Part shown: positions 1 to 64,000 of the stretch, piece by piece
Numbering within the stretch: the first letter of the stretch is position 1
How the letters are laid out: the number at the start of each line of letters is the position of its first letter
Source: Acutalibacteraceae bacterium
Lineage (GTDB): Bacteria; Bacillota; Clostridia; Oscillospirales; Acutalibacteraceae
DNA: 64,000 bases
Reading direction: 5' to 3'
Assembly: GCA_045604805.1 (NCBI GenBank)
Contig: JAZUOT010000030.1
Coordinates: 27,291 to 91,290, forward strand
Made by a program: the position numbers and the translations under genes
Notes under the pieces: model-generated
Databases searched by the model: none
The model's input: the letters and a program-made list of their open reading frames with translations, nothing else
What the model was told of the DNA's origin: nothing

Positions 1-687
1 TTCTATCAGCGGCTCTAAAACTATTCCCTTTCTTACATACAGAGCTCCGCAGCCTTTCGGACCATGTATTTTGTGTGCAGTAAGAGACATCATATCTATA
101 CCTAGTTCTTTAACATCTATATGGACACTGCCTACAGCCTGTACAGCATCTGTGTGAAAAACAACATTATGCTTTTTACAAACGGCTGCAAGTTCCCTTA
201 TATCTTGCACCGTTCCAATCTCATTATTCGCAAACATTATACTGACAAGAGCTGTATTTTCATTTATAGCATTTTCTAAATCTTCAGCTAATACTATACC
301 GTTTGAGTGTACTGGTAAATATGTTACTTCAAAACCTTGTTTTTCTAAAGTTTTAACGGTATTTAGTACAGCATGGTGCTCAAACGCCGATGTAATTATA
401 TGATTTTTAGCAAAACCTCTGTTCTTTAGCTTCTGAAGATATCCCTTTATGGCCCAGTTATCAGCTTCACTGCCTCCAGACGTAAAATAAATCTCTTTGC
501 TATCTGCATTAAAACAACTAGCTATCTTTTTTCTAGATTCTTCTATAGCAGCTTTAGCTTTGGCCCCCATACCATATAAACTAGATGCATTCCCGTAATT
601 TGCTAAAAGATACGGCATCATAGCATCTAATACCGGAGGAGATATCTTCGTAGTAGCTGCATTGTCTGCGTAAACCACTCGCTTCAT
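1..687 (-). CDS. cysteine desulfurase (NifS/IscS-like class V aminotransferase); C-terminal part runs off the window start
   Basis: Hand translation of the minus strand gives MKRVVYADNAATTKISPPVLDAMMPYLLANYGNASSLYGMGAKAKAAIE... and the PLP-lysine region SLTAHKIHGPKGCGALYV. The frame is open to nt 1. An alternative ATG lies at 705. Confidence 0.85.
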   Translation of the reverse strand, partial: MKRVVYADNAATTKISPPVLDAMMPYLLANYGNASSLYGMGAKAKAAIEESRKKIASCFNADSKEIYFTSGGSEADNWAIKGYLQKLKNRGFAKNHIITSAFEHHAVLNTVKTLEKQGFEVTYLPVHSNGIVLAEDLENAINENTALVSIMFANNEIGTVQDIRELAAVCKKHNVVFHTDAVQAVGSVHIDVKELGIDMMSLTAHKIHGPKGCGALYVRKGIVLEPLIE

Positions 688-801
688 CAAATCACCCAAA
701 CCCATAATACTACTTATTGTAATATACATTAAGCAAAATATTATTGCAATTAATATAGAGATATGAGACTCAACAAACTGTAACCTTAGAAAGGGTATGA
801 G

Positions 802-942
802 ATGAAAAAATTGAAAGTTTACTTTACATTGCACACTGAATATATTGCAATCAGTATTGAGATAGAACTTTACATGTCGAATGAGCTAGGAAACAATAAA
901 ATAATGGCTAATTTGACACATGTATTTGGCACGAGAACCTAA
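802..942 (+). CDS. possible 46-aa small ORF (MKKLKVYFTLHTEYIAISIEIELYMSNELGNNKIMANLTHVFGTRT)
   Basis: ATG is preceded by AAGGG at about 6 nt spacing. No recognisable family. Lies in the 400-nt gap between the desulfurase and rluD. Confidence 0.15.
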   Translation: MKKLKVYFTLHTEYIAISIEIELYMSNELGNNKIMANLTHVFGTRT

Positions 943-1099
943 ATTAGGAAGATCCGGAATTTTATACACAATGGAGCATCGTTACTTTTTTGTGGCTTTT
1001 ATTTTTCAAAAAAATAAAATGCTAGCTTACTTAACTTTTATATCAAACTCTGTTAGAATAGCATTATGTTATGTTGTGGCTATTAGGAGTTTGGTCATT

Positions 1100-2032
1100 G
1101 TGACTGATGAAAATGTTACGTTTTGCGTTTGCGAAGAAGACCGCAATCTAAGATTAGATTTATTCATAGCTAGTAAACTTGAGAATAAAAGTAGAGCAAC
1201 GATCCAGAGATCCATTGCAAATGGTCTAGCAAAAGTAAACGAAAAATATGTCAATAAAAATTACAGAGTCAAACTAAATGATACTGTGAATATCACTATA
1301 CTTGAAGAAAAACCTACAGAAGCTTTTCCTCAGGATATACCGATAAATATTGCTTATGAAGATCGCGATATGCTCATAGTAAACAAAAATCAGGGAATGG
1401 TTGTACACCCAGCAGTTGGTAATTACTCAGGAACACTGGTTAATGCTCTTTTGTTTCGCTACGGAGACTCTTTATCAAAGATAAATGGTGGTTTTAGACC
1501 TGGTATAGTCCACCGAATTGACAAGGATACCAGTGGATTGTTATTAGTAGCAAAAAATGATTTTTCCCATCAATTTTTAGCAGCGCAAATAAGGGCTCAT
1601 AGTTTGAAACGTGAGTATGAAGCAGTTGTTTATGGAAATATAAAAGATGATGAGGGTACGATAGACAAACCTATTGCTAGAGATAGTATCAATAGAATTC
1701 GCAGGAAAGTAAGTTACGAAGAAAATGCAAAAAGTGCGATTACTCACTTTAAAGTAATATCAAGGTACCAAGATTTTACGCACATAAAGCTGATATTGGA
1801 AACTGGTAGGACTCATCAGATAAGAGTACATATGTCTCATATAGGACATCCTTTGGCCGGCGACCCTGTGTATGGCCCTAAAAAAAAGATAAAGGGTTTA
1901 ATCGGACAATGTTTGCATGCAAAAAGTATTGGCTTTATTCATCCCAGAACTCGAGAGTACATGGAATTCAATAGTAACTTGCCTGAATATTTCGAGAAAT
2001 TTTTAAGAAGGATTGGTAATAAAATATGCTGA
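1100..2032 (+). CDS. rluD: 23S rRNA pseudouridine synthase, RluA/RluD family
   Basis: S4-like N-terminus ([10 protein letters not shown]...SRATIQRSI) and catalytic motif [16 protein letters not shown]. The ORF is open from 920, but a GTG at 1100 behind AGGAG gives the normal length of about 310 aa. The start is uncertain (1091 or 1100). Confidence 0.9.
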
Positions 2033-2487
2033 GTATAAAAAGACAGGAAACTATACTAGTGGCTTTAGGAATAGCACTTATCGGTATCATAATAGGTTAT
2101 AATGCTCTGTACATTTCTTCGCCAGCTGAAACGGTTGTGATTTACGAAGATACTAATGTTGCAACGCAAGATGAAACATACACCCCGCAGGCATCGGGGG
2201 AGATAGAAACCATAGAAGAGACAGTAGAAAAATCAACTCCAGCTCAAGTTGAAAATGATACTGCTCAAGACAGGGTAACTGTTGTGGATAAAAATTCAAA
2301 GATAAATTTAAACTCTGCAAATATAGAGGAACTACAGCAATTAGACGGTATAGGTCCTTCTAAAGCCCAGGCAATTATAGACTATCGTGAGAGCAAAGGT
2401 GGTTTTTCTAGTGTTGATGAGCTTGCCGAGGTAAAAGGTATTGGAGAAAAAACACTGGAAAAGATACGTATTATGCTTACTGTTTAG
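2026..2487 (+). CDS. comEA: ComEA-family helix-hairpin-helix DNA-binding protein
   Basis: N-terminal TM helix. C-terminal segment [55 protein letters not shown] is a typical ComEA HhH pair. Confidence 0.85.
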
Positions 2488-5400
2488 GCGAGTTGTGTCG
2501 ATAAACGTTTTCTTCTTCCACCCATAAAATATTTAAAACAGATTTAATTAGCTGCAGAATGTTTTGGTTTGCAGTTAATTTTATACTTAAATATGGCTTA
2601 GTTCCCGCACTGAATCTTATTTGATTCTCACTTTTTGATATTAAATGCGATAACACTTTCATATCTATTTTATTTATAAATAACAACAAGGTATCTTCTT
2701 TTTGTCTAATCTCATATATACTACACTTGCTTGCTTGATTTCTCACAATTGCTATATCAATCAAATTCGTAATACTTTGGGGTATTTTACCGAAACGATC
2801 TTTTAATTCACTGTTTATCTCTTGTGCGTCGCCTTGGTTGTGAACCATGGCGATTTTTTTGTACATATCAAGCCTTTGCTGAAGATCTGTTATATAGTTT
2901 TCTGGAATAAAAGCTTGTATTGGGATATCTATCAGGCAGTCGCTTTCATCTGTTTCATCCGAATTAATAATTCCACGCTCGCTATCAAAAGCATCAGATA
3001 AAAGTTTCACATACATATCATAACCGACAGCATCCATACATCCATGCTGTTCTCCTCCGAGAAGATTACCTGCTCCTCTTATTTCTAGATCTCGCATTGA
3101 TATTTTAAATCCCGCACCAAATTCCGTAAAATTCTTAACAGCATTTAGTCTTTTCATAGCAATTTCAGTAAGCACTTTACTTCTTCTAAAAGTAAAATAC
3201 GCATAAGCTCTTTTTGAAGATCTTCCGACTCTGCCACGGATTTGATGCAACTGAGATAAGCCGAACTTGTCTGCATCCTCTATTATCAAAGTATTCACAT
3301 TTGGAACATCTATACCTGCTTCTATGATCGTTGTACATATGAGTATATCTATCTCATGGTCCAAAAGTTTTTGCCAAATATCAGAAAGCTCATCCTCTGT
3401 CATTTTAGAATGCGCTATTCCGAGTTTAGCATCAGGGATATCTTGGGTTAATTTTTTTGCAATTGCCGTTAAAGACTCAATATTATTTCTAAGGTAGTAT
3501 ACCTGTCCACCACGCCTTAATTCTTTTCGGATCGCTTCGATTATTAACATCCTATCGTATTCTAAAACATAGCTTTGCACAGGCATACGCTCTTTAGGGG
3601 CTTCCTCTATAGATGACATGTCCCTAATACCAGATAAAGCCATATTTAATGTTCTAGGTATCGGGGTTGCAGATAGTGTAAGAACGTCTACATTTTGCGC
3701 CATATTTTTGAATTTTTCTTTTTGCAAAACTCCGAAGCGTTGTTCTTCATCTACTATGACTAGACCAAGATCCTTAAATTTCACATCTCTTTGGACGAGT
3801 CGGTGTGTGCCTATGATTATATCTATTTCACCGCGTTCCAGTTTGCGTATAATTTCATTTTGTTCTTTTTTTGTTTTAAACCTAGACAAAAATTCTATTT
3901 TCACAGGGAAACCATCAAATCTCTCTACTGCTGTTTTATAATGCTGCCAGGCCAAAATAGTGGTAGGAACAAGAAAAGCGCATTGTTTGCTGTCTTGAAC
4001 GCATTTGAAAGCGGCTCTAAAGGCTACCTCTGTTTTCCCAAAACCAACATCTCCACACAAAAGACGATCCATGGGCTTAGAGCTTTCCATATCCTTTTTT
4101 ATCTCGTTTGCTGTTCTTATCTGATCATCTGTTTCCTCGTATTCAAACCTAAGTTCGAAATCCCTTTGCCAGTCATTATCTTCAGAAAAGGCATAGCCTT
4201 TTGCATTCATGCGCTTTGAATATATCTTTATCAGATCTTTTGCTATATCTTTTGCCTGAGCTTTGGCTTTGTTTTTTTGTTTTTGCCAGTCTTGGCTGCT
4301 CAAGCGATTGAGTTTTACAGCTTTATCATCGCTTGAACCTATATATTTAGCGACCATATCCAGCTGAGTAACTGGCACGTACAGAATATCATCTTTTGCG
4401 TACAATATTTTTATATAGTCTTTGGTAACACCCTGTGTTTCCAATCTGTGTATACCTTTAAATATACCAACACCATACAAAGAATGGACAACATAATCTT
4501 CTACTTCAAATTGTGTAAGCGAAGACACTTTTTTAGCGTTTTCATTGTATGCTGTTTTTATTTTTCTGTTTTTTTTATGGGCACCATAACTTATTACAAC
4601 GGTTTTTGTGTCAATGTATTCAAAGCTTTCAGTTAGAGAATCATCAAAGATTAAGACTTTTTTTATATCAAGTTTGGAGTAATTTTTTGAAAATCTCTCG
4701 CAAGCTATATCTGATCGCACAAGTTCTCCTAATATTTTTTCACTATTACGTTCGCTACCAGAGAATATGCATATTTTGTAATTATTTGAAATATATGAGC
4801 GTATATCTTCTTTTAGATCCTTAAAGCTACCAGTCCAAAGTGGCAAATTTTTAGTATTTATATTTAAGTTATGGTTTTGGCTTAAGGCTAGTGGATATGA
4901 TGTTTTAAGAAAATTATCAACAAAACAAATAGGATTACGTGATATTAATTTCTTTGCACTAGAAATGTCTTTCAAAAATTGCTGAGTATCAAAAATAAAT
5001 TCGCCATTTTCTAGAAGTGAAACCAGCTCTTCACTTAGCAAATTAGCACAGCCATCATAGAATTTTTTGCAACTTTCATATTCATTTACGAAAATCAAAT
5101 CTCCGTCTTCCAGATAAGTCAAAAGGCAAGAATCTTTGTCATATATTAGGGGTAAAAATTTATCAAAGCTACTGATGTGCATTCCACTAGACAGTAAATC
5201 TATGTCTTTATGATTTTCAGGCTGGACCTGCTTTATCTGTGAAGCCAGAGCTATTTTATTTTCTACGAGAACTTCGCGGCATGGCAGTACAGTTATTTCA
5301 TGCACACTATTTTGTCTACGTTGATTTTCTATATTGAGCTCTGATATAGTATCTATTTCATCTCCGAAAAGTTCTATACGATAAGCTTTAGAGGAAAATG

Positions 5401-5950
5401 GTGAAAACAAATCAATTATTCCACCTCTTATAGAAAATTGCCCCACACCGGATACCTCAATAGCTGGCTCAAAACCGCAGTTCAAGAGTTTATCTTTAAG
5501 AGCTTCCATAGCAACATTTTCACCAACAACAAGCTTAAAAGAAATTTTGTTCAAAAAGTCTTTTGGAATTGTTGCCTGCATAGCTGCTTGGAGTGTAGTT
5601 ACTATAATATCGCAAGAATTATTTGCTATAGCATAAAGTACCGATAATCGTTTGTGTTCATATTCTTTTGAAGCTGTTTCGTTACCAATAAAACAAAAAT
5701 CTCTATACGGATAGAAGAGTGAATGCATTCCCATTGAATTGATGTCTTTTTTGAGTCTAAGAGCTTCTGACTCACTTTTACAAACAACAAAAGCTCTGTG
5801 CTTTAAATCAGCACAGAGCGAAGTTATTATATTGGAAATAGCAGTAGTCGAGGGACAATTTATAGCTACATTTTCTTTTAAACTCAAGAGTTTTTTGAGT
5901 TTTTTATAATTTGGAACTTCTGTAATAATATCATTAAAAATTCCCATCAC
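2477..5950 (-). CDS. mfd: transcription-repair coupling factor Mfd
   Basis: 1157 aa. CarD/RID-like [12 protein letters not shown], helicase motifs [11 protein letters not shown] and [16 protein letters not shown], and [12 protein letters not shown]. Confidence 0.97.
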
Positions 5951-5957
5951 AACGACC

Positions 5958-6587
5958 TTAATTATATAAATTCATAGCTTTATCAGTTTCGTTATTCAAA
6001 ATCAGCTTCAAGGCTGAAAAGACATCTGTAAATTCAGCTTTAATTTTTTCCATATCGCTTGAGCTAAAAGGCGAGAGTACAAAATCTTTTAAGTCATAAT
6101 CAATGTTTGATTTGTTTCCGATACCTATTTTTATACGGGGGAAGCTATTGCTTCCTAAATTGGCGATTATATCTTTTATGCCATTGTGTCCGCCATGCGA
6201 ACCTTTTTTTCTTATTCTTATTTTCCCAAGTTCAAGAGATATATCATCAAATATTATTAACACGTTTTCCGGTGGGATTTTGTAGAAATTCATTGCTTCC
6301 TTGACAGCTTGCCCACTCAGATTCATATACGTTTGAGGTTTCATCAGTAAAACTTTTTTCGAAGCTATACAGCACTCAGTTGTCAATGCTTTGAATTTAT
6401 GTTTGTTGATATCTAGATTTAAATCTCGTGCTATATAGTCTAAAGTCATGAAACCAATATTGTGACGGGTATTAGAATATTCATCTCCAGGATTTCCAAG
6501 TCCAACTACAATGTATTCTACTGGTCCTGGTGTAAGCTTTGTAGACAGTCCTAAACTTTTAATCTTTTCAAAAATATCATAGTTCAT
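5958..6587 (-). CDS. pth: peptidyl-tRNA hydrolase
   Basis: VGLGNPGDEYSNTRHNIGF and GSHGGHNGIKDI signatures. Sits in the conserved prs-pth-mfd order. Confidence 0.95.
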   Translation of the reverse strand: MNYDIFEKIKSLGLSTKLTPGPVEYIVVGLGNPGDEYSNTRHNIGFMTLDYIARDLNLDINKHKFKALTTECCIASKKVLLMKPQTYMNLSGQAVKEAMNFYKIPPENVLIIFDDISLELGKIRIRKKGSHGGHNGIKDIIANLGSNSFPRIKIGIGNKSNIDYDLKDFVLSPFSSSDMEKIKAEFTDVFSALKLILNNETDKAMNLYN

Positions 6588-6596
6588 AGCAAAAAG

Positions 6597-7559
6597 TTAA
6601 ATAAACATAGGAGAAACAGGTCTCTCTTCGTTTAATCTTTCTATAGCTTCAGCAAAAACAGGTGCAGATGACAAGACGGTCATATTATCTAATTTCTTCT
6701 CTTCAGGGATATCTATAGTGTTTAGTAGTATCAGTTTTTCTATGGGACTATTTTTTATGCGTTCTATAGCAGGTCCCGACAAAACTGCGTGTGTAGCAAG
6801 TGCATAAACTGATTTAGCTTTACCGACTTCAATAACAGCATTAGCTGCATTACACAGAGTGCCAGCAGTATCTATCATGTCATCGACCATTATTACTTTT
6901 TTACCTTCTACATCTCCTATGAGATTCATAACTTCACAGACATTTGCCATCTGTCTGCGCTTGTCTATTATGGCTATTGGGCAGTGCAAACGCTCAGCAA
7001 AATTACGTGCTCTGGTAACAGAGCCAAGATCTGGAGAAACTACGACATAATCTTCCTGATTATCCCTAATTTTACTGCGAGCATACGAGGAGAGAGTTGG
7101 CGCACCAACCAGATGGTCAACAGGTATATTAAAAAATCCTTGTATCTGCGGAGCGTGAAGATCCATGGTAAGAACTCTGTCTGCTCCTGCCGTACTTATG
7201 AGGTCTGCGACAAGTTTTGCTGAAATAGGATCACGAGCTCTGGACTTTCTATCCTGCCTTGCATAACCAAAATATGGGATAACAGCAGTTATTCTCGCAG
7301 CTGAACCCCTTTTCATAGCGTCTATCATTATTAGGAGTTCCATAATATTATTATTTACGGGATTTGATGTGGACTGAACTATGTAACAATCACAACCTCT
7401 TACGGTTTCCTGCAAAGTTATAGAAATCTCACCGTCTGAAAAAGTAGTTACATCCGCTTCGCCAAGAGGAAGATTCAAAGCATTAACAATTTGTTTAGCG
7501 AGCGGTATGTTAGAATTACAAGTGAAAATTTTAATGTTATGAGGAATATTATCCATCAA
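6597..7559 (-). CDS. prs: ribose-phosphate pyrophosphokinase (PRPP synthetase)
   Basis: 320 aa. Contains [11 protein letters not shown] and the PRPP-binding loop [13 protein letters not shown]. Confidence 0.95.
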
Positions 7560-7620
7560 ATTTTACTCTCCATTTCATTTTGAAATTCAACAATATTCAA
7601 AGTCCCACGTATCATTATTA

Positions 7621-8376
7621 TCAAACAAAGATGCTTTTTGCAAGATTGTTTAACTTATGAAGCTGCCAAACATCATTCGCTCCCATGGCAACATACGGGT
7701 TTTCAGCAATAAGGGCATCAACTTTGTGACCAGAGTTGAGTAAGATCTTTATCGTGTCTGGTAAGTAATATTCTTTTTGAGCGTTACAATTATTTATTTT
7801 TTCAAGAGAAAAAAGTAGATCATTCTTATCAAAAACATACACACCAGAACTTATTTCTTTTATCTTTCTCTGTTCTTCGCTTACATCTTTTTCTTCAACT
7901 ATAGCCTGCAGCAAAGCACTATTATTATCTCGAATTATTCTGCCATAGCCACTTGGATCTTCTAGTACAGCCGATACAACAGTTGCAGAATTATTTTTAC
8001 TGAAGTGATATTTTAGGGTATTTTCTAGTGTTTTGCTATCAATAAAAGGGGCATCACCATTTAAAACAACTACTGAATTGCAAGCATTCTCTTTTAGGAT
8101 TTTTTCAGCACACATAACAGCATGACCAGTTCCTAGGCGTTTACTCTGAAAGACTGTGCACACATCCGGGAATTTTTCCTTCAAATAAGATTCAACTATG
8201 TGATTTTTAAAGCCTGTAACTACACAAACCTTTCCGCAAGAAATATCTAAACAAGATTCGATCACATAACTTAGCATTGGTTTACCTAAAACCTCTGACA
8301 TGACTTTAGGCTTATCTGAGTTCATGCGTTTTCCTTCGCCAGCAGCCAGGATGACACAGTAAGTACTAGGTTTCAT
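7621..8376 (-). CDS. glmU: GlmU-like UDP-GlcNAc pyrophosphorylase domain only (no left-handed beta-helix acetyltransferase domain)
   Basis: N-terminal VILAAGEGKRMNSDKPKV signature and glmU-prs synteny. The ORF stops at 251 aa, in the linker helix. Only 61 nt separate it from prs. Confidence 0.8.
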   Translation of the reverse strand: MKPSTYCVILAAGEGKRMNSDKPKVMSEVLGKPMLSYVIESCLDISCGKVCVVTGFKNHIVESYLKEKFPDVCTVFQSKRLGTGHAVMCAEKILKENACNSVVVLNGDAPFIDSKTLENTLKYHFSKNNSATVVSAVLEDPSGYGRIIRDNNSALLQAIVEEKDVSEEQRKIKEISSGVYVFDKNDLLFSLEKINNCNAQKEYYLPDTIKILLNSGHKVDALIAENPYVAMGANDVWQLHKLNNLAKSIFV

Positions 8377-8408
8377 CTACTCCCTCCCAAAATCTATAAC
8401 ACATTGTA

Positions 8409-8436
8409 ATTATCTCATAATATGTATTTTTTTCAA
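8409..8436 (-). promoter_or_regulatory. candidate sigma-A promoter of the glmU-prs-pth-mfd operon
   Basis: Minus strand reads TTGAAA, then 16 nt, then (TGa)GATAAT. It lies about 35 nt upstream of the glmU ATG at 8376. Confidence 0.4.
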
Positions 8437-8456
8437 GTAGGTTACCAGAATAACGC

Positions 8457-8474
8457 CACGCAAAACGCATGAAA
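8457..8474. promoter_or_regulatory. 18-nt element CACGCAAAACGCATGAAA, copy A (identical copy at 36784..36801)
   Basis: Perfect 18/18 match to the second copy. Both lie 19-20 nt beyond a TTGAAA -35 hexamer on the minus strand. The minus strand reads TGCGT-TT-TGCGT, a direct repeat. Confidence 0.5.
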
Positions 8475-8636
8475 GCTCATCCCTACTAGAAACTGTGTGA
8501 TAGACACTTTTTTAGAAGCTTAGAACTTATTCAATTTAAAATCTGCTTTTTCTTTTTTTCTCTAAACACTTGCAAAAGGTTACTCCTAATTCTTGTATAT
8601 GGGTGTAAAAATATAGTACAATTTACACGTGAAAGA

Positions 8637-8666
8637 GTTGATACTGTAAATGTTGATACTATAAAT
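8637..8666 (+). promoter_or_regulatory. tandem 15-nt duplication forming a near-consensus promoter for the giant gene
   Basis: GTTGATACTGTAAAT followed by GTTGATACTATAAAT. This reads as TTGATA (8638-8643), a 16-nt spacer, then TATAAA (8660-8665), about 25 nt upstream of the ATG at 8690. Confidence 0.4.
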
Positions 8667-8689
8667 AACGATAGAGGGTGCTGATTAAA

Positions 8690-8914
8690 ATGACACAAAG
8701 GGAAAAATATTATAAACATAAAGTAATGAGAATATTAATTGATAGCAGAGACAAAAATGAAGCAAAAAACAATCTGGAGATGGCTCAGATTCATCTATCA
8801 GATGGAGAGATTGAATATCTGAAAAATATATACAATAATTGCCGTGGTGGATCTTTTATAAGCTTAGGAGATAACACTTTAAGCATGCAAGAACTTGATG
8901 AAGTTGCAGGAGGA
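8690..8914 (+). other. 75-aa leader region ending in LSMQELDEVAGG (double-glycine processing motif)
   Basis: Fits the LSxxELxxIxGG consensus of C39-peptidase-processed leaders. It aligns with the leader of the 33428..36658 gene: GEIEYLKNIYNN versus EEIDTLKNFFQN, and LSMQELDEVAGG versus LTFSQLDDVAGG. Confidence 0.6.
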
Positions 8915-11900
8915 GTACCACTCAAGTATTATATTTCCCGCAAAGAGGCAAAAAAACTACACGAAATGTTAAATAAGCTCACTGTTAATACTGGTAAACA
9001 AGGAGATACTATACATACTATTTACGGTGAACGTATTTCTCAGTCGAGAACAGCTGCCACACAAGAACAAGTAGAAGAATTTATGAGTCTTTTTGAAAGA
9101 AATCATCCTGGCGCCCCCAACAAACTGGACGTCAATGGAAACGAAGAAGTATTTAGTGATTTCGGGCGTTTCCGGGACCTAATAGATGAGGGACAAATAG
9201 TTTCTTCAGAAAAAGGTATTGAAAATAGTGAGCTAGCATATAACCTAGCAATGGCTTTTCACGGCTCAGTAGAACTTACTGCAGACTCTGTTCCTAATCA
9301 GGATCAAGACTTTGCAAACAATCTTGCTCAAGCTCTCAGCGATGGTAATTTTAATGCGTTTGGGCATTTTGGTATGAATAGAAAAGATGATCTTGTTAAT
9401 AATATAATGAAATGTCAGCATGAAAGCCTATTTTTAAGCGGTGAAGAGATAAGAGTAGATATGCTTGACTTTGGAAGGAACTTGTTTAAGAGTTTGCCGT
9501 CTTGTGAAGTAGGTACATGCATAAGTACTGGTAAAGAACTGGCAGCTGCTTTTGAGAAAGCTAACCCAACTGAAAAAGAATCTATTGCTGAATTCAAAAT
9601 GGGTATTTTGATAGAAACTCTTCAAAAAATACGTGATAATGGTTCTTCTAATGTAGATGATGTTGCTTTTGGGAAAGAAACTGGCCTAACTGCAGGAAAT
9701 CTATCTCGCCACCAAGCGGGTTGTACGCTTGGGACTTACCGTGAAACACATAATTTTGATCCTTTTAGTAATATTGATTTTTCTCATTGTGAGGAGATAT
9801 GTAAACAGGCAAGAGAAGTTTATGAATCTTCTATTTCTATGGGGTACGAACTTGCAAGCAATCCGCTATTTTTTACGCGCCTCGCCTTGTTTTTTAGTAA
9901 ACTAGCACCATTTATTGAATTTACAGAAAAAAAAGGAAAAAGTGAAGAAGGCACCAAAAATCGTAATGGTGCAAATGGAGGTGGAAGTGAAACTAGCTCC
10001 TTGCTGGCTAGTGCTGTTTCTCTGTCCTCTTTTGGTGCTATTTCTCAAACCGGTTCGGAAGATAGCTCTCAAACCGCTTCGGAATCTAGGTCTCAAACCG
10101 GTTTGGAAGATAGCTCTCAAACCACCGGTTCGGAAGACGCTACCGAAGAAGAACAACGATTAAAATTATTAGATAAAATGGATCCAGACGTTATAAATTT
10201 GAATGATGTTGTATATACATCTGTATTTTTTGAAAATTTTTTTACAAGTCAATCATCCAAAATTTATGAAGATCTTATGAAGGCTTTGTCCTCGGATAAA
10301 TTGGACTTTAGTACAAAATATGTCGCACTCTGTTTAGCTATGTGTGTGGAAAGTGGATGTCGTTACTTCAATACAGCTATAAGCAAATTTGTGGACTCAT
10401 TAACAAAATCAGAGCAATCTATCCCAGAATTGACACCAATTTTGATGGCATTTTTAAAAGGAGTTTTTTTTAGGTTCGAACATATTAGAAACAAAAATAT
10501 AGTTAGGACTGCGATAATTCTAATGCCTAGGTTTAGAAAAGAATATGAGTATGGAGAATTAAGTGTTGCTCTATTATGTATGTTGGTGCGTGGTGCTACT
10601 TTAGAAAATGGAGTAGGAGTAGGAGTAGCACTAGAATTAAACTTTGCAGATGTGGTGTCAGGAGTGTACGACGTCATATATAGAATGATATGTTTCGATC
10701 TTACAAACTCCAGAAGTGAGAAAAATGGTTCTATATACATTTCCAAAGAGGCTCAAAAATTTATCGAATACGCTTGTAGTTTGATTCGTCAGACAGCTTG
10801 CTCTCCATATGTTCGTGATAGCTTTAACAGCGTATTAAGCGGAATTAATATGGGATTGGAAAATTATGCGCCAAAAGAGGGGATAAAGCGAGAAAAATAT
10901 GTTATAGACTTTTATGCTAATACTGTCGTTGTATGTACTATAGAATTACTTAGTGACTTAGTGAATGAATATCCCAGTCTTTGGAAAAATAATACAAAAA
11001 TTTCATCTAATTTATATCAAGTTTATAAGAATTTGATGAAATTTGCAGGATGTAATAAAAAAATTAATTGTAAGTTGACACCCAATAGTAACAGTGAAGG
11101 TGGATTAGCGATCAAATACCCATTGTTTGATCTATTTAAAGATATATGCGGTAAAAAGAAAGAAGCCTTTGACCAGATTAAGGCTGATTTTGCTTTATAC
11201 TTGCATAAGATAGACCCGGTTCTTGCTGCTATATTTCTAATTAATTTGTCTGAGGTTCAAGTTCGAGAAGTGGTTAAATTATTGCATGATCAAAAATATG
11301 AAGGACTAGAAACAATAATGGGGGGTCTTATGTACAACATATTCACAAAAGAACAATCGGAAGAAGAAAAAGCCAAACGTTTTATTTCAATGCTTCCTCT
11401 TGAAATAAGATTTGATATAGAGGCGCTTAGCACTCTGGTTACGGGTATTATTGAAAAATGCGATGAAATTGCCAAAGTGGTAGTATGCCAATCACTGGAG
11501 TCGAGACGGATGGTGTATTCTCGTAAAGTTGACCTTAAAGAAAAGAAGATGCTTGAAATTTCAAATGCAATATCCCCCCTTGAAGGTGAAAAACTTAGTG
11601 ATGAGAAAGTAAAGCTCATCGAAGGTGCTAGGAACGAGCAAACCGTTTTGAATATAGCCCATCGAACACAAAAGGGGTCATTACGTACACGGTTGAACTT
11701 TTGGTTGATGGTTCTTCAAAATTCAAAAGGTACACAATTAACTCCATTTGGTAACATGATTTTTAATAACGAAGATGCCGTGCGAGACCTCCTTAATAGA
11801 GAGCAAGGCAAATATATGATAAGGCAGAAAGCCAACTTAAAAAAGTTAAAGGAAGATTCAGAAGCCTTTGAGTCTGAAATTAACTCATCAGAAAAAATTA

Positions 11901-14900
11901 AGAATGCGAAAGAATCACTATTAGAATATTGTAATACTATTTTCTTATACGCATTGACAATAAGTAACTTAAAAGACATGCAAGAAGGGGATTTAAAAGT
12001 CAAACAAGAAGAACACTTTTTTGACGTTGTTGAAGTCGTGAGCAAGTATCTTAAAGATTTTAAAAATTTCGTGAAACTGCTTGACATTATTTTCGATCAA
12101 ACAGGAAAGCACCATTCCTTGGGTAAAATATATGAAGCCATGCAATCTAAACCAGGAGAGTGCCTCGCAACATTAATATTTGAGTTTAGAAGGGTGCTTG
12201 CTAGTAAGGAGCTTGCTACTTTTGAAGAAAAGGAAGCTCTTGTAAAAGACTTTTGCGCTCAGATAAGAAAACTCACTGAAAATAAAAGCTCAAATAGAAA
12301 AAAATTGTGCAGTAAATACATGGAAACAATTCTTAAAGCCGTTAGAAGTATGAGTGTTTCCCTAATCGCCCTAAACACAGAAAGCTCAATACAACTGTTC
12401 GAATCTATAATCTATGGATTTTGTGATGTTAATTTTTTTGGATCTCCTGAATTTGCGAATGTAGTGCTCGATGTAGCACATGACGCGCTTGGAACTCGGC
12501 ATATACACCAAGGGAAAATCCTTGAAAAAACTATAGAAGCTTACCTGAGAATGATAAGGATAAGGATCAATTTATTGGGACAGAATACAAAAAATCTACC
12601 TTTACAACTATTCCCTAAGAATAGTTATACAGAAAGAGAATATACATATTTTATACCGTCGTCTGAAATGGAAATAACAATAACTAAAAATTGGGGCATG
12701 TTTTTAGACCGTCTATGGCGAAAAGGAAATAAAATGTTCGAGGACATAATAGATTGGTGGGAGGATAAAGCCGAAGATTATACTATAGAAGAGACAAAAA
12801 AGATTGAATCAGAACTAAAAGAACTAAAAAAACCAGAAGAACTAAAAGAACTAAAAGAACCAGAAACACTAGAAGATATTATAAAAGGAATAGAAGAGCT
12901 TAAATCAGAAATAGAAAAAGAACTAGAAAAACTAAAAAAACCAGAAAAACCAGAAAAACCAAAAAAAGAATTAGATGACCTAAAGGAAAAATTAGATGAC
13001 CTAAAGAAAAAATTAGATGTCCTACAAAAAGATGCAGAAAAAGAATTACAATTAGAATTACAAGTAGAATGCATTTACTACTTATCTTTGTTTTTGTTGG
13101 AAAGAGACAAAAGTGGCAACTACAGAGAAAATTTCAAGAATAATAGTAATTTTTTGGACGTTACTAATCTCGCTGTTTGTTTCTGCCGCAGGCCCGATAC
13201 TATGGTAGTTGTATTGCTCAAATATTTGGAATTTTTTGACAGTGATTTCGCAACTAAGGTTAAAAATAAGTTCACTAGTATGTTAAATCGCGCATTGTCA
13301 AAAGAAGAGAAAGCCAGCTTAGATGCTGGAGAAGTAAAAGCCAGCTTAGATGCTAGAGAAGTAAAAGCACTTGATGCTATAGTCAAAAAAAACAAAAAAC
13401 TCTTTTTCTCAGAGTGTATGTTAGTATTGTCTGCTTGTGAGACGAAAATTGTGGAGTCGTTTTTCAAAGAAAAAGAAGTCTTCGATGCTTTCTCTGAAAA
13501 AAATCCTTATCTTGCGCTACACAACCGGGTAACGTCTGAATTGAATAAAGAGGAATCTACGATACCATTTAGAAATGAAATGAGGCCATTTTTTATTAAT
13601 GGAGAAGGTAGTACTTTAAGTATGAAAGCTATACCTTCTAGCAGTTATTTTGTAGATAGAGTGAAGCCATCTTCTACTAATGGAGCAGGTAGTACTTCAA
13701 GTAAGAGAGATGTACCTGTTATCGGCAGTTATTATGTAGATCCGACTGGATATGAAGTGGAGCCATTTTTTATTGGAGGAGAAGATATTACTTTAACGTT
13801 GAAAGGTCAACCTTTTAGCATTCATTCTATAGGTAAATCACATACGTCAGAGATGTCGATGCCAGAGATGTCAGAAGAAGACAAAGCTAAATTCTTTCTT
13901 TTCGTGGTGTCTAAAGAAATGTTTAGCATTGTGGGAAAAAATGAAGATGCAATATATCGCTATTTAGCAGGAGATAGTTTTGATTTCTTGCGTATAGGCG
14001 AAGTTTGTGGATTTAATGTAGAAGAAATTCAAAACTTTATAGATCTTTTCAGTAACATTAAAAAATTGCAAAGATTCCATAGCGGCATTGAAATTGTAAC
14101 TGGCACTTTGGGTAAAATACATTCATGTGCAGAGGTTATAGTATCAGATCTTGTGAAATCTTTAGATGCTCTAATTGAAAAACTTAAAGGATGTGGGGAA
14201 AATGAGGTAGGCTGTTTATTTCAATTGCAAAGATATCGTGAAAATTTGCTTTCCAGTCTGCTTCGAGAAAAAAACCCTGAGGAATTTTTAGCTCAGATAG
14301 AAGGTTGTTGTGGAGAACTTCATCTAGACGGTGTTAGAGAAGAAGTTATTAACGTTTTAACGGCAATTGCTAATTTTAAAACAGAACAAAAAACTAAATA
14401 TATACAGTTTCTAAGCGAACTTGTTCGTAAAATTAATCCTAAAATCATGAAATTTGTTGAAAAAAATATTAGAACAGAAAAAGGCAAAGTATTAGCTTAT
14501 AGGTTAATGGATAGACCTACTTCGGAAATAGGTTTGTATACAGAAGGATTTTTTCCATGTGTATTAAATGCGTGTCCTGAGGAAGAAGTGCTCGAGTTAA
14601 TTGAAAAGAGAAAATCATACTCACCAGTTATGTCAGCGATTTCAAAATCAAAGAATTATTCTAGGTTTGAGAACACATCTCGCAGATGCTTACTAAATTT
14701 ACCCTATTTTGATTTTAAAGAACTAAAAGACTCATTGCCGCTTGATGGTGTCATTTGGTGGCGTTGTTCGCATGCGATGCCTGGCCGTAAGCCGTTTGAT
14801 GAATATGGCACTACTGTAGCGAATATGATAGTACGCGATTCGACAGAATGCCTTTTCAGGGATTTAAGTGATGCTTCAAAAACATTGCAAATAGAAACAT

Positions 14901-17900
14901 GTAAGGATAGTATATTAGCAGTAGTGGGTCTGAGCAAAGAGGGGGTATTTTATGATAGAGAAGGGAAACCTGGTAATATTATTAAGGAGCCATTTTTTAT
15001 AGGAGAAGGAAATGGCTATACTGAAGAAAATGTAAAAGAACTATTAGTAAATATTGCCAAAAAAGTGCCCGTTCATGATCGCTTTGAATTTTTAGCTGAC
15101 CTACTCTCTCAGATTAGAGATTACGATAGAATCTTTCAGATGTACGATAAGAAATATGATAGATTTAGTCCAAAAGGAGAACTTCTGGTACGGTTGCTAA
15201 CGCATGTCTTTTTAAATCTTTCTAGCCCCGAAGATATAACTAGTTTTCTTAGCAAAATGGTCTTGTCTATATATCGTAAAAATGAGTTCAGAGACTCTTT
15301 TGTGGCAATGGAAATATTTCTTAATACAGTATTTGAAATTGCGAATGGAATCCAAGATCACGAAGAAAGAATGAAAGTAATAACTCTTGTCGGGGAGTTA
15401 ATATATAATAGATCAATAGCAACATCATTTTACAATACTGATCGTAACTTTGTGTTGATCAAATATGAACATAAAAACGAAATGGCTGCAAAGTTTTTGA
15501 ATAGATTCCTATTAAACGCATTAACCCCAAAAGATAGACTACAACTTGAAGAGCTGATCCAAGTCCTTTTATACTTTGAGCCTGTTGAAAAAATAAATAG
15601 TCAATTTGCAGGCATGCTTATCAAAGGACTCATCGAAAGACCTAATGGAGAAAAAAATATAGTCGACGTTATCTTTATCCTTTTAACTACTCCTTTTGTG
15701 TTGCGTAGTAATTACCTTATGAGTTCTAGAGGCAATATCTCATCTGAATGTCTGATTGGAATTTTTAGCGAAGCTCAAAAACTCGTCAATAAACATGATA
15801 AATTTCCAGTAGAACCTGAATATTTGACAGACGTTATAAGATATTTACTTGATAGATATATAGTTCGAATTTTTAAATCTGAAGATAAAACAACTCTTGG
15901 AGGTCTGGGTGTATGTGAAACGTGCATAGATATAATTGTACAGATGTTAGCCAAAGTAGCCAAAGAACAAATACCAGTTATCTTTAATAGTATTCTTCAG
16001 GATTATTTTGTTCCTAAAGGTATGTCCAAAGCCATCATAGAAAATGGAGGTTTTCGTCGTAATTCGTATGAACGCGAATGCGCTTGCGCTACATTTTTGC
16101 TAATATTCCTCCATAAAGTTATGCTTCGAGCACCAGAGTATGATGTTGTCAAAGAGCTTTTTACACGTCTTCAAACCTATAGCCTAGAAATGGAGAAAGC
16201 CTATTTTGAAAATCTCTTTACTACTGAAAATTTCTGTATGAAAATATGCGCTCGTTTAGTTAACGGAATCATATTTTCTCCGCAGTCTTTGTTAGCTCCG
16301 TTGAATATTAGTGGCGTGTTAAGGCATTTTTTCTATTTAGTAGAAAGAGAAGAGCGTATATACAGAGGAATCCACGATGTGGAGGCTGTACAACGGGAAA
16401 TTGAAGAAGGGAAAAAACCAGTTAAAGAAGAGAAAAAACCACGTCATTTATTACTATTCCGATCATCAAGTCGAAAAGAGCAGCCAAAAGAGCAGCCAAA
16501 AGAGTTTGTATCAAGCGAACAACTATTAACCGAATTACAGTGCGATGTAATGAAGGAGGAATCTACAAAAGTATCAAAAGAAAAAGACCAACTTGCTGGT
16601 TTCAATGAAAAAACAGAAGGAGACCTACTCAGTAAAATTGAAGCTAAAAAAGACGCCGAAAAAAAAGTAAGAGAGCAACAAAAAAAAATAAAAGATTTAA
16701 CAAAAGAAGTACAAAAATTAGAAAAAAAGATAGTAGACGAAAGATGCGATCTAGACTTGGAAAATGATAAATTAAAGGAATTCACGCGTGTTAGAAATGT
16801 AATGGAAAATTTAGTGGAACAACGGAACGCAGAGATAAAAAAAATAGACGAAATACCTGAAAATGAGCAAAGACCAGAAGATGTAGAAAGAAAAAAAGAA
16901 ATGGAGCGCTCAATTGCGAACCTTGAAAGTGAAAAAGATAGACTTGAAAAAGAAAAAAAAGAATGCGAGGATCGGTTAAGTGAGTTAGGCAAAAATTTGG
17001 AAGATCTAGAAGGAGAATATGGCAAAAAACAGGGTGAATTAGACGCTGCAAAGAAAGATTTAGACTCAGAAGTAAAACAAATGACTGAAGCAGAAAAGGA
17101 GTTATCAAAAGGAATTAAAAGTGGAGGAGATGTAAATTACTCAATAACAATTAGTCAAAGGGACCTAGACCTAGTGTTTGCAGGGAATTTAGAAACCGCA
17201 GAAAAGGAGGGACTTGCAAAGCTAAAAAATCAATTAGACGATAAAGAAGCTAGCTTAGAAAAGGCAAAAGCTGAATTAGAAAATAAAAAAAAGGACTTTG
17301 AAGAGCAAAGAGATACTTTACTGCAGGAAAATGGAATAGAACAAGATACATTAAATCTGAGCGAGGATCCTGTTAAACAAGTAGAAGCAATAAGAGAAAA
17401 AATAAAAGAAAAAATAAAAGACCAAGGAAAAGAAGAAGAAGAAAGAAATGCAAAAGATAAAGAAGAAAAAATACTAGAAAAAATGGCGAAAGAATATGAA
17501 CTTGAAGAAACAAAACTTGGACAAGAAATAGAAAAATTAGAATATGAAATATATGTAAAAGAATTATCTATGGTAAGCTTATCAACAGACTTACTAAAAG
17601 ACATAACAGAAACATATGGCAGCCCAGAAAAAGCGATATCTGCTAAAAAGAAGGATGTAGAGGATGAAAAACTAGACGAGGAAGACAGAACTAAGCGGAT
17701 CGAAGTCTCAAAAGGGATAGTACGTGCAAAGCAGGAAGAATTATCGAAAAAAAATGATATGTTATCACGAGCGTCGGCAACTGTACTAAGAATAGAAGAA
17801 GAATTAAAAATTAAAGTAGCCGAATTAGAAGCCGTACGAGAACGCTCAAGCCGAATAGATGTTGAGATAACAGAGTTAACCGAACAAAGAAAAGCAAAAC

Positions 17901-19387
17901 ATGAAGAACAAACAAGAAAACTTGAAGAATTTATTATGCAAGAAGAGGCTAAGGAAGATGCGGGAAAACAATCTTGTTTCAAAGATGATATTCGAAGATT
18001 AGCACAAAAAGAAGCTTTTAACCTACGACAAGAAATGAGCGAATTATCTGAAGAAATCGAGGATCTAGACAATCAAATAAAAGAAAAAAAGCAAGAGAAA
18101 TTAGCATTACCAGATAAACTAGAAAAAGCAGAAAAAGCCGTAAAACAAAAAAAAGCTGAATTAAGCTCGGTACAACAGAGTATGGGTAAAGTAAATGACT
18201 CAACTCGAGTCATTGAAGGGGCACTAAGGCAGGAAGGAGAATATATACTTAAACTTGAAGCAGACTTAGCTTCAATAAGAGAAAGCATAAAACAAAATGA
18301 GCAAGAAGTAAAAAATCTGGAGGCTGTAGCAGCCGCAGTAAATGGTGTGCCATGGTATCTAATTAATGACTGTTTAATCCCAAAAACGGAAGAATTCTAC
18401 AGAGAATTATGTGAAAGTAACATGATAGGAAAATACTTCCATAAATCTTTCAATAAGGTAAGATTAGAATTACAACAATTTAGGAGCGACTCAATAGGAA
18501 AACAAATTGAAAAATTAAATGAAGAAAAGAAAAAATGTGAGAGAAAATTAAAAAAAACAGGGGAGAAAATAGAACAAACAGAAGAAGAAGAGCTTAAAGC
18601 AAATGATGCGATTGACCTTATATCAAATGACGATCAATTGTCTGGTGCCCAAAAAATGGCTAAAATGCAACAATGGCAAAAAAAAATTACTGATGCACGA
18701 AAGAAACGTGAAATTCTATTGGAAGAAGAAAAAAAATGGAAAAACGAATTAGAAAAAATAGAAGAAGACTTAAATCCACTTAAAGAAGTACAGAGAAAGG
18801 TAAACGAAGGAAAGAAAAGAAAAGAAGATATGGAGCGAAAATACCCACAACTAAAAGGATTAGACGAAGCATTAAAAAAATTAGGGCAAGGAAAATTTGA
18901 CTTATTCTCAGAACAAAAAAAGCTAAAAGAAGAAAAAGTAAAAGAATTAAACATAGAAAAAGGAAAAGCAGCAGAAGAAGCAAAAAGAAAAGCAGCAGAA
19001 GCAGCAGCAGGAAAAGTAGCAGAAGTAGCAAAAGCAGCAGAAGAAGTAGAAAAGGAAAAACAGGAGGTAGAAACAAAAGAAAAAGGAGTAGAAAGAACAG
19101 AAAAAACAGTAAAGAAAAAAGAAAGAAAAGCAGCAGAAAAAGAAAAAAAAATAACAGAAGCAGTCAAAAGAAGAAAAGAGTTAGAATCAGAGGCAAAAGA
19201 AAGAAGATTAAAAATGCTAGAAGAAGCGTTAAATGGAACACTCATGCCTACTACAGCAGGAGGAGTAGTAGAAGGAGAAGGAAAAGGAGAAGGAGAAGGA
19301 AAAGGAAAAGTAAAAGGAGAAGGAGAAGGAGAAGAGAAGAAGAAGAAAAAGAAGAAAAAGGAGAAAAAGGAGAAAAAGGAGAAATAG
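8690..19387 (+). CDS. giant 3565-aa protein: double-glycine (Nif11/bacteriocin-type) leader, long helical core, about 1000-aa K/E-rich coiled-coil C-terminus
   Basis: Single uninterrupted ORF. ATG at 8690 lies 9 nt after AGAGGGTG (the ORF track starts at GTG 8678). No Sec signal peptide, LPXTG motif or clear TM segment was seen by eye. No enzymatic motif was recognised. Confidence 0.8.
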   Translation: MTQREKYYKHKVMRILIDSRDKNEAKNNLEMAQIHLSDGEIEYLKNIYNNCRGGSFISLGDNTLSMQELDEVAGGVPLKYYISRKEAKKLHEMLNKLTVNTGKQGDTIHTIYGERISQSRTAATQEQVEEFMSLFERNHPGAPNKLDVNGNEEVFSDFGRFRDLIDEGQIVSSEKGIENSELAYNLAMAFHGSVELTADSVPNQDQDFANNLAQALSDGNFNAFGHFGMNRKDDLVNNIMKCQHESLFLSGEEIRVDMLDFGRNLFKSLPSCEVGTCISTGKELAAAFEKANPTEKESIAEFKMGILIETLQKIRDNGSSNVDDVAFGKETGLTAGNLSRHQAGCTLGTYRETHNFDPFSNIDFSHCEEICKQAREVYESSISMGYELASNPLFFTRLALFFSKLAPFIEFTEKKGKSEEGTKNRNGANGGGSETSSLLASAVSLSSFGAISQTGSEDSSQTASESRSQTGLEDSSQTTGSEDATEEEQRLKLLDKMDPDVINLNDVVYTSVFFENFFTSQSSKIYEDLMKALSSDKLDFSTKYVALCLAMCVESGCRYFNTAISKFVDSLTKSEQSIPELTPILMAFLKGVFFRFEHIRNKNIVRTAIILMPRFRKEYEYGELSVALLCMLVRGATLENGVGVGVALELNFADVVSGVYDVIYRMICFDLTNSRSEKNGSIYISKEAQKFIEYACSLIRQTACSPYVRDSFNSVLSGINMGLENYAPKEGIKREKYVIDFYANTVVVCTIELLSDLVNEYPSLWKNNTKISSNLYQVYKNLMKFAGCNKKINCKLTPNSNSEGGLAIKYPLFDLFKDICGKKKEAFDQIKADFALYLHKIDPVLAAIFLINLSEVQVREVVKLLHDQKYEGLETIMGGLMYNIFTKEQSEEEKAKRFISMLPLEIRFDIEALSTLVTGIIEKCDEIAKVVVCQSLESRRMVYSRKVDLKEKKMLEISNAISPLEGEKLSDEKVKLIEGARNEQTVLNIAHRTQKGSLRTRLNFWLMVLQNSKGTQLTPFGNMIFNNEDAVRDLLNREQGKYMIRQKANLKKLKEDSEAFESEINSSEKIKNAKESLLEYCNTIFLYALTISNLKDMQEGDLKVKQEEHFFDVVEVVSKYLKDFKNFVKLLDIIFDQTGKHHSLGKIYEAMQSKPGECLATLIFEFRRVLASKELATFEEKEALVKDFCAQIRKLTENKSSNRKKLCSKYMETILKAVRSMSVSLIALNTESSIQLFESIIYGFCDVNFFGSPEFANVVLDVAHDALGTRHIHQGKILEKTIEAYLRMIRIRINLLGQNTKNLPLQLFPKNSYTEREYTYFIPSSEMEITITKNWGMFLDRLWRKGNKMFEDIIDWWEDKAEDYTIEETKKIESELKELKKPEELKELKEPETLEDIIKGIEELKSEIEKELEKLKKPEKPEKPKKELDDLKEKLDDLKKKLDVLQKDAEKELQLELQVECIYYLSLFLLERDKSGNYRENFKNNSNFLDVTNLAVCFCRRPDTMVVVLLKYLEFFDSDFATKVKNKFTSMLNRALSKEEKASLDAGEVKASLDAREVKALDAIVKKNKKLFFSECMLVLSACETKIVESFFKEKEVFDAFSEKNPYLALHNRVTSELNKEESTIPFRNEMRPFFINGEGSTLSMKAIPSSSYFVDRVKPSSTNGAGSTSSKRDVPVIGSYYVDPTGYEVEPFFIGGEDITLTLKGQPFSIHSIGKSHTSEMSMPEMSEEDKAKFFLFVVSKEMFSIVGKNEDAIYRYLAGDSFDFLRIGEVCGFNVEEIQNFIDLFSNIKKLQRFHSGIEIVTGTLGKIHSCAEVIVSDLVKSLDALIEKLKGCGENEVGCLFQLQRYRENLLSSLLREKNPEEFLAQIEGCCGELHLDGVREEVINVLTAIANFKTEQKTKYIQFLSELVRKINPKIMKFVEKNIRTEKGKVLAYRLMDRPTSEIGLYTEGFFPCVLNACPEEEVLELIEKRKSYSPVMSAISKSKNYSRFENTSRRCLLNLPYFDFKELKDSLPLDGVIWWRCSHAMPGRKPFDEYGTTVANMIVRDSTECLFRDLSDASKTLQIETCKDSILAVVGLSKEGVFYDREGKPGNIIKEPFFIGEGNGYTEENVKELLVNIAKKVPVHDRFEFLADLLSQIRDYDRIFQMYDKKYDRFSPKGELLVRLLTHVFLNLSSPEDITSFLSKMVLSIYRKNEFRDSFVAMEIFLNTVFEIANGIQDHEERMKVITLVGELIYNRSIATSFYNTDRNFVLIKYEHKNEMAAKFLNRFLLNALTPKDRLQLEELIQVLLYFEPVEKINSQFAGMLIKGLIERPNGEKNIVDVIFILLTTPFVLRSNYLMSSRGNISSECLIGIFSEAQKLVNKHDKFPVEPEYLTDVIRYLLDRYIVRIFKSEDKTTLGGLGVCETCIDIIVQMLAKVAKEQIPVIFNSILQDYFVPKGMSKAIIENGGFRRNSYERECACATFLLIFLHKVMLRAPEYDVVKELFTRLQTYSLEMEKAYFENLFTTENFCMKICARLVNGIIFSPQSLLAPLNISGVLRHFFYLVEREERIYRGIHDVEAVQREIEEGKKPVKEEKKPRHLLLFRSSSRKEQPKEQPKEFVSSEQLLTELQCDVMKEESTKVSKEKDQLAGFNEKTEGDLLSKIEAKKDAEKKVREQQKKIKDLTKEVQKLEKKIVDERCDLDLENDKLKEFTRVRNVMENLVEQRNAEIKKIDEIPENEQRPEDVERKKEMERSIANLESEKDRLEKEKKECEDRLSELGKNLEDLEGEYGKKQGELDAAKKDLDSEVKQMTEAEKELSKGIKSGGDVNYSITISQRDLDLVFAGNLETAEKEGLAKLKNQLDDKEASLEKAKAELENKKKDFEEQRDTLLQENGIEQDTLNLSEDPVKQVEAIREKIKEKIKDQGKEEEERNAKDKEEKILEKMAKEYELEETKLGQEIEKLEYEIYVKELSMVSLSTDLLKDITETYGSPEKAISAKKKDVEDEKLDEEDRTKRIEVSKGIVRAKQEELSKKNDMLSRASATVLRIEEELKIKVAELEAVRERSSRIDVEITELTEQRKAKHEEQTRKLEEFIMQEEAKEDAGKQSCFKDDIRRLAQKEAFNLRQEMSELSEEIEDLDNQIKEKKQEKLALPDKLEKAEKAVKQKKAELSSVQQSMGKVNDSTRVIEGALRQEGEYILKLEADLASIRESIKQNEQEVKNLEAVAAAVNGVPWYLINDCLIPKTEEFYRELCESNMIGKYFHKSFNKVRLELQQFRSDSIGKQIEKLNEEKKKCERKLKKTGEKIEQTEEEELKANDAIDLISNDDQLSGAQKMAKMQQWQKKITDARKKREILLEEEKKWKNELEKIEEDLNPLKEVQRKVNEGKKRKEDMERKYPQLKGLDEALKKLGQGKFDLFSEQKKLKEEKVKELNIEKGKAAEEAKRKAAEAAAGKVAEVAKAAEEVEKEKQEVETKEKGVERTEKTVKKKERKAAEKEKKITEAVKRRKELESEAKERRLKMLEEALNGTLMPTTAGGVVEGEGKGEGEGKGKVKGEGEGEEKKKKKKKKEKKEKKEK
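10043..10141 (+). repeat. four in-frame 24-nt tandem repeats (SQTGSEDS units)
   Basis: TCTCAAACCGGTTCGGAAGATAGC, TCTCAAACCGCTTCGGAATCTAGG, TCTCAAACCGGTTTGGAAGATAGC, then TCTCAAACCACCGGTTCGGAAGACGCT. Confidence 0.9.
12812..13030 (+). repeat. cluster of in-frame tandem repeats (27 nt x2, 9 nt x3, 21 nt x3)
   Basis: ELKELKKPE/ELKELKEPE at 12812-12865. CCAGAAAAA x3 at 12941-12967. (E/K)LDDLKEK-type 21-mers at 12968-13030. Confidence 0.9.
13313..13378 (+). repeat. 27-nt in-frame tandem repeat, 2.4 copies (ASLDAGEVK/ASLDAREVK/ALDA)
   Basis: GCCAGCTTAGATGCTGGAGAAGTAAAA, then GCCAGCTTAGATGCTAGAGAAGTAAAA, then GCACTTGATGCT. Confidence 0.9.
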
Positions 19388-19404
19388 GAGAAATAGGAGA
19401 AATA
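19360..19404 (+). repeat. 9-nt tandem repeat spanning the stop codon (GGAGAAAAA x2, then GGAGAAATA x3)
   Basis: Read directly from the sequence. The three ATA-type units place in-frame TAG codons at 19385, 19394 and 19403. Confidence 0.95.
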
Positions 19405-19629
19405 GAACAAAGTGAGGAGTAAAATGAGTCAAATATTTTGTACTGCCGAAACATGGAGGATTTCTAATAACTTTCTTATTTTCACAGCCTGCCAGTATAT
19501 CATAAATCCTGGTCTCTAATATGGAAATATTTTCCGTGTTTCTTGCCTATGTAATTTGACTTAACTGGGCTGGTATGTTAGATTTATCGCTGGTTGACTA
19601 TTGATATTCAAAGGGGGACATCTAAAATT

Positions 19630-20871
19630 ATGGGAAATTTAAGAGGAGCTTGTATAATAGGTCAGTCTGGTGGGCCTACGTCAGTTATAAATTCCAGTGC
19701 ATATGGCGCAATAAAAACCGCACTTGAAAGTTCAGAGATTACAAACGTTTTCGGTGCGCTTAACGGCATTAAGGGGATATTGGATGATAACCTGATAGAT
19801 ATGTCTAAGGAAGAGCCAAAAGAGCTTGAATTATTGAAGTTCACACCTTCATCAGCGCTTGGTTCTTGTCGCTATAAATTGAGTGATCCTAGCGTAGACG
19901 ATACAGATTACAAACGCATACTTGAGGTATTCAAAAAATATGATGTTAGATATTTTTTCTACAATGGTGGAAACGACTCAATGGATACTTGCAATAAGAT
20001 ATCCAAGTATTTGCTGAAGAACGGATATGAATGCAGAGTTATGGGTATCCCAAAGACCATAGACAATGATTTATTTGGAACAGATCATTGTCCTGGCTAT
20101 GGTTCTGCTGCAAAATATATAGCTACATCAATGATGGAAATATATCATGATGCGAGGGTTTATGATATCGGAACTATTGGTATAGTTGAAATTATGGGAA
20201 GAAACGCAGGTTGGCTCACTGCAGCGGCGGCTCTTGCTTCTGCGAAAGGAAATGGTCCTGAACTTATTTACCTTCCTGAGATCGATTTTGATATAGAAGA
20301 ATTTAAGGCGTCAGTAAGAGATATATATAACAAAACTGGTAAATGTATTGTTGCAGTTTCTGAAGGTGTACGTGACAAAAGCGGTAAACTTATTTCAGAA
20401 TACGCTAGTGCTGATAAAGCTAAAGATAGTTTTGGCCATGTTCAGTTGGGCGGATTAGCTTCTTACTTAGCTGATGTTATTGCCAAAGATACAGGTGCCA
20501 AAGTAAGAGCTGTAGAATTAAGCCTCCTGCAGAGATGTGCGGCACACTGCGCTTCAAAAACAGATATAGAAGAAAGTTTTGCTTCTGGTATGGCAGCAGT
20601 TCGTGAAGCCATCGCCGGTAAAACCGACAAAATGGTAGGTTTTGAGAGGGAATATATAGATGGAGAGTATATTTGTCATATCAAATTGCTTGATCTTGCC
20701 GATGTTGCTAATACAGAAAAAAAGGTCCCTAGAGAATGGATAAATTCTGCTGGTAACGGTATAGAACAAGCATTTATAGATTATGCTCTTCCGTTAATAC
20801 AAGGTGAGACCGACCTACCAAAAGAAGATGGCTTGCCTAGATTTGCTAAACTAAAAAAAGTAAAGGTTTAA
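19630..20871 (+). CDS. pfp: phosphofructokinase, predicted pyrophosphate-dependent (PFP-type)
   Basis: GQSGGPTSVINSS N-terminus. GGNDS replaces the GGDGS of ATP-dependent PFK, and PKTIDND replaces PGTIDND (the Asp and Lys discriminator residues). The ORF is open from TTG 19594. ATG 19630 is taken as the start. Confidence 0.8.
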   Translation: MGNLRGACIIGQSGGPTSVINSSAYGAIKTALESSEITNVFGALNGIKGILDDNLIDMSKEEPKELELLKFTPSSALGSCRYKLSDPSVDDTDYKRILEVFKKYDVRYFFYNGGNDSMDTCNKISKYLLKNGYECRVMGIPKTIDNDLFGTDHCPGYGSAAKYIATSMMEIYHDARVYDIGTIGIVEIMGRNAGWLTAAAALASAKGNGPELIYLPEIDFDIEEFKASVRDIYNKTGKCIVAVSEGVRDKSGKLISEYASADKAKDSFGHVQLGGLASYLADVIAKDTGAKVRAVELSLLQRCAAHCASKTDIEESFASGMAAVREAIAGKTDKMVGFEREYIDGEYICHIKLLDLADVANTEKKVPREWINSAGNGIEQAFIDYALPLIQGETDLPKEDGLPRFAKLKKVKV

Positions 20872-21054
20872 GTTGATTGTAATATCTTTTAGGTCAATAC
20901 CGCTTTCATATGTATACTATTTATACCGTGCATTTGTTTAGAGAAAGGTAACCGAATTTATCTGAACTATAGCGGCCAGGCTGTAATTCTGAGTAGCAGT
21001 ATGGAAACCGTATTAGAAAGAATAACAGGAAAAATATCCAGGCTCCGCGAAAAA

Positions 21055-21090
21055 ATGGTATTCTAAGTTGAATACCATTTGTGCTATTTT
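21055..21090 (+). terminator. orphan terminator-like hairpin
   Basis: ATGGTATTC, loop TAAGTT, GAATACCAT, then TTGTGCTATTTT, with an A-run upstream. No intact ORF lies upstream. Confidence 0.3.
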
Positions 21091-21527
21091 AGAGTTTTCT
21101 GTTGATTTCAGTAAAGTCATTTTATGTAAACGAAAGTCTGAACACAGTAGATACCGTTGATTAGATGTGCAGAGAAGGATATTTTATAGTCCTAAAGCTT
21201 TGGGATGATCTCTAGCTTCGCTCTAATTTCGAAGTAGCAAAAAAAAGTGGACTGTCGCTTTGCAAAATTAGGACAGTGTTTACGGCGAGTTGAGTATCAT
21301 GTACCGAGAGAAGGCAGATTGACAGAATAATTAAAAAGTCATTATATTGTTCGTGAGAGCTTCAATGCTTGAAAAATTATCTGCTCATCATCCATTTCTT
21401 ATCGCAGAAAGCCTGTTTGCAGAAAATTTTTCAAACTTTCATGAAGCATATCGTTAATGAATTTTTAACCAAATAACAATGTACCGGAAACTTAGACTAC
21501 CACGATAGATAAATCAATATCTTTATC

Positions 21528-21560
21528 GTACAGTATATACAATACTGTACCATTTTTTTT
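21528..21560 (+). terminator. orphan Rho-independent terminator
   Basis: GTACAGTAT, loop ATACA, ATACTGTAC, then a C followed by eight T. No intact ORF lies within the preceding 650 nt. Confidence 0.5.
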
Positions 21561-21726
21561 GGATGCAAAAATGTATTTTATCCGCTATTTTATTTTTTCC
21601 ATACTTTGTTATCCATATCTTGTTAGAATAACTCTTATTCCCTCTATCACTTTCCTGTTTCAATTATATCATCATATTTTTGTTGACGGTGCGCTCTAGA
21701 TATAATCTAAAAAATTTATTGTATAA

Positions 21727-23598
21727 ATGGTGGCGGTAATTTTGGAACAAAGCAAGCTTGAAAATATTCTTTTAAAAGTTCAAAGGCCAGGTAGATATGT
21801 TGGCGGAGAATTAAATAGTGTATATAAAAATTTAGATGAGACTGGTATACACTTTGCCTTTTGTTTTCCAGATGTATATGAAATTGGGATGTCATATTTG
21901 GGCATGAAAATAATATATAGCCTTTTAAATTCTATGGACGGGGTATGGTGTGAAAGAGTTTTTGCGCCTTGGCCAGACATGGAAGAACAGATGAGAAACA
22001 ACGATATATTTTTGTATAGTCTCGAAAGTAAAACTGAGCTTTACAAATTTGATATTATAGGTTTTACTCTCCAGTATGAATTGAGCTATACAAATATTTT
22101 GAATATGCTAAGTTTGGGTGGCATTCCACTTTTAGCGAAAAAGCGTAAAGGCTTAGAAAATCTTGTTGTGGCTGGAGGACCTTGTAGCTGCAATCCTGAA
22201 CCTCTTGCTGATTTTATCGATGTATTTTTCTTGGGTGAGGGAGAAAATAGCGTAAGTGAGTTTGTTGATTTGTACAGTAAAAGTAAGGAAAGCGGAGATG
22301 ATAGGGCTAGCTTTTTGAGAAAAGCTGCTCAAATTCAGGGGGTATATGTGCCTTCGCTATACCGTATTACTTATAATTCTGATGGAACGTTGGAATCTGT
22401 TATTCCTGAAGAAGGAGCTCCCAAACAAGTAAAGAAAAGCATAGTACTTGATCTTTCCAAATCGCATTTTCACGAAAGTTTTCCTGTTCCTTTAATAGAA
22501 GTGGTGCATGATAGAGTAGAAGGTGAAATTTTTAGAGGTTGTATACGTGGGTGTCGTTTCTGTCAGGCTGGATTTATATATAGACCTGTACGCGAAAAAG
22601 CTGCTGATGTTGTTAATGAGCAATGTAAGGTCTTATGTCAAAATACAGGACATGATTCTCTATCTTTATGTTCTTTAAGTTCCAGTGATTATTCTCAGCT
22701 CAGTGAATTGATAAAATTGTTGGATGAATGGACTGAGCAAGAAAAAATTTCGATTTCTCTGCCATCTTTGAGGATAAATAGTTTATCTGATGAGCTTATC
22801 AATAAGATCAAATCATTTGGTAAATCTGGGCTTACATTTGCTCCAGAGGCAGGTACTCAGCGTTTAAGAAATGTTATAAACAAAAATGTGGACGAAAATG
22901 AAATATTTAGCACCTGTAAAAAAGCATTCAAAAATGGGTGGACTAATCTTAAGCTGTACTTTATGTTAGGTTTACCTACTGAAACGGAAGATGATATCGT
23001 CGCTATACCTGAGATGGCTAATAAAATCATAGATACATACTATGAAGATAAGACTTTGCCTAAAAAACGCCCACCCAAGTTGACAATAAGCACGGCGGCT
23101 TTTGTGCCAAAACCATTTACTCCTTTTCAATGGGAAGCACAGGATAACATAAAGACAATGGGAAAAAAACAAAAATTGCTTATAGGTAGTAACAATAACA
23201 ATAAAGTTAAATGCAACTATCATTGCGCTCAAACAAGTTTTATAGAAGCGGTTTTTGCCAGGGGTGACAGAAAACTTTCAAAAGTTCTATTGAAGGCACA
23301 TAGGCTTGGTTTAAAATTTGACGCTTGGACCGAATATTTTGATTTTAAAAAGTGGTCGGAAGTTTTTAAGTTATGCAAAATAGATCCAGAATTTTATGCT
23401 TGCAGAAAACGAAATTTTGATGAAATATTTCCTTGGGATCATTTGGATTATGGTATTAGTAAAGAATTTTTAATAAGAGAATGTCAAAAGGCACACCAAA
23501 CAGAAACTACAAAAAATTGTAAGGAAGAGTGCCAAAATTGCGGTGCTAATTGTTTTGGTGGGGGTGTTTGCTTTGAAAAAAATACGTGTACGATTTAA
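21727..23598 (+). CDS. B12-binding-domain radical SAM protein (TIGR03960-like)
   Basis: 623 aa. RPGRYVGGELNS N-terminus and CIRGCRFCQAG (CxxxCxxC) cluster motif. Followed by its usual DUF2344 partner. Confidence 0.85.
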   Translation: MVAVILEQSKLENILLKVQRPGRYVGGELNSVYKNLDETGIHFAFCFPDVYEIGMSYLGMKIIYSLLNSMDGVWCERVFAPWPDMEEQMRNNDIFLYSLESKTELYKFDIIGFTLQYELSYTNILNMLSLGGIPLLAKKRKGLENLVVAGGPCSCNPEPLADFIDVFFLGEGENSVSEFVDLYSKSKESGDDRASFLRKAAQIQGVYVPSLYRITYNSDGTLESVIPEEGAPKQVKKSIVLDLSKSHFHESFPVPLIEVVHDRVEGEIFRGCIRGCRFCQAGFIYRPVREKAADVVNEQCKVLCQNTGHDSLSLCSLSSSDYSQLSELIKLLDEWTEQEKISISLPSLRINSLSDELINKIKSFGKSGLTFAPEAGTQRLRNVINKNVDENEIFSTCKKAFKNGWTNLKLYFMLGLPTETEDDIVAIPEMANKIIDTYYEDKTLPKKRPPKLTISTAAFVPKPFTPFQWEAQDNIKTMGKKQKLLIGSNNNNKVKCNYHCAQTSFIEAVFARGDRKLSKVLLKAHRLGLKFDAWTEYFDFKKWSEVFKLCKIDPEFYACRKRNFDEIFPWDHLDYGISKEFLIRECQKAHQTETTKNCKEECQNCGANCFGGGVCFEKNTCTI

Positions 23599-24229
23599 GA
23601 AAACTGGATATTGTAAGTATATATCTCATCTTGATCTGGTACGTTGTATGAGTAGAGCTGTAAAAAAAGCTGATTTACCCATGTGGTATACCAAAGGATT
23701 TAATCCTCATCCGTATATGAGCTTTCCATTGCCTTTGCCACTCGGATTTGAAGGGCAAAATGAGATCCTTGATATAAAACTCGATGATAAAATGGAAAAT
23801 GATATGATTTTAAGTCTTCTAAACGAAAATCTTCCCGAAGGTATTAGGATAACCAAAGTTTCCAGCCCTAAAGATCCTGTGAGAGATATAAAATATGCTC
23901 TTTATCAGATGAAGTTTTCAGAAGATGGAAAAACTTCTGATGATTTAAGGAACAAATTGAATAATTTATTTTCTCAGAAAAAGATACTGGTAACCAAGAC
24001 AACAAAATCATGTGAAAAAGAAATAGATCTCTTAGATCATTTTGAAACTTTTCTAATATCAAAAGATGAACTCTTCGCTAAATTGAGTATATTTTTAGAG
24101 GTCGGTAGTGAGAATAATATAAATCCACTTCTTTTTGTCGGAGCTTTGAAAAAATACTACAAAATTGATCCATTCTACAAAATAACAAGAGTTGATATAT
24201 TTAATGAAAATATGGAGAGAATAGGATAA
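23573..24229 (+). CDS. radical SAM-associated protein (TIGR03936/DUF2344-like)
   Basis: KIRVRFKKTGYCKYISHLDLVRCMSRAVKKADLPMWYTKGFNPHPYMSF is typical of the family. Start is uncertain (ATG 23543 or TTG 23573); either overlaps the upstream gene. Confidence 0.8.
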   Translation: MKKIRVRFKKTGYCKYISHLDLVRCMSRAVKKADLPMWYTKGFNPHPYMSFPLPLPLGFEGQNEILDIKLDDKMENDMILSLLNENLPEGIRITKVSSPKDPVRDIKYALYQMKFSEDGKTSDDLRNKLNNLFSQKKILVTKTTKSCEKEIDLLDHFETFLISKDELFAKLSIFLEVGSENNINPLLFVGALKKYYKIDPFYKITRVDIFNENMERIG

Positions 24230-24404
24230 TAACCTCTTTCTTTCCTATTTTTGTAGTAAAATTTCAGATTAATAAAATAAATCAAATCAAAAAATCAGCA
24301 ACTGTACAGAGCGTACGCACGGTGGTGTTGGATTTCTGGCATTCAGCTAATAGATGACCTCTTAATAGGGTGTATCAAGAAAGCTATAAATAAAAACAAA
24401 AGTT

Positions 24405-24458
24405 ACCACTTCAAATTCAGAAATTAAAAACTCTGAATTTGACATAACAAGTGGTTTT
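24405..24458 (+). terminator. candidate terminator or attenuator hairpin between the radical SAM pair and the CNNM gene
   Basis: ACCACTT-CAAATTCAGA pairs with TCTGAATTTG, a 7-nt bulge, and AAGTGGT, followed by TTTT. Confidence 0.35.
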
Positions 24459-24507
24459 GAATAGTATTTGAAATAAGTGCTTGTTGTGATAAAGGGAGGG
24501 AGTTTTT

Positions 24508-25785
24508 ATGTCCGGTGAGTTGTCGGACTTACCTGATTTTTATGTCAGCCTATCCGTACTATTTTTATTTTTTTCTGCTTTTTTTAATGCTGTTAAGTTT
24601 GCCTTGTCATCTTTAGAATGCTCTGATGAAAATAATGGCATAGCTTTACGAAAAAAGACTCTGTCTATCATAGGAATAAAAATATATATTTTCTTATTTA
24701 ATTGTATGGCTCTAGTATTATCGACGATATTTTTCTTTTACCTATTCCAGAAAAATTTATATTTTTCTCACAATAATGTCATTAGTGTCATGTATCTTAT
24801 TTTTATCGTATCTGTATATATGTGTGTCACGTCTGTATTTTGTGAGATAATACCAGAGAGATTAGTTTCAAAAAATCAAATGGATTTTTTAAACAAGTTT
24901 TCTAAAATAATTTCTATATTTGTTATTCCGACTAGGCCTATTGCTATGTTCATATTGTTTCTGAGCAAACAAATTTTAAAACTGTTTGGAACTTCGCATA
25001 CAACGACATCAGAATTAAAGGACAAGGCCGAAGAGAACATATTAGACATGATAGATAAAGGCAGCAAAAGTGGTGTTATAGAAAATAGAGTCAAAGATAT
25101 GGTTTCGGGTATCTTTGAGTTTGATGATACTATCGTAAGCGAAATAATGACACATAGAACAGAAATGACTGCAATACAAGACGATAAATCTCTCAGAGAT
25201 GCCGTAGATTTAGCTACGCAGACTGGCTTTTCAAGAATACCTGTATTCCGTGAAGATATGGATGATATCATAGGTATTGTTTATGCAAAAGATCTGTTGA
25301 AGTATGTATATACTGATGTTTCAACAGATATACCCTTAAAAAATATCATGCGGCCTGTAATTTTTATTCCCAAAACTAAACATCTGGACGAATTATTTGC
25401 CGATATGCGACAATCCAAAACCCAGATAGCTATTATAGTAGATGAATATGGTGGGACTGAGGGATTAGTTACTATAGAGGATCTTATAGAAGAGATTTTG
25501 GGTAATATCCAAGACGAATATGATATAGAAGAAGCTGAAGTTAAAAAAGTAAATGAAACTACGCTTACTATAGATGGAAATATGAATATAGATGAAGCAG
25601 CTGATCTTTTAGATATATCCATTCCAGATGGAGATTATGAGACTATATCAGGTTTTATCATAGAAAAACTTGGTTACATACCGTGTTTCGGCGAACATCC
25701 TAAAGTTTCTATAGGTGAATTTTCTTTTACAGTTTCTGGAGTTGAAGATAGAAGGATTTCAAAGATAATAGTGGTAAAAAAATAA
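24508..25785 (+). CDS. CNNM/CorC-type hemolysin-family protein (DUF21 membrane domain, CBS pair, CorC_HlyC)
   Basis: Four N-terminal TM helices, a CBS-pair region (VSEIMTHRTEM...IPVFRED...GIVYAKDLL), and a C-terminal transporter-associated domain. Confidence 0.85.
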   Translation: MSGELSDLPDFYVSLSVLFLFFSAFFNAVKFALSSLECSDENNGIALRKKTLSIIGIKIYIFLFNCMALVLSTIFFFYLFQKNLYFSHNNVISVMYLIFIVSVYMCVTSVFCEIIPERLVSKNQMDFLNKFSKIISIFVIPTRPIAMFILFLSKQILKLFGTSHTTTSELKDKAEENILDMIDKGSKSGVIENRVKDMVSGIFEFDDTIVSEIMTHRTEMTAIQDDKSLRDAVDLATQTGFSRIPVFREDMDDIIGIVYAKDLLKYVYTDVSTDIPLKNIMRPVIFIPKTKHLDELFADMRQSKTQIAIIVDEYGGTEGLVTIEDLIEEILGNIQDEYDIEEAEVKKVNETTLTIDGNMNIDEAADLLDISIPDGDYETISGFIIEKLGYIPCFGEHPKVSIGEFSFTVSGVEDRRISKIIVVKK

Positions 25786-26123
25786 CAACAACAGTGATAT
25801 ATACTGAAATTCGATGACATAATGAAAAGAAGTTAGGTAGTATTAATGTTTGCCTCGTTTCGCTGTGATACAACCGACAAAAATCAGATCTAATATCAAA
25901 AGTCTCTGTAGCAGTTTTAAATTTTTCGGGAATGCTACTTTTTTTTGGGTATCACACCAATGGAAAGCACGTGTATCCGATTTGCTATTATTGGTGAATA
26001 CCATTACACTATTTATAGTTTGGGGTATGTTCATCAAAGTATCCCTTTCCCCTGAAAGCTATTGAGTTATGACGAAATAAGTACTTTGATAGCATAATAA
26101 AAATTTTGTTTTAGAGGAAATTT

Positions 26124-26888
26124 ATGTTATTGGCTTTTGATATTGGGAATACCCAAGTGACTGCAGGGATACATAATGGCGATAAATGGATGAGGATAGT
26201 TAGATTCTCTTCAGGTAAAAACAAAACCAGTGATAAATATGCAAATGAGATCAATGATTTTTTAAATGATTGTGCCATCTCTGTTGATGATATTTCAGCA
26301 GGTATTATTTCATCGGTAGTTCCTTGTGTAACTTGCGCTTTGCAAGATGCAATAAAAAATATATTTAATTTTGAGCCAGTCCTGATAAATGAAAATCTAA
26401 ATTGCGATATCAGAGTTGATATTGATGATCCCGCTTCCCTCGGTAGTGATATTTTATGTGGCTGTGTTGCTGCTGCAAAAAAATATACTTTACCCGCTAT
26501 AGTGTTTGATTTTGGTTCTGCTACAACAGCTTGTATCGTTGACAAAAATTCGAATTTGCTTGGTGGTATGATAATTCCTGGACTTAAGATGTCGCTTAAA
26601 GCACTTTATTCGGGTTGTGCTATGCTATCTGAAGTTCAAATAGCTAAACCAAAAAGACTTATAGGAAAAAACACTGAAGAATCCATACAAGCTGGTGTAG
26701 TATATAGCAATGTAGCTATAATTGACAATATAAGTCAACGTATACAGGAGGAGCTTGGTGAAAAATGTACAATTGTAGTGACTGGTGGTATGTCTGCTTA
26801 TATTTCGCCTTATACAAAGGCAGATGTAATTTGGGACGAGAATTTAGTTTTAGATGGGATGAGATTTATATATGAACAAAATAAATGA
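26124..26888 (+). CDS. coaX: type III pantothenate kinase
   Basis: MLLAFDIGNTQVT N-terminal ASKHA motif, DFGSATT, and a length of 254 aa. Confidence 0.9.
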   Translation: MLLAFDIGNTQVTAGIHNGDKWMRIVRFSSGKNKTSDKYANEINDFLNDCAISVDDISAGIISSVVPCVTCALQDAIKNIFNFEPVLINENLNCDIRVDIDDPASLGSDILCGCVAAAKKYTLPAIVFDFGSATTACIVDKNSNLLGGMIIPGLKMSLKALYSGCAMLSEVQIAKPKRLIGKNTEESIQAGVVYSNVAIIDNISQRIQEELGEKCTIVVTGGMSAYISPYTKADVIWDENLVLDGMRFIYEQNK

Positions 26889-27468
26889 TATTTCCAGTAA
26901 AAATTTAAAAATGGCTTGGTTTGGAATTTTTAGTGCAATAATTGCACTTTTGACATTTACGCCACTGGGATATATACCTCTTGGAGCAGTTTCAGCTACG
27001 ACTGTACATATACCTGTAATAATTGCTTCTATTGTATTTGGGATATATTTTGGAGCTGGTTTGGGTTTTGTAATGGGTGTTTTGTGTATATTGAGGGCTG
27101 TCACTATGGCTTCAGCTCCAACGGATCTTTTTTTCATGAACCCTGTCGTTTCTGTTTTACCTAGGATATGTATAGGTTTAGTTGCAGCTTCAGTTTTTAC
27201 ACTTTCAAAGAGAATACTAAAAAGCTGCAAAAAAAGAGAAAGTATAGCTGTTGCTATTTCAGCAGCCTTAGCAACTCTTACAAACACTGTGCTAGTGCTG
27301 TTTTTCTTAGTGCTTTTATACGGTGAAAAAATATCGGTCTCACTTTCGCAGGCACTTTCTTTTATAATCGCTTCAATAATAGCCATAAACGGTATCGTTG
27401 AACTTGTTACTGCAATACTTATATCTGTTCCGGTATGTTTAGCTCTCTATAAATTAAAAAGTTTTTAG
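26872..27468 (+). CDS. ECF transporter S component (possibly pantothenate-specific, given coaX linkage)
   Basis: 198 aa with about 6 TM helices. Contains the FTPLGYIPLG...TVHIPVII pattern typical of ECF substrate-capture subunits. Overlaps the coaX stop. Confidence 0.65.
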   Translation: MNKINDISSKNLKMAWFGIFSAIIALLTFTPLGYIPLGAVSATTVHIPVIIASIVFGIYFGAGLGFVMGVLCILRAVTMASAPTDLFFMNPVVSVLPRICIGLVAASVFTLSKRILKSCKKRESIAVAISAALATLTNTVLVLFFLVLLYGEKISVSLSQALSFIIASIIAINGIVELVTAILISVPVCLALYKLKSF

Positions 27469-27501
27469 TTTTTCTTAGAAAACGAAAGGAAAGTTTACAC
27501 A

Positions 27502-28596
27502 ATGAAACTAGGTATCGTAGGTCTCCCAAATGTAGGAAAAAGCACATTGTTCAATGCACTTACAAACTCTAAGGCACAATCAGCCAATTACCCATTTTGT
27601 ACTATAGAACCAAATGTGGGGATAGTTACAGTTCCAGATGAGCGAATTGAGGCCTTGGCAAAAATGTATTCTCCGAAAAAAATAACGCCCGCTACTATAG
27701 AATTTGTTGATATTGCAGGTCTTGTTAAAGGAGCATCAAAGGGTGAAGGCTTAGGGAATAAGTTCCTTGCAAATATCCGTGAGGTTGATGCAATAGTTCA
27801 TGTAGTAAGGTGCTTCGAAAACGATGATATTACTCATGTAGATGGTAGCATAGACCCCAAAAGAGACATAGAAACTATAAACTATGAACTTATACTTTCT
27901 GACCTAGAAATGATAGACCGACGTATAGATAAAACTAAAAAAATGCTCAAAAGTGATAAAAAATATAAAGCTGAACTTGAGTTTTTTGAGAAAGTTAAAG
28001 CCGTGCTTGATAGTGGTCAAATGGCATCTACTGTGGAATGTAGCGAAGATGAAGCTAAGTTGCTATCTACCGTTGCACTACTTAGCAATAAATCTATGAT
28101 ATACGCTGCTAATATGAGCGAAGAAGATTTTTCTACAGGGATAGAATCAAACCAGAACTATAAAAAAGTATGTAAAATAGCTCAGAAAGAAAATGCAGCT
28201 GTACTACCTGTTTGTGCCGAATTAGAAGCTCAAATCTCAGAATTATCTGCAGAAGAAAAGACCATGTTCTTGGAAGATATGGGCCTTCATGAATCAGGAC
28301 TAGATAGGCTTATACGTGAATGCTATAAACTTTTAGGACTTATTTCTTACCTGACTGCAGGGGAGCCAGAAGTTCGTGCTTGGACTATAACTCAAGGCAC
28401 TAAAGCCCCTCAGGCTGCAGGAAAAATACATACGGATTTTGAAAGAGGTTTTATCAGAGCTGAAGTAATAGAATGTGACAAGCTTCTCGAGTGTGGAAAT
28501 CTTGCTAAGGCTAAAGAAAAAGGGTTAGTCCGCTCCGAAGGTAAGGACTATGTCATGAAAGACGGAGATGTCGTGCTCTTCAGATTTAATGTATAA
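27502..28596 (+). CDS. ychF: redox-regulated ribosome-binding ATPase YchF
   Basis: GIVGLPNVGKSTLFNALT P-loop, a TGS-like C-terminus (DGDVVLFRFNV), and a length of 364 aa. Confidence 0.95.
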   Translation: MKLGIVGLPNVGKSTLFNALTNSKAQSANYPFCTIEPNVGIVTVPDERIEALAKMYSPKKITPATIEFVDIAGLVKGASKGEGLGNKFLANIREVDAIVHVVRCFENDDITHVDGSIDPKRDIETINYELILSDLEMIDRRIDKTKKMLKSDKKYKAELEFFEKVKAVLDSGQMASTVECSEDEAKLLSTVALLSNKSMIYAANMSEEDFSTGIESNQNYKKVCKIAQKENAAVLPVCAELEAQISELSAEEKTMFLEDMGLHESGLDRLIRECYKLLGLISYLTAGEPEVRAWTITQGTKAPQAAGKIHTDFERGFIRAEVIECDKLLECGNLAKAKEKGLVRSEGKDYVMKDGDVVLFRFNV

Positions 28597-28789
28597 GTAT
28601 TAATTTGTTTTACATTCAAAAACCACTAAGATGAATAAACTCAAAAGAAAAAAGTGATCTTACGTATCTACGATCCATTTTGAGAAACCATTTTTTCAAC
28701 CATCAATATACTATTTCTTTTCCAGATTTGGAATGACAATATGATTAGCTATAAAATTGCTGCTGCAGATAGGATTTAGTGCTTCAATA

Positions 28790-29700
28790 CATTAGAAACT
28801 TGCGCTTATCTGATGCACAATCGAGTAGGGGAGATTTTCTCCTCCCTCTCACGCCACTCTACGTACCGTTTAGCATATAGCGTTTCAACATAACTTCCAA
28901 GCGTGACGCTTATTATAGTAGTCAAGACAACTTACAATACCTGTTTTAGCCAATGTTCCCTTAGTTAGAGATTGCTCTAATTGCGCATATTTTCATGGTG
29001 CTCCAGTAATAACGATCTCAGCAATATGCGGTTAGTCTCGCAAGGTATTTTTTAATCCCAAGCTTTTGTAATCACTGTTGCCGCTTCTCTTTGGTATTTT
29101 CGATTGCTTCCAAATGATAATTCCGAGTCTCATACGTAAATGTGCGTCGATTTATGCCATTACCGTTTTCATAGCTCTAAGGGCATAGTAGTTAATCCAT
29201 CCCATTGACACCTAACTGATTTTCGCAATCTTACTTGTGACTGTTCCAAGCATTATCTTACAGGTCAGCTTCTTTAAATCATCCACACTGCCTGTCTCTT
29301 TATTGGTGCAAGCTCTTTTATATACGGCGTTCATGTTGTTACTGGACAGTATCTTTTTTAACAGTTCCGACAATTGCCTTGTGGACTTTCACCACAGACT
29401 GTCATTATGCCCATTATATTTTTCCATTTCGCTTAGATATTACCACATTTCCGGGGTTTGATGAATTTAATGGACAAGGTGTTATAAATAACGACTTTTT
29501 TGCTAATAATAAAATACTAGAATAAAATAGAAGTAGCATCAATCAGAAACCATGCTAATAGTCAAATTGCAGGCGTTGCAATTAGTGCTTTAACACTTAT
29601 TCTGACTTATGACGAGAATTGTAGCCTTGTCTGTAGAGCCCGTTAAGGCCTTTGTTGCGACTTCAATAGCTGCACTAATTTAACATTGTTATATCTTTTG
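28790..29700 (-). mobile_element. decayed group II intron remnant with internally deleted RT/maturase pseudogene
   Basis: Minus-strand translation gives ELLKKILSSNNMNAVYKRACTNKETGSVDD, the N-terminus of an intron-encoded protein. After the RT domains are lost it gives S*VSMGWINYYALRAMKTVMA*IDAHLRMRLGIIIWKQS, the maturase X domain with stops. Outer boundaries are approximate. Confidence 0.7.
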
Positions 29701-29878
29701 GCCACAACCTAAAACCACCCATGGTATATTCCATAGGAGGTTTTGCTTTTATTAGTGAATTTTTTGCAGTTCACCTAGATTTTATGTATTTAGTTGAGCA
29801 CAAACACAAATTTGACAGCAATAATTCTAATGCTAACTAGAGATGATTGCTCCCAGAACAAAGCACTACCATTAAGTA

Positions 29879-30130
29879 CTACTGTTCCACCGTAACACCA
29901 ATATATATCTTTTCATTACGCTTAGAAAGGCCTAAACGTTCTCTTGCTATTTTCTCAACATATTTTTCTGTTTTCTCTGTATCTGCATTAAGTACATTCT
30001 TTAGCTCGTCATTTGTGTAGTTTTGTTCTTTAAGTTCACTTTGAATAGAAGCAAGTCTTACCTGTTTTTTGTTTATCTCAAGTTGTTGATTTACCATAAC
30101 AAAGCACATATACAACACAAAAATTACCAA
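29879..30130 (-). CDS. septum formation initiator family protein (FtsB/DivIC-like)
   Basis: One TM helix followed by a coiled coil, then YVEKIARERLGLSKRNEKIY. The frame stays open upstream and encodes a basic stretch (RKKNSKF), so the true start may be a non-canonical codon upstream of TTG 30130. Confidence 0.7.
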   Translation of the reverse strand: MVIFVLYMCFVMVNQQLEINKKQVRLASIQSELKEQNYTNDELKNVLNADTEKTEKYVEKIARERLGLSKRNEKIYIGVTVEQ

Positions 30131-30243
30131 TGATAACTTAAGAAGAGTAAATTTACTATTTTTTTTTCTATTGTCAGCAGACTCAAGCCTTAATAGACGC
30201 TTTATAATAATACACCCCTTTGTATATACAAATAAGCACCATT

Positions 30244-31224
30244 TTATTTTATCTTTCCATACAGTGGTGATGACAGTCCTTCATCAGTTTTGATGCAATC
30301 ATCAAGTTCTGTTTTTTTATTTTGAATACTTTCACTATCATCTGGCTTAGTTACTTTCGAATATGGTGTAGCCTTCAAACTGTTTCGAGAAGTTGCTGGC
30401 GCAATTACAACGTGTCTCTTGTTCCCTGTACCTTCGCTCCAAGAAATTATTCCTTTTTCTTTTTTTATTTCCAAGTGTACAATCTTTCTGTCGTAAGTAC
30501 CCATAGGTCTCAAAGATATTTTCTTGTGGTTTTTCCGAGAGAAAGCCGCTTTGCTGTGAGCTAATGCAACTATAGCTTTTTCATGCTTTCTTTTATAGTC
30601 ACAGACATCTAAACATACTTTAAGATACTGATTCTCCTGCAATCCCTTCCTAACATATAAATTAACAAGTGTCTGCAAGGAAAGCAAAGTTTCTCCCCTA
30701 AAGCCTATTAAGCTTTTAGCCTCTTTGCTTTCCATTTTTATTGTGATTCCCCGACTGGTTACTTGTGAAGAAAACTTAACCTCATCAAAATCATTTACAA
30801 GATATTTAATCATTGATTTTATATATTCAATTGCATTCGTTTCGATTTGGCTTTTTTGCTCATCTGTTAATCTAGGTATTTTCTTTGCTTCCACAAGATC
30901 GTGATCTTGGGACATCGAAGATTTTTTTACATCACTCTGACGGTTTGATTTTATTTTGTTTTTAGACTCAGTAGATCTTGCCTTAACATCTGTAGAATTC
31001 TGAACCTTTTTATTGGAAGCATCCGAGTTGCTTGTGGTATTAATTTTATTTTCCACATAAACACGAACCTTAGCAAGTTTTCCTCCAAATAAACCAAAAA
31101 TTTTCTTTTCAGGCAATTCCAAAATTTCAAAATCAACCTCTTCTGCAACTGCTCCAAGCTTTTTGAAGGCATTTTCTTTTGCTTCTTCAACTGTTGTTCC
31201 TGTCGCTATAGCTTCTTTTAACAA
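30244..31224 (-). CDS. jag: Jag/KhpB (EloR) RNA-binding protein with Jag_N, KH and R3H domains
   Basis: The N-terminus (EAIATGTTVEEAKENAFKKLG) and the R3H region (DRKIVHLEIKKEKGIISWSEGTGNKRHVVI) match. Lies downstream of yidC, as usual. Confidence 0.9.
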   Translation of the reverse strand: MLKEAIATGTTVEEAKENAFKKLGAVAEEVDFEILELPEKKIFGLFGGKLAKVRVYVENKINTTSNSDASNKKVQNSTDVKARSTESKNKIKSNRQSDVKKSSMSQDHDLVEAKKIPRLTDEQKSQIETNAIEYIKSMIKYLVNDFDEVKFSSQVTSRGITIKMESKEAKSLIGFRGETLLSLQTLVNLYVRKGLQENQYLKVCLDVCDYKRKHEKAIVALAHSKAAFSRKNHKKISLRPMGTYDRKIVHLEIKKEKGIISWSEGTGNKRHVVIAPATSRNSLKATPYSKVTKPDDSESIQNKKTELDDCIKTDEGLSSPLYGKIK

Positions 31225-31294
31225 ATCAATACTCCCCTCTCAAAAAATATATATTATCTCGTATTGTTATTCAGATTGGAAACCAAATCTATGC

Positions 31295-32221
31295 TCAACT
31301 CATTGGTTTCATAGCCTGTTCTTCTAAAAGCCTACGCTGAATTCTTGCAGCTTCCTCTTTAGCAACCAATAGATCCCTACCATAAAAGATATTTATGATG
31401 TAAGTTTGTGCAAGATTTAAAATATTGCTTATTATCCAGTAAAATCCAACTGCCGCCGGGGCTGCGTACGCGATGTAAGCAGTTATTAATGGAAAAAAGT
31501 AAAGACTCCACTTCATACAACCTTGTTGTTGTTGTGCTGTACCTGTGATATTCTGAGTAACAATTTGCGCCACTAAGGAAGTCACTACGCAGAGCACAGG
31601 TATGACCCAAAGAAAAGTGGAAAGAGCACTGCCGCGCGGTGTTCCCAAAAGATTAAGCCCTAAAAAATTGAAACCCTGACTAAATAAGTCCAACTTGGCA
31701 ATATCAGTCGTGCTAAACACATTCACAAGATAATCTCTTAAATATTGGAACTCATTGACAACTCGAATCTGCATATACATATCAGATGTGGATAAATGTG
31801 CGCCAACTCCAGGTATTTGAGACAATAGATTAGCAGAATTAGCTACTGAAGCAGGGTCAACATGCAAGGTGTTAGTCAGTGGAAATACAACAGAATAGTA
31901 TATTCCCATCATAACAAGTAGTGGCACAAACATAGTAGAACAACCGCCCATGGGGTTTATTCCCTCTTTGGCGTAAAGCTCGGTCATTTCCTGCTGATAT
32001 CTTTGTCTGTCATCCCCACACTTTTTTTTTAGCTCTTCCAATTTCGACTGCATACGAGCAGTTTGTGCCATAGATTTTTGTTGTTTAACAGAAAACGGAA
32101 AGCTTATGATCTTAAACAATATGGTAAATAGAATTATAGCTACTCCGTAGTTTTTGGTAATCTCATAAAAGAACCATAGAACATATCCGAATATGTGCCC
32201 GACATAATTGAAAATTTGCAT
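31295..32221 (-). CDS. yidC: membrane protein insertase YidC/SpoIIIJ
   Basis: 308 aa. Contains PLSVKQQKSMAQTARMQSKLEELKKK and INPMGGC motifs. Sits in the rnpA-yidD-yidC-jag order. Confidence 0.93.
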   Translation of the reverse strand: MQIFNYVGHIFGYVLWFFYEITKNYGVAIILFTILFKIISFPFSVKQQKSMAQTARMQSKLEELKKKCGDDRQRYQQEMTELYAKEGINPMGGCSTMFVPLLVMMGIYYSVVFPLTNTLHVDPASVANSANLLSQIPGVGAHLSTSDMYMQIRVVNEFQYLRDYLVNVFSTTDIAKLDLFSQGFNFLGLNLLGTPRGSALSTFLWVIPVLCVVTSLVAQIVTQNITGTAQQQQGCMKWSLYFFPLITAYIAYAAPAAVGFYWIISNILNLAQTYIINIFYGRDLLVAKEEAARIQRRLLEEQAMKPMS

Positions 32222-32263
32222 TGTATAGGTAGCCTCCTAATAGATATACCTAAAGACACCAGA

Positions 32264-32491
32264 TTATTTTTTAGGTGGAACGGGATCAAAGCCGCCCTTT
32301 GAAAAAGGGTTGCAACGAATAAATCGCCCAAGAGCAAGAATAATACCTTTGAGCAGTCCATGCAGTTGTATAGCTTCAATAGCATAGTTTGAACAAGTAG
32401 GAATGTATTTGCAAGACGGTTTAGTATTACTCGAAATATATTTTTGGTAGAGTCGAATTAGCTTCACCGCAAAACTAGCACCTTTTGACAA
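32264..32491 (-). CDS. yidD: membrane protein insertion efficiency factor YidD
   Basis: YQKYIS...[16 protein letters not shown]...[14 protein letters not shown]. Confidence 0.92.
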
Positions 32492-32494
32492 GAT

Positions 32495-32845
32495 CTAATT
32501 ACCACTTTCTTTTTTTAAAATATTTGCAGAATCTAGCAATTTCCGCATATCTTTCTTTATAAAAGTACTCTTTAAAAATGGAGTCTTTGCCCTAGCGACA
32601 AAGACTAAATTATAACCTATTATAATACTAGAACTAAGTTCAAAAAATGCTTGTTTTATAATCCTTCTGGCTCTGTTGCGCTTTACTGCACAACCTATTT
32701 TTTTACTAGCAGTTATGCCATACCTGGAAAAATTTTTTCTATCTTTGTGCACATAAAGAACCAGAGACGGAGTTACGTAAGACTTTCCCTTTGAGTAGGT
32801 CCTTTTGAACTCCGCATTTTTTTTCATTGGTACATAATCTTGCAT
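32495..32845 (-). CDS. rnpA: ribonuclease P protein component
   Basis: 116 aa and basic. Contains GITASKKIGCAVKRNRARRIIK (RNR motif). Lies next to rpmH. Confidence 0.92.
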   Translation of the reverse strand: MQDYVPMKKNAEFKRTYSKGKSYVTPSLVLYVHKDRKNFSRYGITASKKIGCAVKRNRARRIIKQAFFELSSSIIIGYNLVFVARAKTPFLKSTFIKKDMRKLLDSANILKKESGN

Positions 32846-32875
32846 ACAGCAGCCCTTCTAATTACAGGAAAAAAA

Positions 32876-33010
32876 TCAATAGCTTAAACGTTTCCTGCCC
32901 TTAGCTCTGCGTCTTGCTAAAACTTTCCTACCATTTCTATCGGCCATCCTCTTCATAAAACCGTGAATTTTATTTCTGTGCCTTTTCTTAGGCTGATATG
33001 TTCTGAACAT
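32876..33010 (-). CDS. rpmH: 50S ribosomal protein L34
   Basis: Hand-translated 44 aa: [44 protein letters not shown]. Below the ORF-track size cut-off. Confidence 0.95.
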
Positions 33011-33213
33011 ATTACTACATTTCTCCTCCTAACAGCAAATTCCATACTGGCACATTATACTATAGAGAATTATTTTCGTCAATTTGTTTTTTGTGACGGG
33101 AGTGCCTTTTTACAAGTGTTTAGAAAAAAGAGAAAAGACTATAAAACTCATCTATCTCCATAACTTCTAATAATTCGTTCGATAATTATTTTTTCCTTTA
33201 TTTGCTTTTATAG

Positions 33214-33399
33214 TTAATGTATCCAATATAAAAACATATTTTTTTCTACCCCAAGGATTCTTCCACTATTCCCTTCATAAAATATTTTAATAGCTCGTCT
33301 TTTAAACTCCTCACTGTCATTCAGTTCTGTTATGAACTTACGTCTACACTTTTCGCACTGATATTGCTGTTTGTATCTTGGCTTTCTCGCTTTCCAGAG
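33214..33399 (-). pseudogene. IS1-like transposase N-terminal fragment (InsA-type zinc finger plus HTH), no start codon
   Basis: Minus-strand translation: LWKARKPRYKQQYQCEKCRRKFITELNDSEEFKRRAIKIFYEGNSGRILGVEKNMFLYWIH*. It is preceded directly by an in-frame stop. The Y-x-C-x2-C-x3-F and YxEGxSxRxIxxxLGV patterns resemble IS1-family InsA. Confidence 0.45.
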
Positions 33400-33427
33400 C
33401 TATTTACTCTCACATTACATGCTACTT

Positions 33428-41650: not shown

Positions 41651-42739
41651 ATGCAGATTTTTCTGAATATAATGATAGGAATTATAGCGGTTTTGCTGCT
41701 TTGTTCCATTATGTCTATCCATGAATTTGGCCACTTTATAATGGCAAAGTTATTTGGAGTTAAAGTTAATGAATTTTCAGTAGGTATGGGTCCTTTATTA
41801 TTGAAAAAGAAAAAGGGTGAAACTCAGTATTCGATAAGGCTTTTACCAATCGGCGGCTATTGTTCTATGGAAGGTGAAGATGAGGCAAGCGATGATCCAA
41901 GGTCATTCAGTGCAAAACCTGCCTACCAAAGAGCTGGTATCGCCGTTATGGGTGCGGTTTTTAATGTCATATTGGGATTTATTATAATGCTAGTAATTTT
42001 TTCTCAGCAAGCTGCATTTACCTCACAGACGATATCACAGTTCCAAGAAAATTCAACAACTCAGGCTACAGGTTTACAGGTGAATGATACTATAGTGTCC
42101 ATTGACGGATATAATGTTAGAACATTTACAGATCTCAATTTTGCTTTAGGTGCAAATGCATCGGCGAGAAAAGCTGTAAAAGAGGGCGGAAATGTTGTTT
42201 ATAATATGACTGTCTTGAGAAATGGTAAATTAATAGAGCTTCCTTCAGTGACTATGTCAACTGTTGGGAGTAACGGTTCATATTCTTTACAGTTGGATTT
42301 TAAGGTTTATGGAATACCAAAAACTTTCCCAAGTTTAATTAAGCAGTCATTTAACAATACATTGTCCACAATCAAGGTTGTATGGTTTAGCATAGCTGGT
42401 TTAGTGAGTGGTAAGTTTAGTCTTGGTGATATGTCCGGCCCAGTTGGTATTGTTTCTGCAGTTGCACAGACTGCATCCCAGGGGTTGGAAGTGAGCTTTT
42501 TGGCGGCTATTAATAATATATTGTTTTTAATGGCTATGATAACAGTAAATTTGGGGGTGTTAAATTTATTACCTTTCCCGGCTTTAGATGGCGGAAGATT
42601 AATATTTATGATAGCGGAAATGATAACTAGAAAAAGAGTCCCAGAAAAATACGAACAATGGATACATGCAGCAGGTTTTGCGATACTTATTTTGTTTATG
42701 TTAGTAGTGACTTTCAGTGATGTTATGAAATTCTTTTGA
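41651..42739 (+). CDS. rseP: RIP metalloprotease RseP
   Basis: HEFGHF zinc motif, a PDZ-like middle region, and LNLLPFPALDGG. Confidence 0.93.
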   Translation: MQIFLNIMIGIIAVLLLCSIMSIHEFGHFIMAKLFGVKVNEFSVGMGPLLLKKKKGETQYSIRLLPIGGYCSMEGEDEASDDPRSFSAKPAYQRAGIAVMGAVFNVILGFIIMLVIFSQQAAFTSQTISQFQENSTTQATGLQVNDTIVSIDGYNVRTFTDLNFALGANASARKAVKEGGNVVYNMTVLRNGKLIELPSVTMSTVGSNGSYSLQLDFKVYGIPKTFPSLIKQSFNNTLSTIKVVWFSIAGLVSGKFSLGDMSGPVGIVSAVAQTASQGLEVSFLAAINNILFLMAMITVNLGVLNLLPFPALDGGRLIFMIAEMITRKRVPEKYEQWIHAAGFAILILFMLVVTFSDVMKFF

Positions 42740-42754
42740 TGTATAGGTGATCTG

Positions 42755-43813
42755 ATGTGTAACAATAATAGAAGAGCTACTAAAACGGTTAAGGTTGGAG
42801 ATGTGTGCATAGGTTCTAAGTATCCGGTAAGTATACAATCTATGCTAAATATTCCTGCAAATGACGTGGATGGAAATGTATCGCAGGCAATAGCTTTAGA
42901 AAAATTAGGCTGTGAAATTATAAGGGTATCTGTACCTGATAAAAAAGCTGTTAATTTAGTTTATAAGTTAAAAGAAAATCTTAAAATACCAGTTGTTGCT
43001 GATATACATTTTGATTATAAATTAGCGATAGAGTCAGCAAAAGCCGGAGCTGATAAGATAAGAATAAATCCTGGGAATATAGGCTCTAAAGAGAGAGTAA
43101 AGTCCGTTGTGGAAGAGTGTCAAAGACAGTCAATAGCTATAAGAATAGGTGTAAATTCAGGTTCTTTGGAAAAACAAATTTTATCAAAATACAAAGGGCC
43201 TTCAGCTGAAGCCTTGGTGGAAAGTGCTTTTTGTCATGTAAAATTACTAGAGGAATTTGATTTTACGAATATAATAGTTTCAATAAAATCATCCAATGTG
43301 AGAACCATGGTGAAAGCCTATAACTTAATAGCCGATAAATGCGATTATCCTCTTCATTTAGGAGTTACCGAAGCCGGAACAAAGCAAATGGGAATGATAA
43401 AATCTGCTGTGGGAATAGGTTCATTATTACTTTCTGGTATAGGAGATACAATAAGGGTCTCACTTACTGATAAACCTGAGGAGGAAATAAAGGCAGCAAG
43501 GCAAATTTTGATTGCTACTGGTTTGAAGAAAGACGCAGCAGAAGTAGTTTCTTGCCCGACTTGTGGAAGAACAAAAATAGATTTAATATCTCTTGCAAAG
43601 GAAGTAGAAGATAAATTACAAAATATTAATAAGCCTATAAAAGTCGCAGTTATGGGTTGTGCTGTGAACGGCCCAGGAGAAGCAAAAGAAGCAGATATCG
43701 GGATAGCTGGTGGAAACAAAGAGGGGATTATATTTAAAAAAGGCGAAATAATCAGGGCGGTAAAAGAAGAAAATATAGTTGAGGAACTTATGAAAGAAAT
43801 AGAAAAATTATAG
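42755..43813 (+). CDS. ispG: 4-hydroxy-3-methylbut-2-en-1-yl diphosphate synthase
   Basis: VQSMLN, RINPGNIG, SCPTCGRT and GCAVNGPGEA motifs. Confidence 0.96.
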   Translation: MCNNNRRATKTVKVGDVCIGSKYPVSIQSMLNIPANDVDGNVSQAIALEKLGCEIIRVSVPDKKAVNLVYKLKENLKIPVVADIHFDYKLAIESAKAGADKIRINPGNIGSKERVKSVVEECQRQSIAIRIGVNSGSLEKQILSKYKGPSAEALVESAFCHVKLLEEFDFTNIIVSIKSSNVRTMVKAYNLIADKCDYPLHLGVTEAGTKQMGMIKSAVGIGSLLLSGIGDTIRVSLTDKPEEEIKAARQILIATGLKKDAAEVVSCPTCGRTKIDLISLAKEVEDKLQNINKPIKVAVMGCAVNGPGEAKEADIGIAGGNKEGIIFKKGEIIRAVKEENIVEELMKEIEKL

Positions 43814-43826
43814 CGGTGAAATAATT

Positions 43827-46800
43827 TTGGAAAAGTTTGAGAAAATATTTGGAAAATACATAAAAGAAAAAATAAATAACAAAAATCAAGAAAATATAAA
43901 AAAATTATTAGAAAAATTTAGTTGTGCTGAAATCTCAAATATACAAGTAAATAAGAAAAACAGGGCTATGACTGTCATTATAAATACCGAAGAAATAGTA
44001 AGTAGAACTTTACTGAATGAAGTTGAAGTTCTACTTAAGTCGTCTTCTTTGGATTTAAATGATATTACGATAAAAGTGCAATACCCAGCTTCTCAGTTTA
44101 ATGAGCGATATATTTTAAGTTTGACAGATTATCTTGTCAATGAAAATAGTAGTCTGAGAGGGAGCTTTATAGATTCTGAGATAAATATCCATGATAGCAA
44201 TGTTGATATACGCTTAAAACATGGCGGAAAAACTCTGCTTGAAAGTAAAAATATAGATAAGAAATTGCAGAAAATGATTTTGTCAGATTTTGGAATTAAT
44301 GTAGTTGTGAGATTTACAGGAAATACAAAAGTTGATCAAATGAGTGTTGCAAGCATAGAAAAAATGAAAATTCAAGCCGAAACTCAAAAAAGGAAAAATG
44401 TGATAGAGGCCGTAAAGAAAGAAGAAAGAGTTTTTGAAAAAAGGGCAAACAACAAAACCACAATAAATATAAGGCAGGGAGAAACTCTTAATCCTTATCC
44501 TGTGCTGGATTCGGCAAGGTCTATATATGGCAAAGAAATAAAAGGGAAAACAATACCAATAAAAGAAATAGATAGCGACTACGGTAATGTTACTTTTTGG
44601 GGAGAAGTTTTTTCTACAGAGATAAGAAATACTAAGGATAACAAAAAATATATTATATCTATAAACTTAACGGATTATACTGATTCTATAACGGTGAAAG
44701 TCATAGACTTTATAAAAGAATGTGAGTTAGTTGAAAAACTAAAAAAAGGCGATATGCTTCTGATAAAGGGTAACGTGTCTTTTGATAGTTATGCTAGAGA
44801 AGATGTTGTAATGGCAAGAAGTATATGTAAATTAAAAAGGATGCAAGTTGTAGATGATGCAGAAGAAAAAAGGGTAGAACTACACTTGCATACAAACATG
44901 TCTGCACTAGATGGTATGAACCCTGTAAAAGAATACATAAAACGTGCGGCTGATTGGGGACATAAGGCTATAGCAATTACAGACCATGGTGTAGCTCAAG
45001 CCTATCCAGAGGCTATGGATACTGTAGAAAGCCTCAATGCTGCGGGAAATGACATGAAAGTAATATACGGAACAGAAGCGTATTTTGTCAGTGATACTGT
45101 GAATGTTGTTAAGGGAAATAGTGAGCAGTCACTAAATGATGAATTTATAGTTTTTAGCTTGAGTACAACAGGATTTAATTTAGAAAGAGATGGTATTATA
45201 AAAATAGCTGCTGTGAGAGTGCAAGATGGTCAGTTAAAAGATAGTTTTAGTACTTTGATAAAAGCAGAGCAAAAAATATCTCAGGAAATTACAGAGCTTA
45301 CAGGCATAAATGATAAGGATATGTATAAAGCTCCAGAGGCAGAAGTTGCAATTAAAAACTTTGTAAAATTTTGTGGTAACTGTTCGGTTTTGGTAGCACA
45401 TAATGCCTCTTTTGCCACTGCATTTATTTCGAGCTACTTAGAAAAATATAAAATTAAGTTTGATTATACTTATCTGGATACACTTTACTTAAGTAGAGCA
45501 TTAGTGCCGAATAAGTTAAATTATCGTTTAGAAAGATTAGCAAAGCATTTCAAAATACAACAAAATAATTTAATTTCCGCAGACGAAGATGCTAGAGTGC
45601 TTGCAAATATATTCGTCAAATTATGCGATATATTAAAAATGGAAAATAAAATAGAAAATATTTCTGATATAAATTTATCGCTATCTGATACTGCAGCAAC
45701 TACACAGAGAACCTATCATCAGATAATACTTGTTAAAAATAAAACTGGCCTTAAAAATTTGTATAAGCTTATATCAAAAGCACACTTGGATTATTTTTAT
45801 AAAAAACCCAGAATACCGAAAAGTGAGCTCATAAAACATAGAGAAGGTCTGATAATTGGCAGTGCCTGTTCTGAGGGTGAATTATTTGAAGCGGTGTCTC
45901 TCGGAAAACCATTTGAACAGCTAAAGGAAATAGCCAGCTTTTATGATTATTTAGAGATACAACCAATTCAAAACAATATATATTTATTAAGAAATGGAAT
46001 GGCAAAAGACGAGGAAGATCTTAGATATTTTAATAAAAAAATAGTTGAACTTGGAGATAAACTAAATATCCCAGTTGTTGCAACTTGTGATGTTCATTTT
46101 CTTGATCCGCACGACAGCGAATATAGAAAGATTTTAATGTATTCTCAGGGATTTAACGATGCCGAAGAACAACCGCCATTGTATTTTAGAACTACAGCGG
46201 AGATGCTCAGTGAATTTTCATATTTAGGAGCAGAAAAAGCCTATGAGGTAGTCGTTGAGAATACAAATTTAATCTCAGACATGGTTGAAAATGTACGCCC
46301 AATACCTAAGGGTGTTTATCCACCGTTTATAGAGGGTGCTGAAAGTCAGCTCATAGATATAACTTGGAAAACTGCAAAGGAAATTTATGGGGATCCTTTG
46401 CCTAGTATAGTCTTAGACAGGGTAGAAAAAGAATTATCATCTATAACCAAGTATGGATTTTCGGTACTCTATATGACTGCTCAGAAACTAGTTGCAGACT
46501 CTATGGAACACGGATATTTAGTTGGTTCTAGAGGTTCTGTCGGTTCTTCTGTGGTAGCAAATTTATCGGGAATATCTGAAGTAAATCCAATGATGCCGCA
46601 CTATGTTTGTCCAAAATGTAAGCACAGCGAATTTATAGAAGATGGCAGTGTTGGTTCAGGTTTTGATTTACCCCCCAAGAAATGTCCGAACTGCGATACG
46701 GACTACAAACGTGATGGACATAATATACCGTTTGAAACTTTTTTGGGTTTCGAAGGGGATAAAACACCTGATATAGACTTGAATTTTTCTGGAGAATATC

Positions 46801-48200
46801 AGAATTTTGCTCATAGATATACTGAAATGTTATTTGGAAAAGATAATGTTTTTAAAGCTGGAACGATTTCCACTATAGCTACGAAAATGGGAATAGGTTA
46901 TGTGAAAAAATTTAACGAAGAAAAATCTTTAAATCTGCCTAAAGCTGAGCAATTACGTTTGGCAGAAGGCTGTACTGGTGTCAAAAAAACAACAGGCCAG
47001 CATCCCGGAGGCATGGTAGTAGTCCCTAAGGGTATGGAAATATATGATTTTTGCCCTGTTCAGCACCCTGCGGATAAAGATAATTCAGACAATATAACTA
47101 CGCATTTTGACTTCCATTCTATACACGATACTATATGCAAACTGGATGAATTGGGTCATGATGTTCCAACTATTTATCGGTATTTAGAAGATTTTACAGG
47201 AATAAACGTAATGGATGTTTCCATGAGTGATCCAGAGGTTATGTCTTTGTTTACTTCAACAGAGGCATTAGGGGTTAAACCTGAGGAAATAGGCTCAAAA
47301 ACAGGAACCTTTTCTTTGCCTGAAGTTGGAACCCGTTTTGTTCGTGATATGCTTATAGAAGCAAAGCCAAAGACATTTTCAGATTTATTACAGATATCAG
47401 GGCTTTCTCATGGTACAGATGTTTGGTTATCTAATGCACAAGATCTGATAAAAGACAAGGTTTGTACTATATCTGAGGTTATAGGAACAAGAGATAGTAT
47501 AATGACTTACTTGCTCCAAAAAGGATTGCCATCAAAGACAGCTTTTGAAATAATGGAAATTGTTAGAAAAGGGAAAGCCCCTCAAAAATTAACGGACGAA
47601 CACATAAAAACTATGAAGGAACATGGTGTTCCTCAGTGGTATATAGATTCTTGTAAGAAAATAAAATATATGTTCCCTAAAGCTCACGCAGCAGCATATA
47701 TGATCGCAGCTTTGCGTTTAGGTTGGTACAAGGTACATAGGCCTGTAGAATATTATGCGGCATACTTTACAGCAAGAAGTGAGGACTTTGATGGAATATT
47801 AGCAATAAAAGGCCGTAAAGCTATTAAAGACGCCATGCAAGCTGTAGAAAATAAGGGAAAATCCGCTACCGCCAAAGACAATGCAAGCTATGCAACTCTT
47901 CAAATAATGAATGAAATGTTAGCAAGAGGTGTTGAAGTTTTGCCGGTTGATTTGCACAAATCTCACGCCAAAATATTTGTGTTAGAAGAAGGAAAAATAA
48001 GATTACCTTTTAGTTCGCTTTCAGGAGTAGGGGAAAGTGCGGCTAACAGCTTGATGCAGGCAGGAGAAAAATTTAAAGAATATATATCAGTAGAAGAACT
48101 TCAGGAAAAAACAGGAATATCAAAAGCTGTTATGGAAGCTCTGGAACAGGCAGGGGCTTTAGCAGGGTTACCAACTACAAGTCAGATAAGCTTATTCTAA
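43827..48200 (+). CDS. polC: DNA polymerase III PolC-type
   Basis: 1457 aa. PHP domain (VELHLHTNMS), inserted DEDDh exonuclease, a zinc-finger module (CPKCKH...CPNCD), and PDIDLNF catalytic aspartates. Confidence 0.97.
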   Translation: MEKFEKIFGKYIKEKINNKNQENIKKLLEKFSCAEISNIQVNKKNRAMTVIINTEEIVSRTLLNEVEVLLKSSSLDLNDITIKVQYPASQFNERYILSLTDYLVNENSSLRGSFIDSEINIHDSNVDIRLKHGGKTLLESKNIDKKLQKMILSDFGINVVVRFTGNTKVDQMSVASIEKMKIQAETQKRKNVIEAVKKEERVFEKRANNKTTINIRQGETLNPYPVLDSARSIYGKEIKGKTIPIKEIDSDYGNVTFWGEVFSTEIRNTKDNKKYIISINLTDYTDSITVKVIDFIKECELVEKLKKGDMLLIKGNVSFDSYAREDVVMARSICKLKRMQVVDDAEEKRVELHLHTNMSALDGMNPVKEYIKRAADWGHKAIAITDHGVAQAYPEAMDTVESLNAAGNDMKVIYGTEAYFVSDTVNVVKGNSEQSLNDEFIVFSLSTTGFNLERDGIIKIAAVRVQDGQLKDSFSTLIKAEQKISQEITELTGINDKDMYKAPEAEVAIKNFVKFCGNCSVLVAHNASFATAFISSYLEKYKIKFDYTYLDTLYLSRALVPNKLNYRLERLAKHFKIQQNNLISADEDARVLANIFVKLCDILKMENKIENISDINLSLSDTAATTQRTYHQIILVKNKTGLKNLYKLISKAHLDYFYKKPRIPKSELIKHREGLIIGSACSEGELFEAVSLGKPFEQLKEIASFYDYLEIQPIQNNIYLLRNGMAKDEEDLRYFNKKIVELGDKLNIPVVATCDVHFLDPHDSEYRKILMYSQGFNDAEEQPPLYFRTTAEMLSEFSYLGAEKAYEVVVENTNLISDMVENVRPIPKGVYPPFIEGAESQLIDITWKTAKEIYGDPLPSIVLDRVEKELSSITKYGFSVLYMTAQKLVADSMEHGYLVGSRGSVGSSVVANLSGISEVNPMMPHYVCPKCKHSEFIEDGSVGSGFDLPPKKCPNCDTDYKRDGHNIPFETFLGFEGDKTPDIDLNFSGEYQNFAHRYTEMLFGKDNVFKAGTISTIATKMGIGYVKKFNEEKSLNLPKAEQLRLAEGCTGVKKTTGQHPGGMVVVPKGMEIYDFCPVQHPADKDNSDNITTHFDFHSIHDTICKLDELGHDVPTIYRYLEDFTGINVMDVSMSDPEVMSLFTSTEALGVKPEEIGSKTGTFSLPEVGTRFVRDMLIEAKPKTFSDLLQISGLSHGTDVWLSNAQDLIKDKVCTISEVIGTRDSIMTYLLQKGLPSKTAFEIMEIVRKGKAPQKLTDEHIKTMKEHGVPQWYIDSCKKIKYMFPKAHAAAYMIAALRLGWYKVHRPVEYYAAYFTARSEDFDGILAIKGRKAIKDAMQAVENKGKSATAKDNASYATLQIMNEMLARGVEVLPVDLHKSHAKIFVLEEGKIRLPFSSLSGVGESAANSLMQAGEKFKEYISVEELQEKTGISKAVMEALEQAGALAGLPTTSQISLF

Positions 48201-48224
48201 CTTTTTTAAGAAAGGCCAATATAA

Positions 48225-50603
48225 ATGTACAAAGACATAAAAAAAGAATTGCCATGCAACAAACAAAGATATTTGCCTAAGGCTGAGCTTGGTCTTAGTT
48301 CTCAACAAGTTCAGCAAAGAATTGCTGATGGTTTTACAAATTTTACTGTTGATGCACCTTCTAAGACTGTAAAACAAATTATTTATAGCAATGTTTTTAC
48401 TTACTTTAATCTAGTATTTGTTGTTTTAGCTATTTTCATTTTGATAGTAGGTTCTTATCAGAATTTAATGTTTTTAGGTGTTGTTATCATAAACACCATA
48501 ATAGGGATAGTACAGGAGATAAGGGCAAAGCGCACGATAGATAAGTTGACAGTTTTATCTTCGCCTAATGCTAAGGTTTTAAGAGACGGAAAGATAAAAT
48601 TTGTTCCAACTGAAAAATTAGTTCTTGATGACGTTGTTATATTTTCAGCGGGTCAACAAATATGTGCGGATGCTGTAATCCTAGATGGAGAAGTAGAAGT
48701 AAATGAGGGTCTAGTCACTGGTGAAGCTGATGCGATAAAAAAGGGTATTAGTGACGCTTTACTTTCAGGGAGTTTTGTTGTATCTGGAGAATGTAGAGCA
48801 CGTTTGGACAAGGTCGGAGCAGATTCTTTTGCTTCAAGATTAACAGTAGAAGCAAAAAGGCACAAAAGAATAGAATCTGAGATGATGCGTTCTCTTAATC
48901 GCTTGATAAAAGTTATAGGAATTATAATAATCCCGTTTGGGGTGTTGATGTACTTAAATCAAAAAACCATACCAGGCATGACGCCCAATTACGCAGTTGT
49001 TTCGACAGTAGCTTCGCTTATTGCTATGATACCTGAAGGCCTATATCTTCTGGTAAGTGTAGCTTTAGCTGTTTCTGTGATGAGATTGGCTTCTCATAAA
49101 ACATTAGTACATGAGCTTTATTGCATAGAAACTTTAGCTAGGGTTGATGTTCTTTGTTTGGATAAAACTGGAACTATAACTACAGGTGAGATGCAAGTTT
49201 CAGATTTAGTAGTGATATGTCCAGAATCATACTCTAATGAAGAAATATCTAAAATAATAAGTGCATTTTATAAATGCAGTAAAGATGAAAATGAAACCGC
49301 AAAAGCTTTAAGAGAAAAATTTAATGATAAAGTGGATTGGCAAGCAAATAAAATTGTAGCTTTTTCTTCTTCCAGAAAATGGAGTGCGGTGGAATTTAAA
49401 TCACAGGGTACATATGTGATAGGAGCTCCAGACTTTGTTTTAGCTAATAAATACAGCGAGGATTATAAGAAAAAGGTAGATGAATATGCATCTGAAGGCA
49501 AGCGTGTTTTATTGTTAGCCAAACACGACGGAAAGATTATAGATGAGAAGCTTAATTGTGTGAGCCCTATCGCGTTTATAATTATCCAAGACAAGATAAG
49601 AAATGGTGCAAAAAAAACTTTACAGTATTTCTATGAGCAAGATGTTGACATTAAGATAATATCGGGTGATGATCCTTTAACTGTTTCGCGTATAGCTAAA
49701 CGCGCAGGGGTTAAAAATTTTGATAAGTTTATAGATTGTAAAACCTTATCAAGCAAGGAAGATGTAATTCACGCTGCAAATGAATATACGGTGTTTGGAA
49801 GAGTAAGCCCTGAGCAAAAGAGAATGCTTATTAATGCTTTGAAAAAGCAAGGCCACACGGTAGCTATGACGGGTGATGGTGTGAATGATGTTTTAGCCTT
49901 GAAAGATGCTGACTGCAGTATAGCTATGGCATCAGGAAGTGATGCAGCTTGTCAGGTTTCACAGTTAGTCCTAATGGATTCTAATTTTAGCTCTATGCCA
50001 AAAGTTGTTTTGGAAGGTCGTAGAGTAATTAATAACATAGAAAGAGCAGCCTCTTTGTTTTTAGTAAAAACCATATACTCTTCTATTTTTACTTTGCTTA
50101 GTATATTTTTTTCCTTGGCATATCCATTTGTTCCAATACAGCTTAGTTTGATAAGTGCCTTAACAATCGGAGTACCATCGTTTTTCCTAGCTTTAGAACC
50201 AAATAAATCCAGGGTGAGTGGTAAATTTCTTTCGAATGTTTTTTCGAAGGCTTTACCAGCAGGGCTGACTAACTTAGTAAGCATGGTAGGTATTAGTTTT
50301 ATTTCCTCGCTTTTTGCTTACGAAACTTCAGTCATGTCAACTATTGCTACGATAGTCGTAACTTTTACTTCTTTTATGTTTTTGATAGAAATATGCAAAC
50401 CTATGAATTTTAAACGCAAAGCGATGTGTAGTACAATGATAGTCATATTTATAATTGCTATTGTTTGTATGCCAGAATTTTTTATGGTGTCATCGCTGAC
50501 GCTAGGAAATATATTAGTGACAGTTATATTTGTATTCATTAGTACATTTATGCTTAGAACTATGTTTGATATTTGTTCAAAGGTTTTTAAATATTCGAAA
50601 TGA
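48225..50603 (+). CDS. cation-translocating P-type ATPase (HAD-IC family)
   Basis: CLDKTGTITTGEM phosphorylation site, TGEA actuator motif, MTGDGVNDVLALKDAD hinge, and about 8-10 TM helices. Substrate was not determined. Confidence 0.88.
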   Translation: MYKDIKKELPCNKQRYLPKAELGLSSQQVQQRIADGFTNFTVDAPSKTVKQIIYSNVFTYFNLVFVVLAIFILIVGSYQNLMFLGVVIINTIIGIVQEIRAKRTIDKLTVLSSPNAKVLRDGKIKFVPTEKLVLDDVVIFSAGQQICADAVILDGEVEVNEGLVTGEADAIKKGISDALLSGSFVVSGECRARLDKVGADSFASRLTVEAKRHKRIESEMMRSLNRLIKVIGIIIIPFGVLMYLNQKTIPGMTPNYAVVSTVASLIAMIPEGLYLLVSVALAVSVMRLASHKTLVHELYCIETLARVDVLCLDKTGTITTGEMQVSDLVVICPESYSNEEISKIISAFYKCSKDENETAKALREKFNDKVDWQANKIVAFSSSRKWSAVEFKSQGTYVIGAPDFVLANKYSEDYKKKVDEYASEGKRVLLLAKHDGKIIDEKLNCVSPIAFIIIQDKIRNGAKKTLQYFYEQDVDIKIISGDDPLTVSRIAKRAGVKNFDKFIDCKTLSSKEDVIHAANEYTVFGRVSPEQKRMLINALKKQGHTVAMTGDGVNDVLALKDADCSIAMASGSDAACQVSQLVLMDSNFSSMPKVVLEGRRVINNIERAASLFLVKTIYSSIFTLLSIFFSLAYPFVPIQLSLISALTIGVPSFFLALEPNKSRVSGKFLSNVFSKALPAGLTNLVSMVGISFISSLFAYETSVMSTIATIVVTFTSFMFLIEICKPMNFKRKAMCSTMIVIFIIAIVCMPEFFMVSSLTLGNILVTVIFVFISTFMLRTMFDICSKVFKYSK

Positions 50604-50614
50604 AGGTGACTTAG

Positions 50615-52486
50615 ATGCCTAAGAAGATAAAATTATCTGAGCTTAATTTGCCAGAAGATCTAAAAAAATTAAATTCAGATGAGTTAAACGAACTGTGCTT
50701 ACAGATAAGAGAAGTGATAATAAATACTGTGGCTGAAAATGGGGGACACCTTTCTTCTAATTTAGGGACTGTTGAGGCAACAGTTGCTATGCATATAGCG
50801 TTTGATTTAAAAAAAGATAGATTAGTCTGGGATGTTGGGCATCAAAGTTATACCCATAAAATAATAAGTGGAAGATTAAAAGATATAAAAAAAATACGTC
50901 AAAGTGGTGGTTTATCGGGATTTCCTAAGATGAGCGAAAGCGAGTATGATGCTTTTGACACAGGACATAGTAGTACTTCGATATCTGCAGCATATGGTTT
51001 AGCAAAGGCTGGTGCAATGAATAAAAAAAATGCTAATTATATAGCATTTATAGGTGATGGAGCATTGACAGGTGGATTAGCTTTTGAGGGACTTAATAAT
51101 GCCGGAAGATTTAAAAGAAACTTTATAGTTGTGCTTAACGACAACAAAATGTCAATATCTGGAAATGTTGGGGCTTTGTCAAGATATTTATCAAAAATAA
51201 GGACAAAAACTGCTTACATAAAAACAAAAGAAAACATGGAAAAACTTTTACAGAATACGCCATTAGTGGGAAATACAGCTATTAAGGCGATTAAAACCTC
51301 AAAGTCTGCGCTTAAGAATGTTCTGTACAAGAGTACACTCTTTGAAGATATGGGATTCACATATTACGGGCCTATAGATGGACATAATATAGATGAAATG
51401 GTACATATTTTTAAAGTTGCCAAAGAAGTAAACGGGCCTGTCCTTGTGCATATACTTACCCAAAAAGGAAAGGGATATGAGTTTGCAGAAAAACATGCTG
51501 CTGAGTTTCATGGTATATCTAAATTTGATATTGAAACAGGTGAAAGCAAATATTCTGTTAGTTTTTCATCGGTGTTTGGCGATATAATGAAAAAATTTGC
51601 AAATGAGGACAAACGCATTTGTGCTATAACTGCCGCTATGAAAGCAGGCACTGGATTATTAGAGTTCTCAAAAGAATTCAAGGGAAGATGTTTTGATGTA
51701 GGCATAGCGGAAGAACACGCAGTAACCTTTTCGGGGGCCATGTCTGTAGGAGGAGTATTGCCTGTTTTTGCTGTGTATTCTACCTTTTTGCAAAGGGCAT
51801 ATGATCAGTTGTTACATGATGTGTCTTTGCAGGGTGCCCATGTTGTGTTGGGAATAGACAGAGCTGGTATAGGAGGAGAAGATGGAGAAACACATCAAGG
51901 CTTGTTTGATGTTTCACTATTAAACACTGTGCCTGGTTCTACCGTATTTGCTCCATCTTATTTTGATGAAATGGAACCATGCTTTAAGAAAGCTCTGTAT
52001 GAATGCAAGGGTCTTGCCGCAGTGCGTTACCCTAGAGGGGGAGAGCTCTATAAACCATGTGATTATAAGTATAGTGGAAAGCACTTTGACATATATGGTG
52101 ATGGAAATAACACTATATCAATAGTTACATATGGTAGAATTTTTTCATATGCAACACAAGCAATACGTAGTTTAAAGCGTCTAGGTATAGGAGTTAATAT
52201 CCTGAAACTAAATCAAATACGACCAATAGATAATGAAGCAGTTGAATATTTATTAGGTAGAAAGAAAATATTCTTTTTTGAAGAAGCTCAAAAAGCTGGC
52301 TCATGTGGACAAGCTCTATGTTTAGCTTTAGCTGAAAAATCATACAAGGGTAAATATACATTGACGGCTATAGATGATGAATTTGTTTCTTCTGGTACTA
52401 GTTCAGAGCTCCTCCATAAATATAAACTTGATAAAGATGGAATGATAGAAATAATAAAAAAATCGACAAGAAGAAATATAAGGTAA
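50615..52486 (+). CDS. dxs: 1-deoxy-D-xylulose-5-phosphate synthase
   Basis: GGHLSSNLGTVE and GDGALTGGLAFEGLNNAG (ThDP motif). Length 623 aa. Confidence 0.96.
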   Translation: MPKKIKLSELNLPEDLKKLNSDELNELCLQIREVIINTVAENGGHLSSNLGTVEATVAMHIAFDLKKDRLVWDVGHQSYTHKIISGRLKDIKKIRQSGGLSGFPKMSESEYDAFDTGHSSTSISAAYGLAKAGAMNKKNANYIAFIGDGALTGGLAFEGLNNAGRFKRNFIVVLNDNKMSISGNVGALSRYLSKIRTKTAYIKTKENMEKLLQNTPLVGNTAIKAIKTSKSALKNVLYKSTLFEDMGFTYYGPIDGHNIDEMVHIFKVAKEVNGPVLVHILTQKGKGYEFAEKHAAEFHGISKFDIETGESKYSVSFSSVFGDIMKKFANEDKRICAITAAMKAGTGLLEFSKEFKGRCFDVGIAEEHAVTFSGAMSVGGVLPVFAVYSTFLQRAYDQLLHDVSLQGAHVVLGIDRAGIGGEDGETHQGLFDVSLLNTVPGSTVFAPSYFDEMEPCFKKALYECKGLAAVRYPRGGELYKPCDYKYSGKHFDIYGDGNNTISIVTYGRIFSYATQAIRSLKRLGIGVNILKLNQIRPIDNEAVEYLLGRKKIFFFEEAQKAGSCGQALCLALAEKSYKGKYTLTAIDDEFVSSGTSSELLHKYKLDKDGMIEIIKKSTRRNIR

Positions 52487-52510
52487 AGTTATAGAGGAGT
52501 AAGTGTAACT

Positions 52511-53323
52511 ATGGCCATAAAAAAAAGGATTGATATTTTAGTACATGAAGCTGGTTTAGCAGAGAGCAGGGAAAAGGCGAAGGCTTTAGTTATGGAAGGC
52601 AAAGTATATGTTGATAATCAAAAAGCAGACAAGCCGGGGATGTTATATAGCGAAGATGTTTTAATTGAATTAAAAGGTGATACGATTCCTTTCGTCAGCA
52701 GGGGAGGACTTAAATTAGCCAAGGCTATAGATATATTTAATATTGATTTGTCTGGTAAAATAGCCATGGATGTAGGAGCGTCTACTGGTGGGTTTACAGA
52801 CTGCATGCTGCAAAATGGAGCAAAAAAAGTATATTCTGTGGATGTAGGCTATGGCCAGCTTGCCTGGAAACTCAGAAATGACAGCAGGGTAATAAATATG
52901 GAACGCACAAATGCCAGAAATATAAGCTCTGAAGATATTAATGACAGGCTAGACTTTGCAAGTGTAGATGTATCATTTATATCTCTGACAAAAATAATAC
53001 CGGTTTTATGTAATTTAATGGATAAGGATTTTGGATTGCTTTGCCTTATTAAGCCACAGTTTGAAGCGGGAAAGTCTAAAGTCGGTAAGAACGGTGTGGT
53101 AAGAGAAAAATCAACACATATAGAAGTTATTGAACACATAGTGAAATTTTGCATAGATATGGGATTAGGTATAGAAGGGCTAGATTTTTCGCCAATAAAG
53201 GGTCCAAAAGGAAATATAGAATATCTGATTTATTTAAAGAATGCCCAAAGTAAGCAAATTCTAGACGATATTTTGCCTTTAGTTCACAGTACTGTAGAAA
53301 AATCCCACCTTGAGCTTGATTGA
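52511..53323 (+). CDS. tlyA: TlyA-family rRNA (cytidine-2'-O)-methyltransferase
   Basis: S4 domain N-terminus, FVSRGGLKL, and DVGASTGGFTDCML SAM motif. Confidence 0.9.
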   Translation: MAIKKRIDILVHEAGLAESREKAKALVMEGKVYVDNQKADKPGMLYSEDVLIELKGDTIPFVSRGGLKLAKAIDIFNIDLSGKIAMDVGASTGGFTDCMLQNGAKKVYSVDVGYGQLAWKLRNDSRVINMERTNARNISSEDINDRLDFASVDVSFISLTKIIPVLCNLMDKDFGLLCLIKPQFEAGKSKVGKNGVVREKSTHIEVIEHIVKFCIDMGLGIEGLDFSPIKGPKGNIEYLIYLKNAQSKQILDDILPLVHSTVEKSHLELD

Positions 53324-53336
53324 AAGAAGGTGCAAA

Positions 53337-54185
53337 ATGAAGAAAACAACATTGATTGTTAATATGGAAAAAGAAAAAGCATATTCCTGTGTCATAAATG
53401 CTATAAAAAAGTATGCAAGTCTTGGCATAACTGTGATGATGGATAATTTTTTGAAAGATAAATTTGCATGTCATAAAGGGATTATTTTTTTTGATGATTT
53501 TTATAAAATGTTAGAAGCTTCTGATTTTATAACTGTTATAGGCGGAGATGGTACTTTAATTCATGCAGCGAAACACGCAGCTCAGGCAGATAAACCATTA
53601 ATAGGTATAAATCTGGGTAAGCTTGGCTTTGTGACAGAAGTTGAACCTGATAATTTAGATGTTTTAGGCAAAATTGCTAAAGGTGAATATAGCATAAAAA
53701 AGAGGATGTTACTGGAAGTAAAAGTTCTAGACTCTGAGAAAACTTTTTGTGCTTTTAATGACGTTGCCTTAACTAGAGCATACCCATCAAATATGATAAG
53801 CGTAAAAGCAATTTGTGATGATAATAATATAGGTTCATTTGATGGCGATGGGATAATAATTTCCACACCGACAGGTTCTACAGCATATAATCTATCTGCC
53901 GGAGGGCCAATTGTGTATCCTGAAAATGAATGTATAATTTTTAACCCTGTATGTTCTCATTCACTTTTTTCTCATTCTTTAGTCTTAAGTGCAAATTCTA
54001 AAATAAGACTTAAGCCTCTTTTAAAAAAGAAAGAACAAAAGGCTTGTTTAAGTATAGATGGAGACGTTTCAATAAATCTCAGAAAAGAGCAAATAGTTGA
54101 AATAAAAAAATCAGAATTAAATGTTAAATTGATAGATATTGAAAATAAGAATTTTTTTGATGTTTTGAATACTAAATTACGTTAA
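53337..54185 (+). CDS. nadK: NAD kinase
   Basis: VIGGDGTLIHAAK and STPTGSTAYNLSAGGPIV motifs. ATG 53337 lies behind GAAGG. Confidence 0.93.
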   Translation: MKKTTLIVNMEKEKAYSCVINAIKKYASLGITVMMDNFLKDKFACHKGIIFFDDFYKMLEASDFITVIGGDGTLIHAAKHAAQADKPLIGINLGKLGFVTEVEPDNLDVLGKIAKGEYSIKKRMLLEVKVLDSEKTFCAFNDVALTRAYPSNMISVKAICDDNNIGSFDGDGIIISTPTGSTAYNLSAGGPIVYPENECIIFNPVCSHSLFSHSLVLSANSKIRLKPLLKKKEQKACLSIDGDVSINLRKEQIVEIKKSELNVKLIDIENKNFFDVLNTKLR

Positions 54186-54205
54186 AAAATAAAAGGGATT
54201 TTCTG

Positions 54206-54652
54206 ATGAAAATAAAAAGACAGAATAAAATACTAGAAATAATAAGCAATAATGACATAGAAACTCAGGAAGAGCTTTCAAAAAAATTAAAGCAGAGCGG
54301 TATGGAAGCGACACAGGCAACAATATCAAGAGATATAAAAGAGTTAAGGCTAATAAAGGTTTTGAGCTTATCTGGAAAATATAAATATGCGGTTGCAGGG
54401 GATAAAAATTGTGACAGCGAAAGCAAGATTGCAGGGGCTGTATTAAATAGCATAGATATGGTAACTTTCGTTGGGAATACCGTTGTTGTAAAGTGTGTAA
54501 AAGGTATGGCGCAGGGCGTATGTGCTGCAATTGATGAACTCAAGTTTGAAAATGTTGTGGGAAGCATAGCAGGATATGATACTATATTTATACTGCTGAA
54601 GAGGGAAAAACAGGCAGAAAAGTTAAGTGAAGAACTTTTGGCAATGTTATAG
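54206..54652 (+). CDS. argR: arginine repressor
   Basis: 148 aa. Winged-helix N-terminus (ATQATISRDIKEL) and the GTIAGDDT-like segment GSIAGYDTIFIL. Confidence 0.92.
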   Translation: MKIKRQNKILEIISNNDIETQEELSKKLKQSGMEATQATISRDIKELRLIKVLSLSGKYKYAVAGDKNCDSESKIAGAVLNSIDMVTFVGNTVVVKCVKGMAQGVCAAIDELKFENVVGSIAGYDTIFILLKREKQAEKLSEELLAML

Positions 54653-54667
54653 TGAGGGGGATGTACT

Positions 54668-55537
54668 GTGTTATCTGAAGTTATAGAAAAAATGGCTGAA
54701 AGATTACCGCAAATGTATTTTAAACCTGAGGAAGGTGTATCTAGTTCAACAGGCTTTAAAAATGCTGTACTTAATGTAAAAGAAATACCAGAAGATAGAA
54801 AACTTTCAGATGTATTCATAGGAAGTGAGAAGGATGAGCTATATACGATGCAGACACCCGTTGGTGAGGCAGAAATATTGTATTTAGACAATAGAGAAGA
54901 TTTTGAAAATTTCTATAGGGTTACAGCAGGGAAGTGTGAGCCTATAGATGTTCCAGCAAATATGGGTGCTTGTACATTAATCGGACTGAATGATATTGCA
55001 AAAATAAAAAATCATGTGAAAGAATACATAAAAAATGGTGGACAGTATCCTGAAAGCGAAAAGATGCATTTTATATCTGACCCAAATAATTATAGATTTA
55101 CGCTTATAGTTTTAAGCAAAGGTAACTATAGTAATATTTCACATGAGACAGCAGGTTTTGAAAAAGAAAAATGGCTTGAAATATCTATGAACATAAGAAC
55201 GTACCATGAGCTTTGTCATTTTATGATCAGAAAGTTACACAAAGAAAAAGATGCTATATGGGATGAAATTTTAGCAGACGGCATGGGATTATTGTTTTCA
55301 ATAGGTACATATGATATTAAATTAGCTAGTTTATTCTTAGGAGCTTCAGAAAGTGGTTATCAAAACGGTGGAAGATTAGAGAATTATTGCAAAGCTGAAA
55401 ACATAGATGAAAGTGCAATAAAAGCATTCCACTCTATGCAAAAATTTAGCGAATTTGTAAAACACAATGCTGACAGATGCAATGATATATATGAATTAAT
55501 TTTAAAAGCACAGGAAAACAAAGACGAGTTTATGTAA
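54668..55537 (+). CDS. hypothetical protein with HExxH motif (putative metallopeptidase-like)
   Basis: 289 aa. Contains YHELCHF, with a further E/D-rich helix (WDEILADG) 18 aa downstream. No family recognised. Confidence 0.5.
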   Translation: MLSEVIEKMAERLPQMYFKPEEGVSSSTGFKNAVLNVKEIPEDRKLSDVFIGSEKDELYTMQTPVGEAEILYLDNREDFENFYRVTAGKCEPIDVPANMGACTLIGLNDIAKIKNHVKEYIKNGGQYPESEKMHFISDPNNYRFTLIVLSKGNYSNISHETAGFEKEKWLEISMNIRTYHELCHFMIRKLHKEKDAIWDEILADGMGLLFSIGTYDIKLASLFLGASESGYQNGGRLENYCKAENIDESAIKAFHSMQKFSEFVKHNADRCNDIYELILKAQENKDEFM

Positions 55538-55540
55538 AAT

Positions 55541-56443
55541 TTAGTGGCTATTGTGTGCAATAACAGCACGGGGGTTGTTCCCGTTATCATACCAGATTTT
55601 TGTATCATTAAAATTGTAAGATTTAAGCAAAGAAAGGATACTTTCTTTTTGCCCGTCGCCGAATTCAAAAACAAGGGTTCCGCTTGATTTTAAAAGGTTT
55701 AAGTGATTTTTCAATATTGATTTATAGAACAATAATCCGTCATTTCCACCATCTAGGGCCTGCATTGGTTCGTGCAAAACTTCACTTTGCAAAGAAGCTA
55801 TTTCTTCATGGGCTATATATGGTGGATTTGATACTATAATATCGAAAGAATGCTCTGTCAAGTGAAGAGGCTTTAAAACATCAGCCTTTTTTTCAGTGAT
55901 AGAGTGTTCTTTTTTGTGAAGCTTAATATTTGTTTCTAAGTATTTAAAAGCGTTGTCATATAGTTCAACAGCTGTTATTTTTGCATTAGGAAATTTATTT
56001 GAAAGAGCTATAGAGATAGCACCACTGCCAGCACATAGATCAATTATATTTATGGGGGAATCAGCTTTGAATTCTTGCGTAATAGCGTCTATTACGCAAG
56101 CGGTATCTTCGCGCGGAATAAGGACACCCTCACCGACTTTTAATTTTATACCCATAAATTCCCATTCACCCAAAATATATTGAAGAGGATAACCGTTTGC
56201 ACGCAAGTTGATTTTATTTAGAAAGTATTCTTGAGTAGTTTCATCAATGTTAGTGTTACCGTGTACTATGGCATTTGTTCGATCTAGTCCAGTGCATAGT
56301 TCAAATATGAGATTAAGGTCAGGACAATGCTCAGAATAACTTATATTATCTGAGTTTAAAAGTATATTTTTACCCTTGAAATAAAGTTCACGTATTTTCA
56401 AACTACAATTTACCTTTCTCTTACCAGTATTAATACTAGACAT
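55541..56443 (-). CDS. prmC: peptide chain release factor N5-glutamine methyltransferase
   Basis: DLCAGSGAISIAL SAM motif and VSNPPYI catalytic motif. Confidence 0.92.
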   Translation of the reverse strand: MSSINTGKRKVNCSLKIRELYFKGKNILLNSDNISYSEHCPDLNLIFELCTGLDRTNAIVHGNTNIDETTQEYFLNKINLRANGYPLQYILGEWEFMGIKLKVGEGVLIPREDTACVIDAITQEFKADSPINIIDLCAGSGAISIALSNKFPNAKITAVELYDNAFKYLETNIKLHKKEHSITEKKADVLKPLHLTEHSFDIIVSNPPYIAHEEIASLQSEVLHEPMQALDGGNDGLLFYKSILKNHLNLLKSSGTLVFEFGDGQKESILSLLKSYNFNDTKIWYDNGNNPRAVIAHNSH

Positions 56444-57899
56444 TAATTTCTGTGCTAAGATCTTGTATATTTTCTTCTAGTTCTTTAGAATCTTCAGCTT
56501 CGAGGAGAGGAAGTACGATATAAACAGTAGTCCCAACACCTTCTTTGCTTTCTATATCCAATCTACCTGAGTGTGCCAACATTATTTCATCAGAAACAGC
56601 TAAACCTATACCAGAACCGCGTTTAGTTGTATTGGCTTTGAAAAATTTTTCTTTTACTCTAGGGAGGTCGTTTTCATTTATTCCGGGGCCACGATCACTT
56701 ACAGCTATGATTATATCGGCATTTTGTTGTTTGGCAACTATATTTACTGATTGACCTTCTTCTGAATATTTTAGAGCATTATCAATTACATTTATAAAAA
56801 CTTGCCGCATTTTTTTCTTATCAGCCAAGATTGGTGGAATTGTTTCAGGAATATCAAAAATCAGGTATTTTCCTTCTGATATCGCTTTTTCACGGTAAAC
56901 ACAGACAACTTCGTCTAATTCTGCTAGTATATCAGTTTTTTCTAGCATAAGTTTCAATGTTTGATTTTGGATGTGAGAAAAGTCTAAAAGCTCTTCCACA
57001 ATATCAGAGAGTCTTTCAGTTTCATTGATTATGATTTGCATACCTTTATCCATAGTTTTACTATCCATAAAACCGCTTAATTTCATTGTTTCAGCCCAAC
57101 CGCGTATGGCAGTCAGTGGTGTCCTTAATTCATGGGAAACAGAAGAAATAAATTCATTTTTTATATTTTCTAGATTTTCCAACTCTTCTACCATATAATT
57201 AACAGCCTCACAGAGTTGAAGCATCTCACCGTTACAATTCTGGCTGATACGTACTTTAAAATTTCCGTGAGCAATTAATTTAGCTGTATTAACGATTTCT
57301 CTTATAGGTCTCATGGAATTTAAATTAAAATAGAACGTAGTTATTATAAATATTGCGGCAAATAATAGCGAAGAAGAAAAGATAAAAATACTCCACAAAA
57401 TGATATGCTTATCCACATCTTCTAATGAAGTGACATAACGAACAGAGCCAATAAGTTCTTCATTGGAATTTTTTATAATTTGGCTTACTGCCATAATTTT
57501 CTCATATTGATTTACTTTCCCCAAAAACATAGCGTATCCAGTAGAACTTTCTTTAGCCATTGCGCAATCTGGAGTAGAGGATATGTCATCTAAAGAGAAG
57601 CCTTTTGAGTTTACGATTGGTTTTCCGTTGCGGTCAAATAAGGTTAGTTCTATTTTGTCTTTGTTTTGAAAATTACGAGCATAACTATAAGCAGTAGAGT
57701 TAAAATCAGATGAAAATTCAGAAGAGCTTGCAAAATAGCTACTCACACTATTAACGTTACTATCTAACAAATGCTTAATACTTTTATAATAATGGTTCTT
57801 AATTAAAATAGTACATGTAAAAGTAATAATTATGGCAAAAATTAATGCAATAGCAATGCTATAAATAAGCCATCTTTTTCTGATATTTGAAAAAATCAT
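56436..57899 (-). CDS. sensor histidine kinase (TM-sensor-TM, HAMP, HisKA, HATPase_c)
   Basis: FISSVSHELRTPLTAI H-box, N-box NVIDNALKY, and G-boxes DRGPGI and GSGIGL. Confidence 0.92.
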   Translation of the reverse strand: MIFSNIRKRWLIYSIAIALIFAIIITFTCTILIKNHYYKSIKHLLDSNVNSVSSYFASSSEFSSDFNSTAYSYARNFQNKDKIELTLFDRNGKPIVNSKGFSLDDISSTPDCAMAKESSTGYAMFLGKVNQYEKIMAVSQIIKNSNEELIGSVRYVTSLEDVDKHIILWSIFIFSSSLLFAAIFIITTFYFNLNSMRPIREIVNTAKLIAHGNFKVRISQNCNGEMLQLCEAVNYMVEELENLENIKNEFISSVSHELRTPLTAIRGWAETMKLSGFMDSKTMDKGMQIIINETERLSDIVEELLDFSHIQNQTLKLMLEKTDILAELDEVVCVYREKAISEGKYLIFDIPETIPPILADKKKMRQVFINVIDNALKYSEEGQSVNIVAKQQNADIIIAVSDRGPGINENDLPRVKEKFFKANTTKRGSGIGLAVSDEIMLAHSGRLDIESKEGVGTTVYIVLPLLEAEDSKELEENIQDLSTEINV

Positions 57900-57925
57900 A
57901 AAAAATACATCCTAAGAGTAAGATA

Positions 57926-58627
57926 TCATTCGGATTTCCACTTATAACCAAGCCCCCAAACAGTGACAATATGTTTGGGATTAGAGGGGATATCTTCAAT
58001 TTTCATTCTTAAACGTCTTATATTAACATCTACGATTTTTTCTTCGCCGATATATGAGTCACCCCAGACATTGTTAAGTATGGTTGAACGGTCTATAGGA
58101 ACATTAGGATGACTAAAAAAATATTCTATTATCTGGAATTCTAGATGTGTAAGCTCAATAAGAAGATCGTTTTTATATAGCGTTCGGTTACGTAGATTAA
58201 GAACAAAATTACCCGATACTATTTCTTCCTGAAAATTGTTTTCCGTTCTAGTTTGCATTACGGCAACTCGACGATATAGGGCATCCACGCGTGCAGTAAG
58301 CTCAGAGGGACTAAAAGGTTTGGAAATATAGTCATCTGCCCCTAACATAAGTCCACTAACTCTATCCATTTCCTGAGTCTTTGCGGTCAGCATTATTATT
58401 CCGACATTGCTACTTCTTTCTCTAAGTTCCCTGCAAACAGCAAATCCATCCAGATTCGGCATCATTACATCCAATATGACAACATCTATATCATTATTGG
58501 CAGAATACTTTTCAAGTGCATCTTTCCCATCTATTGATTCAATGACATCGTATCCAGCTCTTTTAAGGTTAATAACAACGAAATCCCTTATGACAGTTTC
58601 ATCTTCTGCCACCAATATTTTTTTCAT
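57926..58627 (-). CDS. OmpR-family response regulator
   Basis: KKILVAEDE, DVVILDVMMP and LTAK motifs, plus a winged-helix C-terminus (VWGLGYKW). The ORF track starts at GTG 58642. ATG 58627 is the classical position. Confidence 0.92.
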   Translation of the reverse strand: MKKILVAEDETVIRDFVVINLKRAGYDVIESIDGKDALEKYSANNDIDVVILDVMMPNLDGFAVCRELRERSSNVGIIMLTAKTQEMDRVSGLMLGADDYISKPFSPSELTARVDALYRRVAVMQTRTENNFQEEIVSGNFVLNLRNRTLYKNDLLIELTHLEFQIIEYFFSHPNVPIDRSTILNNVWGDSYIGEEKIVDVNIRRLRMKIEDIPSNPKHIVTVWGLGYKWKSE

Positions 58628-58759
58628 TCTTCTAAAACTCACCCATTTAAATAAATTATTTATAAAGTTTAAAACTAGATCTTAATTGTTCTAAGCTTAT
58701 TTTGTAAATACTTTCTGGAACTGTGAACTTTACAGAGCAGGTATTATTGAAATATCACA

Positions 58760-59130
58760 TAGTTTTGATATTTTAGTTCTTCAAAAATGGAGCTATTTTC
58801 TAAATAATTTTTAATCACAATGACATTGTTGCGCCAAGAATCTGGAGTCACCAAAAGAAAACCATTTTCTTTATCAACAAGTGTGTTCAGTGCTGGAGAC
58901 AGAATTTTCCCATCAGGATCAAACTCATTCCAAGTAATAATACCATAAATTTTATAAACTGAAGTATATATATCTGAAAAAATTATCGGAATTTAAAATA
59001 TTCGCAAAAGGGATTCCTATAGTATTTATTGACGGTATATCAGTGTTATAAATTTTACAATCAGATCTCAATGTAGGATTACTACTGCTATAATCACTTT
59101 AAAGAGGCAATTTACCCAAGTAACATTCTA
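58760..59130 (-). pseudogene. frame-disrupted remnant of an unknown gene
   Basis: An 80-codon open frame with no start codon reads IPIIFSDIYTSVYKIYGIITWNEFDPDGKILSPALNTLVDKENGFLLVTPDSWRNNVIVIKNYLENSSIFEELKYQNYVIFQ*. A protein-like stretch in another frame lies upstream (SSSNPTLRSDCKIYNTDIPSINTIGIPFANILNS). Confidence 0.3.
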
Positions 59131-59349
59131 TCAATACCATAACGCCGGTGTGGACGAAAGTCAAGGGCGGAGAAGTTCCGAAAATCAATTTTCGGAAAGG
59201 GAGTTGATAGTGGCAGCGGAATGGATCCAACAATAAAACATGATTTTTGAAATAGGTCGTTCAGAGGAGAAGATTTCTTTGGAGCGTTTCATCATACTGA
59301 TAACAAATTTTCGGAGGAGATTGATATTTCGGAATGGTTTTTACACACG

Positions 59350-59389
59350 CAAAAAGTATTCTAGATCCTTAACGAGGTTCCTAGAATAC
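59350..59389 (-). terminator. Rho-independent terminator of the nfeD-SPFH operon
   Basis: Minus strand reads GTATTCTAG, a 16-nt loop, CTAGAATAC, then TTTTT. Confidence 0.6.
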
Positions 59390-59477
59390 CCATATTTGCC
59401 TACGATTTTTTTATGTGCTTTCCTTAAATATACTGAAATTTTTGCAGTTATTTTTTTTAAAAATTATTTCGAGCAAA

Positions 59478-60356
59478 TTATTTGTCATCTAAAACTTCCT
59501 TAACGGAAGCCGCAAGTCCAGCAATAGACTGGATATTGGAAGGTATTATTAATTTAGTCGCCTTACCGTCTGCAGCCTTAGTGAAGGCTTCCAGGCTTTT
59601 AAGTTTTATAACTTGTTCAGAAGCATTAGCATCATTTAGCATACGCAAGCTATCAGCATAAGATTTTTGCACCATTCTTATCGCTTCTGCTTCACCTTGG
59701 GCCTCACGTATTTTGGTTTCCTTTATAGCATCAGCTTTTAGGATAGCAGCTTCCTTGTGTCCTTCCGCTACTAGTATTTCACTGCTTTTAACTCCTTCAG
59801 CTTCTAGTATCCTTGCTCTTCTTTCACGTTCTGCTTTCATTTGTTTTTCCATAGAATTTTGTATTTCTTGGGGAGGCAAAATATTTTTAAGCTCTACCCT
59901 ATTTACTTTTATACCCCAAGCATCTGTCGCTTCGTCGAGTATTACTCTGATTTTTGTATTTATAACATCTCTGGAAGTCAGAGTGTGATCGAGTTCTAAA
60001 TCACCTATTATATTCCTTAAGGTAGTGGCACTTAGATTTTCTATAGCCGCCAATGGATTTTCTACACCGTAAGTAAATAGTTTGGGATCTGTTATCTGAT
60101 AGTAAACTACCGTATCGATTTGCATAGTGACATTATCTTTTGTAATAACAGGCTGGGGAGGAAAATCTACTACCTGTTCTTTTAAAGTAACATGTTTAGC
60201 GATTCTATCGATAAATGGAATTTTAACATGTAAACCAGTTTCCCAAGTAGTTTGATAAGCTCCCAATCTTTCTATTACCAAGGCATGAGCCTGAGGAACT
60301 ATCTTGATATTTAATATTAAAACTACAACAAGTAAAATCAGTATAATAAAAAACAT
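59478..60356 (-). CDS. SPFH/band 7 (stomatin-like) membrane protein
   Basis: N-terminal TM helix followed by IVPQAHALVIERLGAY...PPQPVITKDNVTMQIDTVVYYQI. Paired with NfeD. Confidence 0.9.
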   Translation of the reverse strand: MFFIILILLVVVLILNIKIVPQAHALVIERLGAYQTTWETGLHVKIPFIDRIAKHVTLKEQVVDFPPQPVITKDNVTMQIDTVVYYQITDPKLFTYGVENPLAAIENLSATTLRNIIGDLELDHTLTSRDVINTKIRVILDEATDAWGIKVNRVELKNILPPQEIQNSMEKQMKAERERRARILEAEGVKSSEILVAEGHKEAAILKADAIKETKIREAQGEAEAIRMVQKSYADSLRMLNDANASEQVIKLKSLEAFTKAADGKATKLIIPSNIQSIAGLAASVKEVLDDK

Positions 60357-60357
60357 T

Positions 60358-60807
60358 TTAACTATCCCTTTCTTTTAAAACTTTAACTATAAGTTTTACT
60401 CCTGAAATTTTTTTAGCAATAATCCTACTGCCTTTTTCTATTTTTATGCCATCATGAGATCGCGCTGACCAAATATTCCCATCAATACTAACTTGGCCAG
60501 TGCCGACTGTATTATCTATATCCTGTGTAACAATTCCTTCTTTGCCAATGAATTTGTCAGCATTTGTCCTAGTAATATTGACTGCTATAGAGCTTTTGAC
60601 TGCAGGTATAGAAAAAATAAGCGCTGTTAAAGCAAGAACTACAATGAACACTAGTATTTGTGCAAACAGATTGCTAATAAAAAAGCTAGTTATAAGTCCT
60701 GCCAAAGCACCCGCAGCCACCAATATTGAAACTATCTGGGCGGTAACAGCTTCAATAATAGCAGCAGCTACCATTAAAATTAACCATAAATACTGAGTGT
60801 CCAGCAA
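60358..60807 (-). CDS. NfeD-family membrane protein
   Basis: Three TM helices and a C-terminal OB-fold-like segment (GKEGIVTQDI...GQVSIDGNIWSARS). Lies directly upstream of the SPFH gene. Confidence 0.85.
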   Translation of the reverse strand: MLDTQYLWLILMVAAAIIEAVTAQIVSILVAAGALAGLITSFFISNLFAQILVFIVVLALTALIFSIPAVKSSIAVNITRTNADKFIGKEGIVTQDIDNTVGTGQVSIDGNIWSARSHDGIKIEKGSRIIAKKISGVKLIVKVLKERDS

Positions 60808-60840
60808 AATTTAGACCTCCTTTATTTTAAATTTCACAAG

Positions 60841-61860
60841 CTACAAAATCGCATCTAAAACTATTTTTTCTGAAACAGAACTAGCATTATTCAAAAGTTG
60901 AATTTTGTCAGATATTAATTTAACCTCCTTCAAATAGGATAACGCAGAAGAAGTATAAAATCTATACTCTTGCTCTATATTTTTAAGTTCCTCTTTAAAT
61001 TTCTCATCCGTATCACTCGCAACTGTGCGAGCGTACACATCTATTATTTCGTCGCAAAATTTACTCGTATTGTGTTCGTGCGGGGCAGTACTATCAAAAA
61101 TAGCTATATCAAGCGCTGGAATTATGACCATATCCAAACTATTCGGGTCAAAAGCACAGTGATATGCAAAGGTATCAAATCCATTATTGTTTACAGCTTT
61201 AATTATTTTTTTTAACATTGTAGATTTTCCTGTGCCTGGTCGGCCTTTAATAAAGTATCTGTGCTGCAATTTATCCGTCAGATTTATTATATAGTCTTTT
61301 GGCCCATACACCGTAGATGCACCAAAAAAACGGTTTATATTTTTTCCTGAACCAAGTTTTGCTTTACCAAGCTTTAATATCTTATCTATTATTTCTAAAG
61401 TAAATTTATCCAGCTCGGTAAAATCTATATTTCTTATATATATTTCTTCCCATTTGTCATGAACTTTCAAGGCCTTAGCCAAGTTATCATAAACTTGCGA
61501 TAAATTTTTGTCTAAAGCTTCTTTTAAGTTTTCGTCAAGTAAGCTTATTTTATGCTCTTCATTTTGACAGTACGGCTGTATATTTATAAATCCTTTGTTA
61601 TAATCCGGAATTATTATTCCCATAACAGTATCATCTAAGTTATTTCTTATTACTTCTATGTCTATTTTTCTGGAATCTGATTCTTTTTTTAGTTTATTAA
61701 ACACCGATTGTATAATCTTTTGAGATACATTTTGAAAAAAAACAATATCTTTACCTCGAAAATTTTCTTCGAAAAAATCAATATATCCCTTCGCACTGTT
61801 AACATCTAAAAAATAGTTAATGGTATTTGGCACTATTTTCACCTCTCTATAGTAAAACAA
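60841..61860 (-). CDS. P-loop NTPase of unknown function
   Basis: 339 aa with Walker A GRPGTGKST and a Walker B-like segment LDIAIFDSTAPHEH. It resembles a conserved Firmicutes ATPase family, but the family name is not certain. Confidence 0.6.
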   Translation of the reverse strand: MFYYREVKIVPNTINYFLDVNSAKGYIDFFEENFRGKDIVFFQNVSQKIIQSVFNKLKKESDSRKIDIEVIRNNLDDTVMGIIIPDYNKGFINIQPYCQNEEHKISLLDENLKEALDKNLSQVYDNLAKALKVHDKWEEIYIRNIDFTELDKFTLEIIDKILKLGKAKLGSGKNINRFFGASTVYGPKDYIINLTDKLQHRYFIKGRPGTGKSTMLKKIIKAVNNNGFDTFAYHCAFDPNSLDMVIIPALDIAIFDSTAPHEHNTSKFCDEIIDVYARTVASDTDEKFKEELKNIEQEYRFYTSSALSYLKEVKLISDKIQLLNNASSVSEKIVLDAIL

Positions 61861-61910
61861 TTGTTCCTTTACTATAGTATGATGTCAACAGATTTATATA
61901 AACAAAAATA

Positions 61911-62054
61911 TCAAAATTTTCTTTTACCACATTGATTATTATACTTGCAATTCTTACAGGAGGCACAATGATTCCAGGTGTTTTTTCTAAATTTGCTAGA
62001 CATATACACTGCAATAAAAATCAACAAAATCAGCACAATATCGCAAATATTCAT
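61911..62054 (-). CDS. FeoB-associated Cys-rich small membrane protein
   Basis: Hand-translated 47 aa: MNICDIVLILLIFIAVYMSSKFRKNTWNHCASCKNCKYNNQCGKRKF. It has one TM helix and a Cys-rich tail, and lies directly downstream of feoB. Confidence 0.7.
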   Translation of the reverse strand: MNICDIVLILLIFIAVYMSSKFRKNTWNHCASCKNCKYNNQCGKRKF

Positions 62055-62063
62055 GAATAAACC

Positions 62064-64000: not shown

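What the first reader, a model, noticed from the sequence alone, without database searches (positions are those of the whole stretch)
8431..8474. Identical 18-mer plus shared -35 block upstream of both accessory loci
CACGCAAAACGCATGAAA occurs twice in the window, at 8457-8474 and 36784-36801. Each copy lies 19-20 nt from the block TTTCAAGTA, whose complement supplies a TTGAAA -35 hexamer for a minus-strand promoter. One promoter drives the glmU operon and the other drives the PARG-domain gene. The 16-17 nt between the two blocks are loosely similar as well. On the minus strand the element reads TGCGT-TT-TGCGT, a direct repeat centred at about -60, which is the position of a class I activator site. 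Copy A lies in the divergent region shared with the giant gene, about 215 nt before its ATG. So both GG-leader genes have the element in their control regions. Two explanations are possible: a regulator coordinates them, or the PARG locus captured a duplicated promoter.
Basis: seen in the sequence. Interest (0 to 1): 0.6.

Follow-up and report, generated by a model that had tools for sequence, protein, structure and literature searches.

The report
Insertion-sequence end remnants beside two promoters
The repeated 18-base motif is not a regulator's docking site. It is the leftover tip of a decayed jumping gene (an ISAs1-family insertion sequence), which is ordinary, except that this group of elements lands about 19 bases upstream of promoters far more often than chance allows.

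Summary
CACGCAAAACGCATGAAA occurs exactly twice in the window (8457-8474 and 36784-36801). Each copy lies 19-20 nt from a minus-strand TTGAAA -35 hexamer.

The 18-mer is not an operator. It is the terminal inverted repeat of an ISAs1-family insertion sequence (IS). Full-length relatives carry the same repeat at both ends of a ~1.27-kb element encoding a PF13808+PF01609 transposase. These relatives were found in metagenome contigs and on an annotated Bacillus mycoides plasmid; another Clostridia genome has the same repeat beside a transposase C-terminus.

This genome holds about 30 decayed ends:
- Copy A is a right-end remnant: the repeat, a decayed terminator hairpin and the last transposase codons.
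- Copy B is a left-end remnant.

Orthologous glmU promoters in relatives are conserved but lack the element, so copy A is an insertion. Only about 12 of roughly 70 GG-leader genes have an end nearby, and the flanking genes are functionally unrelated. That argues against both a regulon and a duplicated promoter.

The geometry is unexpected. In this genome and several others, ends of this IS clade sit 18-19 bp upstream of outward sigma-A-type -35 hexamers. The counts are 8/27 and 23/42 ends, against 1.5% for control positions. This suggests promoter-proximal target choice.

The parts
8457..8474 (+). Copy A: terminal inverted repeat (right end, IRR) of a decayed ISAs1-family IS. The outer tip is at 8457 and the IS interior runs rightwards.
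   Evidence: Exact 18-mer. The same sequence is the IRR next to the transposase stop codon in contig L055, and it sits next to the transposase gene's 3' end in L065 and in genome G098. It is 15/18 identical to the perfect 20-nt TIR of an annotated ISAs1-family IS in B. mycoides.
8475..8513 (+). Decayed hairpin plus T-run: the former terminator of the transposase gene, just inside the IRR.
   Evidence: Part of a ~86-nt repeat with 22-29 copies in the genome. L065 and G098 have the same layout of transposase stop, hairpin, T-rich run and TIR. Copy A's own fold is weak, with z = -1.2 on the + strand and +0.6 on the - strand.
8514..8540 (-). Decayed last codons of the transposase gene, read on the minus strand.
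   Evidence: In better-kept copies the minus strand reads ..SIKKKKFAITLEPIKFLEKVLSF*, with synonymous differences between copies. This aligns with the C-termini of the L065, L055, G098 and G041 transposases. Copy A reads only ..F*IE*VLSF*.
8437..8456 (.). 20-bp host spacer between the IS tip and the glmU -35 hexamer.
   Evidence: Not conserved between IS copies. Its promoter-proximal part is homologous to the sequence upstream of the glmU promoter in relative L071.
8409..8436 (-). Ancestral promoter of the glmU(N-domain)-prs-pth-mfd operon: -35 TTGAAA at 8436-8431 and TG-extended -10 GATAAT at 8414-8409.
   Evidence: Scan hit. CTTG(A/C)AAAAA..TGAGATAATT is conserved upstream of the glmU orthologues in L071, L072 and L073, which lack the 18-mer. 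Operon genes were identified with Pfam.
36784..36801 (+). Copy B: terminal inverted repeat (left end, IRL) of a decayed copy of the same IS. The outer tip is at 36784.
   Evidence: Exact 18-mer. The interior that follows is of IRL type.
36802..36845 (+). IRL-proximal interior remnant: the former transposase promoter and 5' region.
   Evidence: Aligns with G000 C15:11471-11530 (78% over 55 nt). There the same sequence is followed by a decayed ISAs1 transposase N-terminus (tblastn E = 5e-14). No transposase remnant follows in the window.
36765..36783 (.). 19-bp host spacer between the IS tip and the -35 hexamer.
36735..36764 (-). Promoter-like site of the 1090-aa GG-leader gene: -35 TTGAAA at 36764-36759 and TG-extended -10 TATTAT at 36740-36735.
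   Evidence: Scan hit. No orthologue comparison was possible.

Best explanation
The 18-mer is the terminal inverted repeat (TIR) of an ISAs1-family insertion sequence, called IS-Y here. IS-Y once spread in this genome and has since decayed to about 30 solo ends, one 195-nt derivative that keeps both ends, and one fragment with a transposase N-terminus.

Copy A is a right-end remnant. It contains the TIR, the old transposase terminator hairpin and the last transposase codons. Copy B is a left-end remnant. It contains the TIR and the old transposase promoter region.

Shown:
- The motif is identical to the TIR of full-length elements.
- The interiors of both copies are homologous to the matching IS ends.
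- The element is absent from the orthologous glmU promoters of relatives, so copy A marks an insertion 20 bp upstream of a promoter that already existed.

Inferred:
- Both copies sit at about -72 to -55 of outward promoters because this IS clade prefers to insert 18-19 bp upstream of a -35 hexamer, with a 10-bp target duplication. They are not there because a host regulator binds them.
- Today the remnants are most likely inert. At most they replace the DNA upstream of -55 and add a weak barrier to read-through transcription.
For: 1. Full-length elements have the motif as their TIR.
- L055 has a 1274-nt unit with CACGCAAAACGCATGAAA next to the transposase stop codon. CACGACAAACGCATGAAA lies, inverted, next to the transposase promoter.
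- L065 has the exact 18-mer 66 nt beyond the stop codon of a 367-aa transposase.
- Both transposases match PF13808 and PF01609.
- Plasmid relatives are annotated as ISAs1 family transposases.
- The B. mycoides copy is 1266 bp long. It has a perfect 20-nt TIR, CAGGACAAACGCATGAAAAA, and 10-bp target duplications.

2. The same genome holds a sister ISAs1 element, IS-X, with TIR CACGGCAAAAGCATTTAC. Its copies lie at contig ends, and one pair of flanks shares a 10-bp duplication.

3. Copy A is one member of a repeat of about 86 nt, with 22-29 copies. The inner part of the repeat encodes, on the opposite strand, the transposase C-terminus ..KKKKFAITLEPIKFLEKVLSF*, with synonymous variation between copies.

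4. Copy B aligns with the left end at C15:11471, which is followed by a transposase N-terminal remnant.

5. The element occurs in no other genome among 40 relatives of the same family or order. It does occur in a distant genome, G041, whose Prs protein is 57% identical against 65-69% for relatives. It also occurs in G098. This patchy pattern fits horizontal spread.

6. The glmU promoter is conserved in L071, L072 and L073 without the element.
Against: - No intact IS-Y copy was found in this genome, so the identification rests on relatives and on remnants.
- Copy A's interior is badly decayed. Its hairpin is not significant and its C-terminal codons are broken.
- Right-end remnants greatly outnumber left-end remnants (about 22 or more against about 5). 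Random decay does not obviously predict that.
- The sharp 18-20 bp spacing from -35 hexamers could reflect a function rather than target choice.
Confidence: 0.9

Rival explanations
1. The 18-mer is the binding site of a class I-type activator, or another host regulator, that coordinates the genes downstream.
For: The motif has a fixed position and orientation, spanning about -72 to -55, at 8 of 27 sites in this genome and at all 4 sites in G041. The polA-PFOR divergent region has one copy facing each promoter. The motif contains a TGCGT-TT-TGCGT direct repeat and an imperfect palindrome.
Against: - The motif is the TIR of a transposase-encoding element.
- It is absent from orthologous glmU promoters.
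- The downstream genes share no theme.
- Only about 12 of roughly 70 GG-leader genes have one nearby, and about 8 of those belong to a single duplicated upstream block.
- The sister IS-X has a different TIR sequence but shows the same spacing to -35 hexamers. The spacing therefore follows the IS, not the 18-mer sequence.
- The two polA-PFOR copies are the two ends of a single 195-nt IS derivative.
Confidence: 0.04
2. One locus captured a duplicated promoter from the other.
For: Beyond the 18-mer, both copies share TACTTGAAA at nearly the same distance. BLAST joins 45 nt at 82% identity.
Against: - The interiors differ: copy A has right-end type sequence and copy B has left-end type.
- The spacers and the -10 regions are unrelated.
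- ACTTGAAAAA at copy A is ancestral, because it is conserved in relatives that lack the IS.
- A -35 hexamer at this offset is a general property of this IS clade. Only the extra three bases, TAC, remain to be put down to chance.
Confidence: 0.02
3. The ~86-nt repeat is a family of small structured RNAs or mobile terminator modules that has nothing to do with an IS. This was my own interim hypothesis.
For: The repeat has two hairpins and a T-run. Several copies fold better than copy A does. One copy has a compensatory variant of the small hairpin, CATAC..GTATG.
Against: - No Rfam match.
- RNAalifold finds no consensus structure.
- Wobble pairs favour neither strand consistently.
- The conserved tail is explained by coding constraint on the transposase C-terminus.
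- Full-length elements have the same layout.
Confidence: 0.03
4. A rival to the inferred sub-claim only. The 18-19 bp spacing arises because selection keeps only those insertions that leave promoters intact, not because the transposase chooses that target.
For: The genome is compact. An annotated relative on a B. mycoides plasmid, where selection is weaker, shows little promoter association: 2 of 17 ends. G144 and G242 show none.
Against: Selection against harmful insertions predicts a lower limit on the distance, not a peak one to two bases wide. The pooled histogram has 16 ends at offset 19, 7 at 18 and 1 at 20. The peak appears with two different TIR types and in several families.
Confidence: 0.25

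Closest known systems
IS1548 of Streptococcus agalactiae and S. pyogenes (ISAs1 family, 1316 bp)
   Same: It belongs to the same IS family. It is reported in intergenic regions just upstream of promoters. Published positions are 9 bp upstream of the putative lmb promoter (PMC2875397), in the scl1 promoter region (PMC5005324) and upstream of murB, where it blocks co-transcription and adds a promoter (PMC8744998). A 34-bp remnant made of the inverted repeat plus 14 bp is described (PMC5005324), which parallels the solo ends seen here.
   Different: The host is different, and I did not compare its sequence here. The window holds only decayed ends. I found no report in the held library of a base-precise distance from the -35 hexamer. 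The paper on IS1548 insertion targets (PubMed id 23305302) is not held.
Annotated ISAs1-family IS on Bacillus mycoides plasmid NZ_CP132067.1
   Same: It is 1266 bp long. Its perfect 20-nt TIR, CAGGACAAACGCATGAAAAA, is 15/18 identical to the window 18-mer. It has 10-bp target duplications. Its transposase is 43% identical to that of L065.
   Different: The copies are intact and numerous. They show little association with -35 hexamers, at 2 of 17 ends.
Solo IS ends, MITE-like deletion derivatives and other interspersed intergenic repeats (for example the bcr repeats of the Bacillus cereus group and Correia elements of Neisseria; from my own knowledge)
   Same: These are short, lineage-restricted, multi-copy intergenic repeats with hairpins, often beside promoters. 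One copy here, C37:70573-70767, keeps both TIRs in 195 nt.
   Different: Most copies here keep only one TIR, so they are remnants and cannot be mobilised as MITEs.
Class I activator sites such as CRP at -61.5 (from my own knowledge)
   Same: The position relative to the promoter is similar.
   Different: There is no evidence of a host regulator, and the sequence belongs to a transposon end.

Membership tests
ISAs1 family insertion sequence | Single DDE transposase with DDE_Tnp_1 (PF01609) and the ISAs1-type N-terminal domain (PF13808) | tested here: met
   The L065 and L055 transposases next to the 18-mer match both domains. Plasmid homologues are annotated as ISAs1 family transposases. G000 keeps only fragments, and the window copies have no transposase gene.
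ISAs1 family insertion sequence | Terminal inverted repeats of roughly 14-22 bp at both ends | tested here: met
   L055 has CACGCAAAACGCATGAAA and its inverted partner CACGACAAACGCATGAAA. B. mycoides has a perfect 20-nt pair. G000 C37 has a 195-nt derivative with both ends. The window copies are solo ends.
ISAs1 family insertion sequence | Length of about 1.2-1.5 kb | tested here: met
   The repeat period in L055 is 1274 nt, including a 9-nt spacer. The B. mycoides element is 1266 bp.
ISAs1 family insertion sequence | Target-site duplication of 8-10 bp | tested here: met
   10-bp duplications flank three B. mycoides copies. One IS-X insertion in G000 has a 10-bp duplication pairing the C56 and C18 flanks, AGAGTAAAAA. 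This cannot be tested for the solo ends in the window.
ISAs1 family insertion sequence | The window copies are homologous to the IS interior next to each TIR | tested here: met
   Copy A's repeat family encodes the transposase C-terminus. Copy B aligns with the left end at C15, which carries a transposase N-terminal remnant. Copy A itself is heavily decayed.
Transcription-factor operator or regulon | The site is conserved at orthologous promoters | tested here: not met
   The glmU promoters of L071, L072 and L073 keep the -35 and -10 elements but lack the motif.
Transcription-factor operator or regulon | Regulated genes share a function | tested here: not met
   The downstream genes are glmU, a GG-leader gene, PFOR, iscS, greA, hydE, clpC, rmlA, polA and a tRNA gene. 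Only about 12 of roughly 70 GG-leader genes have an end nearby.
Transcription-factor operator or regulon | Fixed position relative to the promoter | tested here: met
   8 of 27 sites are at offset 18-20, against 1.5% for control positions. IS-X, which has a different TIR, shows the same spacing.
MITE | Two TIRs, no transposase gene, flanking target duplication | tested here: not met
   A scan for TIR pairs finds only the C37 derivative. Copies A and B have no partner TIR within 2.5 kb.
Intrinsic terminator (the hairpin of copy A) | Stable GC-rich hairpin followed by a T-run | tested here: inconclusive
   The T-run is present at 8508-8513. The fold has z = -1.2 on the + strand. The consensus scan reports only the small hairpin inside the TIR, on the minus strand.

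The most novel reading that the evidence does not exclude
A clade of ISAs1-family insertion sequences in Clostridia chooses its target with base precision. The IS tip lands 18-19 bp upstream of a sigma-A -35 hexamer (TTGACA/T), so the 10-bp duplicated target covers about -54 to -45. This leaves the core promoter intact. It would be a 'safe-haven' strategy that also scatters transposon ends, with their terminators, directly upstream of many host promoters. The window's two copies would be fossils of that behaviour.
Probability: 0.55. Interest if true: 0.7.

Novelty: new member of a known kind. Interest (0 to 1): 0.4.

Why it matters
For the finding as stated, the result is a correction. An apparent shared operator of two accessory loci turns out to be transposon debris. 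It should not be used to infer co-regulation of the GG-leader genes.

It also explains why this assembly is fragmented. Multi-copy ISAs1 elements sit at the contig ends. In addition, an IS insertion site marks the boundary between the conserved glmU promoter and the lineage-specific giant gene.

The side result could matter more. If these elements do home to a fixed position upstream of -35 hexamers, three things would follow:
- They would be a rare bacterial case of promoter-directed, non-disruptive transposition.
- Their insertion sites would be a natural marker of real promoters in uncultured Firmicutes.
- They would be a route by which terminators and transposase-binding sites are inserted next to host promoters.

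Tried and rejected
- **Rfam.** The whole window at gathering threshold and 8300-8750 at E <= 10 gave nothing relevant.
- **Structured RNA reading.** RNAalifold gave no consensus structure. Hand-set pairs showed wobble evidence on both strands. The idea was dropped once the tail proved to be coding remnant.
- **Covariance model R1**. It found 22 copies in this genome and none in 40 relatives. That showed lineage restriction but not identity.
- **Exact 18-mer in 596 Gb of genomes.** The 18 hits are about the number I estimate for chance (roughly 17). Only the two hits in one MAG, G041, were informative.
- **Composite transposon carrying GG-leader genes.** The C54 and C26 genes have an end on one side only, and no partner TIR lies beyond the giant gene.
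- **Mini-ORF starting at the ATG inside the 18-mer.** Not conserved and has no ribosome-binding site (reasoning).
- **cre, Spo0A, CodY, CtsR and dif-like sites.** Comparison from memory gave no convincing match.
- **IS1548 target paper.** PubMed id 23305302 is not held.

Full report
**1. Observation**

The 18-mer CACGCAAAACGCATGAAA is present at 8457-8474 and 36784-36801 on the + strand. No other match exists in the window, even with three mismatches, and 0.03 matches are expected by chance. TTTCAAGTA lies 17 nt and 16 nt to the left of the two copies.

- 8436->8409: TTGAAA, 16 nt, GATAAT, preceded by TG.
- 36764->36735: TTGAAA, 18 nt, TATTAT, preceded by TG.

The genes to the left of copy A are a 251-aa GlmU-type nucleotidyltransferase, prs, pth and mfd. 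The gene to the left of copy B is a 1090-aa ORF with no Pfam match.

**2. The motif is the edge of a dispersed repeat**

The window is G000:C30:27291-91290, in a genome of 1.33 Mb with 35.6% G+C and 56 contigs. The genome has 6 exact copies of the 18-mer and 15 with at most two mismatches.

In most copies the sequence to the left of CACGC is unique, while the 60-120 nt to the right are conserved. nhmmer finds 29 copies of this unit and a covariance model finds 22. All lie between genes, and many lie near contig ends. Copy B shares only the 18-mer with this unit. What follows it is a different conserved stretch, AATAATAC..TGATAAAA.

**3. Interim readings that failed**

There is no Rfam match and no RNAalifold consensus structure. 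Pair counts favour neither strand.

The covariance model finds nothing in 40 genomes of the same family or order. The exact 18-mer occurs 18 times in 596 Gb of genomes, which is about the number I estimate for chance. However, one distant MAG, G041, has four copies with the same layout. Its Prs protein is 57% identical to this genome's, against 65-69% for relatives.

**4. Identification**

A metagenome scan found contigs in which the 18-mer bounds a transposase gene.
- In L055 the motif recurs with a 1274-nt period. CACGCAAAACGCATGAAA lies 43 nt beyond the stop codon of a 353-aa ORF. The inverted partner, CACGACAAACGCATGAAA, lies just outside that ORF's TTGACA/TATAAT promoter. Nine bases separate successive units.
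- In L065 the exact 18-mer lies 66 nt beyond the stop codon of a 367-aa ORF, after a hairpin and a T-rich run.
- Both proteins match PF13808 and PF01609.
- Their plasmid homologues are annotated as ISAs1 family transposases.
- One such element in Bacillus mycoides is 1266 bp long. It has a perfect 20-nt inverted repeat, CAGGACAAACGCATGAAAAA, which is 15/18 identical to the window motif. It has 10-bp target duplications.
- In genome G098 the end CACGCAAAACGCATGAAG follows a transposase C-terminus that finishes ..KRFYVCCNPMRFLKELLAL*.

**5. What the window copies are**

Read on the opposite strand, the conserved tail of the ~86-nt repeat encodes ..SIKKKKFAITLEPIKFLEKVLSF* followed by a stop codon. 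Copies differ from one another by synonymous changes. The peptide aligns with the C-termini of the L065, L055, G098 and G041 transposases.

The repeat is therefore the right end of the IS: last codons, terminator hairpin, then inverted repeat. Copy A is a decayed member. Its codons are broken and its hairpin is not significant.

Copy B aligns with G000 C15:11471, where the same interior is followed by a decayed transposase N-terminus (tblastn E = 5e-14). Copy B is therefore a left-end remnant.

The genome also contains:
- one 195-nt derivative that keeps both ends, between polA and the PFOR gene;
- a head-to-head pair of ends outside the window;
- a related ISAs1 element, IS-X, which is probably active. 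Its repeat is CACGGCAAAAGCATTTAC, and its copies sit at contig ends.

**6. It is an insertion, not an ancestral control element**

The closest GlmU homologues, at 73%, 60% and 61% identity, lie in the same glmU-prs-pth-mfd arrangement. Their upstream regions conserve CTTG(A/C)AAAAA..TGAGATAATT, which confirms the promoter. None has the 18-mer or the repeat. Similarity between G000 and L071 runs up to about the IS tip and then stops. On the other side of the remnant lies the giant gene, which those relatives lack at this position.

**7. No regulon**

A profile of the double-glycine leader finds about 70 leader-bearing ORFs in the genome. About 12 have an IS-Y end within 500 nt upstream, and about eight of those share one duplicated upstream block. 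Genes downstream of the other ends include greA, clpC, polA, PFOR, iscS, rmlA and hydE, plus a tRNA gene in G041.

**8. The unexpected part: a fixed distance to promoters**

Reading outward from the IS tip, a good TTGACA-17-TATAAT pair starts at offset 18-20 at 8 of 27 IS-Y ends in this genome. The rate at random intergenic positions is 1.5% (p about 4e-9).

IS-X has a different repeat sequence but shows the same pattern. The pattern also holds elsewhere:

| Set | Ends with a promoter-like pair at offset 18-20 |
|---|---|
| G041 | 4 of 4 |
| L065 | 1 of 1 |
| G098 | 6 of 8 |
| G135 | 5 of 6 |
| G336 | 2 of 6 |
| G144 | 1 of 6 |
| G000 IS-X | 4 of 8 |

Pooling these sets with three G242 ends (0 of 3), and leaving out IS-Y of this genome, gives 23 of 42 ends, with 16 at offset 19 and 7 at offset 18.

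The spacers themselves are unrelated, so these are host promoters, as the glmU comparison shows directly. The bias is not universal. By the test that scores only the -35 hexamer, G144 and G242 show none and the B. mycoides plasmid shows 2 of 17.

I read this as target choice by the transposition machinery, and I give selection as the rival.

**9. Literature**

IS1548, an ISAs1-family element of streptococci, is reported at these positions:
- 9 bp upstream of the putative lmb promoter (PMC2875397);
- in the scl1 promoter region, with a 34-bp inverted-repeat remnant in one strain (PMC5005324);
- upstream of murB, where it stops co-transcription and adds a promoter (PMC8744998).

An ISAs1-family element of the human gut microbiota inserts preferentially between genes (PMC10592638). 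I found no statement of a fixed distance to the -35 hexamer in the held library. The paper on IS1548 insertion targets is not held.

**10. Verdict**

The regulatory reading and the promoter-duplication reading are both rejected. The motif is the terminal inverted repeat of decayed ISAs1-family elements, which is an ordinary kind of object. The precise promoter-proximal placement of this IS clade deserves a follow-up of its own.

Noticed in passing
window 8529-8586 and 33099-33138; 12 more copies elsewhere in G000 (for example C5:31593-31678, C40:14170-14254, C54:23049-23127): A second, unrelated repeat of about 87 nt..ATTTAAAATCTGCTTTTTTCC..TCTCTAAACACTCGCAAAAGGGTACTCC. It has 14 copies. Twelve point the same way as the next gene and lie 60-125 nt before its start, just upstream of promoter-like sites. 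The genes include the giant gene, rnpA, gap, tig, pyk, lon and a tRNA. Its nature is unknown; it could be another IS end or a real upstream element.
   Followed up: partly
whole genome G000; in the window the leaders start at about 8690 and 36655: About 70 ORFs, many of 500-3700 aa, start with the ~70-residue leader that ends in a double glycine. That is a very large share of a 1.33-Mb genome. Several lie at contig ends.
   Followed up: partly
G000 contig ends C4, C18, C27, C34, C39, C52, C56 and internal C5:36195: A second ISAs1-family element, IS-X, with TIR CACGGCAAAAGCATTTAC. It has near-identical copies that break the assembly. One insertion has a 10-bp target duplication, AGAGTAAAAA, pairing the C56 and C18 flanks.
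   Followed up: partly
G000 C37:70573-70767: A 195-nt IS-Y derivative that keeps both inverted repeats lies between the divergent polA and PFOR genes. A promoter-like site follows each end, at offsets 9 and 19.
   Followed up: partly
I did not test the PARG assignment further.
   Followed up: no
window 7621-8376 (minus strand) and G000 C47:18650-19342: Most of the closest homologues of the 251-aa GlmU-type protein are also about 250 aa long, so the short form is common in this group. A separate 230-aa ORF at C47 also has an IS-Y right end just upstream. By eye it looks like a hexapeptide-repeat acyltransferase, which I did not check.
   Followed up: no
G000 C52:122-418: A fragment of an IS256-family (Mutator-type) transposase lies next to an IS-Y right-end remnant. 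I identified it by eye from conserved motifs.
   Followed up: no
L055 (JGI24704J35079_10011183) and L058 (Ga0123353_10414259): Right and left IS ends abut head-to-head with a 9-10 nt spacer. In L055 the whole IS repeats three times in tandem. This could be IS dimers, circle junctions or an assembly artefact.
   Followed up: no

Follow-up and report, generated by a model that had tools for sequence, protein, structure and literature searches.

An ORF of 10.7 kb in the 64-kb stretch of DNA analyzed here (64,000 nucleotides; hereafter, the window) raises the question of whether a double-glycine (GG) leader, as carried by the short substrates of PCAT/AMS-type ABC exporters, can serve a protein of about 400 kDa. 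The same leader is found on two other large and unrelated proteins, and this suggests a secretion route for cargos ∼30 times the known size. As the likeliest of the explanations considered, though at about even odds, amino acids (aa) 1–75 of the giant protein would be a long GG leader specific to this lineage, by which very large proteins are cleaved and exported.

Architecture of the giant protein

The giant protein is encoded by one unbroken frame on the forward strand (8690–19387), running from an ATG at position 8690 to a stop codon at 19385–19387, as the preliminary description had reported. It has 3,565 aa, a mass of 408.8 kDa, a pI of 5.6 and 56 Cys, and the Cys content (1.57%) is at the level of its cytoplasmic neighbors. 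The leader (aa 1–75, 8690–8914; all coordinates in this section are on the forward strand) was predicted to be helical, with low-confidence AF2 helices at aa 3–18, 22–31, 38–52 and 66–72. It ends in the GG processing box LSMQELDEVAGG (aa 64–75, 8879–8914), with cleavage predicted past G75 and the residues VPLKYY directly following.

The remaining 3,490 aa (400.2 kDa), the putative cargo, begin with a region of low-confidence helical prediction and no family match (aa 76–430, 8915–9979) and an acidic Ser/Thr-rich low-complexity linker (aa ∼431–500, 9980–10189) containing an in-frame tandem repeat of 24 nt × 3.8 (10043–10137). An all-alpha, weakly solenoid-like core of ∼38 predicted helices (aa 501–1290, 10190–12559) is followed by a K/E/P-rich charged linker with the short in-frame repeats KELKKPEE... 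and EKPEKPKKE (aa ∼1291–1420, 12560–12949), by a central region (aa ∼1421–2560, 12950–16369) in which the motif (E/R)PFFI(N/G)GE occurs three times (PFFI beginning at aa 1633, 1692 and 2101) and by ∼1,000 K/E-rich residues of coiled-coil character (16370–19309). The protein closes with Gly/Glu/Lys low complexity and a poly-lysine tail (...GEGEGEEKKKKKKKKEKKEKKEK; 19310–19384).

A helical, possibly ARM/HEAT-like core and ∼1000 aa of K/E coiled coil had been proposed. The coiled coil was borne out: K and E make up 28–52% of the sequence over aa ∼2560–3565, and heptad-like segments occur at aa 2645–3513. The helical nature of the core was recovered at low confidence by two single-sequence AF2 models, both all-helical (pLDDT 39.7 and 44.6), while the ARM/HEAT likeness was only weakly compatible with them, the Foldseek matches of the modeled core to HEAT/ARM solenoids reaching TM-scores of only 0.11–0.22. 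Weak similarities of the K/E-rich region to SMC and LmuB arms were compositional.

Hydropathy and motif scans agreed with the earlier claim that the protein lacks a Sec signal, a TM anchor and a sortase motif. No Sec signal, TM segment, LPXTG or P-loop was seen in the giant; its hydrophobicity peaks below TM grade (maximum KD 1.56), and there is no hydrophobic segment within the first 60 aa. Scans of the sequence for LPXTG, Walker A, HExxH and RTX motifs found none.

The leader family and its GG box

A search with aa 1–1200 of the giant against 1.84 billion representative proteins gave a single match, P0001 (E=1.6e-8, 54% identity), restricted to aa 10–77 and matching the leader alone. P0001 has 1,061 aa and a C-terminal membrane anchor; its C terminus has ∼74 hydrophobic residues in a row and then a basic tail. 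A third member lies in the window: ORF2 (33428–36658, reverse strand; 1,076 aa, 121.3 kDa) is a leader-bearing orphan, identical to the public protein P0002. Its leader (aa 1–65, 36464–36658, reverse strand) ends in LTFSQLDDVAGG followed by GGGG, making a six-glycine run with the GG box. Farther downstream, ORF2 contains a divergent microbial-type PARG-like macrodomain (aa ∼670–908, 33935–34651, reverse strand) with the motif GCGAFGN, which matched TIGR02452 at E=1.6e-8 (34.4 bits, short of the 50-bit cutoff) and PF10021 at E=0.0086, and a Pro-rich C-terminal tail. The poly-Lys tail of the giant, the Pro-rich tail of ORF2 and the hydrophobic stretch with basic tail of P0001 resemble envelope-retention features.

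The leaders of the giant and ORF2 were related at E=1e-6, and those of P0001 and ORF2 at E=1e-5, while all-vs-all BLAST detected no similarity among the three cargos; in all three pairs, the homology ends exactly at the GG. N−14, L−12, L−7, D−6, V−4, G−2 and G−1 are invariant among the last 14 residues, and conservation extends beyond the GG box over the whole 65–75 aa, although a family of three makes for thin conservation statistics. These patterns support the view that the giant N terminus is a discrete, modular and transferable leader ending at what appears to be a canonical GG processing site. No other export or anchoring signal was found at the N termini of the three proteins.

The fit to LSxxELxxIxGG noted in the preliminary description was upheld: LSMQELDEVAGG matches the GG leader consensus at every position, and the consensus positions are met at 6/6 in the giant and P0001 and at 5/6 in ORF2 (E−8 is Q). 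With nine classic GG leaders as the basis of a position-specific scoring matrix (PSSM), we scored the 58,831 stop-free 15-mers in all six frames of the window. The site of the giant ranked first with 23.5 bits; the best unrelated site scored 11.4 bits, and the background was −22.1 ± 6.95. The helix at aa 66–72 was modeled immediately ahead of the GG, at the same low confidence as the rest of the helical leader. The HMM search of the leader proposed earlier gave nothing significant among curated GG, Nif11 and bacteriocin leader models (best NF038167, E=0.12, and PF04604, E=0.34), and the TIGR03798/Nif11 model did not match at all.

Like the GG-leader substrates of PCAT/AMS exporters (class II bacteriocins, ComC, microcin V and CtA), the giant carries L(−12)xxxE(−8)L(−7)xxV(−4)xG(−2)G(−1) on a leader common to unrelated cargos, has a predicted helix right before the GG and lacks a Sec signal. 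The family differs in the length of the leader (65–75 aa, against 15–30) and of the cargo (972–3,490 aa, against roughly 20–115); the giant also lacks an adjacent transporter gene, and the curated leader models all stay below threshold. Nif11-type (N11P, TIGR03798)/NHLP RiPP leaders (ProcA, LahA) are likewise long (∼60–80 aa) and helical, end in ...LSxxELxxVAGG and form one leader family on many different cargos per genome. The resemblance of the giant leader to these is confined to the last 15 residues, which share 53% identity with the ProcA2.8 leader, whereas the ∼60 residues upstream have no detectable Nif11 homology and match nothing known. Unlike short core peptides, the cargos of the giant family are large, folded-looking proteins, and no RiPP-modifying enzymes occur near the giant gene.

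Proposed export and competing explanations

In the export reading, the last ∼13 residues of the leader (L−12, E−8, L−7, V−4, G−2 and G−1) would form an amphipathic helix with a GG kink and be bound by the C39 cysteine-peptidase domain belonging to a PCAT/AMS-type ABC exporter whose gene would lie at another site in the genome. Cleavage past G75 by this peptidase would give the mature N terminus VPLKYY, and the ∼400-kDa cargo would cross the single membrane without Sec. The conserved ∼60 residues upstream probably have a second recognition or holding function; Nif11/NHLP leaders serve recognition and holding for partner enzymes. The common leader would also steer at least two further large cargos, one of 114 kDa that has the PARG-like macrodomain and a Pro-rich tail and one of 110 kDa that is C-terminally membrane-anchored; it would thus mark out a small secretome made up of large proteins of the envelope, the surface or an effector type.

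Docking of positions −12, −7, −4, −2 and −1 into C39 peptidase domains has been shown structurally (PMC6959990; PMC6363468). In PCAT1–CtA, positions −7 and −12 make a "hydrophobic knot" and −4 a specificity contact (PMC6959990), and these positions lie within the minimal recognition motif, 13 residues long, of LahT150, an isolated C39 domain active by itself (PMC6363468). The cargos of characterized PCATs span roughly 66–115 aa (PMC6959990; PMC10231218): PCAT1 keeps its 66-aa cargo in a closed cavity (PMC6959990), MccV export collapses at 116 aa and the giant cargo is ∼30 times this experimentally observed limit (PMC10231218). Since a chain of 3,490 residues exceeds the ∼15,000-Å³ cavity of PCAT1, export would need to thread the unfolded chain processively, the way HlyB-type T1SS ABC transporters do. 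A literature search for GG leaders turned up none described on a cargo of >1,000 aa.

By analogy, a precedent for a GG-leader envelope protein in the same broad order may be the Faecalibacterium protein MAM, for which export by the adjacent PCAT was proposed from its GG leader, in silico docking and envelope location (PMC12184118). Like the giant, MAM is a nonbacteriocin with a GG leader from a Clostridia/Oscillospirales-type organism, and it is envelope-destined; it has only 135 aa, however, with a 21-aa leader and a PCAT next door, whereas the giant has a cargo ∼30 times larger and no PCAT in the window. The giant substrates of HlyB-type transporters (RTX toxins and adhesins) are alike in their very large size and the proposed unfolded ABC export, and HlyB-type T1SS are to our knowledge the only precedent for ABC export of several-hundred-kDa proteins. 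They differ in their uncleaved C-terminal signal, GGxGxD repeats and diderm hosts, whereas the signal of the giant is N-terminal and GG-type, RTX repeats are lacking and the genes are arranged in a Firmicute-like order.

The gene of a PCAT substrate usually lies beside that of its transporter, and no C39 peptidase or ABC transporter was found among the ORFs of at least 100 aa scanned across the window. This absence would fit the shared module of ∼65–75 aa being a small helical domain that docks or assembles different large proteins at a common intracellular partner or scaffold, with the GG as a flexible hinge, an explanation that we consider unlikely. The giant would then have a structural or tethering role in the cytoplasm and consist of an alpha-solenoid and a coiled coil about 150 nm long (an estimate from ∼1,000 residues with a rise of ∼0.15 nm each), with its basic tail binding membrane or nucleic acid. 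Helical repeats with a coiled coil are typical of intracellular scaffolds and, like the cytoplasm-level Cys content, count against export. The conservation of the full module and not of the GG box alone, the leader models below significance and the six-glycine run of ORF2 point the same way, and TIGR02452/PARG-like enzymes are normally cytoplasmic; the four glycines past the GG in ORF2 could equally be a plain flexible linker. A docking domain leaves unexplained, however, the exact invariance of L−12, L−7, V−4, G−2 and G−1, the top PSSM rank in the window with its 12-bit margin and the end of homology precisely at the GG in every pair. Moreover, three C-terminal TM segments with the basic tail inside would put the large N-terminal domain of P0001 outside the cell, and such an extracellular domain needs an export signal, of which no other is present.

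A genuine GG site could also be cleaved without coupling to PCAT transport, by a stand-alone or differently fused C39-like peptidase that would activate or release the cargo or pass it to vesicles, lysis or a novel translocon. The GG invariants, PSSM score and consensus fit agree with this as they do with export, a cargo this large does not fit the closed-cavity alternating-access model or the measured PCAT length limit, and isolated C39 domains such as LahT150 are catalytically competent alone (PMC6363468). We nevertheless hold uncoupled cleavage to be distinctly unlikely: the window contains no such peptidase, the alternative routes lack positive evidence, and size alone is no bar to ABC export, since HlyB-type transporters with C39-like domains move very large unfolded proteins (PMC8277102; PMC10231218).

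Reading frame and genomic setting

The candidate starts of the giant ORF are GTG 8678 and ATG 8690, and the SD-like sequence GAGGGTG precedes the latter by 9 nt. At the base composition of the ORF, 3,569 stop-free codons would occur by chance at ∼1e-122. Codon usage and GC3 match those of housekeeping genes along the whole ORF, and the tandem repeats are short, in-frame and low-copy and therefore give no sign of an assembly chimera. The protein has no Pfam family at E≤1, and no homologues of its cargo were detected in any of the sequence searches, that of the representative proteins included. The exact protein is missing from a collection of 15 billion proteins, with all five possible start codons tried, though the collection does hold ORF2 from the same contig; the host lineage belongs to the poorly sampled gut-type Clostridia. 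These two absences would fit an artifact (a chimeric assembly, a pseudogene in decay or an orphan that is not expressed, each with a coincidental GG box), which the open frame, the housekeeping-like composition, the short in-frame repeats, the correctly spaced SD-like site and the two independent homologues of the leader make very improbable.

The gene calls agreed with the earlier placement of the giant gene, divergent from a glmU-like gene (251 aa) and amid housekeeping blocks, flanked on one side by mfd-pth-prs-glmU and on the other by pfk and a radical SAM gene. The composition of the gene lends no support to the accessory insertion proposed from this placement, its GC, GC3 and codon usage being equal to those of the housekeeping neighbors; the gene is missing at the syntenic position in the nearest, yet distant, relatives. 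The 17-mer TTCATGCGTTTTGCGTG occurs on the reverse strand in the intergenic DNA that separates the giant from the glmU-like gene (8457–8473), facing the glmU-like gene and ∼20 nt upstream of a −35-like hexamer TTGAAA. A second copy (36784–36800, reverse strand) lies 126–142 nt ahead of the start of ORF2 and is oriented like ORF2, again with TTGAAA ∼20 nt downstream.

A leader shared by three unrelated proteins

The giant ORF (window positions 8690–19387, plus strand) begins with a 75-residue leader whose double-glycine (GG) box occupies residues 64–75, LSMQELDEVAGG, followed by VPLKYY. We searched residues 1–1200 exhaustively with HMMER against 1.84e9 representative proteins and found a single match, P0001 (E = 1.6e-8, 54% identity), spanning residues 10–77 of the giant only; the leader alone was matched and the cargo was not. 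P0001 is a 1,061-aa NCBI protein encoded on a 46,777-bp contig outside the window. Read from its internal Met15, it runs MAQLVL...ILVDSRDRYEAKNNLAMAGLHV...NSLSMQELDEVVGG/VLRV (the slash marks the putative cleavage site), and similarity to the giant ends after the 75-residue leader. As counting from Met15 gives a leader of exactly 75 residues, as in the giant, the annotated start of P0001 probably lies 14 codons upstream of the true one. Its cargo is an orphan that contains three near-identical Ser/Glu-rich repeats (...SSSSEEDVDKGKTNVRRKEKS...) and closes with a hydrophobic stretch of ~74 aa (two to three TM segments) and a basic tail.

A second leader-bearing orphan, ORF2, is located within the window (33428–36658, minus strand; 1,076 aa, identical to the public protein P0002), directly upstream of rnpA-yidC-jag. 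Its first 65 residues end LTFSQLDDVAGG/GGGG, and this leader aligns to those of the giant (E = 1e-6) and P0001 (E = 1e-5) with the GG in register. In ORF2, a PARG-like macrodomain of the microbial type, though divergent, bears a GCGAFGN motif (TIGR02452, E = 1.6e-8, below the cutoff; PF10021, E = 0.0086), and the protein ends in a Pro-rich tail. A word-indexed search with ORF2 recovered no homologs other than ORF2, and the concatenated ORF2 and P0001 query likewise returned ORF2 only. All-versus-all BLAST of the three proteins found their cargos to be unrelated. In the alignment of the three leaders, N-14, L-12, L-7, D-6, V-4, G-2 and G-1 are invariant among the last 14 residues, counted back from the putative cleavage site. 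Judged from these comparisons and the matrix scores below, the GG box and the shared leader lie far beyond chance, and the N terminus behaves as a transferable unit ending at a canonical GG processing site. Searches for further leader-bearing genes with a two-leader profile against the protein collection, a three-leader profile against metagenome and viral contigs, tblastn against plasmids and a PDB profile search gave nothing useful.

We compared the leaders with the N-terminal consensus L/I/V(-12)-x3-E(-8)-L(-7)-x2-V/I(-4)-x-G(-2)-G(-1). All six positions matched in the giant and in P0001, and five of six in ORF2 (Q at -8). A position-specific scoring matrix was built from what we take to be the sequences of nine classic GG leaders, and its scores are to be taken as a lead, not as a database finding; it gave the giant site 23.5 bits, the first rank among the 58,831 15-mers without a stop codon across the six frames of the window. 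The best unrelated site in the window scored 11.4 bits, the P0001 site 21.4 and the ORF2 site 10.8 (rank 4). The match to the consensus and the top rank bear out the fit to the GG consensus claimed in the preliminary description. The same description had proposed comparing residues 1–90 with leader models, and there the outcome was negative: among curated GG, bacteriocin and lantibiotic leader HMMs, none was significant for the giant (best NF038167, E = 0.12, 12.5 bits against a cutoff of 32; PF04604, E = 0.34) and none matched the ORF2 leader, while the Nif11 models of NCBIfam and Pfam gave no match to the leaders at E ≤ 10. An hhalign comparison with what we take to be the ProcA2.8 leader aligned no more than the final 15 residues, 53% of them identical, and a PDB profile search with the leaders found no match for the upstream ~60 residues.

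The leader would work like those of GG/PCAT substrates and resembles those of the Nif11/NHLP group in its length (65–75 aa), in its last 15 residues and in the occurrence of one leader type on three diverse cargos. It differs from the Nif11 family in that the alignment is confined to the GG end instead of extending across the whole leader, and from Nif11 RiPPs in that the cargos are ~1,000 aa or more, not a short core peptide, and the neighbors are housekeeping genes, not RiPP-modifying enzymes. Of the traits of the GG/PCAT and Nif11 families (PCAT, ABC exporter with an N-terminal C39 peptidase), three appear to be lacking: no leader model matches significantly, the cargo is not small, and the ORFs scanned in the window include neither a neighboring transporter nor modification enzymes. 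The leader is best described as a Nif11/class II-type GG box on a novel N-terminal extension, and not as a member of the Nif11 family. Two other assignments were rejected. A ubiquitin-like N-terminal fusion (~75 aa ending in GG) conflicts with the leader being predicted as all-helical and not beta-grasp (AF2, low confidence) and with its fit to the PCAT consensus, and a prepilin-type signal (GG/FTIL in ORF2) is not followed by a hydrophobic stretch.

Candidate export of very large cargos

PCATs are textbook ABC exporters whose cargo must fit a closed transmembrane cavity. PCAT1 encloses the 66-residue CtA cargo in a cavity of ~15,000 Å^3 and works by alternating access; in the PCAT1–CtA structure, leader positions -12 and -7 form a hydrophobic knot with the C39 domain and position -4 sets the specificity (PMC6959990). 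LahT150 requires the last 13 leader residues only (PMC6363468), and PCAT export of microcin V (MccV) is length limited, collapsing at 116 residues (PMC10231218). A hard length limit for PCATs is indicated both by the 66-aa cargo of the structural work and by the loss of export at ~116 aa. The largest natural nonbacteriocin example of a GG leader that we found in the literature is Faecalibacterium MAM, with 135 aa, a 21-aa leader and an adjacent PCAT (PMC12184118), and the literature searched contained no GG leader on a cargo of more than 1,000 residues. Against these sizes, a cargo of ~400 kDa is indeed far outside the described range, as had been suggested: GG/PCAT substrates have small cargos (up to roughly 100–150 aa), whereas those following the leaders of the giant, ORF2 and P0001 measure 3,490, 1,011 and 972 aa.

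The sequences show the reading frame, the modular leader with its fit to the consensus, and a lack of other signals; cleavage, a transporter, export and a location are inferred. The best-supported reading, which we judge about as likely as not, is that the leader is recognized and cleaved by a C39-ABC exporter encoded elsewhere, with the ~400-kDa cargo threaded out. The C39 domain of such an exporter would recognize the C-terminal amphipathic helix of the leader and the GG kink, and the leader would be cut off after G75. As the closed-cavity mode is physically impossible at ~400 kDa, the cargo would be threaded out unfolded and processively, in the way HlyB-type transporters handle giant RTX proteins. 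The C-terminal features would then hold the cargos at the envelope, through the poly-Lys tail in the giant, the Pro-rich tail in ORF2, and the TM anchor and basic tail in P0001. The proposal of large-cargo export builds on three independent leader-bearing proteins and not on one motif, the transporter being a putative component.

The shared N-terminal module might instead be an intracellular docking or assembly domain in which the GG is merely a hinge. The Cys content is cytoplasm-like, the architecture is scaffold-like and, among the scanned ORFs of the 64-kb window (nearly all of those of at least 100 aa), there is no C39 peptidase or ABC transporter, all of which would suit such a domain; the position-specific conservation of the leader would be left unexplained, and we consider this reading unlikely. 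Under it, all that would remain is a giant orphan protein of scaffold type from a sparsely sampled lineage. More unlikely again is that the GG processing is genuine and uncoupled from PCAT transport.

With three proteins of 110–400 kDa naturally bearing such a leader, there is a concrete and testable case either for a breach of the length limit or for a second role of GG/C39 processing outside peptide export. Either outcome would alter how GG motifs are read in genome annotation, which currently screens only short ORFs for them. If export of the giant by a C39-ABC transporter is real, the PCAT cargo limit is exceeded ~30-fold and large proteins have a Sec-independent route in a monoderm. A broader proposal, which we regard as possible and on balance somewhat doubtful, is that this uncultured Clostridia lineage has made the GG/PCAT pathway its general means of secreting very large proteins, using the novel 65–75-aa leader, its cleavage, and processive threading through a C39-ABC exporter. 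The leader would mark a set of 110- to 400-kDa proteins comprising a giant solenoid/coiled-coil fiber, an effector-like PARG-like macrodomain enzyme (ORF2) and the C-terminally membrane-anchored P0001. If true, neither the ~100-residue cargo limit nor the closed-cavity alternating-access model of PCAT1 and CvaB would hold, and monoderm bacteria would have a Sec-independent secretion system for large proteins. Gram-positive gut bacteria could prove to send large surface proteins or effectors out by such a route, and protein secretion engineering would profit from a leader able to export cargos of this size.

The giant gene and its cargo

The giant, described at the outset as the largest gene with 3,565 aa, is a single uninterrupted frame of 3,565 codons counted from ATG 8690. 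The first possible start in this frame is GTG 8678, and ATG 8690 is placed 9 nt past an SD-like GAGGGTG. At this base composition (stop probability 0.076 per codon), the chance of 3,569 stop-free codons is ~1e-122. The GC, GC3 and codon usage are those of the neighboring housekeeping genes, giving no support to a recent horizontal acquisition, and the tandem repeats within the gene are short, low-copy and in frame. Given the long open frame, the housekeeping-like composition and the short in-frame repeats, the giant is a native coding gene, and neither composition nor repeats show any sign of an assembly artifact. That it is nevertheless an artifact or pseudogene is highly improbable, the one point in favor being that the exact protein, with any of five possible starts, is absent from a 15-billion-protein collection that does include ORF2, encoded on the same 105.9-kb NCBI contig; this absence may reflect a pseudogene call, missing annotation or omission from the collection.

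Directly 5' of the ribosome-binding site lies a tandem repeat of two 15-nt units, GTTGATACT(G/A)TAAAT (8637–8666, plus strand). It holds a promoter-like TTGATA-16 nt-TATAAA that would leave nearly no 5' UTR for the giant. A strict sigma-70 scan of the plus strand upstream of the start codon gave no candidate promoter.

The product has a mass of 408.8 kDa and a pI of 5.6, and a Pfam scan found no family at E ≤ 1. Hydropathy and motif scans agreed with the preliminary description in finding no Sec signal, TM anchor or sortase motif: no hydrophobic segment is of TM grade (maximum KD 1.56), near the N terminus or elsewhere, and LPXTG, P-loop, HExxH and RTX motifs are absent. Giant RTX/T1SS proteins have GGxGxD repeats and a C-terminal signal, whereas this protein has no GGxGxD and ends in a poly-Lys tail. 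Sortase-anchored proteins combine a Sec signal with LPXTG, TM segment and basic tail; the giant lacks both the N-terminal hydrophobic segment and LPXTG. In SMC and LmuB proteins, Walker A/B heads flank the coiled coil, and here there is no Walker A. By these features, the giant is neither an RTX/T1SS substrate nor an SMC-type protein nor a sortase substrate. Kinship with SMC or Lamassu LmuB was likewise rejected, the matches (LmuB, E = 6e-7; SMC, E = 0.14) being confined to the coiled-coil arm and ATPase motifs being absent.

The C-terminal ~1,000 residues are 28–52% Lys+Glu, with heptad-like segments at residues 2645–3513 and a poly-lysine tail at the end, in line with the K/E coiled coil of about this length noted earlier. 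Of the ARM/HEAT-like core suggested for the protein, the helical and possibly solenoid-like character was retained at low confidence, and the HEAT/ARM assignment was not established. Two single-sequence AF2 models were all-helical (pLDDT 39.7 and 44.6), and Foldseek returned HEAT/ARM-type matches at TM-scores of 0.11–0.22, which are unusable as evidence given the low confidence of both models. The central region contains the motif (E/R)PFFI(N/G)GE three times (13586–13636, 13763–13813 and 14990–15040, plus strand; residues 1633, 1692 and 2101), and self-BLAST found no longer internal repeat. Copies one and two, separated by 59 aa, lie in a Gly/Pro/Ser/Thr-rich stretch that breaks up the helical regions. 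A word-indexed search of residues 1–2440 against 5.8e9 protein clusters found no homologs of the cargo, no PDB sequence was similar, and tblastn against GTDB genomes, plasmids, phages and JGI metagenomes found nothing similar; by these searches the cargo is an orphan.

Genomic neighborhood and a repeated 17-mer

As the preliminary description had it, the giant is divergent from glmU and sits between housekeeping blocks. One flank holds mfd-pth-prs-glmU, the opposite flank pfk, a radical SAM/DUF2344 pair, CNNM and coaX. The glmU-like gene beside prs (7621–8376, minus strand) encodes a 251-aa nucleotidyltransferase half without the C-terminal acetyltransferase domain; its closest relatives (L001–L005), no more than 50% identical, align across an equally short stretch, and the truncation may therefore be characteristic of the lineage. 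The remaining window is also housekeeping (ychF, jag-yidC-rnpA, pyrH-frr-uppS-cdsA-dxr-rseP-ispG-polC, dxs, a two-component system and feoB), its sole radical SAM gene (21727–23598) is of the Radical_SAM_N2 type, paired with DUF2344 and with no RiPP context, and Rfam and tRNA scans were empty. Among 185,579 GTDB species, the best matches to the glmU-like gene had ~50% identity (goat-gut Clostridia MAGs, Ca. Faeciplasma) and those to prs at most 70%; the lineage is poorly sampled. The nearest relatives retain glmU-prs-pth-mfd and have ppdK or transketolase genes upstream of glmU, never the giant ORF.

The window contains two identical copies, and no others, of the 17-mer TTCATGCGTTTTGCGTG, which includes the direct repeat TGCGT-TT-TGCGT. 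Both are on the minus strand, and each precedes a TTGAAA -35-like hexamer by ~20 nt. The first (8457–8473) is intergenic between the glmU-like gene and the giant and faces the former; the second (36784–36800) lies upstream of ORF2 and faces it. The expected number of matches in the window is 0.11, even with up to three mismatches, and the 17-mer may be a shared regulatory or transcription-factor site linking the giant and ORF2 loci.

Elsewhere in the window, a 339-aa ORF (60841–61860, minus strand) has weak P-loop/STAND/AAA-type matches (E 1e-4 to 1e-2), with no family above threshold, and adjoins an NfeD/SPFH pair and feoB.

Follow-up and report, generated by a model that had tools for sequence, protein, structure and literature searches.

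Two large proteins with a common N-terminal segment

Why should two large proteins whose bodies bear no resemblance to each other begin with the same short segment, and what might that segment do for them? This question is raised by genes A and B, which lie on opposite strands of the window (the whole 64-kb stretch of DNA analysed here). A first-pass annotation had described the segment as a leader of about 45 aa that ends in a GG motif and is read by one dedicated export or processing machine encoded elsewhere. We located both leaders, with the Gly-Gly codons ending at 8914 in gene A and at 36464 in gene B, and delineated gene A as follows:

8690..19387, + strand: gene A, a single 10.7-kb ORF encoding 3,565 aa from ATG 8690
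8690..8914, + strand: leader A, 75 aa, MTQREKYYKHKVMRILIDSRDKNEAKNNLEMAQIHLSDGEIEYLKNIYNNCRGGSFISLGDNTLSMQELDEVAGG (based on the ORF and its sequence, pairwise and window-wide statistics, the family profile and position statistics)
8909..8914, + strand: Gly-Gly codons of gene A, where the family alignment ends at the same column in all members
8915..19387, + strand: cargo A, 3,490 aa plus stop, an orphan

The ORF of gene A opens at GTG 8678, and its start is probably ATG 8690, with the ribosome-binding site AGAGGG 11 nt upstream. This start is favoured over the one assigned at first, ATG 8780, which is internal to the conserved region and directly abutted by GGAG. The leaders (A, 75 aa; B, 65 aa) are longer than the 45 aa initially estimated, and their homology runs upstream through HKV...L..-RD-..E. 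In leader A, a helical N-terminal portion precedes the recognition box at the C-terminal end, L-S-M-Q-E-L-D-E-V-A-G-G, with L(-12), S(-11), E(-8), L(-7), V(-4), A, G and G as its key residues (numbered back from the last Gly). A cut after G75 is predicted, and the mature cargo would then begin VPLKYYIS.... Cargo A had no homologue in Pfam, NCBIfam or the PDB (the latter by sequence search), contained no transmembrane or other hydrophobic segment, and is K/E-rich and coiled-coil-like in its C-terminal third; it looks like a cytoplasmic coiled-coil protein without extracellular hallmarks, which counts against its export. A word-indexed homology search with the first 430 aa of gene A returned no match, and the self-match was missing too.

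Gene B was resolved into the following features:

36658..33428, - strand: gene B, from ATG 36658 to the stop at 33428, 1,076 aa
36464..36658, - strand: leader B, 65 aa, MLDLHKVDWKALQELRDEREVYEYFARLGMQVTPEEIDTLKNFFQNVVSEGNVLTFSQLDDVAGG (based on sequence, BLASTP and window statistics, the family profile and an AF2 model)
33428..36463, - strand: cargo B, 1,011 aa plus stop, which begins with four more Gly and then FTILRQRS...
33914..34651, - strand: PARG/macrodomain-like region of a divergent microbial type, ~aa 670-915 of B (based on TIGR02452, PF10021 and an alignment to 5zda)
33431..33781, - strand: Pro-rich low-complexity C-terminal tail of cargo B, with PPPLP and PPPAPQP repeats read from the translation

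The recognition box of leader B reads L-T-F-S-Q-L-D-D-V-A-G-G, with L(-12), T(-11), Q(-8), L(-7) and V(-4) before A, G and G. The GG is common to both leaders, as had been noted, and matches the canonical double-glycine processing site. No transmembrane segment was detected in cargo B. Its PARG-like region contains GG-x8-QEE (EQGGFVLTGAISQEE) along with GCGAFGN, a motif resembling a diphosphate loop, and matched TIGR02452 (E = 1.6e-8; 34.4 bits, under the cutoff of 50) and PF10021 (E = 0.0086); a weak alignment to the Deinococcus radiodurans PARG 5zda retains the motifs QGG-x8-QEE and GLFGCGAFGN. An AF2 single-sequence model of this region had a pLDDT of only 34 and was unusable, so that the PARG fold is unconfirmed by the model. 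PARG activity of this type is normally intracellular, an observation that runs against export of cargo B.

The shared segment is homologous and modular

BLASTP of the first ~100 residues aligned A with B at E = 1e-6 (25/79 identities), and among 1,175 six-frame segments of the window the two leaders were each other's best non-self match (BLASTP, E = 6e-5 and 2e-3). The same comparison by phmmer with the leader pair was weaker and marginal (E = 0.04-0.11). Taken by themselves, these pair statistics are suggestive and not overwhelming. Identity amounts to ~32-38% over the entire leader, and the earlier estimate that about half the positions are identical holds in ungapped blocks only. An independent profile of 34 homologous leaders, built without A, B and the four sequences closest to either of them, was run against the six-frame window and retrieved both leaders (B, E = 2.8e-21; A, E = 6e-11), with the next-best segment at 0.16; leader searches found no third leader in the 64-kb window. 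Together with the database search described below, this result confirmed the similarity and therefore places A and B in a genuine leader family. Chance similarity of two low-complexity N-termini, to which the phmmer values alone would point, is refuted by the BLASTP value, the independent profile and 58 independent members, and we assign it virtually no probability. The segment is a modular N-terminal tag, as originally proposed, and the statement that A and B are unrelated downstream of the GG also stands, since the two cargos show no BLAST similarity to each other.

A leader family found mostly in metagenome assemblies

A profile of leaders A and B (A1) was run against 1.84 billion (1.84e9) representative proteins and matched 63 of them at E <= 1e-3, with E-values down to 1e-10. 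In 59 of the 63, the matched segment is the very N-terminus of the protein and runs to the final profile column, which is the GG. These comprise the gene B product itself (P0001) and 58 new proteins. The other four, rejected as unrelated, are repeat proteins that match internally and in several copies; two of them are eukaryotic EF-hand repeat proteins. The GG falls at residue 54-109 of the family proteins, mostly at residue 60, and metagenome assemblies (Logan or ENA) are the source of all but five members. P0001, an NCBI protein on a 105,902-bp contig, is identical to the gene B product and its sole database match; the word-indexed search with gene B returned only this self-match, and the Pro-rich tail probably swamped the word candidates.

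Scans of genome contigs with A1 and with A3 found nothing, the second probably among 600 candidates at most; a scan of viral contigs was likewise empty, profile scans of metagenome contigs gave nothing or one spurious internal match (L001), and a word-indexed search with the leader alignment returned no match. No Pfam or NCBIfam model captures the leader family, and our literature search on double-glycine or Nif11-type leaders on large Gram-positive proteins found no report. The recognition box is known and the leader family is new, and the range of cargos and the genomic organisation are highly unusual.

Anatomy of the leader

The alignment of 40 family leaders (A2) has the consensus M-x-N-L-x-x-L-E-E-L-R-[TD]-K-E-E-[LV]-x-x-Y-F-x-x-x-G-x-x-I-T-x-E-E-I-E-x-L-K-x-x-Y, followed by a variable N/D-rich linker and then L-T-x-Q-Q-L-D-x-V-A-G-G. 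Its N-terminal helical module has an invariant R and E and then G-x-x-[IV]-[TS]-x-E-E-[IL]-x-x-L-K, and the module shared by A and B ends in ...L-[ST]-x-x-[EQ]-L-D-[ED]-V-A-G-G. Conservation of the box in 60 leaders was as follows:

Position -12: L in 100% (n = 60)
Position -8: Q/E in 98% (n = 60)
Position -7: L in 98% (n = 60)
Position -4: V/I in 100% (n = 60)
Position -3: A in 83% (n = 60)
Position -2: G in 98% (59/60)
Position -1: G in 100% (60/60)

The same position statistics revealed a bias to hydrophobic residues at +2 to +4 after the GG, which a tag that serves for cleavage alone would not be expected to show. An AF2 model of leader B, based on an alignment of 27 sequences, reached a mean pLDDT of 66.6 (70-85 in the N-terminal part) and contained helices at residues 9-13, 18-27 and 34-50, a low-confidence linker and a further short helix at residues 56-62 (positions -10 to -4). 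A Foldseek search of this model against the PDB returned no significant match, only sub-threshold EF-hand look-alikes.

The leader carries a predicted C39-type recognition box and resembles Nif11 leaders

In the cryo-EM structure of substrate-bound PCAT1, a helix spanning -10 to -4 lies in a hydrophobic groove of the C39 peptidase domain, a hydrophobic knot involves -7 and -12, position -4 sets specificity, and the GG occupies a narrow active-site cleft (PMC6959990). The invariant positions of the family are those that PCAT1 reads, and on this account we counted the box for C39 recognition. LahT150 is the C39 domain of a PCAT from Lachnospiraceae; it cleaves nine precursors of the Nif11 type, for which it requires no more than the last 13 residues of the leader (PMC6363468). 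Judged by sequence, the last 13 residues of the family leaders carry every known recognition determinant of C39 peptidases and PCATs. We further translated XY33a, a ProcA-type Nif11 precursor that LahT150 cleaves, from Table 5 of PMC6363468, and found that the family profile aligns in register with its last 18 residues and ends at the GG (E = 1e-4, for a single comparison).

Among the NCBIfam models, TIGR03798 (leader_Nif11) ranked first, with 23 of the 40 leaders matching at E <= 1 (best E = 1.3e-5), always under the curated cutoff (19.8 bits for a consensus-like member vs 32.3 bits); PF07862 (Nif11) matched 4/40 leaders (best E = 0.07). Against curated leader models at E <= 1, leaders A and B gave no match, except that of A to the CTB bacteriocin model (0.12). 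Precursors of the Nif11 type are known to occur in expanded sets of paralogues, at a distance from the export genes (PMC2887384). The family shares with them a long leader (54-109 aa) that ends in GG and the presence of several genes per sample, dispersed or in tandem; the short, low-complexity Cys/Gly/Ser-rich core associated with LanM or a cyclodehydratase does not match the family cargos, with their median of 188 aa. As far as sequence can tell, the family would thus work like a double-glycine, distantly Nif11-like leader, and its members are not filed under TIGR03798 because their scores lie below the curated cutoff.

Several other N-terminal signals were considered for A and B and rejected. 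A Sec or Tat signal did not fit, with no hydrophobic segment anywhere in either protein (Kyte-Doolittle, window 19, threshold 1.6) and no Pfam match; a type IV pilin leader (G|F-TLIE plus a 20-aa hydrophobic stretch) was dismissed on motif grounds; and the LXG/WXG domain of type VII secretion was dismissed as its motif is absent.

One leader on many unrelated cargos

The 60 cargos have a median length of 188 aa and span 0 to 3,490 aa (0 to ~1,000 aa in the 58 further members); 47 of the 60 are longer than 116 aa, and five are longer than 700 aa. The 54 cargos of at least 30 aa fell into 48 groups that BLAST did not connect (threshold E <= 1e-3), with A and B as singletons, and conservation therefore stops at the GG. 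Some members are just a leader followed by a hydrophobic or Gly-rich peptide of 20-50 aa and resemble bacteriocin precursors; one of the family (P0052) matched the Pfam model Bacteriocin_IIc. Another ~22-25 members combine a globular domain, a Pro/Ser-rich spacer, one C-terminal transmembrane segment and a short K-rich tail (29% K/R vs 17% just upstream). The architecture of spacer, membrane segment and basic tail suggests membrane-anchored surface proteins that span the wall and may hold their N-terminal domain outside. As a separate observation, C-termini of a conserved CaaX-like type, NLS-like tails, proline-rich tails or a PARG-like domain occur in some cargos.

Cargo genes are dispersed among housekeeping genes

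The window is an ordinary Firmicute core chromosome with mfd-pth-prs-glmU-like, pfk, rpmH-yidC-jag, dxs, feoB and pyrH-frr-uppS-cdsA-dxr-rseP-ispG-polC. The GC3 of genes A and B equals that of the surrounding housekeeping genes, and we therefore regard them as resident and not recently acquired. We scanned all ORFs of >= 145 aa that were not nested in, or largely overlapped by, a longer assigned gene, and detected no C39 peptidase or ABC exporter in the 64-kb window, in agreement with the first-pass annotation, which had placed the transporter outside it. Searches for a shared upstream regulatory motif in A, B and seven homologous genes found nothing beyond AT-rich noise, promoter scans did not rise above the shuffled expectation, and Rfam and tRNA scans of the window were empty.

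We also inspected eight family loci from metagenome assemblies, all of 30-36% GC. Single cargo genes stand among housekeeping genes at L002, L003 (where the gene adjoins spoIIP), L006, L008 and L009, and tandem triplets of small Gly-rich bacteriocin-like cargos occur at L004 and L007; at L008, cargos of 702 aa and 106 aa lie side by side, with a third leader at the contig end. Together with polC in the window, the spoIIP gene beside a cargo gene points to Firmicutes related to endospore formers. Epulopiscium was considered as a source on account of the giant genes, but a paper on it (PMC10756260) offers no link and it is not claimed here; a literature search for the sample accessions found none. 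Taking a sample as a single organism, which is an assumption, SRR22585850 holds three leader genes on three separate contigs and SRR33322315 at least six leader genes. A C39-ABC transporter, whose presence beside further cargo genes had been put forward as a check, was found at none of the eight loci. Of the original idea of a shared tag with multiple substrates, the many unrelated cargos and the several genes per sample are thus borne out, and the expected link to an exporter did not emerge from the eight related loci. Since neither the window nor these loci contain an exporter and the cargo genes are scattered among housekeeping genes, a link of the family to an exporter is inferred.

No modifying enzyme adjoins the cargo genes at 10 cargo loci. 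The radical-SAM gene of the window, at 21727-23598, forms part of an rSAM/DUF2344 pair that lies ~2.3 kb downstream of gene A, beyond pfk, and has no comparable counterpart beside the cargo genes of the related loci; we take it to be a conserved housekeeping pair.

Proposed mechanism and alternative explanations

Homology of the leaders, the family, its motif, the diversity of the cargos, the dispersal of their genes and the absence of a Sec-type signal are established by the analyses above. On this basis, we consider it reasonably probable that A and B are precursors with a double-glycine leader that are cut by a C39 peptidase or PCAT and exported as two of its many substrates. Positions -10 to -4 of the box would form a short amphipathic helix and dock in the hydrophobic groove of the C39 cysteine-peptidase domain, which most likely would be part of a PCAT encoded elsewhere in the genome; the peptidase would cut after the Gly-Gly, and the transporter would move the cargo across the membrane. 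With one tag on many unrelated cargos scattered on the chromosome, a single machine may serve dispersed substrates, and the same distribution is the reason for which we propose a multi-substrate system. We infer C39 recognition, cleavage and, above all, translocation of the 1,011- and 3,490-residue cargos. Export draws indirect support from the lack of a Sec-type signal in these proteins, from the small bacteriocin-like members of the family and from the ~22-25 members with the spacer, membrane segment and basic tail.

Cargo size is the weak point of the export reading. The cavity of PCAT1, which works by alternating access, fits one cargo of 66 aa (PMC6959990), and in the MccV system PCAT export declines steeply at ~116 aa (PMC10231218); the documented range of ~100 aa is far exceeded by the cargos of A and B, a point that the first-pass annotation had not considered. 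This conflict leaves three ways out, namely transporters of a threading type, processing without export, or a module that stays uncleaved. Processing without export, in which a C39-type protease (stand-alone or a PCAT domain) removes the leader as an inhibitory, chaperoning or targeting pro-domain while large cargos remain cytoplasmic or tail-anchored, would accommodate these sizes, as well as the coiled-coil-like cargo A without extracellular hallmarks and the PARG-like domain of cargo B, and isolated C39 domains such as LahT150 do cut substrates by themselves in vitro (PMC6363468). However, PCATs strictly couple cleavage to translocation and release no cargo into the cytosol (PMC6959990), the small bacteriocin-like cargos are typical exported products, and the members with spacer, membrane segment and basic tail suggest N-terminal domains outside the cell; we judge this alternative unlikely.

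An uncleaved helical docking or assembly domain of ~60 aa, Nif11-like or EF-hand-like, with the GG as a flexible linker, would agree with the weak EF-hand-type Pfam matches of 24 of the 40 leaders (best E = 0.0012), the EF-hand repeat proteins among the false positives of the profile, the folded three-helix part of the AF2 model (pLDDT 70-85) and the hydrophobic bias that continues past the GG. Yet the most conserved columns are those read by C39 peptidases (-12, -7, -4, -2 and -1), the DxDxDG loop of EF-hands is absent, and conservation ends abruptly at the GG over 48 cargo types; the fold has no significant match in the PDB, and a domain of this kind sits poorly with members that are a leader plus a bacteriocin-like peptide of 20-50 aa. 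We give this reading little credence. Even less probable, and close to dismissal, is a RiPP-type leader whose Nif11-like module recruits a lanthionine synthetase, cyclodehydratase or radical SAM enzyme as in the prochlorosins: the sub-threshold Nif11-leader similarity and the radical-SAM gene of the window point towards it, whereas the cargos are long and of the size of folded proteins rather than Cys/Ser/Thr-rich cores, the 10 cargo loci have no modifying enzymes beside them, and the rSAM/DUF2344 pair is not tied to A or B.

The reading of exported precursors can be taken further, with considerable doubt. In an endospore-former-related low-GC Firmicutes lineage, the double-glycine/PCAT-type pathway might act as a general route of secretion and surface display parallel to Sec, natively moving cargos of the size of folded proteins and even giant ones (to 3,490 aa) and inserting C-terminally anchored surface proteins; by the C-termini, tails and PARG-like domain listed above, some of the cargos look as if directed at eukaryotic host cells. 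We regard this as a tentative possibility that is rather doubtful at present; if true, it needs threading or lateral release beyond the current alternating-access model of PCATs.

Significance and comparison with known systems

Double-glycine leaders and peptidase-ABC transporters are usually regarded as a route for peptides and mini-proteins, a view backed by structural work, with a closed cavity for one cargo of ~66 aa, and by engineering work, in which export failed at ~116 aa. The natural family described here fuses the recognition box to dozens of unrelated proteins, mostly of 150-1,000 aa and once of 3,490 aa. If these proteins are exported, the mechanistic model of PCATs needs extension, Gram-positive bacteria gain a further general secretion pathway, and the simple, predictable tag could be put to use in secretion engineering. 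Without export, C39 processing would instead have a function inside the cell that has so far gone unrecognised. An HMM of the leaders, which no curated model annotates, may also offer a handle on the secreted and surface proteome of a poorly known, uncultured-looking clade.

The closest known counterparts are the Nif11-type leaders (N11P; the prochlorosin ProcA, and LahA1-9 of Lachnospiraceae C6A11; PMC2887384, PMC6363468), which are processed by the C39 domain of LahT/PCAT and share with the family a partly helical leader of 60-75 aa ending in ...L-S/T-x-x-E/Q-L-x-x-V-A-G-G, conservation that ends at the GG, the use of one leader on many paralogous precursors whose genes are often distant, and occurrence in Firmicutes. 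In contrast to them, the family scores below the HMM cutoff, with A and B lacking a match, and has its own N-terminal signature, LEELR-x-K-E-E...G-x-x-IT-E-E-E-I-x-x-LK. Instead of a short Cys/Ser/Thr-rich core, it carries cargos whose length has a median of 188 aa and reaches 3,490 aa, and modifying enzymes are not nearby.

Class II bacteriocin and microcin leaders (ComA, LagD, CvaB, PCAT1; TIGR01847) have the same LSxxELxxIxGG-type box with hydrophobic residues at -4, -7 and -12, and some of the Gly-rich tandem cargos are bacteriocin-like in the same way (the Bacteriocin_IIc match being one example). These leaders measure ~15-30 aa, precede cargos of less than ~100 aa and are encoded beside transporter and immunity genes, whereas the family leader is two to three times longer, its genes are dispersed among housekeeping genes, and most of its cargos are large.

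In RTX type I secretion (HlyB-type, with a C39-like domain), an ABC transporter of the same superfamily moves unfolded proteins of >1,000 aa, which indicates that size alone does not exclude ABC-driven export. There, the signal sits at the C-terminus and is not removed, the C39-like domain has lost its catalytic activity, the machinery is tripartite and Gram-negative, and the substrates contain RTX repeats; none of these features occurs in A or B. Finally, the LXG/WXG100 domains of Gram-positive type VII secretion and the CTD of type IX secretion resemble the leader in that one module is attached to many unrelated, dispersed effector bodies. Neither is related to the leader in sequence or motif: LXG modules are ~200 aa long and uncleaved, and the leader has no WXG or LXG motif.

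C-terminal ends of leader-bearing proteins

We further considered the C-terminal ends of the proteins carrying the leader shared by genes A and B, and found that about 22-25 of 57 carry one hydrophobic, TM-like segment near the C-terminus, with a short tail beyond it. Members listed with this arrangement, all outside the window, are P0002, P0006, P0013, P0014, P0017, P0018, P0019, P0027, P0032, P0035, P0036, P0039, P0041, P0044, P0045, P0046, P0049, P0053, P0058, P0059, and P0060. The tail follows a recurring pattern, [N/S/G]-[N/S/G]-x-D-K-K/N (e.g., NNNDKK, SSDDDKNKK, and SNNPDKN), and the segment and patterned tail together resemble either a tail anchor or a C-terminal sorting signal of an unrecognised kind. 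No such C-terminal end is encoded by gene A or gene B. A CaaX-box-like C-terminal motif preceded by an acidic stretch is conserved in one homologous cargo family (P0025, P0028, and P0040, ending in GCIIM, SCVIM, and SCTLL; alignment A6), and P0005 and P0012 have NLS-like C-termini (PSKRARK and PAKRQKTQ). Taken alongside the PARG-like domain of gene B and its proline-rich tail, the CaaX-like and NLS-like ends hint, speculatively, at proteins acting in eukaryotic cells.

Leader variants and EF-hand likeness

The leader profile cross-matched two eukaryotic EF-hand repeat proteins from outside the window (P0024 and P0026) through a helix-loop segment, G-x-x-[IL]-T-x-E-E-[IL], and weak Pfam EF-hand matches were obtained for 24 of 40 leaders. 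Because the Ca-binding DxDxDG loop is absent from the leaders, this likeness seems to reflect either convergence or a very remote common ancestry. A more divergent leader subtype, …ELRDFNEVYEYF… with a VAGG or VSGG end, was observed in small genes arranged as syntenic tandem triplets in two metagenome loci:

L007, 8585-10049: triplet of small leader-bearing genes
L004, 859-2431: triplet of small leader-bearing genes

Their cargos are Gly-rich and hydrophobic, one of them being assigned to Pfam Bacteriocin_IIc, and a ClpB/ClpC-like AAA+ gene lies directly upstream of the L007 triplet.

Sequence within and around genes A and B

Just 5' of the gene A start, a 15-mer is directly repeated in tandem at 8637-8666 (plus strand; GTTGATACTGTAAAT / GTTGATACTATAAAT, 14/15 identical). 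This repeat may be a regulator binding site; the upstream regions of gene B and of the homologous genes showed no equivalent. Gene B is preceded by a run of nine G (36667-36675, minus strand), located 8 nt 5' of its ATG, which is its sole Shine-Dalgarno-like element and through which the open frame continues upstream to a TTG at 36700. Homopolymeric tracts can mediate slipped-strand phase variation.

Within gene A, short repeats (ELKELKKPE..., KASLDAGEV / KASLDAREV) occur in regions 12700-13100 and 16400-19387 (plus strand). Lys and Glu make up 31-45% of its last third, and the gene ends in GEGKGEGEGKGKVKGEGEGEE and then a K/E run including eight consecutive Lys. The following gene was also noted:

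7621-8376, minus strand: gene at the GlmU position, adjoining prs-pth-mfd; Pfam NTP_transferase

Its product consists of only the 251-aa nucleotidyltransferase domain, without the C-terminal acetyltransferase half expected of a full-length GlmU.

Residues directly after the double glycine

Across the family, the residues after GG are biased towards L/I/V/F/Y, which occupy +2 in 37/60, +3 in 33/60, and +4 in 29/60 proteins. Both window genes have such starts:

8915-8926, plus strand: positions +1 to +4 of gene A, whose post-GG sequence opens with VPLKYYI
36440-36451, minus strand: first residues after the Gly run of gene B, FTIL

Further hydrophobic examples are NLIFIL and LLMIIK. The exact predicted cut site of gene B is ambiguous because four extra glycines directly follow its GG motif (VAGG-GGGG-F; 36452-36463, minus strand), and cleavage could leave the mature protein with a flexible stretch of poly-Gly at its N-terminus. 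To our knowledge, classical double-glycine substrates show no comparable hydrophobic constraint just after GG.
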